Below the pieces are notes generated by a model. That model had not been told where the DNA came from. It searched no databases and worked only from the letters and a program-made list of their open reading frames with translations. 64,000 nt of DNA from Rhodothermia bacterium (GTDB lineage Bacteria > Bacteroidota > Rhodothermia > Rhodothermales > JAAAOL01), in NCBI GenBank assembly GCA_030428385.1, contig JAUIDY010000001.1, positions 14,279 through 78,278 on the forward strand, written 5' to 3'. Positions within the stretch are counted from its first letter, which is position 1. Every line of letters begins with the position of its first letter. This document shows, one piece after another, positions 1 through 64,000 of the stretch. The position numbers and the translations under genes were made by a program.

Positions 1-932
<932 letters not shown>

Positions 933-970
933 GGCCTGCTTTCACAGGGATCGGGGATCGTTTTTTTAAA

Positions 971-998
971 GGCACATCCGTTCGGGTGTGCCTTTTTT
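971..998 (+). terminator. Rho-independent terminator after the sugar-binding protein gene
   Basis: A 9-bp stem ggcacatcc/gggtgtgcc (one G-U) with a gttc loop is followed by T6, 39 nt after the stop codon. Confidence 0.6.
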
Positions 999-1076
999 GC
1001 GGGGCATGGATTGGGCATTTGGGGAGGGCGTGCGGCCTGCGTACCTTGTTGTTTTCGCCAACGCGCTATTGACCCG

Positions 1077-2135
1077 ATGTCTGTGCCACTTACCACCCTT
1101 ATTGGCTTGCTGGGAGCGCTTCAGGGGTTGGTGCTGGCGGGGGCGGTGGTCTCGCTAAAAGGGGCCATGCCGCGTCCCAACCGCGCCTTGGCCCTGCTCC
1201 TTTTTGTGTTTTCTATCAGCGTGGGGACCATTGTTGCCGAGCATGCCAACCTATGGGGCGCAGCGCGCTGGCTTGTGGTGATTGAGTATACCTTTTCGTT
1301 CCTGTTCCCGCCCGCGCTGTGGTATTATGCCAACGTTGTCCTGGGCATACACGCACGGTCCTCCCTCGCCCTGCATTTGCTTCCTTTCATCGGGTGGATC
1401 GGCTATCTGTTGGCGATAGGCCTCGGCGGCGTTACGGAAGGGCCGTTCGGTGGGCGATGGATGCCGCCGATTCTGCTGGTGGTGGTCTATCTGGCAGCCT
1501 ATACCGTGGCTGTGGGCGTGCGGGTGGGACGGATCAAGAGCCGTCCCAAGACCCTGGTTTCGCATGGCGTGGTCTTGCGCACCTTGATCGTCCTGCTGCT
1601 GCTGCTCCATGCCGCACAGGGCCTGCGGTACCTGTTCCGCGATGTCGCCGCACTAGCAGATATTGTGCCCCTGACGGGGACGCTCATCGTCTACACGCTC
1701 TCCGTGTTGGCCTTTCGCCAGTCGCGGCTGTTTGCAGGCGTCGAGCCAACATCTAGGCAAGAGAAGTATGAGTCTTCGACCCTCACGCCGGAACAGGCCG
1801 CAGCGATTCAGCAGCGCCTGCTGGACGTGATGACGCAGGAGAAACCGTTCATGAATGAAAACCTGAACCTGGCCGACTTGGCGGCGCGGCTGGCGGTGCC
1901 CCGGGCGCATCTGTCGCAAGTCATCAATGCCAACCTGGAAAGCAGCTTTCCCCAACTCCTGAACGAGTACCGCGTGAACGAAGCGCTGCAACTCCTCGCC
2001 GACGCCGATCTGGCGCACCTCACCATCGAAGCCATCGGATATGAAGTGGGCTTCCGGTCGCGGTCGGCCTTTCACAGCGCGTTTAAGCGGATCACCGGCG
2101 AAACCCCGTCCCAGGCGCGTCTTCGGTTGTCGTAG
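1077..2135 (+). CDS. Membrane-anchored AraC/XylS-family transcriptional regulator
   Basis: The C-terminal ~100 aa carry the AraC double HTH (LADLAARLAVPRAHLSQVIN ... GYEVGFRSRSAFHSAFKRITGETPSQ). The N-terminal ~230 aa are hydrophobic with multiple TM-like segments. ATG 1077 was preferred over the TTG at 1011. Confidence 0.8.
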   Translation: MSVPLTTLIGLLGALQGLVLAGAVVSLKGAMPRPNRALALLLFVFSISVGTIVAEHANLWGAARWLVVIEYTFSFLFPPALWYYANVVLGIHARSSLALHLLPFIGWIGYLLAIGLGGVTEGPFGGRWMPPILLVVVYLAAYTVAVGVRVGRIKSRPKTLVSHGVVLRTLIVLLLLLHAAQGLRYLFRDVAALADIVPLTGTLIVYTLSVLAFRQSRLFAGVEPTSRQEKYESSTLTPEQAAAIQQRLLDVMTQEKPFMNENLNLADLAARLAVPRAHLSQVINANLESSFPQLLNEYRVNEALQLLADADLAHLTIEAIGYEVGFRSRSAFHSAFKRITGETPSQARLRLS

Positions 2136-2217
2136 AACAGGTTTCAGGACATATGGCCGGTCGCGGTCTTGTACCATCCGCTGTTCTTCTCCTTTGTACC
2201 AACCAGAGCAGCGTTTT

Positions 2218-3468
2218 ATGAGACCGTTTCGCCGGATTGTTATCGTTGTCCTTTTTTGCCTGCTAACAGCCGCTCGCATCGACTGTGGTGCCCCGAACGC
2301 CCCGCTTCACTCGGACCAACCCGTGGCGATCACGCAGGTGTCGGTGATTCCTATGGACCAGGAGCGGGTGCTGGAAAACCAGACGGTGCTCATCGCGGAG
2401 GGACGCATCATCGCCATCGCCCCGGCAGATTCCATCGAAGTGCCTGCCGACGCCTTGCAGATAGACGGAAGCAGTCGGTATGTGCTGCCGAGCTTTGCCG
2501 ACATGCACGCCCACGCCAGCCGCCGCGAGGGGCACCGCCTCGAAGACTACCTGCGTCAGGGCGTGACCATCGTGCGCAACATGCAGGGCGAGCCGTCGCA
2601 CCTGGCGTTTCGGGCACAGGTACAAGACAGCGGGCCGATCTTCGTGACCGCCGGACAAGCACTCGCCGGATACCGCATCAGCGATGACCATCGTATTGTG
2701 ACGGATACCGCATCAGCCCGGGCGGTTGTGCGCGAGCAGGCCGAGGCCGGATACGACTACATCAAGGTCTACAGCTTTCTTTCGCGAGAGGTGTACGACG
2801 CCATTCTGGATGAGGCGCAGACGCTGGGCATTCCCGTGGTCGGGCATGTCTCCGATCACGTGCGGGCCTCCCATGCCATCGCGTCCGGGCTGTCATCCAT
2901 CGAACACTTCTACGGCTATTTCTGGGAGTTGGAGGCCGAGACCTCTGGGTTGAACGGCGAATGGGCACCGCGTCGGCTTTTTCATGCTGTGGAGATCGAC
3001 GAAGCCAAACTCGCCCCGCTGGCTGAGATGACCGCCGCGGCGGGTGTCTGGAACTGCCCCACCCTGTGGCGCAAAGACCATCACCTGACCTCATCGCTGG
3101 CCGAGGACGCGTGGAACACCCCGGCGCTGCGAACGCTGGGCCACGCCAACCGCATGAAGCTGGTGAAAGCCCTACACGACGCAGGCGCAGGGCTTTTGGC
3201 TGGCACCGACGACCGCGCCGAGGTTATCCATGAGGAGCTGGCCTTGTTCGTGGAAGCAGGCCTGACACCCTTCGAGGCACTGCAAACGACGACGGTTAAT
3301 GCAGCGGCCTATTTGGGCTTGTCGGAAGAGGTGGGAACGGTCGCGGTAGGCAAGCGGGCGCACCTGGTCTTGTTGGATGCCAATCCCCTTACCGACATCC
3401 GCCATACCCGGAACCTCGTGGGCGTCGTGGTCGATGGCGCATCGATGCTTAGCGGACACGCGCCCTGA
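2218..3468 (+). CDS. Secreted amidohydrolase-superfamily metallohydrolase
   Basis: ATG 2218 gives a signal-like MRPFRRIVIVVLFCLLTAARIDC. An FADMHAHA HxH metal motif and later VGHVSDH and LAGTDD blocks are present. The upstream part of ORF 2041.. overlaps the AraC gene and is Arg/Gly-rich, so it was discarded. Confidence 0.75.
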   Translation: MRPFRRIVIVVLFCLLTAARIDCGAPNAPLHSDQPVAITQVSVIPMDQERVLENQTVLIAEGRIIAIAPADSIEVPADALQIDGSSRYVLPSFADMHAHASRREGHRLEDYLRQGVTIVRNMQGEPSHLAFRAQVQDSGPIFVTAGQALAGYRISDDHRIVTDTASARAVVREQAEAGYDYIKVYSFLSREVYDAILDEAQTLGIPVVGHVSDHVRASHAIASGLSSIEHFYGYFWELEAETSGLNGEWAPRRLFHAVEIDEAKLAPLAEMTAAAGVWNCPTLWRKDHHLTSSLAEDAWNTPALRTLGHANRMKLVKALHDAGAGLLAGTDDRAEVIHEELALFVEAGLTPFEALQTTTVNAAAYLGLSEEVGTVAVGKRAHLVLLDANPLTDIRHTRNLVGVVVDGASMLSGHAP

Positions 3469-3480
3469 TATTACCAGCCG

Positions 3481-3942
3481 TTATATCCACCGCCGCACCC
3501 GGGATTTGTAGTCGTCGTAGGAGGCCCCAAACTTGGCCTGCAAGGCCCGCTCCTCGGGCATGATCTGGAAACGCGTCAGGTAGGCGACAAACGCGAACAC
3601 CAACATAAAGGCGACCAGATTCCCGAGATAAACGGCCCAGCCTGTCAAGGCAAACGCCAAGCCCAGATACATTGGGTTGCGCGTGTAGCGATAGATGCCA
3701 TCATCAACGATTGCGGTGGTTTTACCGGGGTTGGTGGGATCCACCGTGGTTTCTTTTTGGCGGAACGCCACTACCCCGGCGACGGCGATGATTGCGCCCA
3801 GGCCAACGAGGAAAACGGCAATTAAGGCTGAGGCGGGCAGTTGAAACGACGCCTGCGCGACCCACCGCGCAGCCAGCCACATAAGCCCCGCAAAAAGCAG
3901 GGTGACTGCTACCGGGGGGATTTTGAGTTCAACGACGCGCAC
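3481..3942 (-). CDS. Isoprenylcysteine carboxyl / phospholipid methyltransferase-family membrane protein
   Basis: Contains the GIYRYTRNPMYLGLAFALTGWAV motif and four hydrophobic segments. Confidence 0.7.
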   Translation of the reverse strand: MRVVELKIPPVAVTLLFAGLMWLAARWVAQASFQLPASALIAVFLVGLGAIIAVAGVVAFRQKETTVDPTNPGKTTAIVDDGIYRYTRNPMYLGLAFALTGWAVYLGNLVAFMLVFAFVAYLTRFQIMPEERALQAKFGASYDDYKSRVRRWI

Positions 3943-4017
3943 GGGCGCATCCAGCGGTTGGTATGGGGGAAGGGCGCAATCTCCTCGCCATCAAGACCTC
4001 GATGCCATCTTGGTTCA

Positions 4018-5685
4018 TCACCCCATCAGCCGTCGTCCTTCGCCATCGGGATCGTTCTGCACCATGCTTTCGTCGTCCAGAATCATCGTCTCGCCCCGTT
4101 CGGGTGTGTACGCGGGCCAGTCGGGCAAGCCGTCGGCATTCGGGTTGCCGGTGCGCATGAAGTTAAGCAGCGCGTTTGACATCTTGTCGGCGAGCATCCG
4201 GGGCCGCTTGCCGCCGCCGGTGTGCGTGAGCATCAGGTCGGTGTTGGAAAACCAGAAGCAGATATCGAGGCAGTGGAACGCCCGCATGCGCCCGTTGAAC
4301 ATCGGCGGCTCCCAGCCGAACCACGCCACGTAGACCGGTGCAGACTGCTGGGCCTTTGCGTCGGCGGTGGCGATGAGCCCCTGGCGGTTGCTGGAAATAA
4401 GGATGGCAATCTCGGCAGGCGTGGCGTCGGGGAAAGCACGGGCGTAGCCTTCGTAGACGGCGGGGGCCTGATCGCCCAGCCCACCCCGGAAACCGGCGCG
4501 TTCGCGCAACATGGCGATGGCGTCTTCCTTCGTCATGGCTTCCAGCGCGGGGTTCGTGCGCGTGAACGCCCACTCGTGGAAGGTGCTGCTGATCAGCATC
4601 GGAATATCCGACGAGAGGCCATCGGCGTCGGAGAAGTATGTGCCGGCAGGAATGTTGATACCGTCGGCGACGGGACCAAAGCCGCCGCGGAAGCCGGGCG
4701 CGCCGTGCTCCTCCGCATATTTCGCCGCCGCGCGTTGGGCGAGGAGCAAGTATTCCTTCCACGGGATCTCCTGGAGCGCATCAACGGACTCCAACCCCGA
4801 CTCGCGCAGCACATATTCGCCGAGGGCGCGTGCCATGGTTTGGTCGTTCGCCTGCAGCGTGGAGCCGCTCAGCGGCACGGCTTTGTGGAAAAGCCCCTGC
4901 GCGGCAGGCATGCCCATCAGCGTGCAGACCTTCGCGCCGCCGCCCGACTGCCCCATGATGGTGATGTTGCCGGGGTCGCCGCCGAACGCGGCGATATTGT
5001 CGCGCACCCATTCGAGCGCCGCCACCATGTCGAGCGCGCCGACGTTGCCCGAGTGCGCGTATTTCTCGCCGCCCGCACCCGACAGATCGGAAAAACCGAT
5101 CGGGCCGAGGCGGTGGTTGATCGACACAAAGACGATATCGCCGTTGCGGCTCAGATTTTCTCCATCGTAGCCGTCCTGCTCCATGCCATTGCCGTTGGTA
5201 TAGCCACCACCGTGCAGCCACACCAGCACAGGCCGCTGCTGATCGTCCAGCGCAGGCGTCCACACGTTGAGGCGCAGGCAGTCCTCGCTTAGCGCGTCGT
5301 AGTTCCAGTGGTCGGCAAACGCCTGCATCGCGTTGCCATACCGTCCGTCCATAATCTGCGGGGCCGTATCCCCCCACCAGACCGCCGGAAAGATGTCCTC
5401 CCACGCCTCGGGTTTCTGCGGCGGCATGAACCGGTTGGCTCCACCCGTGGGCGCACCGTACGGAATGCCCCGAAAGTTGTAAATATCCCGCAGGATGAAG
5501 CCTTGCACCTGGCCATATTGCGTGTCCGCGATGGCGATGTCGTCCCCGATGTGGAGTTGCTGGTCGTCCGGGTCGACTAAGGTCGGACGGTTGTGCTGGT
5601 TGCGGGAGAGCGAAACCGGAGCGAGGCCGAAGCCTGCCGTTCCGGCCCCGAGCGTTTGGAGGAAATGCCGTCGGTTGGTGTTCAT
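4018..5685 (-). CDS. Type-B carboxylesterase/lipase with Tat signal
   Basis: ATG 5685 gives MNTNRRHFLQTLGAGTAGFGLAP (twin-arginine signal). VWLHGGGYTNG oxyanion block and IMGQSGGGAKV nucleophile elbow are present. Confidence 0.85.
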   Translation of the reverse strand: MNTNRRHFLQTLGAGTAGFGLAPVSLSRNQHNRPTLVDPDDQQLHIGDDIAIADTQYGQVQGFILRDIYNFRGIPYGAPTGGANRFMPPQKPEAWEDIFPAVWWGDTAPQIMDGRYGNAMQAFADHWNYDALSEDCLRLNVWTPALDDQQRPVLVWLHGGGYTNGNGMEQDGYDGENLSRNGDIVFVSINHRLGPIGFSDLSGAGGEKYAHSGNVGALDMVAALEWVRDNIAAFGGDPGNITIMGQSGGGAKVCTLMGMPAAQGLFHKAVPLSGSTLQANDQTMARALGEYVLRESGLESVDALQEIPWKEYLLLAQRAAAKYAEEHGAPGFRGGFGPVADGINIPAGTYFSDADGLSSDIPMLISSTFHEWAFTRTNPALEAMTKEDAIAMLRERAGFRGGLGDQAPAVYEGYARAFPDATPAEIAILISSNRQGLIATADAKAQQSAPVYVAWFGWEPPMFNGRMRAFHCLDICFWFSNTDLMLTHTGGGKRPRMLADKMSNALLNFMRTGNPNADGLPDWPAYTPERGETMILDDESMVQNDPDGEGRRLMG

Positions 5686-5886
5686 GACGTTCCAAGCGTT
5701 GGTGAGTGGGGTGCATCGGGGGAACGAAAGACCGAGGTACGAAACAAGGAAGGCGTGGACCAGGGGAAAGGCGTACGCTGTCCAGGCTGACTTCCTCATC
5801 GTTCGGAGCGCTCCGTCAGGCATTCGCTCCATGTTGTTAAACTCCACGAATCGGCTTGCAAAGTCAATACCGCCGTCGGAGGCCAT

Positions 5887-8800
5887 CTATCGGAGAAGCA
5901 GCAGGCTCCGCGTGGCGCGGTGCGCATCGGCGGTCAGCCGGTAAAAGTAGAGCCCGCTCGGCAGAGCACGGGCATCGAACGATACCTGATGTGAGCCAGC
6001 GGTCTGGTCGCCGTCTATGAGCATCGCCACGGTTCGGCCTAGCACATCGTACACCACAAGGCGTACGCGGGCGGGTGTGGGCAGGTCGTACGGGATGGTG
6101 GTGGTTTGGTTGAACGGGTTGGGGTAGTTGGGCAACAGGCGAAAATCACCAGGAGGCTTCTCCGTTTCCTCCGTGGCGACCGGGATGTCATTAAACACGC
6201 GGGCCACGGCTACGCGCCCGGTCGTCGGTTCCTCCGCCCGAACCTCGAACCGCCCGGCTGTTTCACCCGCCACAAACAGCCCGTTTGCATCAATGGTGCC
6301 GCCACTCGTGCTCCAGGAGGGAGTAACAGGTACGCTCTGGTTGAACGCATCGAAGCCCAGCGCCGTGAACTGCACGGTGTCGCCAGGTGCCACTTCCACC
6401 GTCTCGGGCAACACGAGCAGTTGAACCAATGCCGTCGAAAGCGCCGAAAGCATAAACGTCGTGGTGTCGGCATGGGCCGGGTTGGCTTGCGAGGTGGCGA
6501 TGGCCGTTCCCATGCTGGTGGCACCCACTGGACTCCCTCCGGGGACCTGTACCGGCAGATCGACCCGTGCCCCCAGGCTATCCGTGAGCGCTACGTCAAA
6601 CGTTGCAGGCCCTTCCAACCAACCTGCGTCATCGCGCACGTCCAGGGTGAGCACATCGTTGCGCACCTGCCAGTTTTGCACAAAAAAGGAAACGGTGTCA
6701 ACCTCAGCGATGGTGAGGATCTCGGCGGCGGGGGCGATGCCTACCGCCACGGGCTCCGTACGCCACGGCGCAAAGTCGACGTTGGGACTAACGGCATCGC
6801 CGGTACCCGGGCCCTGCCCACCGGGTCCGCTGGCATCGCCCCCCCAGTTGCCCTGCGCGACAACAAGCGGGACCGACGCATCAAGGCTATGCAGCCCGAA
6901 ACCAGCATTGCCAAACACGTTGTTGCCCGTGATCGTAGCCATGCTGCCCTGCTCTAGCGCAATAGCATCCCCCGCATCGCCGCTCAGTTCATTGCCTTCG
7001 ATCAAGGCATGGGCCGCCGTCAGATGAATGCCTGTGCCGGTACCGCCATTGTTGCGTATGGTGTTGAGCCGGATAAGCAGCAGGCGGTCAATCTCGGTGG
7101 CGTCGAGGCCGCGTTCCCGGGTTCGTTCGATCAGGTTGCTCTGAATCACCACCTCGTCGGCCACGTTGGCGACGGCCAGGCCCGTGGCGTTGTGGTGGAG
7201 GTGGTTCTGCTGGACGAACATAGCGCCGACCCCTTCCAAGTGAAGTCCTGTCGCTCCGTTGTAAGCCACCGTATTCGAGAAAACCTCAGACGGTACGCCC
7301 ACATAGGGGTTATGTATCTCCACGCCGAAGCGGGCATTGCCCAAGTCTCCCAGCGGATCATTTCCCGAAGCATCGGTGCCGATCTTGTTGAACTCGAATT
7401 GAACCGGAGTCGCCTCCAGATAGACGCCGCTTTCTCCATTGGCCGAGATCACGTTGGAGCCAATGACCGTAAAGGCGGCATCTTGCACATGAAGGCCATA
7501 GCGGGTATTGCCGAACGGTCGCCGACCGGTTTCGTCCGTCCCGATTCGGTTGTTCAAGACCGAGGTATTGCGCGACCCAAGGCCGGAAATAAAAATACCA
7601 GACACGGCATTTTCGGTAATCACATTGTCGAGGATGCGCGTGTTCGCGGCGGCCTCGACCTCGATGCCATGCTCGCCATTGCCATCCAGCGTGCTTCCGT
7701 CGAACGGTAAGCCGATATGGTTGTCACGGATCGTGGTGTTCGAAATCGTCCCCTGCCAGCTTTCATCCAGATAAATACCGGAGGCCCCGTTCTCAGCGAT
7801 TCGGTTATTCGCAAGAATCGTATCGCTTCCAAATTCAATATGAATCCCGTTGCCGCTGTTTTTGGCAATGAGGTTGTTTTGGATGACATTGCCCTGCGGT
7901 GCCGGAAGCTTAAAATCCCGAAATCTTTTTATCTCGATCCCGGCCACCACATTTCCCGCTTGCTCCGTTGGAGTGTCGGGGTTGATCCCGATGATATTCC
8001 CGTCTACGGTGTTATGGGTGGCGTTCTCAGCAAAAATAACCCCGGTGCCATTCGAGAAGATGTTGTTGTTTTGAATGAGGTTGTTGGTTGCTTGGCGAAG
8101 CACAACGCCCGCAATGCTTAAGTAGAAGACGTTATCTGTGATGGTGTTTTCAAAGGGGCGTTCGGCCTCGCCCTGGTCGGGCGTGAACGCCCCGAAGAAA
8201 ACACCGTAGTTGCTGTTTGCCAGCACGTTCTCCCGGATAATGTTCTGAGTGGCCGCGCCACGAATAAAAACCCCAAAACCAACACGCCCGGCCACTTCCC
8301 CTTCCTCGTTGATGCCAAAGAAGTTGTGCTCCACCACGTTGGCGGTGGCCGTGGCGCTGGTGAGCAAAATGCCGGTGCTGGGTGCGATAAAAAATGATTC
8401 CCGAATGGTATTACCGGGCGAGAGCGCGATGACGCCTTCATCAAGGTCATAAAAGACGCACTGCTCGACGGTATGTCCGCCCTCGCCTTGAAGGGTGATG
8501 CCGCTGAAATCTTCTCCACTATCGTCGTCAAAGCGCAGGCCACGCACCGTGCTGCCACGGCTCCGAAGCCGCAGCCCATCATCGACAAAGCTACGGTCGC
8601 GCTTGGTGAGCGTCACCTGCCCGGCGATCTGGGTGGTACCGTCGATCACCACCGGGCGGAGCAGCGCGGGCAGGTTAATACCCTGGAACTCGCCGAGCGA
8701 TATGTCTGGGGTGGATGTCCCCGGGATGGCAAAGACAATCTCGATGATGCCGTCGGTGGTCTGGTTCGCCGTCTCGATGGCAGCCCGCAGTGTACACTCT

Positions 8801-10311
8801 GGCTCTTCGAGGGCGACCCGCACGATGACCTCGCCGGTATCGCACACACCGGGCACGGCATCGTCTTTTAAGCTCCGGTCGCCGGTGGAGTTAACAACGA
8901 GTTGCGGATTGATGCCGATCTTGCGGCTGTAGAGCACAAGGCCCGGCAGCAACGGGTTGCGCGCCTCGGCCCGGTAGATGGCACTGTCGTTGGGGTTGGG
9001 CACCACATACGTGCTGTCTTCGGCACCTACAATCTCCTCATCGTTGCGGAACCATCGATACGTCGTTTCTTCTCCTCCCACCGAAACAAAGAGTTCCACC
9101 TGTCCATCGTCGCGGGAGATGCGGGTATCCACGCTGTCTTGGGGAGCATAGAAAAAAGTCGTGACGTTGGGATTGTCGCGAAGCCCTGCCAGTGGCTCCA
9201 GGCTATGAAACGTGAGCCGGTTGTTGAAGAGGCGCAGTTGGCGCAGGGCAGGCAGGTCGCTCAGGTCCGGCACCGATTCGAGCGCATTGCCGTGCAGGTT
9301 GAGGGTTTGCAGCGTCGCAAGCTGGGTAAATGAAGCCGGTACGTCCCCGGTCAATTGATTAAAGGCGAGCGAGATGGTGACGATGTTCGACAGGTTGCCC
9401 CATGACTCCGGGATAGGACCTTCCAGTCGGTTCGAACTCAGTTGCATGGTGCGCAACTCGGTCAGGTTACCGAGTGAGGCCGGGAGCGGCCCTTCTACGC
9501 CTGCAAGAAACAGATCGAGGGTTTGAAGGGCTGCCAGGTTGCCCAGTCCTTCGGGCAGCGGACCGCTGAACTGGTTGCCCAGCTCCGTAGAGGTGCTACC
9601 CAGCCGGAGGGATACCAGGTTGGCCAGGTTGCCGAGCGACGCAGGCAGGGGGCCCGTCAACTGGTTGTTGACCAATTCAAGCTGTTGAAGGCTGGTCAAG
9701 TTGCCAATATCTGCAGGAATGGGGCCGGTGAGTTGGTTGTCGCCTAGTTCAAGAATCTCCAACTGCGTAAGACCCGTGAGCGTGTCAGGAATGGTACCCG
9801 TGAGTTGGTTGTTGCCGAGCCATAACTGCTGCAGGTTCACGAGGCGGCCCAGCGACAGCGGAAGCGGGCCACTCAAGGCGTTACGACTCAGGCTGAGTTG
9901 TTCGAGGCTGATCAGGCTGCCGAGCGTATCGGGAATGGAGCCGGTGAGGTTGCCATTGGCCCCGCTGTTATTGCTGAGGCTAATGCCTCGGGGCTGGGTC
10001 AGATGTCCCAGCCTGTCGGGGATGGTCCCTACAAGGTTGTTACTCGAAAGGAGCAGGCGGTCCACCAGCCGGTCCCGCACAATCACGCCACTCCAAGCGG
10101 ACGTGGGACGGGGTTTCTCCGGGTCATTTCCGGTAAAAACCCAGTCGGAGCGGGTACCTGCTCCGTCCTGGGTGTCCCAGTTGGGGCCGCCGGTTGCTTC
10201 GAAAAGGGCAATCAGCGCCAGCGAGTCGCGCACGATTACGGTCTGTGCCGCCACACCCATCGGCAGGACGAGCCACCCAACGCTGAGGAGGATATAGACG
10301 AGCCTTTTCAT
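5887..10311 (-). CDS. Giant T9SS-secreted surface protein: LRR region + parallel beta-helix repeats + Ig-like (Big_2-type) domain + T9SS C-terminal domain
   Basis: ATG 10311 gives the signal peptide MKRLVYILLSVGWLVLPMGVAAQ. About 12 x 24-aa LxxLxLxxNQLTGxIP repeats are followed by many 22-23-aa N/G/I-rich beta-helix turns. A VAPGDTVQFTALGFDAFNQSV Ig-like block follows, and the protein ends in NYPNPFNQTTTIPYDL...GLYFYRL...LLLLR. Confidence 0.8.
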   Translation of the reverse strand: MKRLVYILLSVGWLVLPMGVAAQTVIVRDSLALIALFEATGGPNWDTQDGAGTRSDWVFTGNDPEKPRPTSAWSGVIVRDRLVDRLLLSSNNLVGTIPDRLGHLTQPRGISLSNNSGANGNLTGSIPDTLGSLISLEQLSLSRNALSGPLPLSLGRLVNLQQLWLGNNQLTGTIPDTLTGLTQLEILELGDNQLTGPIPADIGNLTSLQQLELVNNQLTGPLPASLGNLANLVSLRLGSTSTELGNQFSGPLPEGLGNLAALQTLDLFLAGVEGPLPASLGNLTELRTMQLSSNRLEGPIPESWGNLSNIVTISLAFNQLTGDVPASFTQLATLQTLNLHGNALESVPDLSDLPALRQLRLFNNRLTFHSLEPLAGLRDNPNVTTFFYAPQDSVDTRISRDDGQVELFVSVGGEETTYRWFRNDEEIVGAEDSTYVVPNPNDSAIYRAEARNPLLPGLVLYSRKIGINPQLVVNSTGDRSLKDDAVPGVCDTGEVIVRVALEEPECTLRAAIETANQTTDGIIEIVFAIPGTSTPDISLGEFQGINLPALLRPVVIDGTTQIAGQVTLTKRDRSFVDDGLRLRSRGSTVRGLRFDDDSGEDFSGITLQGEGGHTVEQCVFYDLDEGVIALSPGNTIRESFFIAPSTGILLTSATATANVVEHNFFGINEEGEVAGRVGFGVFIRGAATQNIIRENVLANSNYGVFFGAFTPDQGEAERPFENTITDNVFYLSIAGVVLRQATNNLIQNNNIFSNGTGVIFAENATHNTVDGNIIGINPDTPTEQAGNVVAGIEIKRFRDFKLPAPQGNVIQNNLIAKNSGNGIHIEFGSDTILANNRIAENGASGIYLDESWQGTISNTTIRDNHIGLPFDGSTLDGNGEHGIEVEAAANTRILDNVITENAVSGIFISGLGSRNTSVLNNRIGTDETGRRPFGNTRYGLHVQDAAFTVIGSNVISANGESGVYLEATPVQFEFNKIGTDASGNDPLGDLGNARFGVEIHNPYVGVPSEVFSNTVAYNGATGLHLEGVGAMFVQQNHLHHNATGLAVANVADEVVIQSNLIERTRERGLDATEIDRLLLIRLNTIRNNGGTGTGIHLTAAHALIEGNELSGDAGDAIALEQGSMATITGNNVFGNAGFGLHSLDASVPLVVAQGNWGGDASGPGGQGPGTGDAVSPNVDFAPWRTEPVAVGIAPAAEILTIAEVDTVSFFVQNWQVRNDVLTLDVRDDAGWLEGPATFDVALTDSLGARVDLPVQVPGGSPVGATSMGTAIATSQANPAHADTTTFMLSALSTALVQLLVLPETVEVAPGDTVQFTALGFDAFNQSVPVTPSWSTSGGTIDANGLFVAGETAGRFEVRAEEPTTGRVAVARVFNDIPVATEETEKPPGDFRLLPNYPNPFNQTTTIPYDLPTPARVRLVVYDVLGRTVAMLIDGDQTAGSHQVSFDARALPSGLYFYRLTADAHRATRSLLLLR

Positions 10312-10443
10312 GATGCGCCCCGGCATCGGCCATGCTGCAATACACCGCAGCGATGAGGAAGAGAGCTTCCTCAATCAAGCAAAAACTTAACAACGGCGCA
10401 ACCAACGGCCCTTCTTTTTAGGAAGGCGGGCGGCATTAGCTTC

Positions 10444-11703
10444 TCAATAATACAGCGCGATGCCAAACGTAGGGGCCACCGACGACTGCAAGCCCGTGTC
10501 GAGCAGCGAAAACATGGCACTGCCGAAGAGGTGCAGGTATTCGGTGGCGGCGATCTGAAGGCCCAGCGCGGCATTCATCGTGTGGTCGCGCTCCACCGCA
10601 CGGATGTTGCTCAGCACCAGCGGCGAAAGCAGGTTTTCGTCGATGTCATCCAGCGCGCCGTTGGCTTCCAGTTCCATCTCGCCCAGCACATCAAAGGCAA
10701 AGAAGATATTCGGGCCCACGCGCTGGTTAAACCCGGCGGCGATCTTCAGGCTGTTGCTGTCGTTGCCTTCCCAGAACTGCCCACCGATATTGAGGTACGG
10801 CTTAAAGCCATTGCCCACGGCATACTCGCCAATGAGCATGGCACGCACGCCGAAGTTGCCCGCGCCCAGCGCATTGCCTTCATCACGGCCCATCGGAATA
10901 CGTAAATCCACCAGCGCCGCAAGTCCTTGCGAAATGCGGTATTTGCCGCGTAGCGCCATCGTGCTCAGGTAGGCTTCGATGTCTGGAACGGTGGCGAGGT
11001 CTTCGTTCTCAATGGTGTCGATGCCCGGCAGGTCGAGTTTGACGTTGTTGCCCGCGAAGGTGTAGTCGATGGTGCGGAATTCCCCCCCATAGCGCAGCCC
11101 CGTGTCGTTGCCCAGGATCTCGAAGGTGGTGGGGGCTTGCTCGGTGCGCAGGCGCACGAAGGGCAGCGAGATGCCCAGATCGAAGCGCTCGGAGATGCCG
11201 TAGGTGCCGTAGAGCGTAAACACGGTGGCATCCACATCCAGCGGCATGTTCACACGGATCACGTCGCCGCCGTCGTCCTGCTGGAAGGCAAACTCCAACT
11301 CGCTCAGTTCGCGGCCCCGGATACGGGTCAGGTTAAAAAACGACACGTTCGATCCGACGAACACTTTCCCTTTGCCCACCGTGGCGCTGCTTTCCGTAAA
11401 GATGGGTGCGAACCCCGTGGCCGTGGTCACCAACTGCCCATCCAGAAACTCGGCTTCGAGGTTGGGCGGAGCCAAGGGAATGGCAGCGAGGTTGTCCTCA
11501 ATAAACGCCGTGATGCCGGGCGCCAGGGACAAGTTGGCGAGGTCGACAGCGCCATCGAAATGGCCCGACCCGTCGAACAGGCAGGCCGTGTACATGTTTT
11601 GCAGCGCCAGTTCAAGCTGCGAGGAAGAGGTACGTTGGGCCACCGCTACTTGGCTTGTACAAAGTAACAGAATGGCAAGGGTCAACAGGCGGACACGGAG
11701 CAT
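10444..11703 (-). CDS. Putative outer-membrane beta-barrel protein (family unassigned)
   Basis: Signal peptide MLRVRLLTLAILLLCTSQVAVAQ. Amphipathic strand pattern throughout, with an aromatic terminus ...TFGIALYY. Confidence 0.55.
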   Translation of the reverse strand: MLRVRLLTLAILLLCTSQVAVAQRTSSSQLELALQNMYTACLFDGSGHFDGAVDLANLSLAPGITAFIEDNLAAIPLAPPNLEAEFLDGQLVTTATGFAPIFTESSATVGKGKVFVGSNVSFFNLTRIRGRELSELEFAFQQDDGGDVIRVNMPLDVDATVFTLYGTYGISERFDLGISLPFVRLRTEQAPTTFEILGNDTGLRYGGEFRTIDYTFAGNNVKLDLPGIDTIENEDLATVPDIEAYLSTMALRGKYRISQGLAALVDLRIPMGRDEGNALGAGNFGVRAMLIGEYAVGNGFKPYLNIGGQFWEGNDSNSLKIAAGFNQRVGPNIFFAFDVLGEMELEANGALDDIDENLLSPLVLSNIRAVERDHTMNAALGLQIAATEYLHLFGSAMFSLLDTGLQSSVAPTFGIALYY

Positions 11704-11837
11704 GGTTCATGCAAGAGAATGAAAGGAGCAGCCAACAAGATACGGGTACGAAACGATTTTTCAGAATCCCAATCACACAAAAGCCTTTTGCGATGGGCAG
11801 CGTTGTGCAGCAGGGGTAACGCCGCACCCGCCATCGC

Positions 11838-13790
11838 CTAATTACTACCCACGTCAATGACCTGTGCGGTGCCGTTTCGGGCTTCCCAGACCCAGGTGGC
11901 CGGGAGCGGCACCGACTTCTGCCCACGCCCGCGTCCTTTCTGGGTATAATCAATGTGCAGGTTTACTTTCAGAAAACCCTGGCCCCCAACCACTTCCTGG
12001 TTGCGATAGTCTGGGCTGAACGTCGCCCCCGTGAGGTTAAACGTCCGGTGCAGCTGATCAATTTGCGGCTTGTAGAAGTTGCGCAGTGCCGTGGGGACGT
12101 TGGCCCAGTCGTCGTTCAAAATGGCGTTCTCCAACTGGTCCAGCAGCGGGTAGCTGGCGTCTTGCAGCGTCGTCAGCGGATCGACGGGCGGTGGTGCGGG
12201 TTCCGGCTCGGCCTCCACAGGAGGCGGAGACGCGGTAGTCGCTGCCGTGTTGTCGTCCGGCGGCTCGTTTTGAACAGGCTCGTTGCTCGTTTCATTCGCG
12301 GCGACGGGCAACGGGTCCGGGTCTGTGGACCGGTTCGGCGTTTCGTTTACCGGCGTGCGCACAGGCGTCGCCGTGTTTTGCGGGGCGGCGTCTTGCTGGC
12401 GCGGCGGCGGAGCGGCAGCAGGGGGTGGCGCTGTTTCGGTAGTCGTTTCGGGCACGGTAGACTCGGCCTCCGGCGGTGTGGCCGACGCCAGCAATTCTTC
12501 TTCCCCCGCAGGAAGCGTTGTTTCGGGAGAGGTTGTCTCCGGCAGCGTAGTCTCCGAAATGTTGATCGGCGGATCGCCACCCTCGGGCAAGAGCGAGATG
12601 GTAGCATACACCGCACCGACCAGCAACAGCAGCCCTCCGGCAAAAGCAGCATACCGCAGCCACGGTGTTGTATCGGTGCCTTTAGGTGCCCGCGTTTTCG
12701 TTCGGGTCTTGGTGCGCGTTTTGGTGCGGGTAAACGTCCCGTCTGACGGTAATGCCACCAGTTCAGCCTCGCAGACATCCAGGGCCGCCAGCATCGCCTG
12801 GGCATCGGCATACCGCTGGTCGCGGTCTTTCGCCAGCGCCTTCAGGATAAAGGCTTCGAGCGGGGCCGGAATGTCAGGCCGAAACGACGTCATCGGCGGG
12901 AAGTCCTGCTCCACAATGGCAAGCTGGACGGCAAAGGAGCCGCTTTCCTTGTTGAACGGCAACCGCCCCGTCAGAAGCTCATACAGCGTCATGCCGATGG
13001 AAAACAGGTCGCTGCGCTGGTCGAGCTTCGTGTCGCCTTTGATCTGTTCGGGCGACATATACGCCAGCGTGCCCGACTGCGTGAGCGTGCGGGTGGCGTC
13101 GTCTTGCTCGTAGAACTTCACCAGCCCAAAGTCCATCACCTTCACCGTTCCGTCCGCCGTCAGCATGATGTTGTGCGGCTTGATGTCGCGGTGCAGGATG
13201 CCACGTTCGTGTGCAAACTGGAACGCGACGAGCAACTGCCGGATCAGGGGGATGGCCTCGTCCCACGGCATCGCGCCCCGGTCGCGGATGCGCTCGGCCA
13301 GCGTCTGTCCCTCCACAAACTCCATCGTGATATGGTGCCCCACCGCCGATTGGTTCAGCGTATACACCGTCACGATGTTCGGGTGGTGGATGCGCGCCAT
13401 GGCCTTGGCTTCCAGTTGGAAACGCCGCAGCAATTCTTCGTTGCGCATCAGCGTCGGCGAGATCACCTTGAGGGCTTCGGCACGGTCGAGGCTGACGTTT
13501 TGCACCTTGTATACCATGCCCATGCCGCCCTGCCCGAGCAGTTTTTCATAGCGGTAGCCGTCCACCACCTCGCCCATTTGCGGCTGCACCATCATGGTGC
13601 CCGCACCAAAGACGCCGGCGGTGTTGCTCGAAAAGACGGGGCCGTGCGAGGCCAACCGTGTTTGCACGGCCTGAAGCAGATCCGTGTCTTCTTTGCAATG
13701 TGCGTGTAGAAACGCCTCGCGTTGCGCGGCAGGCAATGACGAGACGGCCTGGACAAGCGTGGTAATCTGGCTTTCCCGATGGGAATCCAT
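11838..13790 (-). CDS. Hanks-type Ser/Thr protein kinase with TM helix, Pro-rich linker and C-terminal extracytoplasmic domain
   Basis: Carries the GQGGMGMVYKV P-loop, HRDIKPHNIML catalytic loop, DFGLVK, and SPEQ. A TKTRTKTRTKTR tract precedes a TM segment (WLRYAAFAGGLLLLVGAVYATISLL), followed by a ~170-aa P/T/E/A-rich region. The start could instead be the upstream codon at 13874. Confidence 0.85.
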   Translation of the reverse strand: MDSHRESQITTLVQAVSSLPAAQREAFLHAHCKEDTDLLQAVQTRLASHGPVFSSNTAGVFGAGTMMVQPQMGEVVDGYRYEKLLGQGGMGMVYKVQNVSLDRAEALKVISPTLMRNEELLRRFQLEAKAMARIHHPNIVTVYTLNQSAVGHHITMEFVEGQTLAERIRDRGAMPWDEAIPLIRQLLVAFQFAHERGILHRDIKPHNIMLTADGTVKVMDFGLVKFYEQDDATRTLTQSGTLAYMSPEQIKGDTKLDQRSDLFSIGMTLYELLTGRLPFNKESGSFAVQLAIVEQDFPPMTSFRPDIPAPLEAFILKALAKDRDQRYADAQAMLAALDVCEAELVALPSDGTFTRTKTRTKTRTKTRAPKGTDTTPWLRYAAFAGGLLLLVGAVYATISLLPEGGDPPINISETTLPETTSPETTLPAGEEELLASATPPEAESTVPETTTETAPPPAAAPPPRQQDAAPQNTATPVRTPVNETPNRSTDPDPLPVAANETSNEPVQNEPPDDNTAATTASPPPVEAEPEPAPPPVDPLTTLQDASYPLLDQLENAILNDDWANVPTALRNFYKPQIDQLHRTFNLTGATFSPDYRNQEVVGGQGFLKVNLHIDYTQKGRGRGQKSVPLPATWVWEARNGTAQVIDVGSN

Positions 13791-13951
13791 GGCGGACGCA
13801 GAAGAAGCTATGGCAGAAGCGTTGGGCAAAGTAAACGCATGAATGGGTGGGAGTTTCACGTCCCCCACCCTCAACTCAACAAAGGGCTATCAAAGAGGAT
13901 AGCGAAAAACCCACGCGGGACGGTCCATGCGGCAAACAGGGCGCCTCACTA

Positions 13952-15286
13952 TCACGCCTCTTGCACACCGTACCAGTCAATCGAACGCGAGAGGTACATG
14001 GTGATGGCGAGGGCGACAAACAGGCCCAGGCTGCCCACCAGCAGCGCATAGTCTTCGAGTTGCAGGATGACGAACACGAAGCCATAAACCACCACCAGCA
14101 CACCGCCCGTCACGAGGGCATGGCGGGTGGACTTGAAGATGCTGCGGCTGTATAGCGCCACCAGCCCAATGGTAGCGAGCCCCGCCAGCCAGTAGGCCAG
14201 ATTAAACAGCGTGTGCTCGGCCACGGCAAGGAGAAGCGCATAAAACAGACACAGCGCCAGCCCCACCAAGATGTACTGGAACGGATGGGCCCGCTCGCGG
14301 TGGCGCACCTCGGTGAAGAAAAACACTAGAAACGTGAGCGCTATCACCAAGATGGCGTATTTGGCCGCCCGCGTCGTCTTCTGGTACCGATCCACGGGAA
14401 GCAAAAGCCGAACACCAAACGCCGATTCCGTCAGGTTGGGGGCGGCGCCGCGCCACTGCTGCGGGTAGTTGCGGTTCAGGTGCAGCACGCGCCAGTCGGC
14501 CTCAAAGCCGTCGGCGGAGACGGTGCGGTCGTCGGGCAAAAACGCGCCGTCGAAGCTAGGCGTGGCCCACGGTGCGGTGAGGTGGAGGGTGGTCTCCTGG
14601 CCCAGCGGCGTTGCCATCAGCGCCCCGCTGCCGTTCAGGTCGAGGTCGAAGGAAAAGGCATAGTGCCCTGCGACCGGCGGTGTGCTTGTGACAGGGACGC
14701 GCGTGCTGATACCGGCATCCAGCACATCCGAGGCTTCCACACCGGGGTTGAAGGTTGCCGTTCCGCCGTTCCAGCCCAGCACCACCTGCTCGTTGATGCC
14801 ACGCAGGTCGGAGATCCCCACGGCAATGGTCGCTTCGTTCCACAGGATGTCGGCCTCCTCAATGCCCCACTCGGCGAAGTCGGGCAGGGGGAAATGACCG
14901 TTGAAAGCAAGCTGGGTGGTGTAGACCACCACCTCGTAGATGCCCCGGTAGCGCGTCTCGGGCGTAATGGCCCCGTTGATCGCCAGCGCTTCGGGCAGGA
15001 AATAGGCGTGGTGCGTGGTGGTGATGGTGCGGCCTTCGTCGGTGGTGTGGTAGCTGCGGTAGGGAATGGTGAGCAGTGGCCCCGCCAGGGTTTGGGCATG
15101 GCCCCACTTGCCGCTCACCTCCTGGATGGCGTCCTGCCGCCGGTATTCGCGCTCGCGCACCAGCGACTGAATCATGGACGCGGGAATCAGCAGCAGCAAC
15201 ACCAGAATCCCCATCGTCAGCAGCTTGATGGTCATCGAGTTGCGGATGCGGGTGTTGAGGCGCTCGAAGAACGACGGATTTTCCAT
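13952..15286 (-). CDS. creD: CreD-family inner-membrane (cell envelope integrity) protein
   Basis: The N-terminal TM and LIPASMIQSLVREREYRRQDAIQEVSGKWG block, a large periplasmic middle and a C-terminal cluster of TM helices match the CreD layout. ATG 15286 was chosen. Confidence 0.75.
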   Translation of the reverse strand: MENPSFFERLNTRIRNSMTIKLLTMGILVLLLLIPASMIQSLVREREYRRQDAIQEVSGKWGHAQTLAGPLLTIPYRSYHTTDEGRTITTTHHAYFLPEALAINGAITPETRYRGIYEVVVYTTQLAFNGHFPLPDFAEWGIEEADILWNEATIAVGISDLRGINEQVVLGWNGGTATFNPGVEASDVLDAGISTRVPVTSTPPVAGHYAFSFDLDLNGSGALMATPLGQETTLHLTAPWATPSFDGAFLPDDRTVSADGFEADWRVLHLNRNYPQQWRGAAPNLTESAFGVRLLLPVDRYQKTTRAAKYAILVIALTFLVFFFTEVRHRERAHPFQYILVGLALCLFYALLLAVAEHTLFNLAYWLAGLATIGLVALYSRSIFKSTRHALVTGGVLVVVYGFVFVILQLEDYALLVGSLGLFVALAITMYLSRSIDWYGVQEA

Positions 15287-15693
15287 GCCGAACCTCCCAT
15301 CAGTGAAACTTGAGAGCAGGACGATCCGTGGGAAACAAAGTTTCTTGCCCCCACTCCCCTGTTGCCACACCACACCGTCCCCGCAGAACCCACCGTGGGC
15401 TCAGTCGTACGGAGTTCTCAGAAACGGTCGAGTACGTTGATTGGGAGCAGTGTTGGTCGCTTTTCGGCCCATCACCGCCCCGAGGCCCTGCGGCTTCGCC
15501 TTCGGTTTCTCAGCCCGTAGCGCTGCGCTGAACTGAAATCCTCAACAAGCGCTACCCCCTGAAACTTGCACCCGCGTTGGTGCGGCCCTAGTTTTATCCG
15601 CCTGCTTTTTTCTATCTTGCTGCGCCTCTTCGTCCACGGTTCCTGTTCCACCGACCTCGCGCAGCAGCCCTAACGTCCAGCATTTGTGCCCGC

Positions 15694-16305
15694 ATGGCGA
15701 AAACCGCCCCCACGCCCGCCCCTTCTGAGTCGAGTGAACAAGACCGCGATCTGGTTGAGCAGGCCCTGGGCGGGAATGAACAAGCGTACCGGCAACTGAT
15801 GCAAAAGTACGACCGGGCGCTGTACCACCATATCTACCGGATGGTGCGGGCTAAAGGGCAGGTGGAAGACCTCGTGCAGGAAAGCTTCATCAAGGCCTTC
15901 TCGGCGCTTAAATCCTACTCGTCGGACTACGCCTTCTCGACGTGGCTCTACAAGATCGCCACGAACCACACCATCGACTACCTGCGCAAGAAGAAGCTGC
16001 CTACCTTCTCCATCGACAAGCCCATCAACACCAAAGATGGCGAAATGGACTATGAGGTGCCCGACACCACCTACCGCCCGGACCGGCATGTGGTGGACGA
16101 CCAGCGCCGCGAACTGATCCAGGAAGCCATCGACGCACTCCCGGAAAAGTACCACCTCGTCATCGTGATGCGGCACCAGCAGGAAAAGTCGTACGAAGAA
16201 ATCGCCTCGGAACTCGACCTGCCACTCGGCACCGTAAAAGCCCACATCTTCCGCGCCCGCAAGCTCCTCTATAAATATCTGCGCGAGAAACGGGAATCGT
16301 TTTGA
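15694..16305 (+). CDS. ECF/sigma-70-family RNA polymerase sigma factor
   Basis: Region 2 (DLVQESFIKAF...FSTWLYKIATNHTIDYLRKKK) and region 4 (SYEEIASELDLPLGTVKAHIFRARKLL) are present. Confidence 0.85.
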   Translation: MAKTAPTPAPSESSEQDRDLVEQALGGNEQAYRQLMQKYDRALYHHIYRMVRAKGQVEDLVQESFIKAFSALKSYSSDYAFSTWLYKIATNHTIDYLRKKKLPTFSIDKPINTKDGEMDYEVPDTTYRPDRHVVDDQRRELIQEAIDALPEKYHLVIVMRHQQEKSYEEIASELDLPLGTVKAHIFRARKLLYKYLREKRESF

Positions 16306-16544
16306 GGGAAGAGGATTCTGTAGGGAATGGGGTGTGGGGAATAGCGAGTAGGTGAGAAAGGCATCTATTCGACCCGTCGTGGCACCTGTGGCGACGCGCC
16401 GTGGCGCGTCGGGTTGGGAAACACCGGCAACCTCTGCTCCCCTCGAACTGCTCCGTTTTTTAACCTACGGGCTTGTGGGAATTGCCTTACTTTGTCGCGT
16501 GTTTGATTGCGCCTTGATGGATCCCCTCCTGAAACCCCACCTTT

Positions 16545-17840
<1,296 letters not shown>

Positions 17841-18085
17841 GAGCTTGAGCATGAGAGAAAGGGGGTGTGGGAGATCTTGTTCAAATCGCCGTGCTCTCCC
17901 GTTCCCAACCTCTCCCTCTCCCCCATTCTCAAATTCTCCCCTTCCTATCCCTTCACACGATGTTTAACTTTTAGTCTAGAACCCGTACCTTCGCGGTAAT
18001 TCGGTTGGCTCCCGCAATTGGTTGACCAAACTGGATTTGGAAGCGCTTTCTGCGCCTTCTTTGTTCACCAGATTGGAATCGTATT

Positions 18086-20974
18086 ATGTTCTTGACTCCC
18101 CTGACACGGGTTCTTCGCCTCGCTTTGGGGCTGTGTTTCGTCTTTGGAATGCTAACCCCTGCAGCATTTTCTCAAACGGCCTCGGTGCGAGGCACCGTCA
18201 CTGACGCGTCGGATGGCCTGCCGCTGGGCGGGGCCAACGTGATCCTCACCACCGATGGCAGTACCCTGATTTCAGGTGGAGCGACCGACATCGACGGGGT
18301 GTATCAGATCAGCAATGTCACGCCGGGCAGCTACATCATCGTCGCCCGTTTTGTGGGGTACGAGGAAAAGGCCGAGCAGATTACCCTGGCTGCAGGCCAG
18401 ACCCTGACGCTCGACTTTGAAATGGGTCAGGCAGGCTTCGACCTCGACGCCGTGGTGGTCACGGCGTCGCGTCAGGCAGAGAAAGTACTAGACGCGCCCG
18501 CCTCTATCTCCGTCCTCAGCGCCCGCGAGGTGCAGCAGGAGGTAATCTCTAACACCGTGGACGCGCTCCGCAACACCACGGGCGTGGATATGGCACAGAC
18601 CGGCGTGGACCGCCGCGAGGTGGTGCTGCGTGGCTTCAACAACGCCTTCTCCGGTGCCGCGTTTGTCCTCACCGATTACCGGCAGGCCGCCGTGCCGTCG
18701 CTGGGCGTCAATCTCTACTCCGTGATGCCGAACCAGAGCACCGACATCGAGCGGGTGGAAATTGTGCGCGGGCCGGGCTCGGCGCTCTATGGCGCGGGCG
18801 TGGATGCCGGGGTGGTGCACTTTATCACCACCGATCCCTTTACGTCGCCCGGAACCACGCTGTCGGTGATGGGCGGCGAGCAGTCGCTCTTCGGCGGGCA
18901 GTTCCGCCACGCGCAGGTAATTGGCGACAACGCCGCGTTTAAGGTGACCGGCGCGTTTACGCAGGCCGAAGACTGGGGCATGGACCCCAACAACGCCGAC
19001 GACGCCGCGCAACTGGAAGAATCGATCCTGTGCGAACGCAACAGCACCGGTGTCGTCACCAGCTTCGACTCGTGCCGCAACGACGACTACCAGAAGCTGA
19101 ACCTGAACGGATCGTTTTATTATCGCTTCAACGACCTCACGACGCTGACGGCTACGGGCGGCTTCTCCTCGCTCACGGCTACCGTTCTTTCGGGCATCGG
19201 GACGCTGCAAGCGGACGGGTTTGGCTATTCGTACGGCCAACTGCGCCTCCAATCGGGGCCGCTCTTTGCGCAGGTGTACGTAAACCGCAACGAGGCGGGC
19301 GACTCGTTTGTGTATGCGAACGACTTCGATAACAACGGCGTCCCGGATGGCGTGGTGGACAACTCCATCCAGATCAACGCCCAGGCACAGTACGACTTTG
19401 CGCTCCGCGAAGACAAGCAGCGGTTCATCGTGGGGGTTGACCTCGAAGCCCTCAACCCCGACACCGACGGCACCATCCACGGGCGCAACGAGGACGACAA
19501 TGATGTCCGCGAATACGGCGCCTATGTGCAGTCGGCCACCCAACTCACCGAGCAACTCGATCTGACGCTGGCCGTGCGCGGCGACTACAACAACATCGTG
19601 GACCAGTTTCAGCTCTCGCCCCGTGCGGCGGTGGTATACAAGCTGACCCCGGGCCACTCGGTGCGCGCCACCTACAACCGTGCCTTTTCGTCGCCCGGCA
19701 CCAACTCGCTGTTCCTCGACATCAACGCCCGCACGGTGCCGCTGGCGCCGGGACAAACCCTGGTGTTGCAAGGACGCGGCTCGGCGAATGGCTTTACGTT
19801 CGACAATTTTCGAAGCAACCGGCAGATCCGGTTCTCGTTGCCCGGCAGCCATTTCCGCAGCGACGTGCCCCTGAACGCGGTCCCGCTGCAAGGCATCTAC
19901 GAAGCCCTCGTGGGCGGACTGGCAACGGCGGACCCCTCCACCCTTCCGGCTCCCTTCAACAGCCTGCCCGCCGAACAACTCGGTGCGCTGGTGCAGGCCC
20001 TCGGCAGCCTGACACCGTTTGTGCAGGGCACCACGCCCGCCATTATGGGCTTCCCGCTCGATAGCGGCGGCCTGCGCCTGATCCCGGATCCCATCGACAT
20101 CGATCCGCTGGAGCAAACCACCAGCCAGGTGTTTGAGGTAGGCTACAAAGGCATCTTCGCCGACCGTGTGCTGCTGGCCGTGGATGGCTATTACGTGAAC
20201 AAGAAAAACTTCGTCGGCCCCCTCCTCCTGGAATCACCCGTAGCGGTTGCTCCAGGCCTTGGCGATGACCTCGCCGAAATCCTGGGCCCAATTCTGCAAG
20301 GCGCGGCCGCGCAAGACCCCACCGTGCAAGGGCTACTCACCGGCCTGGGCCTCACGCCCGAGACGGCCGCCGTGCTCATCGGCGGCGTCGCCGACGCCCA
20401 ACTGGGCAGCAGCGCCTTGGGCTTTGTGCAACCCGACCAGGAGCTTACTAGCGATCCGAACGTGGTGGCGGGCTTCCTCGCATACCGCAACTTCGGCGAC
20501 CTGACGTACTGGGGCGCGGATATTTCGATGCAGTTCCTGCTCAACGACCGCGTGAACCTGTTCGGCAACCTGTCCGTCGTCAGCGACGACTTCTTCGACC
20601 CCGATGAACTGGACGAGCGCGGCACCGACCTCAGCCTCGCGCTCAACGCACCGACGCTGAAGGTGAAGCTGGGCGGTAGCTATAGCATCCCTGGTGGCCT
20701 TTCCGTCAACGCCTCGGGGCGCTACTCCGAGGGCTTCCCGGTGGCATCGGGGCCATACGTGGGGGGCCTTCCGGCACCGTTCGGCGACGGCACGGGCGGC
20801 GTGGAGAGCTACTTCCTGCTGGACGTGGGGGCAAACTACGACTTCACGCGCACCGTGCCGGGCCTTCAGTTTGGCCTCAGCGTGCAAAACCTGCTGAACA
20901 ACGAACACCGCGAGTTCCTTGGTGCCCCGCTGCTCGGACGCATGGGCCTGGCGCGGCTGACGTACAGCTTCTAA
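18086..20974 (+). CDS. TonB-dependent outer-membrane receptor with N-terminal carboxypeptidase-regulatory-like domain
   Basis: Signal peptide, SVRGTVTDASDGLPLGGANVIL, and plug blocks (VVVTASRQAEKVLDAPASISVLS, VEIVRGPGSALYGAG). The terminal residues are ...GLARLTYSF. Confidence 0.85.
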   Translation: MFLTPLTRVLRLALGLCFVFGMLTPAAFSQTASVRGTVTDASDGLPLGGANVILTTDGSTLISGGATDIDGVYQISNVTPGSYIIVARFVGYEEKAEQITLAAGQTLTLDFEMGQAGFDLDAVVVTASRQAEKVLDAPASISVLSAREVQQEVISNTVDALRNTTGVDMAQTGVDRREVVLRGFNNAFSGAAFVLTDYRQAAVPSLGVNLYSVMPNQSTDIERVEIVRGPGSALYGAGVDAGVVHFITTDPFTSPGTTLSVMGGEQSLFGGQFRHAQVIGDNAAFKVTGAFTQAEDWGMDPNNADDAAQLEESILCERNSTGVVTSFDSCRNDDYQKLNLNGSFYYRFNDLTTLTATGGFSSLTATVLSGIGTLQADGFGYSYGQLRLQSGPLFAQVYVNRNEAGDSFVYANDFDNNGVPDGVVDNSIQINAQAQYDFALREDKQRFIVGVDLEALNPDTDGTIHGRNEDDNDVREYGAYVQSATQLTEQLDLTLAVRGDYNNIVDQFQLSPRAAVVYKLTPGHSVRATYNRAFSSPGTNSLFLDINARTVPLAPGQTLVLQGRGSANGFTFDNFRSNRQIRFSLPGSHFRSDVPLNAVPLQGIYEALVGGLATADPSTLPAPFNSLPAEQLGALVQALGSLTPFVQGTTPAIMGFPLDSGGLRLIPDPIDIDPLEQTTSQVFEVGYKGIFADRVLLAVDGYYVNKKNFVGPLLLESPVAVAPGLGDDLAEILGPILQGAAAQDPTVQGLLTGLGLTPETAAVLIGGVADAQLGSSALGFVQPDQELTSDPNVVAGFLAYRNFGDLTYWGADISMQFLLNDRVNLFGNLSVVSDDFFDPDELDERGTDLSLALNAPTLKVKLGGSYSIPGGLSVNASGRYSEGFPVASGPYVGGLPAPFGDGTGGVESYFLLDVGANYDFTRTVPGLQFGLSVQNLLNNEHREFLGAPLLGRMGLARLTYSF

Positions 20975-21023
20975 TACGGATTGCGCTCATTGATGTCAGG
21001 ATACGTGCCTTCGAGAACGGGTC

Positions 21024-21123
21024 CTCTCTCCCCTGGCGGGAGAGAGTCAGAGTGAGAGGGAATCGTAGAAACAAGCATCGTTGTTTCACCCTCACCCTGG
21101 CCCTCTCCCATCAAGGGAGAGGG
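21024..21123. repeat. Composite REP-like element made of three hairpins
   Basis: Three hairpins: ctctctccc/gggagagag (21024-21046), gaaacaa/ttgtttc (21068-21087) and ccctctccc/gggagaggg (21101-21123). The outer two units are in inverted orientation and are flanked by agagtgagaggg / caccctcaccct. Confidence 0.5.
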
Positions 21124-21193
21124 AACGCGGGAAAGAGCACCAGCGCTATCCCAACATCATCAAACGGTATCGGTGTGACCCGTCTCTTTGTTT

Positions 21194-21592
21194 TTACGTC
21201 CACAGCGTATGCATCGGGTGGCGCAGTGCCAGCGTGCCTTCCATCAGCGTGCGGTCGAAGTTGATAAAACCGTTGACGAGGTAAACCTCCTCGGGCGTGC
21301 AGTTCCACAGTAGCTTGACCTCGCGGTCGCCGCGCCGGTAGTCGTTTGTGAGGATGACACCGACGAGCCGGTTGGTCGCCGTGCCGAGGAAAATGTCCAC
21401 CTCGCCGCCATCAGAGGTGTGCGTATCGCAGACGTAGCCGTAGTCGATGGGGTAGATGATCTCGGGAAACTGCGGATGGGGCGAGCGGTAGGCCCGCTCC
21501 ACCACGGTGCCGTTGGTCTCCACCAGCGCTTCCCACGCCGCCCAGTTAAAATGCTGCGTGAGAAGGGTGGCAAAGGACGCGTTTTCGGACAT
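21194..21592 (-). CDS. Small inorganic-pyrophosphatase-like protein
   Basis: YPIDYGYVCDTHTSDGGEVDIFLGT resembles the family I PPase metal-binding core. ATG 21592 was chosen. The assignment is tentative. Confidence 0.5.
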   Translation of the reverse strand: MSENASFATLLTQHFNWAAWEALVETNGTVVERAYRSPHPQFPEIIYPIDYGYVCDTHTSDGGEVDIFLGTATNRLVGVILTNDYRRGDREVKLLWNCTPEEVYLVNGFINFDRTLMEGTLALRHPMHTLWT

Positions 21593-21711
21593 AAGCACGA
21601 GGGTTGAGCAAAACAAAGGGTTGTACGCGGTGCGCGTCCGACCAGATTCGAGAAACCCCGCAAAGCGAGCGGCTGTTCATCCTGCCCTCCTTCGCCCCAA
21701 CCCGCTGCACC

Positions 21712-22734
21712 ATGTCCTCACTTCCCACCATCCGCGACATCGCCCGTGCCCTCGAAGCCTGGGCCCCGCCCGCCTCGGCGCAGTCATACGACAACGTGGG
21801 CTTGCAAGTGGGCGATGCCTCCCGCGAGGTGGAACAGGCATTGATTGCGCTGGACCTGACGCCGCAGGTGCTGGAAGAAGCCAAGACCCAGGGCGCAACG
21901 CTCATCATTACGCACCATCCCTTGATTTTTCGCCCGCTCCGAAATGTCACCACGGCAAATCCTGTCTCCGGGCTGGCGTTTCGGCTGGCGGAAGCGGGGA
22001 TCGCGCTCTACAGCATCCACACCAACCTCGATGCCGCCCCGGCAGGCGTCTCGTTTTCCCTCGCCGAGCAGTTGGGCCTGCGCGACGTGCAGTTCCTCGA
22101 CACGATGGACGAGGCGCTGTACAAACTGGTCGTGTTCACCGCCGACGCTGAAGCCACACAGAATGCGCTGGCGGAAGGCGGTGCGCACCGCCTCACGGTC
22201 CTACCAACCGCCGAAACCACGCGCCTCGAAGCCGAGGTGGACCGGTGGCATTTGAAGTCGATGTTGGCCGCACTTCCTCCCGGTGCAACCTATGATGTGT
22301 ACCCGGTGCAGCAAGCCACCTCCCGCGCTGGGCTGGGCGCCATCGGCACGCTGGAAGCACCCGAACCGCTCCCAGCATTCCTTGCGCGTGTCAGCGAGCG
22401 GCTGGACGCCGCCAGCCTGCGGTATGTGGGCGACCCCGAATCCACCGTTCAAACCGTGGCCGTGTGTGGCGGCTCGGGGAGCGACTTCACGCGCCGCGCC
22501 CTGGCCGCCGGAGCCGACGCCTACGTCACCGCGGACGTGACATATCACAAGTTCTTCGATGTGCTGGATGCCAACGGACACCCACAAATGGCACTGATCG
22601 ACGCCGGGCACTACGAGACCGAAGCCATCACCGAACGGCTGCTGCAACACTGGCTCCGCGAACGATTCCCCGCCACCAACTGGAACCGCACCGCCCTGCG
22701 CACCAGCCCCATGCAGACGTTTGTGCAACGGTAG
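21712..22734 (+). CDS. Nif3-like dinuclear metal centre protein (GTP cyclohydrolase 1 type 2 homolog family)
   Basis: Carries YDNVGLQVGD, LIITHHPLIF, SIHTNLD and DAGHYETE blocks, with an inserted middle domain. ATG 21712 was chosen. Confidence 0.85.
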   Translation: MSSLPTIRDIARALEAWAPPASAQSYDNVGLQVGDASREVEQALIALDLTPQVLEEAKTQGATLIITHHPLIFRPLRNVTTANPVSGLAFRLAEAGIALYSIHTNLDAAPAGVSFSLAEQLGLRDVQFLDTMDEALYKLVVFTADAEATQNALAEGGAHRLTVLPTAETTRLEAEVDRWHLKSMLAALPPGATYDVYPVQQATSRAGLGAIGTLEAPEPLPAFLARVSERLDAASLRYVGDPESTVQTVAVCGGSGSDFTRRALAAGADAYVTADVTYHKFFDVLDANGHPQMALIDAGHYETEAITERLLQHWLRERFPATNWNRTALRTSPMQTFVQR

Positions 22735-22765
22735 TAGTCTGACCAGCCCATTCTCATTTGGTGTC

Positions 22766-22892
22766 ATGCTGAACTTGTTTCAGCATCTCTGTTTTTAGCG
22801 TTGAGATCCCGAAAGATCCTGAATCAAGTTCAGGACAGGGTTCGGGATGACATCAACTTCAACTTTGAAAGAGTATCAGACTTGTCAAAGTT
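22766..22892. repeat. Cluster of intergenic hairpins (REP-like)
   Basis: Three hairpins: atgctgaa/ttcagcat (22766-22786); nested atcccgaa...tcctgaa tcaa ttcagga...ttcgggat (22806-22848); aactttga/tcaaagtt (22861-22892). The first two share a ctgaa-N4/5-ttcag core. Confidence 0.45.
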
Positions 22893-22907
22893 CTAGCACG
22901 GCTTTAG

Positions 22908-23585
22908 CTACATCTGCTCGGTGTCGTAGAACAGGTTGACGTTGCTGACGTGCGCGGCCTTGCCGAGTTCTTTGGTTAGCGCCTCGGTGTGCTCTTTCTT
23001 GCGGAGATCCACGAAGAATGTCAGGTCCAGCATGTCGCTGTCGCCCACCGAGCGCGCGTTGATGAGCTTGTAGCGCTTGGCGTATTTGTCGAGCACGGGC
23101 AGGTACGTCGCCGAGCCGTTTTGCTGCGGCGCATCGTACGAGAGTTGCAACACAAACGCCTCCTTGTGGATGACGGCGTAGTTGCTCTTGGTGGTGACGG
23201 CAATCACGGCGCAGATGCTGGCGGTGCCCATGAGGGCCACGGCGTACATGCCCACACCGGCGGCCATGCCTACCGCCAGCGCGAAGAACACAAACACGAT
23301 GTCTTGCGGATCTTTCACGGCCGTCCGAAACCGGATGATTGACATGGCCCCGACGAGGCCGAAGGCACGGGCGAGGTTGTTGCCAATCGCGAGCATCACC
23401 ACCGCCGTAATCATCGCCAGAAAAATCATTGAGCGGACGAAGCTGGGCGCGTAGTCCGAGCCCCGGTAGGTCCAGCGATATGTCAGCGAGATAGCGAGTC
23501 CACACACGAGTGCCACCAGCAGCCCCTTCACCACATCGCCGGTGTGAATCGCGTAATCTTGTATCGACTGAAACTCTTGCAACAT
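22908..23585 (-). CDS. DUF4956-family membrane protein
   Basis: Four TM segments plus the LARAFGLVGAMSIIRFRTAVKDPQDIVFVFFALAVGMAAG block typical of DUF4956, followed by a soluble C-terminal ~90 aa. Confidence 0.7.
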   Translation of the reverse strand: MLQEFQSIQDYAIHTGDVVKGLLVALVCGLAISLTYRWTYRGSDYAPSFVRSMIFLAMITAVVMLAIGNNLARAFGLVGAMSIIRFRTAVKDPQDIVFVFFALAVGMAAGVGMYAVALMGTASICAVIAVTTKSNYAVIHKEAFVLQLSYDAPQQNGSATYLPVLDKYAKRYKLINARSVGDSDMLDLTFFVDLRKKEHTEALTKELGKAAHVSNVNLFYDTEQM

Positions 23586-23600
23586 AGGGGGGAAACGTCC

Positions 23601-24437
23601 TCAAACTTCCATCGATGAAGGGCGCAATATATTGCTTCGCGCGAACACGGTGTGGGCTTTCTCCGCGTCCAGGTGTTTCACCACGGGCGGGGCTTTGGCC
23701 AGCACCGCGGCCTTGTGGTCCGTATGCCAGCCATTTAACTCCGCGCAGATGCAGTACTTGGACAAGGCGCGACGGCGGAGGTTATATTTCGCCAGCATCG
23801 GCAGCAGCCACGCCGGGAACCGGGTGTTGTACTTCACTTCGAGGATGAAGTGGCCCGGAAACGCATTCCGCAGGCCATCATCTGTAAAAAGTGCGTCGAG
23901 GGGCAGGTAGGAAGCCCCCCGCAGGTTGCGGTCGAAGGTGATGCGCAGGGTGGCATCGAAGCGCCCGTGGAAGGCTTCGCGCTCATAAACGGTGGTGTGA
24001 GTAGGCCGCAGTGCATACCGCCGCACATGGTAGAAGAACCGCCGCGCATCTTCGATCGCCTCGGCGTAGTGACCGCCGAGACGAATGTATTGCTTCACAT
24101 CACCGGTGGCGAACAACGCGCCAAGGTCCTCAAACGCGAGCGGGGCGCGGTTTTTTGAGACCTGGTTTTCCACCTTGCGCTTGATCTCGAGAAAGACCGG
24201 GTGGCCGTCTTCAAGCTGGTTGTAGGCCCGCACGCGCAGCTTGCGCCGCACCTTGATGCCCGCCTGCTTCTCGTGGTAATACCGGAGCGAGGCGGTGTCA
24301 AGATAGATGCTGCGGACGGTGTACCCGCGCTCCTCGTAGCCATGCCCATGCCGGTCCAATTCCACAAACGGCGCAATGGCAGCCCGGAGGTCAGGCAGCG
24401 CGGCGTTGGGAACGAGGTATTTATGTTCGGCACGCAT
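23601..24437 (-). CDS. VTC-domain protein (polyphosphate-polymerase-type triphosphate tunnel metalloenzyme)
   Basis: MRAEHKYLVP..., YTVRSIYLDT, KVRRKLRVRAY, FLEIKRK and ILEVKY strands alternate basic and acidic residues, as in the Vtc4 catalytic tunnel fold. ATG 24437 lies 4 nt after the upstream stop. Confidence 0.8.
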   Translation of the reverse strand: MRAEHKYLVPNAALPDLRAAIAPFVELDRHGHGYEERGYTVRSIYLDTASLRYYHEKQAGIKVRRKLRVRAYNQLEDGHPVFLEIKRKVENQVSKNRAPLAFEDLGALFATGDVKQYIRLGGHYAEAIEDARRFFYHVRRYALRPTHTTVYEREAFHGRFDATLRITFDRNLRGASYLPLDALFTDDGLRNAFPGHFILEVKYNTRFPAWLLPMLAKYNLRRRALSKYCICAELNGWHTDHKAAVLAKAPPVVKHLDAEKAHTVFARSNILRPSSMEV

Positions 24438-24441
24438 CAGG

Positions 24442-25506
24442 TCAGGACAGCGGGGCTTGAAACCAGCGGCGGACATACTGGGCCAGCGTCAGCGTCCCGC
24501 CCGCAATCTGGCACCGCGTCACGGTTCCGGGTAGCAGCCGAGGGCCGTCCTCGATGAGCGCCGTCACCAGCACCACCGATTGGCCGTTTAACTGATGGAT
24601 CGTGTCGCCCAGTTGATGCACCTGCGCCGCGATGGGCTCCGCCAACCCGGCTACCTGCACCGTCACGTCGGCACCCACCGTCAGGTGCAGGTGCTCCTCC
24701 CAGCGGACAGGCATAACGACAACGAACGTGTCCATGTGATGCACGGTAAGCAGCGTGTCGCTGCCAAACGACCGCACGACAGTGCCCGCAATCGGTGCCG
24801 TAATGGTGTACAAGCTGAGGCGGTTGTTCAGCGTGGCGATGTCATTGCGCAGCGCCTCCACTTCGGTGCGCGTCAGGCTGAGTTGTTCGGGTTTTTCGCC
24901 CGTTTGCAGTGCATCCAGCCGTGCCTGCGCCGCTGCGATGTTGGCCAGAAAGACGCGGTGCTGGCTTTCCGCAATTTCCAGTTCTTGCTCCGAGATCAGC
25001 GCCTGTGCACGCAGGGCCCGCTGGCGTTCGAGGATGTTTTCGTGCTGTGTGGCTTCTTCCTGGGCCTGCGCCAGTTGCATCTGCGCCTCGTTGACCACGG
25101 CAGCCTTTTCGCCCGTGGTTTGCACGTCCAGCATCGCCAGCGTGGCTGCCAGTTCCCCGGTGAGTTGCGTCAGTTCGCGCTCTGTGGTGCTGGAAAAAAT
25201 GGTCGCGATGGTGTCACCTTCGGCCACGTCCACGTCGGGCTTGAGGCCGGGCTGGAGCGTGAGTTGCACAAAGTCGCCCCGCTCGAAGCGGTTGAGCGCG
25301 TAGCTCTGCACGGTGCCCTCGGCATGGTCGTGCAACATCCCGCCAATGGAGCCCGCGCCATCGCGCACCAAGGTCCACGACTGGGCGGGCCATACCTTGC
25401 CCGTCACTTCGATGGTATAGGCCACCTCCGAGGGAAGTAACAAAACACCGACGACCACCAAAACAGCGAGGACGCCAGCCACTACATAACGCACCATGTC
25501 CTGCAA
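24442..25506 (-). CDS. HlyD-family membrane-fusion (periplasmic adaptor) protein
   Basis: Has an N-terminal TM (YVVAGVLAVLVVVGVLLL), a lipoyl-like VAEGDTIATI, a ~110-aa coiled coil and an ITAPIAGTVV beta-barrel motif. Confidence 0.7.
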   Translation of the reverse strand: MQDMVRYVVAGVLAVLVVVGVLLLPSEVAYTIEVTGKVWPAQSWTLVRDGAGSIGGMLHDHAEGTVQSYALNRFERGDFVQLTLQPGLKPDVDVAEGDTIATIFSSTTERELTQLTGELAATLAMLDVQTTGEKAAVVNEAQMQLAQAQEEATQHENILERQRALRAQALISEQELEIAESQHRVFLANIAAAQARLDALQTGEKPEQLSLTRTEVEALRNDIATLNNRLSLYTITAPIAGTVVRSFGSDTLLTVHHMDTFVVVMPVRWEEHLHLTVGADVTVQVAGLAEPIAAQVHQLGDTIHQLNGQSVVLVTALIEDGPRLLPGTVTRCQIAGGTLTLAQYVRRWFQAPLS

Positions 25507-25565
25507 TCAATCGCTCCATAAAACAACCGAAAGGCCCGTGCGGAAGCTTTCGGACGCGGGGGGTG

Positions 25566-25660
25566 TTAACATAAAGTTAAAGTTAATGTAATACCGTGGA
25601 AAAAGATAAGATCACATGGAGAGCCTGTTAAAAGGAGCCCCGGCGGTGGGATCACATGGC
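25566..25660. promoter_or_regulatory. AT-rich divergent control region with direct repeats
   Basis: gttaacataaagttaaagttaatgtaat (tandem agttaa) is followed by two copies of gatcacatgg at 25610-25619 and 25650-25659, 40 nt apart. The region lies between the divergent HlyD-like and CotH genes. Confidence 0.25.
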
Positions 25661-25745
25661 AGATTCCCTCCACTAATAAAACACAATGCCTATCTTCAGC
25701 ACCTTTTGTTCGTTTTGTCTCCCCCACCCCACCCCCGTTTCGACC

Positions 25746-28700
25746 ATGCGTACCCTGGTCTTTAGCCTGCTCCTTCTTGCTGTTGTTGGTGAGGTCCAGG
25801 CACAACATCCGGTGCTGAATGAACTGATGGCCAGCAACACCGAAACGCTGGCCGACGATGATGGCGACTTCTCCGACTGGATCGAGCTGTATAATCCCAC
25901 GGGGGCGGACATCTTGCTAGGAGGCTATGGTCTTTCGGACGAAGAGGGCGAGCCGTTTAAGTGGGTTATCCCGTCCCAAACGTTGACTGCGGGTGACTAT
26001 GCCCTCTTTTTCGCCTCGGCGAAAGACCGGGCGGGCACCAACGGGCTATGGGAAACGGTGATCGACTGGGGCGATGCGTGGCGCTACCGGGCCGGGACCT
26101 CCGAGCCGCCTGCCACCTGGACCGACCCCGGCTTTGACGACGCGGGCTGGAACACCGGCCCCAGCGGGTTCGGCTACGGCGACGGCGATGACGCCACCCC
26201 CTTCTCCTCCAGTACCCTCGTGCATTACGTCCGCACGACCTTCTCCATCGACGACCCACAGGCGGTGAATGGGGCACTGTTTCATGTGCACTATGATGAT
26301 GCGTTTGTGGCGTACCTGAACGGCGTCGAGATCGCGCGGGCTGGCATCGGCACTCCCGGCGTGCGCCCCACCTATCAGGAGGGCGCCCTCACCGATCACG
26401 AGGCGCAAAACGTGCTGGGCCAGCTTCCCGACGAGTTTGAGATCGACACGGACCTGCTGCAACCGGGCGAAAATGTGCTGGCTGTGCAGATCCACAACGT
26501 CTCCACCACGTCGTCCGACCTGTCGCTGATCCCGTTTCTTTCGCTCGGCCTGTCTACACCGCCCGCTTCGCCGCGTGGCCCGTCAACGCACCTCGTTCCC
26601 TTTTTCGAGCGGCTGCCCCATGCCAACTTCAAGCTGAGCAGCGGCGGCGAGACGCTGTATCTCACCGGCCCCGATGGCGTGCGGGTGGATGAAATCGAGA
26701 TCCCGGCGCTGCCGCCGGATGTGTCGTATGGCCGCACCCCGGATGGCAGCGCCGCGTGGACGTTGTTAACCACCGCTACGCCCCAAGCCCCCAACCCCTC
26801 GACGGGCATCGCCGACATTTCGGCGGCACCGGCTTTTGACCAGGCTTCGGGCTTTTATGCCAATGCCATCAGCGTGCAACTCTCCGCCGATCCCCCCGAG
26901 GCCCCGATCTATTTTACCCTGGATGGATCGGAGCCGACGATGACCAACAGCGCCCGCTACACCCAGCCGCTGACGCTGTCCGAAACGACGGTGATCCGCG
27001 CGCGCACCTTTACACCGGGGCTCATCCCCAGCCCCATCACCACCCACACCTATCTCGTTGGCGAGACCCAAAACCTGCCCACCATCGCCATCTCCACCGA
27101 CCCGGAAAACCTGTGGGACTGGAATACCGGCATTTACGTCCTGGGGCCGAATGCTGACCCCCAGCCGCCGAATCGAGGCGCGAATTTCTGGCAGGACTGG
27201 GAAATCCCGGTGCATGTGGCGTTTTACGAAACCGACGGCGAACTGGCTTTCAGCACCGACGCGGGAGCCCGCATCGTGGGCGGCTACACCCGCAGTTCCC
27301 CCCAGAAGTCCCTCGCCCTCTTCGCGCGTGGACGGTATGGCGACTCGGCCTTCGAACACCAGATCTTCCCCGACCGACCGTATGACTCGTACCAGGCCGT
27401 TACGCTGCGCAACGCGGGCAACGACTGGAGCCGGGCGCATTTCCGGGATGGGTTTATGCAAAGCCTCGTCACCGAAGCCGACATCGACGGGCTGGCGTTT
27501 CGCCCGGCGGTGGTGTTCCTCAATGGCGAATACTGGGGCATCCAGAACCTGCGCGAAAAACCCAACGAGCATTATCTGGCCTCGCTGCACGACGTGGACG
27601 CCGATGCCCTCGACCTGCTCGAAGGCAATGCCGATGTGATCGAAGGAGACAACGCCGACTACCTCGCCCTGCTCAACTTTATGGCCACCAGCAATATGGC
27701 CTCGGACGATGTGTATGCAGAGGTGCGCCGCCAGATCGACATCAACAACTTCATCGACTACCAGGTCACCCAGATCTTTATCAACAACCGCGACTGGCCC
27801 GGCAACAACATCAAGTTCTGGCGGCCCCATGAGGACGGGCGCTGGCGGTGGATCCTGTTCGACACCGACTTTGGCTTTGGCATTTATGGCAACCTCGAAT
27901 ACGAGGAAAACGGGATCGCCTTCGCCACCGACCCCAACGGTCCCGATTGGCCGAATCCGCCGTGGTCTACCTTTGTGCTGCGCCGCCTGCTCGAAAACCC
28001 CGACTTCGAACGGGCCTTCATTAACCGCTTCGCCGACTTCCTGAACGTCCATTTTACCACCGACCGGATGGAGGAAGCACTTGATGCCATCATCGACACG
28101 ATGGACGAGGAAATCCCGCGCCACATGGCCCGTTGGGGCGCACAGGGTGGACCATGGGAATCTCACATCAATGTCATCCGCACCTTTGCCCACCAGCGAC
28201 GGGCCCCGCTGCTGCGCCACTGGCGCAACTACTTCGCCCTGGCCGCCCTGCAACCCATCACGCTCGATGTGGCGACCGCGGGCACCGGCACCATCCGCAT
28301 CAACCGCGAAATGGTGACGGCCTTTCCGTGGACGGGCGACTATTTCCCCCGCGTCCCGGTGACCCTCACGGCCGAGCCTGCCCCCGGCTATCGGTTTGTG
28401 GAATGGTCGGGCGCGGCCCAAAGCACTGACCGCGTCCTCACCATCGACCCGGTTAACTCCCCCTCGGTAACCGCCCATTTTGCGCCTATCTCAGGAAGTG
28501 CCGCCCCGGTGGTGATCAACGAAATCCAGTACCACCCCCCGGATGACGCCGACACAGGCGACTGGGTGGAACTGCTCAACCGCAGCCCCGAAGCCTTCGA
28601 CCTCTCGGGCTGGGCGCTGATGGACGCTCAGGAAGACCATGCTTTCACCCTCCCGGAGGGTACCACCATTGCACCCAAAAGCTACCTTGTCCTGACCCAG

Positions 28701-29282
28701 GAGCCCGACGCTTTCGCGGCGGTCCACCCCGACGTGCCCTCCCTCGGCGGTTGGGACTTCGGATTTAGCCAGGCGGGCGACCATGTGCGGATTTTGGATG
28801 CCGACGGCGTGCTGGTAGACTCGCTGACCTTCGATGACGACACGCCGTGGCCCAGCGAGGCTGATGGCGACGGCCCCTCGCTCGAACTCATCGAATCGGC
28901 CCATGACAATGCCAACCCGGCCAACTGGAGTTTTTCGCGGGTTATGGGCGGCACACCGGGCGCCCTCAACACCGTTGGCGTTCCGGTAGACGCCACACCC
29001 CAGCCCACCTTGCCCCAGACCTACACGCTGGAAGCCGCTTACCCCAACCCCTTCCGCGACCACGTCACCTTCAGCTACAGTCTCCCCGAAGCCGGACGCG
29101 TGGAACTGCGAGTTTATAACACCCTGGGGCAACAGGTGGCGACGCTGATCAACACCGACCAAGCCGCCGGAAGACAGCGTATTCGCTGGAGCGCCGCCGA
29201 CGCCGCACCGGGGCTCTACCTCGTCCAGCTTCGGGTCGCGGGTACGCTCAAGGCCAACCGCAGCGTGCTTCGGATTCGCTAA
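25746..29282 (+). CDS. T9SS-secreted CotH-family kinase with two lamin-tail domains and a chitobiase/hexosaminidase-C-like domain
   Basis: ATG 25746 gives the signal MRTLVFSLLLLAVVGEVQAQ. Lamin-tail-domain blocks are LNELMASNT...FSDWIELYNPTGADILLGGYGLSD and VVINEIQYHPPDDADTGDWVELLN...LSGWALMD. The CotH core is LRNAGNDWSRAHFRDGFMQSLV...FLNGEYWGIQNLREK. The T9SS C-terminal domain is AAYPNPFRDHVTFSY...GLYLVQL. Confidence 0.85.
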   Translation: MRTLVFSLLLLAVVGEVQAQHPVLNELMASNTETLADDDGDFSDWIELYNPTGADILLGGYGLSDEEGEPFKWVIPSQTLTAGDYALFFASAKDRAGTNGLWETVIDWGDAWRYRAGTSEPPATWTDPGFDDAGWNTGPSGFGYGDGDDATPFSSSTLVHYVRTTFSIDDPQAVNGALFHVHYDDAFVAYLNGVEIARAGIGTPGVRPTYQEGALTDHEAQNVLGQLPDEFEIDTDLLQPGENVLAVQIHNVSTTSSDLSLIPFLSLGLSTPPASPRGPSTHLVPFFERLPHANFKLSSGGETLYLTGPDGVRVDEIEIPALPPDVSYGRTPDGSAAWTLLTTATPQAPNPSTGIADISAAPAFDQASGFYANAISVQLSADPPEAPIYFTLDGSEPTMTNSARYTQPLTLSETTVIRARTFTPGLIPSPITTHTYLVGETQNLPTIAISTDPENLWDWNTGIYVLGPNADPQPPNRGANFWQDWEIPVHVAFYETDGELAFSTDAGARIVGGYTRSSPQKSLALFARGRYGDSAFEHQIFPDRPYDSYQAVTLRNAGNDWSRAHFRDGFMQSLVTEADIDGLAFRPAVVFLNGEYWGIQNLREKPNEHYLASLHDVDADALDLLEGNADVIEGDNADYLALLNFMATSNMASDDVYAEVRRQIDINNFIDYQVTQIFINNRDWPGNNIKFWRPHEDGRWRWILFDTDFGFGIYGNLEYEENGIAFATDPNGPDWPNPPWSTFVLRRLLENPDFERAFINRFADFLNVHFTTDRMEEALDAIIDTMDEEIPRHMARWGAQGGPWESHINVIRTFAHQRRAPLLRHWRNYFALAALQPITLDVATAGTGTIRINREMVTAFPWTGDYFPRVPVTLTAEPAPGYRFVEWSGAAQSTDRVLTIDPVNSPSVTAHFAPISGSAAPVVINEIQYHPPDDADTGDWVELLNRSPEAFDLSGWALMDAQEDHAFTLPEGTTIAPKSYLVLTQEPDAFAAVHPDVPSLGGWDFGFSQAGDHVRILDADGVLVDSLTFDDDTPWPSEADGDGPSLELIESAHDNANPANWSFSRVMGGTPGALNTVGVPVDATPQPTLPQTYTLEAAYPNPFRDHVTFSYSLPEAGRVELRVYNTLGQQVATLINTDQAAGRQRIRWSAADAAPGLYLVQLRVAGTLKANRSVLRIR

Positions 29283-29362
29283 AAGGGCAAGTAGGCCTTG
29301 GAACGCAGGTCTAAAACCGGTCGTTTGGCACCCTTCCTTGCTCCCCGCCTTACCCATCCCTG

Positions 29363-30142
29363 TTGTCCATGCGCACCGCGCTTCGTTCCCTCTGGGTCTG
29401 GACTGCCATCATCACCCTGATTGTGGTGTGGCTGCCGCTGCTTGCCCTCGTCCGGCTCTTCGACCGCGACCCCGCCCGCTATCGTACCGGGCGCTGGTTT
29501 CGGCGGCTCGGCATGATGATGACCAAGATTAATCCGGCGTGGCAAATCCACATCACGGGCGACTTCCCCGACAACCCGCGCCATCCGTATATCGTCGTCA
29601 GCAACCACCAGTCGAACGCCGACATCCCCCTGATTAGCTGCCTGCCGTGGGAGATGAAATGGGTAGCGAAAGCCGAATTGTTCAAGCTGCCCGTGGTGGG
29701 CTGGATGATGCGGCTGGCGGGCGACATCGAGGTGGACCGCAAGGACAAGCGCAGCCGGGCACAGGTGTTTATCACGGCGCGGCAGTACCTGAAGGACCGC
29801 TGCTCGGTGATGTTTTTCCCCGAAGGCACCCGCTCGCGTGACGGGCGTGTGCTGCCCTTCACCGATGGCGCATTCCGCATCGCCATCAAGACCAAGGTGC
29901 CTATCCTGCCGCTGGTGGTAGAGGGCTCGCAGAACGCCCTGCCGAAACACGACTGGAAGTTCGGCACCATCGAACACATCCGCCTGCATGTCTTCCCGCC
30001 CATTCCCACCGACGGCCTCACCGGCAACGATGCCGAGGCGCTGCGCGAGCAGGTGCGCCAGCAGATCCTTGACCAACTCGCCGCGTGGCGCGGCGTAGCG
30101 CCCGACGCCGTGGACGCACAGGCCAAAACACCCAATGCCTGA
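29363..30142 (+). CDS. plsC: 1-acyl-sn-glycerol-3-phosphate acyltransferase family protein
   Basis: HxxxxD motif VSNHQSNADI, FPEGTRSRDG, and an N-terminal TM. Confidence 0.85.
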   Translation: MSMRTALRSLWVWTAIITLIVVWLPLLALVRLFDRDPARYRTGRWFRRLGMMMTKINPAWQIHITGDFPDNPRHPYIVVSNHQSNADIPLISCLPWEMKWVAKAELFKLPVVGWMMRLAGDIEVDRKDKRSRAQVFITARQYLKDRCSVMFFPEGTRSRDGRVLPFTDGAFRIAIKTKVPILPLVVEGSQNALPKHDWKFGTIEHIRLHVFPPIPTDGLTGNDAEALREQVRQQILDQLAAWRGVAPDAVDAQAKTPNA

Positions 30143-30223
30143 CGCCGCTTGCTCGTAACTCCGCTGCCAGGCCCCGCGTAGGGAGGGCGAACGTGTTGTT
30201 TCAATCTTTCGCCCCACCGATTT

Positions 30224-30673
30224 ATGGAACCGACTCCTGCCCTTCGCGCTTTTTTGCTGAACCTCGGCTATGTGGCGTTGCCGCTCAAAAAAAGCCCCCT
30301 CAACCATTTCGAACTACGCGGCACCCTCAACAACCAGCCCGTCTTGTTGATGCTGGACACGGGAGCGTCTCACACCGGCCTTGACGAACAAAGCGCCGAG
30401 CGGCTCCATCTTCTGTCCGAAGCCTCCGATGAAAAAGCGGGTGGGTTAGGCAACTCCGAGATGACGGTTTCGCAGTGTGTGATTGATACCTTAACACTTG
30501 GCGAATTGCGTTTTGAATCCGTCCCGGCCTTCGTCGCCGACCTCTCCCATGTGAATGCCGCCTTGGCCGTCGCCAACGCCGACTCGGTTGATGGTATCTT
30601 GGGGGCCGACTTGCTGAACCACCACGGCGCCATTATTGATTATGGCAGCAGCACCCTGTACCTCAAGCCGTAG
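30224..30673 (+). CDS. Retropepsin-like (clan AA) aspartic protease
   Basis: LLMLDTGASHTGL active-site motif and an ILGADLL block in a 149-aa single-lobe protein. Confidence 0.6.
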   Translation: MEPTPALRAFLLNLGYVALPLKKSPLNHFELRGTLNNQPVLLMLDTGASHTGLDEQSAERLHLLSEASDEKAGGLGNSEMTVSQCVIDTLTLGELRFESVPAFVADLSHVNAALAVANADSVDGILGADLLNHHGAIIDYGSSTLYLKP

Positions 30674-30864
30674 CAGATGGCCGTCGTGTGGGACAGGTGT
30701 TTTTGGGCGCAGACAGTGTTACATTGAAGGACGTGCCCTGAACCGTCGGTATTTTAGTTCATCGCGAACGAACCGATGTTTTTAGCTGCACCTTCTGAAG
30801 CTTTTCCGCTTTTTGTCTTGCATTCCTGTTTCTTCCTTTTCTCGCTCTAACCCAGCCACACGCC

Positions 30865-32874
30865 ATGCCCCAACGCTTACTGCTTTGCTTTGCGCTGTTT
30901 CTGTCCGTCACGTTGACGGCCCAGGGACAAGCCTGGATTAACGAACTGCACTACGACAATACCGGCGGTGATACCGGCGAGTTTATTGAAGTTGCCGGGG
31001 TTGCCGGAACGGACCTCACCGGCTGGTCGCTGGCACTCTACAATGGGGACGGGTCTGCCACCTATGACACCGAACCCCTTGCCGGAACCATCCCTGACCA
31101 GGGTGGTGGCTTTGGGACCCTGTCTTTTGCTATCGCCCCCATTCAAAATGGCGCACCCGATGGGCTCGCGCTTTGTGACGGCGTCGGCGTCGTGGTGAGT
31201 GGTACCACCACGCAGTTCCTCAGCTACGAAGGTGTGATTACGGCATCAGGAGGCTGCGCCGATGGCCTCACAAGCACCGACATCGGGGTTGATGAAGACC
31301 CGGCTCCTCCCATCGGCTCTTCGCTGGGCCTCGAAGGCACGGGCACCTCGTATGACGACTTCACCTGGACCACCTTCGCCGATGACTCGCCGGGTGCAGT
31401 GAATGCCGGTCAGTCGTTTGGTGTTGGCCCGCTGCCCACCACCGATGCCGGTATCTGGTTCAATGAGGCGCACTACCAAGACACCGATGCTGTAACGACC
31501 ACCTTCCTAGAGTTGGTGGCGGATGGAGGCGGCTTAGGGCCTGCCATGGGCGCTCTCCCCGAAAACCCCGACCTCACCTTGAACAAAACAAGCAGCCCAA
31601 TTCCTGTTGTTCCGGGTGTGTCGGTGGTGCTTTATGAAGCCGCAACGGGAATGATTGCCACCCTGCCGCCAGCTCTGGGAGGCGGCCCGGCTATCCTTCC
31701 CCTGGGCTTCTTTACCCCTGGAGAAACCATTGGCGACTTCACGTTCCTCACCTTCGGCGGCGACACGGAATTCCTCTTTGCCGCTGCGGGAGATGCCCTT
31801 GCCCTGTGCTTTGATCTCGGTTTGCCCGGTGAAGCCATCCTCGAAAGTGGCGGCGCCGTGCAGTTCTTCAGCCAACTCGGCACCACAACCGCTGCCGTAG
31901 GCTGTGCCGCAGGCCGCACCAGCACCGACCTCGGCGTCTCCGAAGACACCTCCACCCTGCCGGGCGCCTCGATCGGCCTCACGGATGGCCCCGGCGCAGG
32001 CATGGACTTTGGCGACTTCGTTCCGACAACCTTCCCCAATACCGATATCCCACGGGCCACCCCTGGCAGTCCCAACTTCTACCAGTCGTTCGCCATCACC
32101 AACGAGTGCCCTGCACCGTTTGGCATCGATGACTTCAAAAGTGGGCCCAACAACAAGGAATTCGTCTCCTTCCTCACCAACCCCGCCACCGACCTGACCT
32201 CTCCCCAACTGTATCTGGTGATGTATGACGGCGCGACGGGAGACGCCTATTTCAGCACCACGCTCGATGGCACAACCGATGGCGCTGGGGGCTATGTGAT
32301 TGGGGCTAAAAAAGTGATCCCCCGGGACCAAAACCTGCCCCCCGGCACCATCCAGCCCGGCCCTGATGGCATTGCGGTGCTCACCCGCGATGTGCCGCTG
32401 GGCTCGAGTGTCTATACCCTCACTTTCCCCAATGAAGTCTGCGCGTACCTGTACTACCAGAACAAAACCACCATTCTGGTCAACTACGGAACGCCCGGAC
32501 CGACCAAAAAACCGAGCGACGTTGGGTTTGACCTACTGGCCTTCCTGACCGCCCAACAGCAGCAGGAGGCCCCGCTCGCTTTGTTGGAAGAAGACACCGC
32601 GACGCTGCCGACTAACTTTACCCTGGATCAGAACTACCCGAACCCGTTCAACCCCACCACCGCGATACAATTCGCGCTGCCCGAAGCCGCCGATGTCTCG
32701 CTGGTGGTATATGACATGCTCGGGCGGGCTGTTCAAGAACTCGTTGCCCGCCCCATGGAAGCGGGCTCCTACACCGTCTCGTTCGATGCCCAGGGCCTGC
32801 CAAGTGGCATGTACATCTATCGCCTGACAGCGGGCGGCTTCTCTCAAACCAAACGCATGGTCCTGCTGAAGTAG
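30865..32874 (+). CDS. T9SS-secreted protein with two N-terminal lamin-tail-like domains
   Basis: Signal MPQRLLLCFALFLSVTLTAQGQ. AWINELHYDNTGGDTGEFIEVAG...LTGWSLALYNG is followed by a second copy IWFNEAHYQD...FLELV. The T9SS C-terminal domain is NYPNPFNPTTAIQFAL...GMYIYRL...MVLLK. Confidence 0.7.
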   Translation: MPQRLLLCFALFLSVTLTAQGQAWINELHYDNTGGDTGEFIEVAGVAGTDLTGWSLALYNGDGSATYDTEPLAGTIPDQGGGFGTLSFAIAPIQNGAPDGLALCDGVGVVVSGTTTQFLSYEGVITASGGCADGLTSTDIGVDEDPAPPIGSSLGLEGTGTSYDDFTWTTFADDSPGAVNAGQSFGVGPLPTTDAGIWFNEAHYQDTDAVTTTFLELVADGGGLGPAMGALPENPDLTLNKTSSPIPVVPGVSVVLYEAATGMIATLPPALGGGPAILPLGFFTPGETIGDFTFLTFGGDTEFLFAAAGDALALCFDLGLPGEAILESGGAVQFFSQLGTTTAAVGCAAGRTSTDLGVSEDTSTLPGASIGLTDGPGAGMDFGDFVPTTFPNTDIPRATPGSPNFYQSFAITNECPAPFGIDDFKSGPNNKEFVSFLTNPATDLTSPQLYLVMYDGATGDAYFSTTLDGTTDGAGGYVIGAKKVIPRDQNLPPGTIQPGPDGIAVLTRDVPLGSSVYTLTFPNEVCAYLYYQNKTTILVNYGTPGPTKKPSDVGFDLLAFLTAQQQQEAPLALLEEDTATLPTNFTLDQNYPNPFNPTTAIQFALPEAADVSLVVYDMLGRAVQELVARPMEAGSYTVSFDAQGLPSGMYIYRLTAGGFSQTKRMVLLK

Positions 32875-32907
32875 CCCTACGTTTGTACCACCCATTACCC
32901 CGAAAAA

Positions 32908-32940
32908 AGCCGGAGCAGCTGCCATGCTCCGGCTTTTTTT
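32908..32940 (+). terminator. Rho-independent terminator
   Basis: A 10-bp perfect stem agccggagca/tgctccggct with a 7-nt loop and T7. It is preceded by A6, so it could act bidirectionally. Confidence 0.7.
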
Positions 32941-33119
32941 GTACCTCCGTCAGGTGCAGACTCTTTTCCCTGTTAAAATGCGATTAAGTGATTTATAAAG
33001 TAACGCTAAATGTCGAGATTAATACGTACCACGTGTTGCCTGAGGCCTCAACAAGGCAGGCGCCTGGGGGGACAAGGGCAGCGCACATGACCTGACCGAC
33101 TAGCCGTACGAGGTGGTTT

Positions 33120-34400
33120 ATGTATGTGCACTCTCCGATCCACGCCGCCCCCTACAGGGGCCTGCTCCGTCTCAAGTGGAACCACGCCTTTCTGATTCTA
33201 CTTGGTGCCTTCTTCGTTTTCAGCCTGGCAGGCTGCGATCTTTTTCCTGGAGACGAGGACGAGCAAGAACTCACCCTTGCCGAAACCGACGACCCGCTGG
33301 CTCCCTTCGCCGCCGCCCATAGCGATGGCAGCAACCTGGTTGCCCTCTCAAGCGGGGGGCTCGCAGGTGTGAACGGGGTGGTGTATACCACCTCGGATGG
33401 GCAGAAAGTGGGCCTGGAATTGGACAGCCAGGGCTTGCCCCAGACCCTCCACATTGGCGGCGCGGTGGTGTTGTTCGAGAATTTCCGGGCGGACGAAGTA
33501 GACCTTGCCGTGATTTTGCCCGACGGCGAAATTGAAATCGTACGCGACGCCCCGCTGGGAGACGCGGGGTCGGCCCAACTCGCAGCGTTGCTTGTGGCGA
33601 GCAAAAACGCGTCTACCTTCACCGACGCCGTGAAAGCCCTCGGACTCTCGCTCAACATTGCGGTATGTACCGTGGGCACCCCTGTTGCGCTAGCGACAGG
33701 CGTGGGAGCCGTAGCGGGTACCGGCCTTGCGCTTACCTGTGCCAGTGCCCTGCTGGCCGTCCTCCAAGAAAGTGGCAACCTCGAAGGTACTGTGGCCGAC
33801 ATTGCAGGCATTGAGATCGGGGCCTTTGCGGCGGCCTTTGATGCCATCGGGTGCAACCCCAGCATCACCAGCTTTGTGAACTGCTTACAAGCCCTCGTCG
33901 GATCCATCAACGTCTACATCGACACCCGCGACCTCGCCAATGAATCTATCGACGGGCAGGTGCAGTTGGCGCGGGGCGTCTTGCGTACCGGCGCAGGCGA
34001 AGTGAAGGTGACGCTCACCTGGAACAACACCGCCGACCTGGACCTGTGGGTGACGGACCCCTGTGGCGAAGCCATTGGCTGGAGCCATCGCACCTCGCAA
34101 TCGGGGGGGCAACTGGATGTGGATGACACCAGCGGCTTCGGTCCGGAGAACATCTTCTGGCTCAACGGCACGGCCCCGCCCGGAAGCTATCAGGTGGAGG
34201 TGGATCATTTTTCCGGCCCTGGCCCCTCTACGTTCGACATCTTCATCCAGCATCCCGGCGACCCCATCACACAACTACGGGGCAGTATCAACACGGACGA
34301 ACGGCGCACCATCACCAACTTTACCGTGACCGGTACGAGCGGCGTGTGTGGAGCTACCCTTCCTAAAACGCCCGCCCCGGCGACCAAACCGACGCGTTGA
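33120..34400 (+). CDS. Lipoprotein with C-terminal DUF2135/YfaP-like domain
   Basis: Lipobox FVFSLAGC. The C-terminus VTLTWNNTADLDLWVTDPCGEAIGW...GGQLDVDDTSGFGPENIFW...PGSYQVEVDHF resembles the DUF2135 signature (from memory). Confidence 0.55.
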   Translation: MYVHSPIHAAPYRGLLRLKWNHAFLILLGAFFVFSLAGCDLFPGDEDEQELTLAETDDPLAPFAAAHSDGSNLVALSSGGLAGVNGVVYTTSDGQKVGLELDSQGLPQTLHIGGAVVLFENFRADEVDLAVILPDGEIEIVRDAPLGDAGSAQLAALLVASKNASTFTDAVKALGLSLNIAVCTVGTPVALATGVGAVAGTGLALTCASALLAVLQESGNLEGTVADIAGIEIGAFAAAFDAIGCNPSITSFVNCLQALVGSINVYIDTRDLANESIDGQVQLARGVLRTGAGEVKVTLTWNNTADLDLWVTDPCGEAIGWSHRTSQSGGQLDVDDTSGFGPENIFWLNGTAPPGSYQVEVDHFSGPGPSTFDIFIQHPGDPITQLRGSINTDERRTITNFTVTGTSGVCGATLPKTPAPATKPTR

Positions 34401-34420
34401 TTCGCGGCGTTCTTCGGTAC

Positions 34421-35131
34421 CTATCCTTCCTCCCGTATCAACCGCTGCATCTCGGCGGGCAGTTTTTTTGCGCCTTCGCGTAGGATGCTTCGGTGCGTGG
34501 CGGCCCGGTGGTGCATCAAGAACGTAAAAATGGCCTCTGGGTCGTGCTTGCTGGCTTCGCGGAGCGCCCAGCCCACGGCCTTCCGGACGATGGGCGCGGG
34601 ATCATCCAGCAGCGGCAGGCAGAGTTGGAGTGCTTCGTCCACATGCGCCCGCCCTTTCTGGTTGAGCGCGGCTGCCACCGCCATCGGAAAGCGCCGCCGC
34701 CATGGGTTCGCAGAGGCCGTGCAAGCCATCAACGCCTCCATTTTGCCAAGGTCGCGGGCAACGACCTCAGTGGCGATGCCCGTTGCCAGTTGGTCGCAGA
34801 TCTCCCAATCCGCCACCTCGTCCAGCCACCGGTCAACAGATTGCCACAACTCAGGTGGAAAGGAACGCTTGCGGTGGGCCAGCCAGAACAGCCCCACGCA
34901 CACGTCTTCACGGACATGCGTGGCGAAGGCATCATCGACCAGCGCCACCACGTCGGCCACCGGTACGTTACGATGGGCGCGGTGCACCTCACGGGCGATG
35001 GCGCGCAGGTGCGGCACCCGCACCCCCCGGACGATCCAGCCCGTGGGCACCAACGCCAACAGGGTTTTGCGGTAGGCCGGATCGAGGTGCGCGGCAAGGC
35101 GCGAAGAAAGGATTTCGTGTAAAGGTGACAT
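34421..35131 (-). CDS. DNA alkylation repair protein (AlkD-like HEAT-repeat family)
   Basis: From ATG 35131 the protein starts MSPLHEILSSRLAAHLDPAYRK.... The helical repeat pattern carries the WEICDQLATG, NPWRRRFPMVA-like and VRKAVGWALRE blocks of this family. The remainder of ORF 34421..35857 is antisense to trxA. Confidence 0.65.
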   Translation of the reverse strand: MSPLHEILSSRLAAHLDPAYRKTLLALVPTGWIVRGVRVPHLRAIAREVHRAHRNVPVADVVALVDDAFATHVREDVCVGLFWLAHRKRSFPPELWQSVDRWLDEVADWEICDQLATGIATEVVARDLGKMEALMACTASANPWRRRFPMAVAAALNQKGRAHVDEALQLCLPLLDDPAPIVRKAVGWALREASKHDPEAIFTFLMHHRAATHRSILREGAKKLPAEMQRLIREEG

Positions 35132-35452
35132 GGCGACAACAGGAAACGGCGAGGATACAACGCGCCCTTTCCCAAGCAGCGCCGCCGCACAAGGTTCCAA
35201 GCCACGACGCACATCAACTAGCCATGCTGCCACTATGGCGCATAGGGGGAAATGGCACAGGTATTGTCTGTTGTAACAAATAACAATGCCCGGACACCAA
35301 AGGGCGTTGTTTTTATCCGCAGCGGCTTCGGCCAAAGCGGCTATAAAACTGAAACTATGACGAGGGCCTTCGGTTGTAGGAGCCATCTTACAATCCTCGA
35401 TACTCGTCCCACCGAATCCCAACCCATTCAATTTATAAAGGAGGATCCATCC

Positions 35453-35800
35453 ATGGCAGCAAACGCCAAATATGTGACCCTGACAGACGGCACGTTTCAA
35501 GAAGAAGTTCTGGGCGCTGATCAGCCCGTTCTCGTTGACTTCTGGGCGACCTGGTGTGGCCCGTGCCGCATGATTGCACCGGTCATCGAAGAGTTGGCTA
35601 GCGAGTACGAGGGGCGTGCCAAAATCGCCAAGATGGACGTGGACCACAACCCGCAGGTCCCGATGCATTTCGGCGTCCGCTCCATCCCCACGCTGCTTTT
35701 CTTCAAAGACGGACAGGTCGTCGATCAGTTGATTGGCGCGGTCTCGAAGAAAGTGTTGGCCGACAAACTCGACGCGCTCGTCGCCGAACCCGCGGTGTAA
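35453..35800 (+). CDS. trxA: Thioredoxin
   Basis: VLVDFWATWCGPCRMIAP active site in a 115-aa protein. An aaggagga sequence sits 8 nt upstream of ATG 35453. Confidence 0.95.
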   Translation: MAANAKYVTLTDGTFQEEVLGADQPVLVDFWATWCGPCRMIAPVIEELASEYEGRAKIAKMDVDHNPQVPMHFGVRSIPTLLFFKDGQVVDQLIGAVSKKVLADKLDALVAEPAV

Positions 35801-35841
35801 TGCGTTGCCCATAGATGCGGCCCCGAAGCCGCTGCTGGTAC

Positions 35842-35891
35842 CGCCCGGAGTGGGCACGGCCTTTTAGCCGATCCGCTCCGGGCGCTTTTTT
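35842..35891 (+). terminator. Probable terminator after trxA
   Basis: A 9-bp stem cgcccggag/ctccgggcg with a long 25-nt loop, followed by cttttttc. Confidence 0.45.
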
Positions 35892-35914
35892 CGTCCCTTG
35901 CGCGAACTGGTCTT

Positions 35915-36760
35915 ATGGAAGCCCCCTCTGCCCGCCCCGCCGACGTGTATATCCATGGCACCGTGCCCGAAGAGCAGGCGCGGCTGTCGATGCTGAACGA
36001 CCTGCTCAACGGCCCGAGCCTGGACGCGCTGGGCCTTATGGGCGGCGAGCGAATCTTGGATGTGGGAAGCGGCCTCGGGCAGTTTACGCGGCAGATGGCC
36101 CGTGCGGCAGGCCCCAGCGGCTACGTGCTGGGCATCGAGCGGGACGCGGCGCAACGAGAGCAAGCCACTCAACTCGCCGCCGACGCAGCCGAAGCCGACC
36201 TTGTCACCTTCCGCGCCGGTGATGCGACGGCGTTGCCGTTGACTCCCGACGAACAGGGCACCTTCGATGTGGTGCACACGCGCTTTTTGCTCGAACACGT
36301 AATCGATCCGCTCGCGGTGGTGCGGCAGATGGTGCACGCGGCGCGTCCGGGCGGGCGCATCGTCTTGGCCGACGACGACCACGAAGTGCTGCGTGTGTGG
36401 CCGGAGCCGCCGGGGCTGTACGACCTGTGGCGCGCTTACTACCGCGTCTACGACCGCCTCGGCAACGACCCGCAGGTGGGGCGGCGGCTGGTGTCGCTGC
36501 TGCATGAGGCCGGGGCTGATCCGCGCCGCAACACCTGGATCTTTTTCGGCAGTTGCTCCGGCGAACCGCGCTTTCGGCAGTTTGTCGAAAACCTGATCGG
36601 TGTCATCGACAGCGCACGCGCGGCTATCCTTGCCCACGCGTTCTTCGACGAGACCTATTTCGACGAAACCGTCGCCAGCTTTCGGGCCTGGAGCCAACGC
36701 CCCGACGCCGCCATCTGGTACGCGCTCAGTTGGGCCGAGGGTGTGAAACGAGCGACGTAA
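35915..36760 (+). CDS. Class I SAM-dependent methyltransferase
   Basis: Motif I ILDVGSGLGQFTRQMA; post-I and motif II DVVHTRFLLEHV. Confidence 0.75.
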   Translation: MEAPSARPADVYIHGTVPEEQARLSMLNDLLNGPSLDALGLMGGERILDVGSGLGQFTRQMARAAGPSGYVLGIERDAAQREQATQLAADAAEADLVTFRAGDATALPLTPDEQGTFDVVHTRFLLEHVIDPLAVVRQMVHAARPGGRIVLADDDHEVLRVWPEPPGLYDLWRAYYRVYDRLGNDPQVGRRLVSLLHEAGADPRRNTWIFFGSCSGEPRFRQFVENLIGVIDSARAAILAHAFFDETYFDETVASFRAWSQRPDAAIWYALSWAEGVKRAT

Positions 36761-36841
36761 AACGTGAACTTAATTATTAACGCCGGTGTGTGATCGCTTT
36801 CCTACTGATGCCACTGACCGGAATGACTAGCCCCTGAACCT

Positions 36842-37846
36842 ATGACTACCAACGGAACCCCTGACCTCGTTGCTTTTGAGGGCTTTGACTTTACCGACGC
36901 CGAACACCGGAACGTGGTGATTATTGGAACGGGACCGGCGGGCTACACGGCGGCGCTGTATGCCGCACGCGCCAACCTGGAGCCGCTCGTCTTTAAAGGC
37001 CCGCAGCCTGGCGGTCAGTTGATCACTACCACCGACGTGGAGAACTACCCCGGCTACCCAGATGGCGTGATGGGCCCCGATATGATGGTCGATTTTGAGA
37101 AGCAGGCGGATCGGTTTGGAGCCGACCTGCGCTGGGGCACCGTCACGGCGGTCGACTTTTCGGAGCGTCCGTTTAAGCTGATCGTCGATGGCGAAACGGC
37201 CATTCTGGCCGACACCGTGATTATTGCCACGGGCGCGTCGGCGCGGTACCTGGGGCTGGAGCACGAGGCGCGGCTGCTGGGGCGCGGCGTGTCGGCATGT
37301 GCCACATGCGACGGCGCATTTTTCCGGGGCGAAGATGTGGCCATTGTCGGCGGCGGCGACACCGCGATGGAAGAAGCGCTATTCCTCACCCGTTTTGCCA
37401 ACAAAGTCTTCGCCATCCACCGCCGCGACGAACTGCGGGCGTCGAAGATTATGCAAGAGCGTGCCTTTGCCCACGAAAAGATTGAGTTCATCTGGAACAC
37501 CGAAGTCACCAATGTCCTCGGCGAGCAGCAGGTAGAAGGCGTCGAACTGTATAACAACCAGACGCAGGAGACCACCACGTTGCCCGTCGGCGCGCTGTTC
37601 GTCGCCATCGGGCACTCGCCCAACACGGAGTTGTTCAAAGGCTGGCTGGACATGAACGACGTGGGCTACATCGAGACGCAGCCCGGCTCTACGTATACCA
37701 ACATCCCCGGCGTTTTCGTCGCAGGCGATGCCCAAGACCACGTCTACCGTCAGGCTATCACCGCCGCAGGCACCGGCTGCATGGCTGCCATCGACGCCGA
37801 GCGCTGGCTGGCCGAGCAGGAAGCGCCTGTAGAGGCCGCGGGGTAA
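36842..37846 (+). CDS. trxB: Thioredoxin-disulfide reductase
   Basis: FAD site IIGTGPAGYTAALYAAR, redox CATCDG and NADPH site VGGGDTAMEEA. Confidence 0.95.
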   Translation: MTTNGTPDLVAFEGFDFTDAEHRNVVIIGTGPAGYTAALYAARANLEPLVFKGPQPGGQLITTTDVENYPGYPDGVMGPDMMVDFEKQADRFGADLRWGTVTAVDFSERPFKLIVDGETAILADTVIIATGASARYLGLEHEARLLGRGVSACATCDGAFFRGEDVAIVGGGDTAMEEALFLTRFANKVFAIHRRDELRASKIMQERAFAHEKIEFIWNTEVTNVLGEQQVEGVELYNNQTQETTTLPVGALFVAIGHSPNTELFKGWLDMNDVGYIETQPGSTYTNIPGVFVAGDAQDHVYRQAITAAGTGCMAAIDAERWLAEQEAPVEAAG

Positions 37847-38464
37847 TCACACCACCGCCACCCCGGCGATGTGAGGCCGCACGATGTTGGGAATGGGAAG
37901 GTTAAAAGACTCCATCTGCACGTCTGAGAAGCCTGCTTCCCGGAGAGCCTTTGCCGTATCTCGGTCAGGGCGGCAGCCGTCGGCAACGAGCCGCCAAGCG
38001 GGACGAACGAGCCGCTGAAGCCCACGCAGGAACGAGCCCTCGGGCGCGATGACGTGTTCGATGAAGAAGAACCGTCCCCCGGGTTTAAGCACGCGCCGGA
38101 TCTCGCCGAGCGTCGCGGCGGGATCGGCAACCGAGCACAGCACCAGCGTGCTGATGACAGCATCTACGCTGGCATCGGCAAGGGCGAGGGCTTCGAGCGT
38201 GGCGGCGTGGATCTCGATGGACCGCTTTTTCCCCGAAGCCTTGGCGCGGATGTATTTGTGCAGGTGCGCATTCGGCTCCACCCCGATCCAATGGATGTCT
38301 GTGGGCAGATAGAGCAGGTTGAGGCCCGTACCGGGGCCAATCTCCACGACGGTGCCCTGTAGGTCGGCAAACAGCGCCTGCTTGCGCTTTCCGTACAGCG
38401 CATGCTGCTCCCCATCGCCCATTGCGAGCATCGCGGCAAAACCTCGTTTGTACCAGTTGGGCAT
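37847..38464 (-). CDS. Class I SAM-dependent methyltransferase (Methyltransf_11-like)
   Basis: VVEIGPGTGLNLLYL motif I and LKPGGRFFFIEH. The stop codon abuts the trxB stop with zero spacer. ATG 38464 was chosen. Confidence 0.75.
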   Translation of the reverse strand: MPNWYKRGFAAMLAMGDGEQHALYGKRKQALFADLQGTVVEIGPGTGLNLLYLPTDIHWIGVEPNAHLHKYIRAKASGKKRSIEIHAATLEALALADASVDAVISTLVLCSVADPAATLGEIRRVLKPGGRFFFIEHVIAPEGSFLRGLQRLVRPAWRLVADGCRPDRDTAKALREAGFSDVQMESFNLPIPNIVRPHIAGVAVV

Positions 38465-38564
38465 GGGTGGGCTGGAAAAGCAGACGCAGGAAGAACACGC
38501 TGATACCAAAACAGCGCACCGGCGAACCGATACGCTGTCTGGTTACGTTGCGTGCGCGACGGTG

Positions 38565-39053
38565 CTAGGCATCCGGGTTGGCCGGGACGCGGATCTGCTG
38601 GCCGGGGTAGATGAGGTCGGGGTTTTTAATGACCTCTTTGTTGGCCTCGAACAGGTCGGTCCACTTGTTGGCGTTGCCATAGTGCGCCTTGGCAATCTTG
38701 CTGAGCGAGTCGCCGCGCTGGACGGTGTAGAAGGTAAAGGCCGGTTCGGCTGCGGCCGCTTCCGCTAGGGCTTCTTCGGCTTCAGCGCGGATCATGTCCA
38801 GCGGCTTCACGGTCAGGTTGGTGTCGTCCACCTTGTCCACATGCTCCACGTTGCCCGCCAGCAACACCGCTTTCTGCTTGGTGGAGTTGTAATCGACCAT
38901 GCCGCTGAGTGTCACCGTGCCGCCGTCATAGGCCACGCTCAGGTTTTCCACCCGGTCGCCGAGACCATTGGTGATGTCGTTATAGATGGTCTGCTCGATT
39001 TTGTCTTCATCGACCTTGCGGCCAATGCCTCGGATAAAGTCAAAAAGTCCCAT
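38565..39053 (-). CDS. BON + LysM domain protein (Kbp/YgaU-like)
   Basis: N-terminus MGLFDFIRGIGRK, a BON-like middle, and C-terminal LysM YTVQRGDSLSKIAKAHYGNANKWTDLFEANKEVIKNPDLIYPGQQIRVP. Confidence 0.8.
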   Translation of the reverse strand: MGLFDFIRGIGRKVDEDKIEQTIYNDITNGLGDRVENLSVAYDGGTVTLSGMVDYNSTKQKAVLLAGNVEHVDKVDDTNLTVKPLDMIRAEAEEALAEAAAAEPAFTFYTVQRGDSLSKIAKAHYGNANKWTDLFEANKEVIKNPDLIYPGQQIRVPANPDA

Positions 39054-39253
39054 GGTTGGTTTCTTTTTTTGAGTGGGTAAAGGGGTGGTGGTTTGATTCA
39101 AGGTAGACGCCCACAGGGAAAAAGGGGTTTCCCGGTACTGGGTTATCCGGGTCGTTACCAAGGCGTTACAAGACCATAAAAAGGGGTGCTTGACGCCTCC
39201 GTCGATGTCCAGTAACTAGCAAAGACCCATTCATCAACAACGAGGAACGTCCT

Positions 39254-39451
39254 ATGTCCATAGCCAAAGTCATCGAAGTGCTTTCCGAAGGCGAGTCCAT
39301 CGAGGCCGCCTGCGAGAACGCCGTCTCCGAAGCCTCCGACAGTGTACGTAACATCGTGCACTTGTACATCAATGAGTTGCAGGCTGAGGTGAAGGATAAC
39401 AAAATCACCAAATACCGCGTGAATGCGAAGGTGACGTTTGTGGTCGATTAA
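39254..39451 (+). CDS. Dodecin-family flavin-binding protein
   Basis: A 65-aa protein, MSIAKVIEVLSEGESIEAACENAVSEASDSVRNI...KYRVNAKVTFVV, with typical dodecin length and pattern. Confidence 0.7.
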   Translation: MSIAKVIEVLSEGESIEAACENAVSEASDSVRNIVHLYINELQAEVKDNKITKYRVNAKVTFVVD

Positions 39452-39474
39452 TCCACCACAGCACAGGATTAATA

Positions 39475-39510
39475 GCGGCGAGGCCCGTGTTCGAGCCTCG
39501 CCGCTTTTTT
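39475..39510 (+). terminator. Rho-independent terminator between convergent dodecin and gdh genes
   Basis: A 10-bp perfect stem gcggcgaggc/gcctcgccgc with a 10-nt loop and T6. Confidence 0.7.
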
Positions 39511-39543
39511 GTTATTGCCAAGCGGAAGCGCTTCCGAAGCCGA

Positions 39544-48841: not shown

Positions 48842-48978
48842 GACTGGTCTTGCTGGATTGAAGGCTCCTCGGTTGGTTTAAACGCGACGGCGGGCCCAGG
48901 ATTCCCTCACCCGTTCCAATTCGCCGGGTATGTTTCGCTTAAACAGGAAACCAATCTCGCCTTTTCTCTGACGGCCTT

Positions 48979-49722
48979 ATGTCTCGTTTCCTGTTTGCAC
49001 TTCTCCTTCTTTTCCCCGGCACTGCTATGGCTCAGTCCTTTTCCGGCACTTATGCCGGTACCCTCAACGGCACCCCTGCCACCCTCCTGCTTCAAGAAGA
49101 CGCCGCCGTGGTGCAAGGCCGCGTCGATGTCAGCGGCTACCAGTATGTGCTCCAGGCCCAGGTTCAAAACAACGCGGGCATCGGCATCTTGCAAGACGTG
49201 CAAACGGGCGGCGTCCTGAACGTGGAGTTGGCCCCGATGCCGCAGGGCGTAACGCTGGTGCTCGTCAGCCAAAACGGCTTCACGGGCCAGATGCAGCGGA
49301 CCGCACTTGCCTTTACTCGCAGCGAGGGCACCATTACAGACACCGCGCCACCTTCCAGTTCGACACCAGCCGCAGTCGGTGGCGCGCTCGACCCGCTTAT
49401 GGTGGGCGTATGGGCGCATCAGGAGATCTACAACAGCGGCGACTTCAGCGGCACCACGCAAGAAACTATGCAAGTCCACCCCGATGGCACCTTTGTCCTC
49501 GGTGGCGGGCAGGTAAGCGTGAGTGGAAGCTTTTTCTCGGGCAACACCGGAGGCGGTGGCGAAACCTTGCACGGCTTCTGGCAAACGCAGGGCAACATCG
49601 TCTACGTGCGCGGGCAAGGCCAAACGCAATGGGTGCCCTTCGCCCGGTATTACATCGAAAACGGGCGTATGCTGCTTACCTTCGGCGATGGCTCGCGACA
49701 GGTCTGGTACCGGCAGGGCTAA
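48979..49722 (+). CDS. Secreted hypothetical protein
   Basis: Signal MSRFLFALLLLFPGTAMAQ. Composition is beta-rich and Gly/Thr/Gln-rich, and no family was recognised. The stop overlaps the stop of the convergent kinase gene by 4 nt. Confidence 0.6.
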   Translation: MSRFLFALLLLFPGTAMAQSFSGTYAGTLNGTPATLLLQEDAAVVQGRVDVSGYQYVLQAQVQNNAGIGILQDVQTGGVLNVELAPMPQGVTLVLVSQNGFTGQMQRTALAFTRSEGTITDTAPPSSSTPAAVGGALDPLMVGVWAHQEIYNSGDFSGTTQETMQVHPDGTFVLGGGQVSVSGSFFSGNTGGGGETLHGFWQTQGNIVYVRGQGQTQWVPFARYYIENGRMLLTFGDGSRQVWYRQG

Positions 49723-52409
49723 TCCGCCTGCAACAGGGCCTCATACGTCGCCGCTTCGTCGGGCTTGTCCCAGGCTTTGTACAGGGCCTCCAGTGTTTGA
49801 TACACCTGCGGCAGTTGGGCCTGTGCCTCGGGCTCCGCATTGAGCACGTCGGCCAGTTCGAGCAGCTTCGCTTCTGCTTCGTCAAACCGCCCTTGCACCG
49901 TGAACAGGTGCGCCCGGTTCGTGACGATGCGGACCACTTCGGGGTGTGTCGGCGGGAAAATACTGCGGCGGATGGATTCGGAAGCCGCCATCACGGTCTC
50001 GGCCTCGGCGTACTGTTCGCGCTCCATCAGCACCAGCCCCAGGTTGTTCAGCGTGCGGGCGACGAGGGGATGCTCGGGGCCGAACGCGGCCTGCCGCATC
50101 GCCAGGGCCTCGCGCAGCACCGGTTCGGCGGCCTCGGCGTTGCCCTGCAAGCGGTACAACTCGCCGAGGTTGTTCATGCTGTGCGCTACGCGCGGGTGCG
50201 TCGCGCCAAAGAGTTGCCGGTGCAGGTCCAGCGAACGCTGGAACAGCGGCTCGGCCTCGTCATAGCGCTGCTGCCGCATCAAGAGCCCCGCCAGGTTGTT
50301 CAGGATGCCAGCCACATCGGGGTGCGCATCGCCGAGGGCTGCCTGGGTGATGCCGAGCGACTCGCGCAGCAAATCGGTGGCTTCGGGCAGGTTGCCCCGG
50401 TTGTACATCAGCCCGGCGAGGTTGTTGATGCTGGCGGCCACTTCCGGGTGTTCCTCGCCCAGCACCTCCCGGCGCATCGCCAGCGCTTCGCGGAGCTTCG
50501 GCTCGGCCTCGTCCAGCCGGTTCTCGCTCATGTAGAGCAGCCCCAGGTTGTCCAGGGTACGGGCGGTCTCCTGGTGCGTCCCCAGCGTTTGGCGCTGGAT
50601 GGCAAGGGCCATCTGCCCTAGCGAGTCTGTGCGGGCAACCTCGTTTTTGTGGCGAAACAGTTCGGCCATCCGGTTGAGCGTACGTGCCACCTCGGGATGT
50701 TCGTCGCCATGTGCCCGGCGCTGCACCACGAGCGCTTCGCTGAGTAACGCCTCTGCTTCGTCGAAGGCTTGCATGTATTGCTGCAACGCCCCGAGTTCAA
50801 AAAGACTGCGCCCGAGATCGGGATGGTCATCGGCAAAGAATTGCCGCCGCCGTGTCAGCGACTCGCGCAGCAGCGAATCGGCCTCGGCGTAGAGTCCGAG
50901 GTTAAAATACACGACGCCGAGCGTCTGGAGCATCTGCGTTTGCAGTTCGGGCTGCTGGTCAAGGTCACGGCGCACCTTGGCGGTACTCAGGTGGATGAAG
51001 TCGCGGATGCGCAGCGAGTCGAGCGGTTCGTCCTGTGGCACAAACGGGTCCGAGGCCTGAAACAGGTTTTCGAGGAACGTGACGGCCTGCTGTGCCTTAT
51101 CGCGCTCCACCTGCGCGAGGTCGCGTTCTTCGGTGACGCGCACCGTGTAGAACGCCGCAAACCCCACGAGCAGCGCCACAAACGCCGCCGTCAGCGCCAC
51201 GCCGAGTTGGTGCCGCCGGACAAAGGAGCGGAAGCGATATCCGAACGTATCGGGGCGAGCGGTGACGGGCAACCCCGCCAGATGCCGCCGGATGTCTTCA
51301 ACAAACGCCTCGGCGCTGGCGTAGCGGCGTTCGGGTTCGGGGCGCAGGGCTTTCAGGCAGATCACGTCCACGTCGCCGCGCAGCCGCCGTTGCAACTGGC
51401 TGGCGTTGGTGCCCCGCGCCGCCCCCACCGCCTCCGGCTCGATAGTGGCCGTGCCGTCGCGGTCGGGCATCGTCTTGGTCACGGCCGTGGAGGGTCGGTC
51501 GGGCGTACCGGTGGTTTCGTTGCTCTTCGGACGGCGTCCCGTCAGCAGTTCATACAGCACCACGCCGAGCGCATAGACATCGGCGGTGGTGGTCACCTGC
51601 GTCCCTGCCACCTGCTCGGGCGCGGCATATTCGGGTGTGAGCACCCGCATCCCCGTCTGCGTGATGGCGGTCTCGGATACGTCCTCGGCCAAGAGCTTGG
51701 CGATGCCGAAGTCGAGCAGCTTCACGCGCCCTTTTTCGGTGACGAGGATGTTGGAGGGCTTGAGGTCGCGGTGGATGACGAGGTTCTGGTGCGCAAACTG
51801 CACCGCCTCGCCGACGGTCATAAAGAGCTGCAGCCGTTCTTCCACGGACAGCCGGTGCGCGTCGCAATACCGATCCAGTCGTTGCCCATCGATGTATTCC
51901 ATCGCCAGATAGGGCCGTCCGTCGGCCGTCATGCCGCCGTCGTAGAGCCGGGCGATGTTGGGATGGTTGAGCGAGGCGAGAATCTGCCGTTCGTGACGGA
52001 AGCGGCGCAGGATTTCGTCGGTGTCCATGCCACGCTTGACGACCTTAAGCGCCACCTGCCGTACAAACAGCCCGTCGGCCCGTTCGGCGAGATAGACAGC
52101 CCCCATCCCACCCCGCCCCAGTTCCTCCACCACGCGGTACGGCCCAACGGCATCGCCCACTGCGAGGTCATCTTCCCACTCCGTATCGAGATCGGGCAAG
52201 AGCGGCGCGGCGAAAGCGCTCACCGATTCGCCGAGCGCGTCTTCGGCCTCGGCGTCGCTTTTGAGCAGCGCCACCACTTCGCTGTAGAGTTCCACATCAT
52301 CGCCGCAGGTGGCCCGCAAAAAGGCCGTGCGCTCATCCGCCGGACGCTCCAGCGCCTCGGCAAAAAGCTGATCAATCTGCTGCCATCGCTCGCGGGGAAT
52401 GGTAGGCAT
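49719..52409 (-). CDS. Ser/Thr protein kinase with TM helix and C-terminal TPR array
   Basis: N-terminal RWQQIDQLFAEALERPADERTAFLRATCGDD leader, then the kinase core (HRDLKPSNILV, DFGIAKL, TPEYAAPEQ) and a TM segment (LGVALTAAFVALLVGFAAFY). About 11 TPR-like 40-42-aa repeats follow (HPxVAxxLNNLGxLY...). Confidence 0.85.
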   Translation of the reverse strand: MPTIPRERWQQIDQLFAEALERPADERTAFLRATCGDDVELYSEVVALLKSDAEAEDALGESVSAFAAPLLPDLDTEWEDDLAVGDAVGPYRVVEELGRGGMGAVYLAERADGLFVRQVALKVVKRGMDTDEILRRFRHERQILASLNHPNIARLYDGGMTADGRPYLAMEYIDGQRLDRYCDAHRLSVEERLQLFMTVGEAVQFAHQNLVIHRDLKPSNILVTEKGRVKLLDFGIAKLLAEDVSETAITQTGMRVLTPEYAAPEQVAGTQVTTTADVYALGVVLYELLTGRRPKSNETTGTPDRPSTAVTKTMPDRDGTATIEPEAVGAARGTNASQLQRRLRGDVDVICLKALRPEPERRYASAEAFVEDIRRHLAGLPVTARPDTFGYRFRSFVRRHQLGVALTAAFVALLVGFAAFYTVRVTEERDLAQVERDKAQQAVTFLENLFQASDPFVPQDEPLDSLRIRDFIHLSTAKVRRDLDQQPELQTQMLQTLGVVYFNLGLYAEADSLLRESLTRRRQFFADDHPDLGRSLFELGALQQYMQAFDEAEALLSEALVVQRRAHGDEHPEVARTLNRMAELFRHKNEVARTDSLGQMALAIQRQTLGTHQETARTLDNLGLLYMSENRLDEAEPKLREALAMRREVLGEEHPEVAASINNLAGLMYNRGNLPEATDLLRESLGITQAALGDAHPDVAGILNNLAGLLMRQQRYDEAEPLFQRSLDLHRQLFGATHPRVAHSMNNLGELYRLQGNAEAAEPVLREALAMRQAAFGPEHPLVARTLNNLGLVLMEREQYAEAETVMAASESIRRSIFPPTHPEVVRIVTNRAHLFTVQGRFDEAEAKLLELADVLNAEPEAQAQLPQVYQTLEALYKAWDKPDEAATYEALLQAD

Positions 52410-52519
52410 AGGGTTTCTGGTTGGCTTTCGGCTGTCAGCTATCGGCTATCAGAGGGTACACGGTTGGCCTCCTTCGCGCGCTCCTTCCCACAAACCACCT
52501 CTCCATTCCCTATCGCAAT

Positions 52520-53119
52520 TCACGCCTTCGGCGTATCATCGGCTCCGTCGTCGTCGTGCATCACGCGGTAGAGCCAGGCCCGCGCTCGCCGCCAGTCGCG
52601 CTTGAGGGTGGGAATGGACCAGCCCGTGACTTCGGCGATTTCTTCGTACGTCAGCCCGCCGAAGAAGCGGTATTCGACCAGCCGCGCGAGCCGCTCGTCA
52701 TATTCGGCCAGCTTGTCGAGGGCGTCGTTCAGCGACAGCAGGTCGGCGCTGCGGGCGTCGGCCTCCACGCCGATCTGGACCTTGCTGATGGGCAGATCAC
52801 GCTCGGCCCCGCCGCGTTTTTGGGCGGTGCGCCGCCGCGCATAATCGACGAGGATGTAGCGCATCGCCTGCGAGGCCGTGGCAAAAAAGTGGGCGCGGTC
52901 TTGCCACTGCACCTGCGTCTGATCGACCAGCTTCAGGTACGCCTCATGCACCAGTGCCGTCGTGTTGATGGTGTCGGTGGAACGATGGCGGCCCAGGCGC
53001 ATGTGGGCCATGCGCCGTAGCTCGTCATAGACCCGCTCATACAGGTCATTCGCCGCGACCCGGTTGCCATCGCGGGCCTCGTGCAAGAGCATCGTCACGT
53101 TGGTGGAAGCAGCTTTCAT
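52520..53119 (-). CDS. ECF-type sigma factor of the Ser/Thr-kinase-associated class (Sigma70_ECF / TIGR02999-like)
   Basis: LLHEARDGNRVAANDLYERVYDELRRMAHMRL...TALVHEAYLKLVDQ...WQDRAHFFATASQAMRYILVDYAR, with region 4 LTYEEIAEVTGWSIPTLKRDWRRARAWL. Confidence 0.85.
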   Translation of the reverse strand: MKAASTNVTMLLHEARDGNRVAANDLYERVYDELRRMAHMRLGRHRSTDTINTTALVHEAYLKLVDQTQVQWQDRAHFFATASQAMRYILVDYARRRTAQKRGGAERDLPISKVQIGVEADARSADLLSLNDALDKLAEYDERLARLVEYRFFGGLTYEEIAEVTGWSIPTLKRDWRRARAWLYRVMHDDDGADDTPKA

Positions 53120-53340
53120 GATGCGACGCCTATCTCTTGGAATTAGCCCAAGTTAAGCGTCCGCCTGCCTACTTCCAAGCTACGATGTTGATACGCTTGC
53201 TCGCCGTTTTGCGATAGAGGGAATGAAGGTCGCGCTGGGTGCCTGTCATCACCTCTTTCCTGATCACGTCCTGGCTCCCTGTGACAGGCACCGCGCCGAC
53301 CTGCCAATCTCGTCTGCTCCTGCTTTTCGCTGTGCCTGTC

Positions 53341-55425
53341 ATGTCTGTTCGCACGCTGCTGCTCTTGCTCTTCGTCCTCTGGTTTCCTGAATCGGCCCGC
53401 GCCCAGGCCCCTTCGCTCACGGTCAACCTCGCCGTCGTCGATCCGGCCTCGGTGGGACGCTTCGAGCCCCTGACCCTGCAATTTAACCGCGCCCCCAACG
53501 CCGCCGACGGGCACATCGCTGTGTTTCTGGACGAGATGGACCTGACGGCGTTGTTTAGCATCGCAGGCCCTGTGTGGCGCTACGTGCCTGATTTGCTGGC
53601 GCTGCCCTCTGGCGACCATGAACTGATTGTTTATCAGGATACGGGCGATGGGCGATGGCAAGACATTGCCCGCTTTGCGATGCGGGTGCAATTGCCCGGC
53701 GGTTTCAACCAGGCGGCGTTCCAACCGGCGCTTACGCTCAACAACAAGGGCCAGCTTGCGCAGGGCCTCTTTCCCGAGCCCCCCGAACCCCTCGACCGCG
53801 CGGAATACCAAGATCTCACGGGGCAGTTTGGTGGGATGCTGACGGTACAACGCTCCGCATGGACCGCCGAGGCGCAAGCCAACGTCATCGGCGTGAGCTA
53901 CCAGAACGAGGCGCTGCGCTTCAACGAACGCGCCGAAGAAGCCCCCAAGGTCGACCTGGCCGATTACCAGTTTGGGCTGCAACGCGGCAAGGTGCGGGCG
54001 AGCGTGGGGCATCTCTCGTATGGGCACCACCGCTACCTCATGGACAACTTTGGCAGCCGGGGCCTGACCGTGGGCGCGACGCTGGTGGACGGCGTGGACG
54101 TGTCGGTAGCCACGATGAACGGCTCGCGCCTCGTCGGGTGGAGCAACCCGCTGGGGCTCAACGACCGCAACCACCGCATGACGAGCGGCACGTTTGGGTT
54201 CGAGTTTGTGCGCTCGCAGCCGGGGACACTGCGCTTCGAAGCGTCGTACCTCGTCGGCTCGAAGCTGCCGCAGAACAGCTTCAACCAGGGCGCTGTGCTG
54301 GATGCCGAGCGCAGCCGGGGCGCGGGGGCCCGCGTGCAGGCCAATTTTTTGCAACAGCGACTGCGCATCGAAGGCGGCGTCGCGGGCAGCCGCTACGACC
54401 ATCCTGAAGATCCAGAACTGGCACAGGATGAGACCCTCGTCCCGGTCGAAGAAGAGCGCAAATACGCGCACTACCTCGACGTCTCGGCCGAGGTGATCCA
54501 GAACCTCAAGCTGACCGAACAGCATCGGCTAGGCCTGACGGCAGCGTTCCGGCGCGAACGCGTCGATCCGCTCTACCAGACCGTTGCCGCCTTTGTGCGC
54601 CCAGATCAGTTGCAGAATGTCTTGGAAGCGCAGGCGTTCGTGGGCCCGCTGAATGTGCAGGCCAGCCGCGTCCGCAGCGAGGACAACCTCGACGAAATCC
54701 CGTCGATCCTCAAGAGCGAGACCGAAAGCCGGGACCTGAACCTGAGCCTGCAAACAGCAGCGTTTGCGCCGACGGCCAATGCCACCGTGGCCTCCTTGCT
54801 GCCGAGCCTGTCATACGGCTACAACCAGACGCACCAGTTCGGCATCGCGATTCCGCTGGATGGCGGCTTCAACGCCTCGCACATCCCCGACCAACTCAGC
54901 GAAGTCCGCCGCGCCCGCGCCGACTGGCAGGGCCGCAAATGGCGGCTCGGCTTCGAACGCAGCCGTGCCACGCAGGACAACCGCCAGGAAGGCCGCGAAG
55001 ACGCCGATTTTGCGACCAACACCAACACATTCTCCGTCAGCCTGCGCCCGACGCGCTGGTTCGACGTCACCTTCGATCTCCTCAACGAAGCTGCCGAAAG
55101 CCTCGCCGACTCCACCGTCGAGCACACACGACGGCTCGGCGTGCGCGGCTCGCTGCGTCCGCTCTCGGCGCTGATGCTCTCGGCCAACTATTCCCCGACG
55201 CGCTCCCAGGACGACGCGGAGATCATGCTGCGCACCAACGCGAGCCTGCGCCTCGAAGCGGCCTACAGCTTCCAGTACGACGGCGGCCTCGGCTTCCCCG
55301 TGCGCGGCCAGGTCTTTCTCCGCTACGCCCGGCAGGAACGCACCAACCGCAACTTCGCCTTCGACATCGACGACGAGAACCGCACGTGGTCGGTGAATAC
55401 CGGCGTCAGCTTAAGCCTTTTTTGA
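53341..55425 (+). CDS. Large outer-membrane beta-barrel protein (family unassigned)
   Basis: ATG 53341 gives the signal MSVRTLLLLLFVLWFPESARAQ. Alternating strand pattern with terminal ...NTGVSLSLF (C-terminal Phe). Confidence 0.6.
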   Translation: MSVRTLLLLLFVLWFPESARAQAPSLTVNLAVVDPASVGRFEPLTLQFNRAPNAADGHIAVFLDEMDLTALFSIAGPVWRYVPDLLALPSGDHELIVYQDTGDGRWQDIARFAMRVQLPGGFNQAAFQPALTLNNKGQLAQGLFPEPPEPLDRAEYQDLTGQFGGMLTVQRSAWTAEAQANVIGVSYQNEALRFNERAEEAPKVDLADYQFGLQRGKVRASVGHLSYGHHRYLMDNFGSRGLTVGATLVDGVDVSVATMNGSRLVGWSNPLGLNDRNHRMTSGTFGFEFVRSQPGTLRFEASYLVGSKLPQNSFNQGAVLDAERSRGAGARVQANFLQQRLRIEGGVAGSRYDHPEDPELAQDETLVPVEEERKYAHYLDVSAEVIQNLKLTEQHRLGLTAAFRRERVDPLYQTVAAFVRPDQLQNVLEAQAFVGPLNVQASRVRSEDNLDEIPSILKSETESRDLNLSLQTAAFAPTANATVASLLPSLSYGYNQTHQFGIAIPLDGGFNASHIPDQLSEVRRARADWQGRKWRLGFERSRATQDNRQEGREDADFATNTNTFSVSLRPTRWFDVTFDLLNEAAESLADSTVEHTRRLGVRGSLRPLSALMLSANYSPTRSQDDAEIMLRTNASLRLEAAYSFQYDGGLGFPVRGQVFLRYARQERTNRNFAFDIDDENRTWSVNTGVSLSLF

Positions 55426-55512
55426 GGGAAGGGGGAAGTGGTGAGTGGGAAGAGAAGAAAATCGGGTCAGGCACCCTCACGTTTTTACGCATTACGTCTT
55501 ACGCAACCAGCC

Positions 55513-56793
55513 ATGAAAACATATATCTATCGACTCGCAACCGGGCTGTTGTTGGCCCTGCTGATGATCCCGTCGGCGCTGGCGCAGATCAGCGTGAACC
55601 CGTCGGGCGTGAATGTGAATGCCAACGGCGCGACGGTGGTGTTTCTGACCTACGGCGGCCTCGAAGGCTACGTGCCGACGGAAGCACAGTGGTGCGGCGA
55701 GATCCAGGACGCCTTCCCCGATGTGGGCCAGCGCTGCCAGCCGGGCACGCTGTTCGGGCAGTTGCCGCTGCGGAGCAACTTCGGACGCACCAGCGGCACG
55801 GGCGGCTTCACCGACATCATGTCGATCCCGGCCTCGGTGGCGCGGCGGGCGTACCAGTCGGCCCGCGACGGCGACGACTCGCGGTTTTATTATGTCCGGC
55901 GCTTTGTGCCGGACACCGTCAACGGCCCCGATGTGTACGTGGCCGTGACGTGCCGCCTCACTGGCGGCGGGGCGCGAACGCCGTTTGCGCTGCTCGACGT
56001 GCAGATGCGGTTCCAAACCGACGCGACGATTCAGTCGGTGGCGGCGGGTGAAACGCTGCCGCCCGTCGAAGCCGAGATTTCGTACAACGGCACCGGCACC
56101 CTGCGCGGACGCTGGGAAGTGGTGCTCCCCGGCGAGGAGCCGCCCACCGAGCGCGACCTGCTCACCGAAGCCACGCTGCCTGTGGAAGAACGCGGTTTGC
56201 AGCGACGCTATACCGAAGTGGGCAGCTTCAGCCTGTTTTTGCCGCCGTCCACAGGTGCCCGCTTTGTCTTGCGCGGCCCCAACCCCGATGACATTCCGAA
56301 TGAGGTGGAAGGGCTGTACCAGTTGCTGCTCCGCATCGAAGCCACCGACGACAAGGAGGGCGACTCCAATCTGGCATCCGTCGGCGCAGGCGAAGGCGTG
56401 GTGCACACCGGGGCCGTCGCCGGTTTCCCGATTCCGCCGCTGCGGTACTTTGTCGGGCAGGCGTCGGGGCATGCCGCACCCGTGCGGGGAAAGCTCTACG
56501 CCCTGCTACCCGAACCCGATATGCACTGGGCCGACGAAACCGCCCTCGACTTTAGCTGGACCGAGACGCCGCTGGCTTCGCTCTATCGCCTGGAGGTATG
56601 GGCCAGCGACACCGAGCGCGTGCTTGCCGCCGTGCTTCCGGCCAGTCTCGCCAGTTACCGCGCTCCGGCATGGCTGCGCGACAAAGCCACCGAGGGCCAC
56701 CTGCGCTGGCGCGTCGCCGCCATCGGCTACGAGGGGCAGGAAATTGCCCGCACGGACTGGCGCATGGTGCGGCTGGGCATGCCTGCGCCGTAA
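55513..56793 (+). CDS. Secreted hypothetical protein
   Basis: ATG 55513 gives the signal MKTYIYRLATGLLLALLMIPSALAQ. No family was recognised. Confidence 0.6.
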   Translation: MKTYIYRLATGLLLALLMIPSALAQISVNPSGVNVNANGATVVFLTYGGLEGYVPTEAQWCGEIQDAFPDVGQRCQPGTLFGQLPLRSNFGRTSGTGGFTDIMSIPASVARRAYQSARDGDDSRFYYVRRFVPDTVNGPDVYVAVTCRLTGGGARTPFALLDVQMRFQTDATIQSVAAGETLPPVEAEISYNGTGTLRGRWEVVLPGEEPPTERDLLTEATLPVEERGLQRRYTEVGSFSLFLPPSTGARFVLRGPNPDDIPNEVEGLYQLLLRIEATDDKEGDSNLASVGAGEGVVHTGAVAGFPIPPLRYFVGQASGHAAPVRGKLYALLPEPDMHWADETALDFSWTETPLASLYRLEVWASDTERVLAAVLPASLASYRAPAWLRDKATEGHLRWRVAAIGYEGQEIARTDWRMVRLGMPAP

Positions 56794-56811
56794 TAAAATA
56801 GCGGCGTCCCG

Positions 56812-57732
56812 CTACTCCGCATAGGTATAATTCAAGAGTCCCCTGGCTGCCGACACATGGCTCGAAGGTTTTCCACTGAGTCCTTTGATGAAGTCCTGCA
56901 GCACCTTTTTCATCAGCGTCTGCTTGTTGTCCCCGGCCAGAAAAAACCGAATCACGAGCCTCACATCCTTCTCGTTCAGCTTCTTTTCGTTGATCTTTTT
57001 GTGCAACCCCTTCAGCACCTTATCACGGGTCTGTTGCCACAGGGTGTGGTATTCAGTGATCCGCCATTTGAAGTCGGTGGCGCGGATATACCGTTTGGAC
57101 TGGGTCGGTGGCGTGTCTCCAAAGACCCACGCCGTGTAGGTATACGCCACACACAGCATCTGGTACAGTGTCCGGTCGAAGCGGCTGGCATCATACAGCG
57201 CATAGGCCGTGCTGATGGCAAAAAGCGGGAGGCCCGCAAACCCGGCCGCCGTCCCCAAACCCCCACCAACCACCCCCAGCGTTCCCAACACATCGATTAT
57301 GCCCGCCGCATTGGAGACCCAACCCATAATGCTATCCACCTTGCCCAGTTGTTCGTTGGTCAGTTTGTGCCGGTTCTTCAGAAAATCTTTTACGATCTGC
57401 TTCTTTCTGTAATCGGGCATGTTGGGCGGGCCGTTTTCCCTTTTGACGCGCACCACATCGTCCTTTGTAAACGTGATGCGTGACACCCGAGGCCGCTGCA
57501 GGGAGGTGATTAACGTGGGCAGGTGATAGAGCGTCTCGCCGGTGTAGATCAAGTTGAAATCCTTGATGCCGATGAGCTTCTTTTGTCGATTCACACGGGC
57601 AAAAACCCAGAACGTCCACGGATTGCCATAAATGGCCATGGAATACACCCCAAGGATGTCACCGTACTTCACTTTGATGGCCCCATCATTCGCCATCATG
57701 ACCCGATATGGCCCTTTTTGATAATGCAACAT
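56812..57732 (-). CDS. Hypothetical protein: N-terminal LysM-like domain + glycine-zipper membrane hairpin + Lys-rich C-terminal domain
   Basis: ATG 57732 is preceded by aggagg. IKVKYGDILGVYSMAIYGNPWTFWVFARVN...IKDFNLIYTGETLYHLP fits the LysM pattern. GIIDVLGTLGVVGGGLGTAAGFAGLPLFAI is a Gly-zipper. G+C is lower and the composition is Lys-rich compared with neighbouring genes. Confidence 0.6.
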   Translation of the reverse strand: MLHYQKGPYRVMMANDGAIKVKYGDILGVYSMAIYGNPWTFWVFARVNRQKKLIGIKDFNLIYTGETLYHLPTLITSLQRPRVSRITFTKDDVVRVKRENGPPNMPDYRKKQIVKDFLKNRHKLTNEQLGKVDSIMGWVSNAAGIIDVLGTLGVVGGGLGTAAGFAGLPLFAISTAYALYDASRFDRTLYQMLCVAYTYTAWVFGDTPPTQSKRYIRATDFKWRITEYHTLWQQTRDKVLKGLHKKINEKKLNEKDVRLVIRFFLAGDNKQTLMKKVLQDFIKGLSGKPSSHVSAARGLLNYTYAE

Positions 57733-57867
57733 GGTCGCTCCTCCTGTTGAAGTGCCTAGACCAAAGAGGTAACCGATGCGAGGACACACAATGACGTGCG
57801 TGTGCATGCCCCCAAACATCCTACTTCCTGATCCTTCTTCAACCCTAGGCGACAGGTAGCCGCGCCA

Positions 57868-58250
57868 TGGCCCATAAAAAACGGGGCCACACGCTCAAGC
57901 AAGAGGAACCAACCCCGATCCACCTCTCGCTCCACCATCTGCGCATGGTAGGCGTGTGGCCTTTTTATCCTTTACGTACCCCGCCACAGCGAGGGGTGGC
58001 GATCTCACCCCGTGTGGGTTTGCCACTTGGGATCGGGGTGACATCGCCACGGCGCAGTGCACCTCGCGATGTCATGATCAGGAGGTGTGTTTCTTTGCCG
58101 TTTCCTCTGGCTGACACCACTTTTGAAAAAGGGAGGTGCAAGGTTCCGAAGCCCGTAATCCTCTCTGACAACACGCTCGATCCGGCTTCGCCTCTGCTCG
58201 CTTTGTTGTCTGTCTCTCCTAAAGACATACGAGAGAGACAGATTTCATTG
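57868..58250. other. Highly structured non-coding region (candidate ncRNA or long leader/3' UTR)
   Basis: No credible ORF. Perfect helices: 57885-57894/57952-57961 (10 bp, flanked by A6 and T5); 57996-58003/58043-58050 plus 58005-58012/58034-58041 plus 58014-58017/58023-58026; 58058-58065/58133-58140 (8 bp); 58147-58153/58184-58190 (7 bp); 58209-58218/58233-58242 (10 bp). Confidence 0.3.
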
Positions 58251-58316
58251 GAACGTATGTGGAAATGGAATCGGAGAGGTTGAACCATTCGATGCGCAAC
58301 CAATCTTTTGATATGG

Positions 58317-64000: not shown

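Follow-up and report, generated by a model that had tools for sequence, protein, structure and literature searches.

An adaptor of the membrane-fusion type (MFP) normally pairs with an ABC, RND, or MFS pump. The 64-kb window analyzed here (the whole stretch of DNA, from a Rhodothermales bacterium) raises the question of what such an adaptor does when the genes in line with it encode a VTC-domain enzyme and a DUF4956 membrane protein, all three on the minus strand. We tentatively favor the view, held with somewhat less than even confidence, that this three-gene operon specifies an envelope-spanning exporter carrying the product of the VTC enzyme, probably polyphosphate (polyP), towards CotH kinases at the cell surface.

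The operon and its secreted neighbor

Table 1. Features of the adaptor operon and the adjoining kinase gene, with positions in the window.
Feature	Coordinates	Strand	Basis
Periplasmic adaptor (MFP) gene, unnamed family	24442..25497	-	ORF, AF2 fold, Foldseek, motif conservation
VTC-domain triphosphate-tunnel enzyme, 278 aa	23601..24437	-	Pfam VTC, Vtc4 profile alignment
DUF4956 membrane protein, 225 aa	22908..23585	-	Pfam DUF4956, AF2 model
CotH-family kinase, secreted, 1178 aa, divergent to the adaptor operon	25746..29282	+	Pfam
Divergent intergenic (promoter) region, adaptor operon/CotH gene	25498..25745	.	Sequence
Nested inverted repeat ATCCCGAA...CCTGAA/TTCAGG...TTCGGGAT	22806..22848	-	Read from sequence

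The three genes are tightly packed (Table 1). Read directly from the sequence, the adaptor/VTC junction is TGA cctg ATG, a 4-nt spacer, and the VTC/DUF4956 junction is TGA, 15 nt, and ATG; coordinates and junctions both agree with the spacing given in an earlier, sequence-only reading of this DNA. The adaptor ORF spans 24442–25506 and reaches up to a TTG at 25506, but its likely start is the ATG at 25497, which gives 351 aa and matches the calls in public assemblies. Likewise, the VTC ORF occupies 23601–24476, and its real start is the ATG at 24437. The nested inverted repeat lies ~60 nt past the DUF4956 stop codon and could be where the operon ends; it lacks a T-run behind it, and the terminator scan did not call it. 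Between the adaptor and CotH genes, GATCACATGG occurs twice as a perfect direct repeat of 10 nt (25610–25619 and 25650–25659). On its minus strand this region has a single weak sigma-70-like site, which does not exceed the shuffle expectation, and Rfam gave no match.

Of the 44 ORFs called in the window, Pfam annotation covered about 40, all but a few near the ends, and several had no Pfam match. Among these annotated ORFs there was no ABC, RND, MFS, or TolC/OEP gene, in keeping with the earlier statement that the adaptor has no ABC, RND, or MFS pump close by, and no pel-type glycosyltransferase, deacetylase, or DUF4832 gene.

The divergent CotH kinase gene beside the operon was passed over in the sequence-only reading. 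Its product, whose length is counted from the signal-peptide Met, has the domain order LTD, CHB_HEX_C/Fn3_assoc, CotH, LTD, and T9SS C-terminal sorting domain (CotH, 172 bits; LTD, 107 bits; Por_Secre_tail, 31.8 bits). CotH, VTC, and DUF4956 genes are contiguous in the window (22908–29282), in five further loci (L013, L029, and L031–L033), and on a JGI contig. The CotH gene adjoins the adaptor cassette in the window and L013, and in L031–L033 and the JGI contig a CotH gene of the same architecture forms one operon with the adaptor, VTC, and DUF4956 genes; of the long loci, only about half have an adjoining CotH gene. The kinase is a likely functional partner of the operon.

A CotH-VTC-DUF4956 set is a published but uncharacterized accessory module of Gram-positive pel loci (PMC7112168, PMC12345266, PMC2879425), with examples in Whitfield 2020 (PMC7112168), in Streptococcus intermedius (SIR_1594-1591; PMC12345266), and in Clostridium perfringens (NELoc-2; PMC2879425). 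In S. intermedius, deletion of the VTC homolog gave no aggregation phenotype, and deletions of the DUF4956 and CotH homologs altered Pel levels only modestly (PMC12345266). The VTC/DUF4956 pair, which the earlier reading described as lacking a demonstrated function, is no orphan: with CotH it belongs to this published, uncharacterized module.

Folds and conserved residues of the three proteins

The VTC protein scored 140.4 bits against Pfam VTC (cut-off, 23), covering profile positions 2–231 of 235, and Pfam assigned it to VTC and not to CYTH. It finds yeast Vtc4 by profile only (E 1e-13), at low sequence identity. Residues K6, R68, R70, K86, Y151, R153, and R165 align to Vtc4 K200, R264, R266, K281, Y359, R361, and R373, and all seven are invariant in 12/12 VTC sequences, down to 37% identity. 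In yeast, mutations at R264, R266, and E426 serve to inactivate VTC (PMC9911596). The domain call of the sequence-only reading was correct, and its check on the tunnel residues came out in its favor for most of them. The HMMER alignments extend only to about Vtc4 residue 400 and a C-terminal sub-profile found nothing, so that neither E426 nor K458 could be aligned, and the invariance of E200 and K227 (within E200-x-K202 and S226-K227-Y228) points to these two as the likely equivalents.

One feature of the tunnel is not that of Vtc4. Vtc4 T198 has invariant E4 as its aligned counterpart, at the position of Glu-4 in AtTTM3, which lies in the second-metal acidic patch of hydrolytic TTMs; Vtc4 has no such Glu. 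With the AtTTM3 residues Glu-2, Glu-4, Glu-90, and Glu-171 taken as the reference for a hydrolase-type patch, the Glu-2 position holds R2, which is basic like R196 of Vtc4, and K202, also basic, probably stands at that of Glu-171, although neither Glu-90 nor Glu-171 had a confident counterpart in the alignment. On this mapping the patch would be partial at most. The protein has no hydrophobic segment, as expected of a soluble enzyme, and is strongly basic (45 K+R versus 31 D+E), which fits the handling of a polyanion. Judged by homology, it is probably a polyphosphate polymerase, although an invariant E4 at an acidic-patch position lends some probability to a hydrolase or other TTM chemistry. 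Literature searches found no characterized bacterial VTC-domain protein.

The adaptor is recognized by its fold and not by family thresholds. It scored 20 bits against Pfam HlyD_3, under the cut-off of 22.2, and every match to an NCBIfam adaptor family fell far under cut-off (HH_YBHG precomputed as 'weak'); the Pfam and NCBIfam matches point to MacA, EmrA, DevB, and YbhG-type adaptors. In an AF2 model (pLDDT 80), strands at 27–105 and 234–340 flank helices at 106–231, and the top Foldseek matches were MacA, EmrA, AcrA, and MexA (E 1e-14 to 1e-9). The model indicates a genuine MFP fold, with beta-barrel/lipoyl-type beta domains split by a coiled-coil alpha-hairpin whose arms are ~60 residues each. 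A single hydrophobic segment (residues 1–32; KD maximum, 2.79), modeled as a helix at 2–22, provides one N-terminal TM helix as inner-membrane anchor. The earlier description as an HlyD-type membrane-fusion protein is thus borne out by fold and anchor, but not by the HlyD_3 score.

The adaptor also carries the RLS motif (RxxxLxxxxxxS), defined as the TolC-binding site of adaptors (PMC3391258). In the numbering of the 354-aa ORF it reads R161-x3-L165-x6-S172 and lies at the predicted tip of the hairpin, where the AF2 model turns at 168–172. Among 24 family sequences, down to 29% identity, R161 was conserved in 24, L165 in 21, and S172 in 20. The family comprises 516 clusters at E ≤ 1e-30.

The membrane protein scored 60.2 bits against Pfam DUF4956 (PF16316; cut-off, 30.6), which upholds the earlier domain assignment. 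Its four strongly hydrophobic segments are those of the 4-TM protein described before, to which the AF2 model (pLDDT 76) adds a fifth, an invariant amphipathic helix at 71–87. The model places five helices at 15–133, followed by a beta-alpha-beta-beta-alpha-beta domain at 144–220, and the TM helices include the invariant motif GNNLARAFGLVGAMSIIRFRT. A fold search with the model returned ACT-like matches only, from the C-terminal ACT/ferredoxin-like domain, and no similar solved structure for the TM domain. There are 3380 DUF4956 homologs. Matches to Pfam MgtC (27.9 bits; cut-off, 31.4) and NCBIfam MgtC/SapB (E 3.8e-6; 26.7 versus a cut-off of 214) are below threshold, and profile comparison marks the protein as a distant MgtC/SapB relative, with a weak similarity that runs its full length (TM part and ACT-like domain). 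Because MgtC is known as a membrane regulator and not as a channel or transporter, a role for DUF4956 as channel partner of the VTC enzyme is hypothetical. We propose it as the inner-membrane partner of the adaptor.

Recurrence of the gene set

Genomes of 34–62% G+C supplied ~25 independent loci with this gene set, a modest sample drawn mostly from Rhodothermales. In all ~25 informative FCB-group loci the adaptor gene lies within two genes upstream of DUF4956. This holds for loci retrieved with the adaptor (L001, L002, L003, L005, L006, L008, L020–L023, and L025–L028), where DUF4956 follows no more than two genes downstream, and for those retrieved with DUF4956 (L010–L015, L018, L019, L031–L033, and the JGI contig), all of which have the adaptor upstream. 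One adaptor-retrieved locus, L007, was uninformative, as its sequence ends within the VTC gene. Flanking genes vary from locus to locus and only the cassette is conserved; no ABC, RND, or MFS gene was seen in the annotated flanks of the related loci. The gene order and co-occurrence anticipated in the sequence-only reading were found wherever the adaptor family could be examined, with the three genes together outside the VTC-less subfamily described below. It is close to refuted, and most improbable, that the adjacency is coincidental and that the adaptor works with a conventional ABC, RND, or MFS pump encoded elsewhere. Adaptors usually have such partners, and the Pfam and NCBIfam matches here are to MacA, EmrA, DevB, and YbhG-type adaptors; against coincidence, order and orientation are kept amid unrelated flanks, with adaptor identity down to 26–30%, and no annotated flank holds a canonical pump gene.

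Two variants of the gene set bear on how it might span the envelope. In a distant, sister adaptor subfamily, the adaptor gene sits directly beside DUF4956 without a VTC gene. In two loci of this subfamily, L020 and L022, DUF4956 is followed by a gene whose product has a signal peptide and a TolC/OEP-like N-terminus; this gene is probably TolC-like. The Pfam OEP match is weak (E 0.024 on a 108-aa fragment of truncated ORFs), and NCBIfam and PDB sequence searches gave no match. The type-A loci contain no linked TolC gene. In the second variant, an Anaerolineae (Chloroflexota) locus has VTC-DUF4956...CotH with no adjacent adaptor and with MgtE and pyrophosphatase genes close by. Nor do the clusters published for Firmicutes and Bifidobacterium (cotH, PPP, DUF4956, and DUF4832 or DGC/PDE) list an adaptor. 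The missing adaptor in the Anaerolineae locus and in the published monoderm clusters fits a need for it only where a periplasm and an outer membrane are crossed.

Proposed export and competing explanations

The route that we envisage for export would begin at the cytoplasmic face of the inner membrane, where the soluble VTC tunnel enzyme would most likely convert phosphate from ATP to polyP. The anionic product would pass to an oligomer of DUF4956 (MgtC-like, with 4–5 TM helices and a cytoplasmic ACT-like domain), on which the N-terminally anchored adaptor would assemble. The hairpin, through its RLS motif, would join an unlinked TolC-type outer-membrane channel, and the product would leave the cell rather than build up in the cytoplasm or periplasm. 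At the surface it would act as substrate, matrix, or donor of phosphoryl groups for the neighboring T9SS-secreted CotH kinase. Coupling of polyP synthesis to membrane transit has a precedent in the eukaryotic VTC complex (PMC9911596, PMC4641920), and the adaptor joined to the VTC-DUF4956 module appears to be the new part. Export is strengthened by the position of the RLS motif at the hairpin tip, by the sister subfamily with its probable TolC-like gene, and by the monoderm absence of the adaptor. Counting against it are the S. intermedius deletion results, the kinship of DUF4956 with MgtC/SapB, invariant E4, the unaligned E426 and K458, the lack of a TolC gene among the annotated ORFs of the window, the weak score of the TolC-like gene, and the incomplete adjacency of CotH.

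A fairly unlikely alternative is that the pathway ends in the periplasm. VTC and DUF4956 would make and translocate polyP or another anion, and the adaptor-like protein would act there as a scaffold or cage in which this product is retained or guided, for instance to buffer cations or phosphate. The device would then lack an outer-membrane channel and have no direct tie to CotH. In eukaryotes the lumen that receives polyP from VTC is closed, only about half of the loci have an adjoining CotH gene, and neither the window nor any type-A locus has a linked TolC gene. Yet a tolC gene commonly lies apart from the genes of its pump, as in Escherichia coli. A conserved TolC-docking motif, the probable TolC-like gene of L020 and L022, and the lineages whose four-gene operons include a secreted CotH all argue for a route beyond the periplasm.

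It is unlikely that the tunnel enzyme is a polyphosphatase, nucleotide cyclase, or similar enzyme that cleaves or converts a different triphosphate instead of making polyP, with DUF4956 and the adaptor exporting or sensing another small phosphorylated molecule, possibly a donor for the extracellular CotH kinase. E4 speaks for such chemistry, as hydrolytic and cyclase TTMs use this site for the second metal and Vtc4 does not have it, and so does the distance from Vtc4. The assignment to VTC rather than CYTH, basic R2 and (by its probable alignment) K202 where AtTTM3 is acidic, and the overall basic charge of the protein argue the other way.

Less probable again, and quite unlikely, is a regulatory or homeostatic module. 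Here DUF4956 would be an MgtC-like membrane regulator with an ACT sensor, modulating another membrane machine or Mg2+/phosphate balance, while polyP made by VTC stays cytoplasmic and the adaptor-like protein plays a structural part in the envelope. The full-length resemblance to MgtC/SapB, the genes near the Anaerolineae locus, and the proposal of the S. intermedius authors that polyP may stay cytoplasmic are in its favor. It leaves unexplained the strict adaptor-DUF4956 linkage in diderms, the lack of the adaptor in monoderms, and the company that the module keeps with secreted CotH kinases.

Taken to its full extent, export would define a new tripartite exporter class, a proposition that we consider possible but doubtful. 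The VTC polymerase and DUF4956 oligomer would replace the ABC/RND/MFS motor, synthesis would drive transit, and the adaptor and a TolC-type channel would bring polyP to the surface as phosphoryl donor or grafted substrate for T9SS-secreted CotH kinases; monoderms would have the same system without the adaptor. If true, a new exporter class of this kind would solve the supply of high-energy phosphate to extracellular kinases.

Several known systems resemble parts of the operon. DUF4956 shares an N-terminal hydrophobic part and a C-terminal ACT-like domain with the MgtC/SapB/YhiD family (profile E about 1e-6), but it scores under the family cut-offs. MgtC acts on the F1Fo ATP synthase and PhoR, and we know of no case in which it pairs with an adaptor or a TTM enzyme. 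The CotH-PPP-DUF4956(-DUF4832) module of Gram-positive pel loci has the same three neighboring families and a CotH predicted to be secreted, and is likewise uncharacterized. The operon described here, in contrast, has no pel genes or DUF4832, has an adaptor gene inserted upstream of VTC, and accompanies a CotH with LTD domains and a T9SS sorting signal in diderm FCB-group hosts.

The yeast Vtc4/Vtc3/Vtc1 complex (PDB 3G3Q, 7YTJ, 8I6V) shares the Pfam VTC tunnel domain with its seven aligned invariant residues, and both systems tie the enzyme genetically to a small multi-TM protein, suggesting synthesis-coupled transit. In the Rhodothermales operon, however, there is no SPX domain, the enzyme is separate and soluble instead of fused to a TM domain, E4 is invariant in place of Vtc4 T198, and the membrane partner is DUF4956 (MgtC-like, 4–5 TM plus ACT) instead of the 3-TM VTC1/DUF202 type. 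The proposed destination is also different, being the cell exterior via the adaptor and not the vacuole lumen. The adaptor itself resembles those of MacAB-TolC, EmrAB-TolC, and HlyBD-TolC in its fold (best matches, MacA and EmrA), its N-terminal TM anchor, its long alpha-hairpin with RLS at the tip, and the possible TolC-like gene of the sister subfamily. Unlike tripartite efflux and type I secretion systems, it falls under every tested Pfam and NCBIfam adaptor-family threshold and is linked to DUF4956 as membrane protein and to a cytoplasmic TTM enzyme, with no ABC, RND, or MFS transporter, and polymerization itself may be the energy source of the device.

A three-gene operon divergent from a CotH kinase gene

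Within 22908–25506, three minus-strand ORFs run in the same direction, show a codon bias typical of real genes (GC3 0.76–0.83), and code for a periplasmic adaptor of the HlyD/MacA/EmrA type, a triphosphate-tunnel enzyme (VTC), and a DUF4956 membrane protein. The adaptor stop/VTC start junction reads '...TCC TGA cctg ATG CGT...', a 4-nt spacer, and 15 nt separate the VTC stop (TGA) from the ATG of DUF4956. For the adaptor, the ATG at 25497 is the probable start (351 aa, in agreement with public assemblies), not the TTG at 25506; its residues are numbered here in the 354-aa ORF. Because the ORFs and junctions could be read directly and Pfam recognizes VTC (140 bits) and DUF4956 (60 bits), the coordinates, spacing, and two domain calls of the sequence-only reading are confirmed outright. 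Its HlyD-type call needed structure: the structural evidence bears it out, but Pfam HlyD_3 scores 20 bits against a cut-off of 22.2.

Features of the operon and its surroundings in the window
Feature	Coordinates	Strand	Remarks
Surface/signalling neighbours	5887-10374, 11838-13874, 49719-52409, 52520-53119	-	Window annotation
Pyrophosphatase-like ORF, 140 aa	21194-21616	-	YP.DYGY...DG..D motif; Pfam E 1e-3, below cut-off
DUF4956 membrane protein	22908-23585	-	
VTC enzyme	23601-24437	-	
Adaptor	24442-25497	-	
CotH kinase, 1178 aa	25746-29282	+	Divergent to operon, 248-bp region between
LTD-like N-terminus and T9SS sorting domain, 669 aa	30865-32874	+	No other Pfam match; 1.6 kb from CotH gene
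Second CotH, LTD, and T9SS-tail protein, 887 aa	41096-43759	+	
Tpt1/KptA RNA 2'-phosphotransferase	43772-44323	+	12 nt after second CotH gene

The divergent gene went unmentioned in the sequence-only reading and is central to the interpretation of the operon. Its product has, in order, a signal peptide, an LTD, CHB_HEX_C/Fn3_assoc, a CotH kinase domain (172 bits), a further LTD, and a T9SS C-terminal sorting domain; a phmmer search of PDB sequences with the CotH domain gave no match. The divergent promoter region contains a perfect 10-nt direct repeat, GATCACATGG (25610–25619 and 25650–25659, spacing 40 bp), which may bind a regulator or be fortuitous. Promoter and terminator signals were no higher than in shuffled sequence, and there was no Rfam riboswitch or leader match across 22600–25800. 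Elsewhere in the window, the Tpt1/KptA gene and the second CotH gene make an odd phosphotransfer pairing, and the neighbourhood is rich in surface and signalling genes, which code for a 1495-aa T9SS protein with LRR and beta-helix regions, two Ser/Thr kinases of the Hanks type, one of which has TPR repeats, and an ECF sigma factor. The pyrophosphatase-like ORF, 1.3 kb downstream of the operon and overlapping at its end the long form of a NIF3 ORF (21604–22734), was rejected as a module member since it is not conserved beside the cassette in other loci.

Adaptor, tunnel enzyme, and membrane protein

The AlphaFold2 model of the adaptor (eight homologues in the alignment, pLDDT 80) has an N-terminal TM helix (2–22), beta domains, a beta-barrel, and four long helices (106–231) forming a hairpin with arms of ~60 residues. 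Foldseek against the PDB matched MacA, EmrA, AcrA, MexA, and ZneB (E 1e-14 to 1e-9), and NCBIfam adaptor families gave sub-threshold matches only. Searched exhaustively with a profile, 1.84 billion representatives yielded at least 516 clusters at E ≤ 1e-30, nearly all ~350 aa and full length, versus 8–20 members from a word-indexed search; the family is large and distinct. The adaptor is very probably a true membrane fusion protein, and its family is unnamed. As the sequence-only reading had it, no ABC, RND, or MFS pump was found among the annotated ORFs of the window, and a partnership with a neighbouring canonical pump was rejected for that reason.

Some family members depart from the common form. 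In one protein (P0104, 475 aa) a cytoplasmic FHA domain (Pfam 46.8 bits) is fused at the N-terminus, before the TM helix, a hint of cytoplasmic regulation that depends on phospho-threonine, and three others (P0028, P0035, and P0143) carry N-terminal extensions of ~40 aa. The adaptor gene of a Rhodothermales MAG (L014, 6143–7199) is split into two overlapping ORFs, either by a frameshift (pseudogene) or by an assembly error.

The TolC-binding RLS motif, RxxxLxxxxxxS (PMC3391258), occurs at the predicted hairpin tip. In an alignment extending down to 29% identity, R161 is present in 24 of 24 sequences, L165 in 21 (Met in the others), and S172 in 20 of 24. An adaptor with this tip would reach a TolC-type channel, unlinked or, in one subfamily, possibly linked, and we tentatively suggest, with slightly less than even confidence, that the VTC product crosses the outer membrane. 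The rival reading is deposition in the periplasm only, with no passage to the surface; it is compatible with there being no TolC gene among the annotated ORFs of the window, and the conserved tip argues against it.

The VTC protein is soluble, without a hydrophobic segment, and basic (45 K+R versus 31 D+E). Profiles built from 5 and 12 orthologues match the yeast polyphosphate (polyP) polymerase Vtc4 at E 2.5e-6 and 9.5e-14. Conservation of the tunnel was borne out, with Vtc4 residues K200, R264, R266, K281, Y359, R361, and R373 matched by K6, R68, R70, K86, Y151, R153, and R165, all seven invariant in sequences down to 37% identity; R2 is basic, as is Vtc4 R196. Yeast VTC is inactivated by mutations of R264, R266, and E426 (PMC9911596), and the catalytic lysine of Vtc4 is K458 (PMC4641920). 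The E426/K458 region was unaligned, the full VTC profile ending at about residue 400, and a 45-column C-terminal profile had no match in the PDB; we infer that the invariant 'LEVK' (E200, K202) and 'SKY' (S226-K227-Y228) are its likely equivalents. Invariant E4 aligns with Vtc4 T198, the position of Glu-4 in the hydrolytic enzyme AtTTM3, where it belongs to an acidic patch (the second-metal site of hydrolytic TTMs) that is missing in Vtc4 (PMC4641920). The enzyme is therefore polymerase-like, a putative polymerase rather than an established one. We are evenly divided on whether the product would be polyP: the tunnel residues favour it, and E4 leaves room for the rival reading that the enzyme makes something else.

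DUF4956 has four strongly hydrophobic segments. Its model (30 sequences, pLDDT 76) comprises five helices (15–133) followed by a beta-alpha-beta-beta-alpha-beta domain (144–220), and the sole fold matches are ACT and ferredoxin-like domains. The TM domain gave no fold match (SecDF, TM 0.27, is not meaningful), and PDB sequences gave a chance match only (CcmC, E 0.22). Conservation is highest in the block G68-N-N-L-A-R-A-F-G-L-V-G-A-M-S-I-I-R-F-R-T88, plus K91 and D95. This stretch is a helix rich in glycine whose end carries a basic cluster, probably on the cytoplasmic face. A channel role is hypothetical. An MgtC-like regulatory role is a further rival, in keeping with full-length but sub-threshold similarity to MgtC/SapB (Pfam, NCBIfam); the constant company of the adaptor points the other way, and DUF4956 is likely the adaptor's membrane partner.

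Gene order in related loci

The comparison covers ~25 loci, rich in Rhodothermales, from the family of at least 516 clusters. A locus search with a DUF4956 alignment contributed 10 genome loci (nearly all Rhodothermales, one other Bacteroidota) and a metagenome scan contributed 6 short loci. The conserved gene order that had been proposed for survey is present: among loci retrieved via the adaptor, L001, L002, L003, L005, L006, and L008 all read adaptor-VTC-DUF4956, as do L025–L027 from genomes of 34%–45% G+C, and the sequence of L007 ends within VTC. The genome loci retrieved via DUF4956 have the adaptor upstream in every case that extends far enough. Flanks are unrelated between loci, except for local synteny among close relatives. 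Coincidental adjacency is essentially excluded, and the three genes almost certainly form a functional unit.

CotH genes adjoin several cassettes. The order is CotH, adaptor, VTC, DUF4956, co-directional, in L031–L033; a JGI contig reads adaptor, VTC, DUF4956, CotH with overlapping ends; and in L013 a CotH protein of 1655 aa is encoded 10 bp downstream. An upstream T9SS protein in L018 was rejected as a CotH, being a multihaem cytochrome clustered via its sorting domain only. Other outer-membrane genes were seen nearby: PorV/PorQ-family proteins (T9SS cargo shuttles) flank the L001 cassette (7750–8694, 12627–13652) in a 5.6-Mb genome, others lie upstream in the JGI contig (3300075153), and a small TDE1717-type OMP beta-barrel gene is just downstream in L031 and L032.

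A distant adaptor subfamily (26%–30% identity), which includes a Spirosoma pulveris protein labelled 'HlyD family secretion protein' in RefSeq, has an LTD/PKD or T9SS-tailed protein, the adaptor, and then DUF4956 directly, with no VTC between (L020, L022, L023, and L028). The gene after DUF4956 in the sister loci L020 (1–3752) and L022 (1–2729) has a signal peptide together with an N-terminus resembling that of TolC, 'W(S/T)L.DCL...KNNL' (Pfam OEP E 0.024, truncated 108-aa ORF); other searches with it matched nothing, and its TolC-like identity is suggestive only. L028 carries a TonB_C gene in this position. An Anaerolineae locus (L029/L030) reads VTC-DUF4956-beta-helix-GH172-CotH/LTD with no adjacent adaptor, and no adaptor is listed for published monoderm clusters (PMC7112168). 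Across the ~25 loci, the adaptor and DUF4956 are the constant pair, VTC usually lies in the middle, CotH often accompanies them, and the adaptor is present only where an outer membrane exists.

A candidate export assembly and its known relatives

Kinases of the CotH family occur widely: in bacteria that do not sporulate, in pathogens (pel loci of streptococci and clostridia), and in Mucorales invasins; we know of no established substrate or phosphate source for the secreted bacterial ones. CotH, a 'polyphosphate polymerase', and DUF4956 (with DUF4832 or DGC/PDE) have been published as an accessory gene set that directly adjoins the pel operons of streptococci, clostridia, and bifidobacteria (PMC7112168) and is also found in C. 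perfringens NELoc-2 (PMC2879425). Because of this published set, the VTC/DUF4956 pair is part of a known but uncharacterised module; the sequence-only reading was right that it lacks a demonstrated function and had missed its publication with CotH. In S. intermedius, deletion of the DUF4956 and CotH homologues changed Pel level/aggregation, and deletion of the VTC homologue did not (PMC12345266).

The evidence is read most economically as an assembly resembling an efflux pump, in which DUF4956 would replace the inner-membrane transporter, VTC would supply the cargo, and the product would arrive at the surface, the site of the T9SS-anchored CotH kinases. Eukaryotic VTC, in which polyP synthesis is coupled to membrane transit, is a precedent (PMC9911596, PMC4641920). 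The whole chain, drawn from sequence, predicted structure, and gene context, is tentative, at somewhat less than even confidence. DUF2490 may serve as an alternative outer-membrane partner in Bacteroides. The B. thetaiotaomicron genes BT3498 (DUF4956) and adjoining BT3499 (DUF2490) are both listed among iron-responsive genes (−7.6-fold, p 0.175; PMC10434189). B. thetaiotaomicron, with BT3498, and Spirosoma pulveris, with its adaptor-family protein, are cultivable entry points.

PPK1 and PPK2 are the enzymes credited with polyP synthesis in bacteria. In the searchable literature, with most subscription journals outside it, we found neither a demonstrated role for any bacterial VTC-type enzyme nor a route dedicated to polyP export from bacteria. 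DUF4956 is mentioned there in only five papers, and none was found that connects an MFP/HlyD-type adaptor with VTC, DUF4956, or CotH, in line with the earlier impression that the HlyD addition is undescribed. If true, the model would give bacteria a dedicated polyP export route and, once confirmed, would open extracellular polyP in environmental and host-associated Bacteroidota. In FCB-group diderms, the CotH-VTC-DUF4956 module gains its own putatively TolC-docking adaptor, which gives a concrete, testable model in which the product would leave the cell. DUF4956 is a candidate for a new type of inner-membrane partner of periplasmic adaptors; if the mechanism holds, tripartite systems would have a new class of motor besides ABC, RND, and MFS. 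We regard the system as a tripartite-type adaptor that has taken up a non-canonical inner-membrane partner and that extends the published CotH-VTC-DUF4956 module in diderms specifically.

Follow-up and report, generated by a model that had tools for sequence, protein, structure and literature searches.

A conserved three-gene VTC operon and its recurrent pairing with secreted CotH kinases suggest, without proving, that polyphosphate is made and passed outside the bacterial cell

What connects the gene for a secreted CotH kinase with a divergently oriented operon for a VTC-domain protein? This question is raised by a locus in a window of 64,000 nucleotides, i.e. the whole stretch of DNA analysed, from a Rhodothermia bacterium. 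The genes named in a first-pass annotation of this window were all found in place by Pfam matches and ORF positions (Table 1), and the gene arrangement is identical in an independent Logan assembly (L081). The minus-strand operon consists of three genes, for an adaptor, the VTC protein and a DUF4956 protein, and the CotH gene lies back-to-back with it on the plus strand. The first-pass annotation had overlooked the adaptor gene, and with it the strongest hint at export. It had the VTC operon share a control region with the CotH block; it is the adaptor gene, not the VTC gene, that borders the spacer. The reading that we tentatively favour, and whose probability we place a little short of even, is that this operon encodes a machinery that synthesizes polyphosphate and exports it through the cell envelope, the secreted CotH protein being an optional partner.

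Table 1. Features of the locus, with positions counted from the first nucleotide of the window.
Feature	Position	Strand	Basis
DUF4956 membrane protein, 225 aa	22908..23585	-	Pfam PF16316, E = 2.6e-16
VTC-domain protein, 278 aa	23601..24437	-	Pfam PF09359, E = 9e-41
Putative periplasmic adaptor with membrane-fusion-protein fold, 351 aa, encoded first in the operon	24442..25497	-	NCBIfam, AF2, Foldseek
Divergent spacer between adaptor gene and CotH, 248 nt	25498..25745		GC 0.49
Secreted CotH kinase 1, 1178 aa from signal-peptide Met	25746..29282	+	Pfam matches
PlsC-type acyltransferase, bystander	~29369..30142	+	Pfam and NCBIfam matches
Retropepsin-like aspartic protease, bystander	30224..30673	+	Pfam Asp_protease_2, E = 6e-17
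T9SS cargo protein, 669 aa, weak LTD-like N-terminal motifs, probably bystander	30865..32874	+	Por_Secre_tail, E = 2.4e-9
Second secreted CotH kinase, 784 aa	41405..43759	+	Pfam CotH, E = 4e-42

The VTC protein is predicted from its sequence to be a cytoplasmic Vtc4-type polyphosphate polymerase domain. Its ORF extends to position 24476, and homologues as well as an independent gene call favour the start that yields 278 residues; the resulting protein has neither a transmembrane domain nor an SPX domain and is soluble. The family profile matches the Vtc4 structure 3g3q (2.8e-13), and the Vtc4 residues K200, R264, R266, K281, Y359, R361 and E426 align with K6, R68, R70, K86, Y151, R153 and E200, all seven of these catalytic residues being invariant or at least 90% conserved. 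S226-K227 was matched to Vtc4 S457-K458 by motif and spacing, not by alignment; the inactive Vtc2 and Vtc3 have no Lys equivalent to K458. It is this conservation of the triphosphate- and metal-binding residues of Vtc4 that favours a polymerase, which would work at the inner membrane and use ATP to make polyphosphate. In the literature searched, no bacterial VTC-domain protein has been demonstrated to make polyphosphate.

The conservation of the locus was assessed in 80 VTC-selected loci and 80 CotH-selected metagenome loci. The DUF4956 gene follows the VTC gene in 77 of the 80 VTC-selected loci. Besides PF16316, its product has a weak Pfam MgtC match, and its AF2 model (pLDDT 77) comprises helices at residues 15-133 and a beta-alpha-beta domain at residues 144-220. 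Foldseek returned ACT-type matches for the C-terminal domain only and no structural match of the model to any channel. According to the model, DUF4956 sits in the inner membrane through an MgtC-like helical domain and ends in an ACT/ferredoxin-like domain. It may act as membrane anchor or conduit for the polymer, where the eukaryotic VTC complex has a Vtc1-type channel. A conduit is favoured by the precedent of that complex, in which synthesis is coupled to membrane transit via a positively lined pore, and by the invariant R85, R87 and K91 within the most conserved, membrane-proximal motif of DUF4956. However, it should be noted that the MgtC-family relatives are regulators and not transporters, which weakens this role, and that the lack of a channel match weakens the export reading as a whole.

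The first gene of the operon encodes, as judged by fold, a MacA/EmrA-type periplasmic adaptor. Searches against NCBIfam gave weak matches to eight adaptor families (best HlyD PRK03598, 2.4e-15), with scores far under every curated family cutoff. The AF2 model (pLDDT 84) combines an N-terminal membrane-spanning helix with a long alpha-hairpin and beta domains; in Foldseek, it matched MacA (3e-15), EmrA (1e-13) and also AcrA and MexA over about 330 columns. In 67 of the 80 VTC-selected loci, the gene immediately precedes the VTC gene in the same orientation, and L048 has it close by; in the conserved operon it often overlaps. It is present in none of the 8 evaluable Chloroflexota loci as opposed to 68 of 69 loci elsewhere (p = 4e-10 by Fisher's test), and the accessory genes reported for Gram-positive pel-linked operons do not include it. 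This distribution fits a part that is required only where an outer membrane exists, although the history of the lineage, and not the type of envelope, may explain why Chloroflexota lack it. In two-membrane bacteria, the adaptor would lead the polymer through the periplasm to an outer-membrane channel encoded elsewhere.

Export is favoured by the conservation of the operon, by the full-length MacA/EmrA fold of the adaptor, and by the finding that the recurrent neighbours also act outside the cytoplasm. These are CotH and a phytase-like/SdiA-regulated lipoprotein, which is encoded after DUF4956 in 10 of the 80 VTC-selected loci and is exported like CotH. The export reading is weakened by the fact that the window encodes no outer-membrane factor and none recurs in the loci examined, and also by the suggestion of the authors of the S. 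intermedius study that polyphosphate may stay cytoplasmic. Alternatively, VTC and DUF4956 could make or regulate cytoplasmic polyphosphate, or serve phosphate homeostasis in an MgtC-like manner, in which case the adaptor would not be for export and CotH would be linked only via common regulation, such as a response to phosphate stress. We consider this unlikely. That DUF4956 is a distant MgtC-family member with a regulatory-type ACT domain, that the VTC protein is soluble, that no outer-membrane factor is linked, and the published view that polyphosphate may be cytoplasmic would all agree with it, but the conserved adaptor gene has no obvious cytoplasmic role and both recurrent neighbours are exported.

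CotH 1 is composed of a signal peptide, an LTD, CHB_HEX_C/Fn3_assoc, the CotH domain, a further LTD and a T9SS C-terminal domain (Por_Secre_tail), and Pfam thus bears out the two lamin-tail domains and the sorting domain that had been assigned to it. The CotH profile matches B. cereus CotH 5jd9 (1.7e-40), and both the catalytic (D703) and the metal-binding (D726) aspartate are kept. Effectively all VTC-linked CotH proteins carry an export signal, in line with the earlier point that CotH acts outside the cytoplasm, where ATP is scarce. In Ignavibacteriales, CotH relatives of about 1185 residues with the same architecture are encoded inside the operon (profile E down to 1e-180). The gene for the second CotH protein of the window, which has a CotH domain, an LTD and a T9SS C-terminal domain, lies some 16 kb away from the operon. 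Over its full length, this protein shares 46% identity with the CotH protein of L070, whose gene adjoins a VTC gene on the upstream side of the latter, and it is possibly a second partner of the operon.

The neighbourhood of CotH, VTC and DUF4956 genes, to which the first-pass annotation had pointed, proved to be real and non-random. A CotH gene is present in 24 of the 80 VTC-selected loci (20 of the 45 flanked by 5 kb or more on either side), and in 20 of these 24 the nearest CotH ORF is less than 150 bp from the operon. Compared with random placement in the flank, this closeness has a binomial p-value of about 3e-32 if the loci are taken as independent, many of them being related Ignavibacteriales. 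The reverse sample agrees with this juxtaposition far above chance, since 10 of the 80 CotH-selected loci carry VTC and/or DUF4956 and no neighbour is more recurrent. The link occurs in at least six gene arrangements and in several phyla. Several CotH loci lie amid GH3 and GH5 genes.

The view that CotH stands beside the operon in the window genome by chance, with no functional link, can draw on the divergent layout being seen only in this genome and the identical Logan contig, on most Rhodothermales relatives having no CotH within 10 kb, and on the varied T9SS cargo genes around these operons. It is nonetheless most improbable, given the adjacency in other lineages, the same-architecture CotH proteins inside the Ignavibacteriales operons, two further Rhodothermales loci (L007 and L168) with CotH near the operon, and a second VTC-associated CotH type in the same window.

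A functional link need not mean that exported polyphosphate replaces ATP as the phosphoryl donor of CotH, as the first-pass annotation had proposed. The periplasm and the medium are not known to have an ATP supply, the VTC-linked CotH proteins appear exported with both Asp residues kept, and the operon ranks first among the conserved neighbours of the CotH subfamily. However, the CotH fold is protein-kinase-like and ATP is used in Bacillus, and about 70% of the CotH-subfamily loci with adequate flanks have no VTC operon nearby and would need another donor. Conversely, more than half of the operons, including those of most close Rhodothermales relatives, lack a CotH gene within about 9 kb. We regard the donor role as distinctly unlikely. 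With so many operons lacking a nearby CotH, the operon works without an adjacent one, and the T9SS-secreted, divergently transcribed CotH would be a frequent but optional partner that acts extracellularly, on or with the exported polyanion.

The spacer between the two transcription units had been described as a 240-nt AT-rich control region. In fact, it is 248 nt long, and its GC content, to be compared with 0.61 for the whole window, lies within the range of other measured intergenic gaps (0.43-0.62). A promoter and terminator scan of the spacer gave nothing beyond the shuffled-sequence level; a 10-nt direct repeat, GATCACATGG, is present in two copies, 40 nt apart. Nor is the block of plus-strand genes that had been grouped with CotH conserved: PlsC homologues occur in 3 of the 80 VTC-selected loci, never adjacent and in differing contexts, retropepsin homologues in none of the 80, and an N-terminal homologue of the 669-aa protein in 1 of 160 loci (L045). 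We judge the PlsC and retropepsin genes to be chance neighbours outside the conserved module, and the 669-aa protein is probably a bystander too. It had been called another lamin-tail-like T9SS protein, of which the T9SS C-terminal domain stands, but the lamin-tail part is weak (E = 0.002, under Pfam's cutoff). As a candidate ortholog of the LTD protein beside the L168 CotH it was rejected, the two not being orthologous. T9SS cargo genes of many kinds are found near these operons.

A GT2 synthase fused to VTC, followed by DUF4956 and an LTD-CotH and also next to DUF2334, was found in two independent assemblies; it ties this set of genes to a secreted polymer and thereby favours the export reading. 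It also agrees with a model in which polyphosphate or phosphoryl groups serve an extracellular polysaccharide matrix, notably cationic de-N-acetylated polymers, with CotH modifying matrix components and any donor relation being secondary. In streptococci, clostridia and bifidobacteria, the triad directly adjoins pelDEADAFG, and mutation of the CotH-like or the DUF4956 gene lowers Pel and aggregation. In NELoc-2 of C. perfringens, VTC and CotH are combined with a glycosyltransferase and a polysaccharide deacetylase; the GH3 and GH5 genes around several CotH loci would also fit. We nevertheless find this model unlikely, because no polysaccharide synthase or pel gene is among the annotated ORFs of the 64-kb window or recurs in the 80 VTC-selected loci, and the charge pairing is conjectural.

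Compared with MacAB-TolC and EmrAB-TolC, the adaptor fold is common over the full length, including the N-terminal membrane anchor and the long alpha-hairpin, but the partner here is the small DUF4956 protein with a soluble polymerase instead of an ABC, MFS or RND transporter, and the window locus has no linked outer-membrane factor gene. With the spore-coat CotH of Bacillus, the window protein shares the kinase domain and the equivalents of D228 (catalytic) and D251 (metal-binding), but it is large, multi-domain and exported, and no CotB or CotG substrates are encoded nearby; Bacillus CotH works inside the mother cell, a compartment with available ATP. Alginate Alg8/Alg44 is a synthase-dependent exopolysaccharide secretion system in which Alg44 has a membrane-fusion-protein-like periplasmic domain. 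The common logic would be an inner-membrane polymerase with an adaptor-like periplasmic protein that guides the polymer outward, and a GT2-VTC fusion does occur naturally, but the window polymer would be inorganic and the locus has no dedicated outer-membrane porin or c-di-GMP receptor.

Gram-positive pel loci have cotH, polyphosphate-polymerase and DUF4956 (and DUF4832) as accessory genes (Whitfield 2020, PMC7112168; mBio 2025, PMC12345266), and the triad is also found in C. perfringens NELoc-2 (PMC11677781). The same three families are adjacent there and CotH is secreted, but the window locus has no pel or polysaccharide genes, the adaptor is its fixed first gene, its CotH is divergent with LTDs and a T9SS sorting domain, and its host is Rhodothermales-like with two membranes. 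The triad itself is already known from publications on Gram-positive Pel loci, whereas a form with the adaptor and a T9SS link appears to be undescribed. With the vacuolar VTC complex of eukaryotes (Vtc4/Vtc3 or Vtc2/Vtc1), the catalytic tunnel domain and the triphosphate- and metal-binding residues are in common, and in both cases the enzyme is paired with a membrane protein. The bacterial protein, whose activity is predicted from sequence, differs in having no SPX and no Vtc1-type transmembrane domain. Its membrane partner is the unrelated, separately encoded DUF4956, a periplasmic adaptor has been added, and the target would be the bacterial envelope instead of the vacuole.

The genes named in the first-pass annotation were all present where it had placed them, as judged from an ORF listing and from Pfam and NCBIfam scans, on which the gene identities are based. 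Its "VTC operon" did contain the VTC and DUF4956 genes, but a third gene, for a putative adaptor, had gone unmentioned. The VTC ORF extends to 24476; the later Met start adopted here is backed by homologues and by an independent gene call. Besides CotH1, which lies back-to-back with the operon, the plus-strand genes include a PlsC-type acyltransferase, a retropepsin-like protease and a 669-aa T9SS cargo protein with a weak match to the lamin-tail domain (LTD); just past the latter lies a 426-aa ORF. The flanking genes are ordinary ones (NIF3, a TonB-dependent receptor, adenylosuccinate lyase, a DNA-alkylation repair protein and others). The window has a GC content of ~61%, its nearest protein relatives bear Rhodothermales labels, and the arrangement of its genes was also found in an independent Logan assembly. 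Two eukaryote-type Ser/Thr kinases, one of them TPR-rich, together with CotH1 and the second CotH protein, CotH2, bring the kinase genes in the 64 kb to four.

Features of the window, with coordinates, strand and the domains or evidence that identify them
Feature	Coordinates	Strand	Domains or evidence
DUF4956 protein, 225 aa	22908-23585	-	Pfam
VTC-domain protein, 278 aa	23601-24437	-	Pfam VTC
Predicted periplasmic adaptor, 351 aa	24442-25497	-	Fold match
CotH1, 1178 aa	Signal-peptide Met at 25746	+	LTD, CHB_HEX_C/Fn3_assoc, CotH, LTD, T9SS C-terminal domain
CotH2, 784 aa from signal-peptide Met	41405-43759	+	CotH, LTD, Por_Secre_tail
T9SS cargo protein, 1495 aa	5887-10374	-	Leucine-rich and right-handed beta-helix/NosD repeats
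Eukaryote-type Ser/Thr kinase	11838-13874	-	Pkinase
Eukaryote-type Ser/Thr kinase	49719-52409	-	Pkinase
426-aa ORF	33120-34400	+	No Pfam or NCBIfam match

The operon is conserved. A genome scan with a VTC alignment gave 568 confirmed loci, of which the best 80 were analysed; these come from Rhodothermales, Ignavibacteriales, Bacteroidales, Chitinophagales, Calditrichia, Planctomycetota, Krumholzibacteriota, Latescibacterota, Zhuqueibacter and Anaerolineae. Neighbours were counted by iterative profile searches of the six-frame ORFs from these 80 loci. DUF4956 was found in 77 of them, directly after VTC, and the adaptor gene in 68, directly before VTC in 67 and displaced in one (L048; L-numbers denote individual genome or metagenome loci). 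An exception to this otherwise fixed operon is a Bacteroidales locus (L070, 7546-10765), in which CotH is followed by VTC and neither adaptor nor DUF4956 was detected. Two Anaerolineae loci (L020, L068) have a CotH-linked operon without the adaptor. The block in which the first-pass annotation had joined PlsC and retropepsin to CotH did not recur: among the best 80 loci, PlsC was found in 3 and was never adjacent, and the retropepsin gene, NIF3 and the 426-aa ORF were each found in none.

The proposed CotH-VTC-DUF4956 neighbourhood, by comparison, held up statistically. CotH was present in 24 of the best 80 loci, and in 20 of the 45 loci whose two flanks are each 5 kb or longer. In 20 of the 24 CotH-bearing loci, fewer than 150 bp separate the operon from the closest CotH ORF, and in 22 the two are on the same strand, whereas random placement in the flanks would bring CotH that close in ~1.7% of cases (binomial p ~3e-32, with loci taken as independent and many of them being related Ignavibacteriales). 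Same-strand CotH genes lie either downstream or upstream of the operon; the orientation is convergent in L007 and L048, and divergent in the window. These varied arrangements favour a functional link over inherited synteny. Loci with VTC proteins close to that of the window differ in this respect: no CotH was found inside 10 kb in L165 and L166 (VTC identity 70%), and a CotH-plus-LTD pair lies 4-9.6 kb upstream in L168 (67%).

The link was also examined from the side of CotH. As its diversity made the broad CotH alignment (A2) unsuitable for a metagenome scan, a narrower CotH-domain alignment (A3) was used, so that this reverse test is biased to close relatives; it gave 80 loci with 38-51% identity. 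VTC and/or DUF4956 were found in 10 of these 80 CotH loci, and in 7 of the 23 whose two flanks are each 3 kb or longer. The top neighbours of CotH among the 80 loci were the three operon genes, in 7 loci each, followed by GH3 in 6. The VTC-side and CotH-side counts thus indicate that the link between CotH and the operon is mutual but optional; close relatives of the window genome, too, can do without it.

ORF clustering of the best 80 VTC loci revealed no further recurrent family besides shadow ORFs, save one lipoprotein. The gene for this protein of ~270 aa comes immediately after DUF4956 in 10 of these loci (L010, L027, L033, L035, L046, L048, L051, L061, L065 and L080), an 11th locus (L053) has a homologue upstream of the operon, and the post-DUF4956 form matches SdiA-regulated and phytase-like beta-propeller families. 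Two other kinds of candidate were set aside. The seemingly conserved small ORFs are shadow ORFs overlapping VTC and DUF4956, and the other T9SS cargo proteins near the operons were too heterogeneous for specific partners (M23-like, Kelch, LRR, GH5, BNR and 4xLTD proteins).

The third gene is predicted to encode the membrane-anchored adaptor of a tripartite exporter, outside any curated family. Its product gave weak but consistent matches to HlyD PRK03598 (2.4e-15), RND_mfp, EmrA, DevB and MacA, each falling far short of its curated cutoff (PRK03598, 56.5 bits vs 393); Pfam HlyD_3 also scored under its cutoff (19.8 vs 22.2). In an AlphaFold (AF2) model built with 20 homologues (pLDDT 84), the N-terminus forms a transmembrane helix, and beta domains and a ~125-residue helical hairpin are also present, in agreement with the adaptor fold (membrane anchor, beta-barrel and lipoyl domains, alpha-helical hairpin). 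In Foldseek searches against the PDB the model matched MacA (3e-15), EmrA (1e-13), AcrA and MexA over ~330 columns. No TolC-type outer-membrane partner was found among the larger window ORFs scanned, and none was recurrent in the best 80 VTC loci; it is possible that such a partner is encoded elsewhere in the genome.

A typical outer membrane is missing in Chloroflexota and Firmicutes. The adaptor was present in 68 of 69 evaluable non-Chloroflexota loci and in none of the 8 Chloroflexota loci that could be evaluated (Fisher p = 4e-10), and the accessory genes described for Gram-positive pel-linked operons do not include it. This distribution fits a part that is required only for crossing the periplasm, with lineage history as the alternative; an adaptor present in two-membrane lineages and not in Chloroflexota offers a natural comparison.

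Several details of the region upstream of the adaptor deserve mention. Two Rhodothermales genomes have transposase-like ORFs immediately upstream of the adaptor gene (L001, ~4980-6110; L002, ~7240-8340), and in L001 the adaptor ORF is cut short, with 305 aa between stops and 177 aa counted from its first Met. One close Rhodothermales relative, with 70% VTC identity, has a gene for a 672-aa PPDK_N (pyruvate phosphate dikinase nucleotide-binding) protein directly upstream of the adaptor on the same strand (L166/L167, 6849-8867), in the place that CotH occupies in other genomes. In the window, the divergent spacer between the adaptor and CotH genes measures 248 nt. The first-pass annotation had regarded it as an AT-rich control region; its GC content of 0.49 is, however, ordinary, falling within the range of the other intergenic gaps measured (0.43-0.62). 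A scan for consensus promoters and terminators across 22600-33200 gave sites that do not exceed those in shuffled sequence. The spacer holds an exact 10-nt direct repeat, GATCACATGG, at 25610-25619 and 25650-25659, 40 nt apart, which could be a regulator site or a product of chance.

Both enzymes appear competent from their sequences. The VTC protein reaches 140 bits against Pfam VTC (gathering cutoff 23), and a 20-sequence profile of its family matches the catalytic domain of Vtc4, the catalytic subunit of the eukaryotic VTC complex (3g3q, 2.8e-13). Triphosphate and Mn are bound in Vtc4 by K200, R264, R266, K281, Y359, R361, E426, S457 and K458. The first seven of these align by HMMER to K6, R68, R70, K86, Y151, R153 and E200, which are either invariant in the family or conserved to 90% or more. 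S226-K227, inside an invariant SKY motif, correspond to S457-K458 by motif and spacing only, as the HMMER alignment ends 4-5 residues earlier; K458 is missing in the inactive Vtc2 and Vtc3 subunits (VTC cryo-EM preprint). Likewise, CotH1 reaches 172 bits against Pfam CotH; its CotH domain covers residues ~480-880 when numbered along a 1198-aa ORF that begins at 25686. With the CotH domain as a single query sequence, phmmer retrieved nothing relevant from the PDB, and a 17-sequence profile was required to match Bacillus cereus CotH (5jd9, 1.7e-40). CotH1 D703 and D726 align to the catalytic D228 and the metal-binding D251 of Bacillus, and mutation of either of the latter inactivates B. subtilis CotH.

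The best-supported reading of these data has two parts. The adaptor, VTC and DUF4956 proteins would form a membrane-coupled polyphosphate (polyP) synthase, joined to a periplasmic conduit in two-membrane bacteria, and secreted CotH would be an optional partner acting outside the cell. The data show gene identity, catalytic residues that have been retained, the fold of the adaptor, conservation of the operon and its linkage to CotH; polyP synthesis and export and the part played by CotH are inferred from them. A main rival gives the operon a purely cytoplasmic function and makes DUF4956 a regulator resembling MgtC. In the DUF4956 model (pLDDT 77), a beta-alpha-beta domain comes after five helices; Foldseek retrieved relatives only for this C-terminal domain, which is of the ACT type, and matched the membrane part to no channel or transporter. 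At the same time, R85, R87 and K91, in the most conserved stretch of DUF4956, are basic and invariant, and the eukaryotic VTC complex couples polyP synthesis to transit via a positively lined pore. An exhaustive profile search returned 12,261 VTC cluster representatives (50% identity), with no natural VTC-DUF4956 fusion among the matches listed. Even if the operon manages only cytoplasmic polyP, DUF4956 and bacterial VTC proteins would thereby gain their first functional context.

An extracellular location of CotH agrees with the signals that these proteins carry. The T9SS domain Por_Secre_tail (cutoff 27 bits) was matched by CotH1 (31.8), the 669-aa protein (37.8) and CotH2 (35.3-35.6), and the N-termini of these cargo proteins read directly as signal-peptide-like. 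By a crude rule, 33 of 36 operon-adjoining CotH ORFs have such an N-terminus; of the other three, one has a signal peptide that the rule overlooked, one has a membrane anchor and one is a fragment. The phytase-like neighbour, as a lipoprotein, is a further hint of export. CotH2, ~16 kb from the operon, shares 46% full-length identity with the L070 CotH, whose gene comes immediately before VTC. The first-pass annotation had raised polyP as a possible phosphoryl donor for CotH. Since most members of the CotH subfamily have no nearby VTC, such a use cannot be general to it. We regard as improbable the full scheme of an envelope-spanning secretion system, in which polyP would pass from the polymerase through an inner-membrane conduit and a tripartite-pump-style tube to serve CotH as donor. 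If true, it would amount to an extracellular phosphorylation system independent of ATP.

To our knowledge, no route of polyP export is known; release of polyP has been reported for some bacteria. A conserved operon that links a Vtc4-like polymerase with a tripartite-pump adaptor and a membrane protein is a concrete and testable candidate for such export. It also occurs in two cultured bacteria (Alkalitalea saponilacus DSM 24412, L058; Natronoflexus pectinivorans DSM 24179, L066). The recurrent pairing with CotH raises the question of whether secreted kinases draw their phosphoryl groups from ATP or from polyP.

A second main rival is matrix building, in which polyP or phosphoryl groups would complement a secreted polysaccharide. 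One of the 12,261 VTC representatives, P0407, joins a family-2 glycosyltransferase and a VTC domain in a natural fusion; it was found in two independent metagenome assemblies (L163, 3251-5407; L164, 607-2763), with DUF2334 upstream and DUF4956 followed by LTD-CHB_HEX_C-CotH downstream. In streptococci, clostridia and bifidobacteria, cotH, a polyP-polymerase gene and DUF4956 adjoin pelDEADAFG, and mutants of DUF4956 and CotH show lowered Pel-dependent aggregation (PMC7112168, PMC12345266). NELoc-2 of Clostridium perfringens joins VTC and CotH to a glycosyltransferase and a polysaccharide deacetylase (PMC11677781). The larger window ORFs scanned included no pel gene and no exopolysaccharide synthase gene.

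The triad and its unexplained link have thus already been published for Gram-positive bacteria. The literature searched did not describe the fixed adaptor gene or its lineage distribution, nor CotH in the T9SS/LTD form that it takes in the group of Rhodothermales, Ignavibacteriales and Bacteroidota. The Vtc4 complex has SPX and Vtc1-type transmembrane domains, whereas VTC is the sole Pfam domain of the window protein, which has no transmembrane segment and whose membrane neighbour is DUF4956/MgtC-like. Adaptors of tripartite exporters adjoin an ABC, MFS or RND transporter, whereas the operon partners here are VTC and DUF4956. The Gram-positive set is contiguous with pelDEADAFG and includes DUF4832, whereas no pel or DUF4832 match was found among the window ORFs scanned; the likeness lies in the three families CotH, VTC and DUF4956, which are adjacent in the window too.
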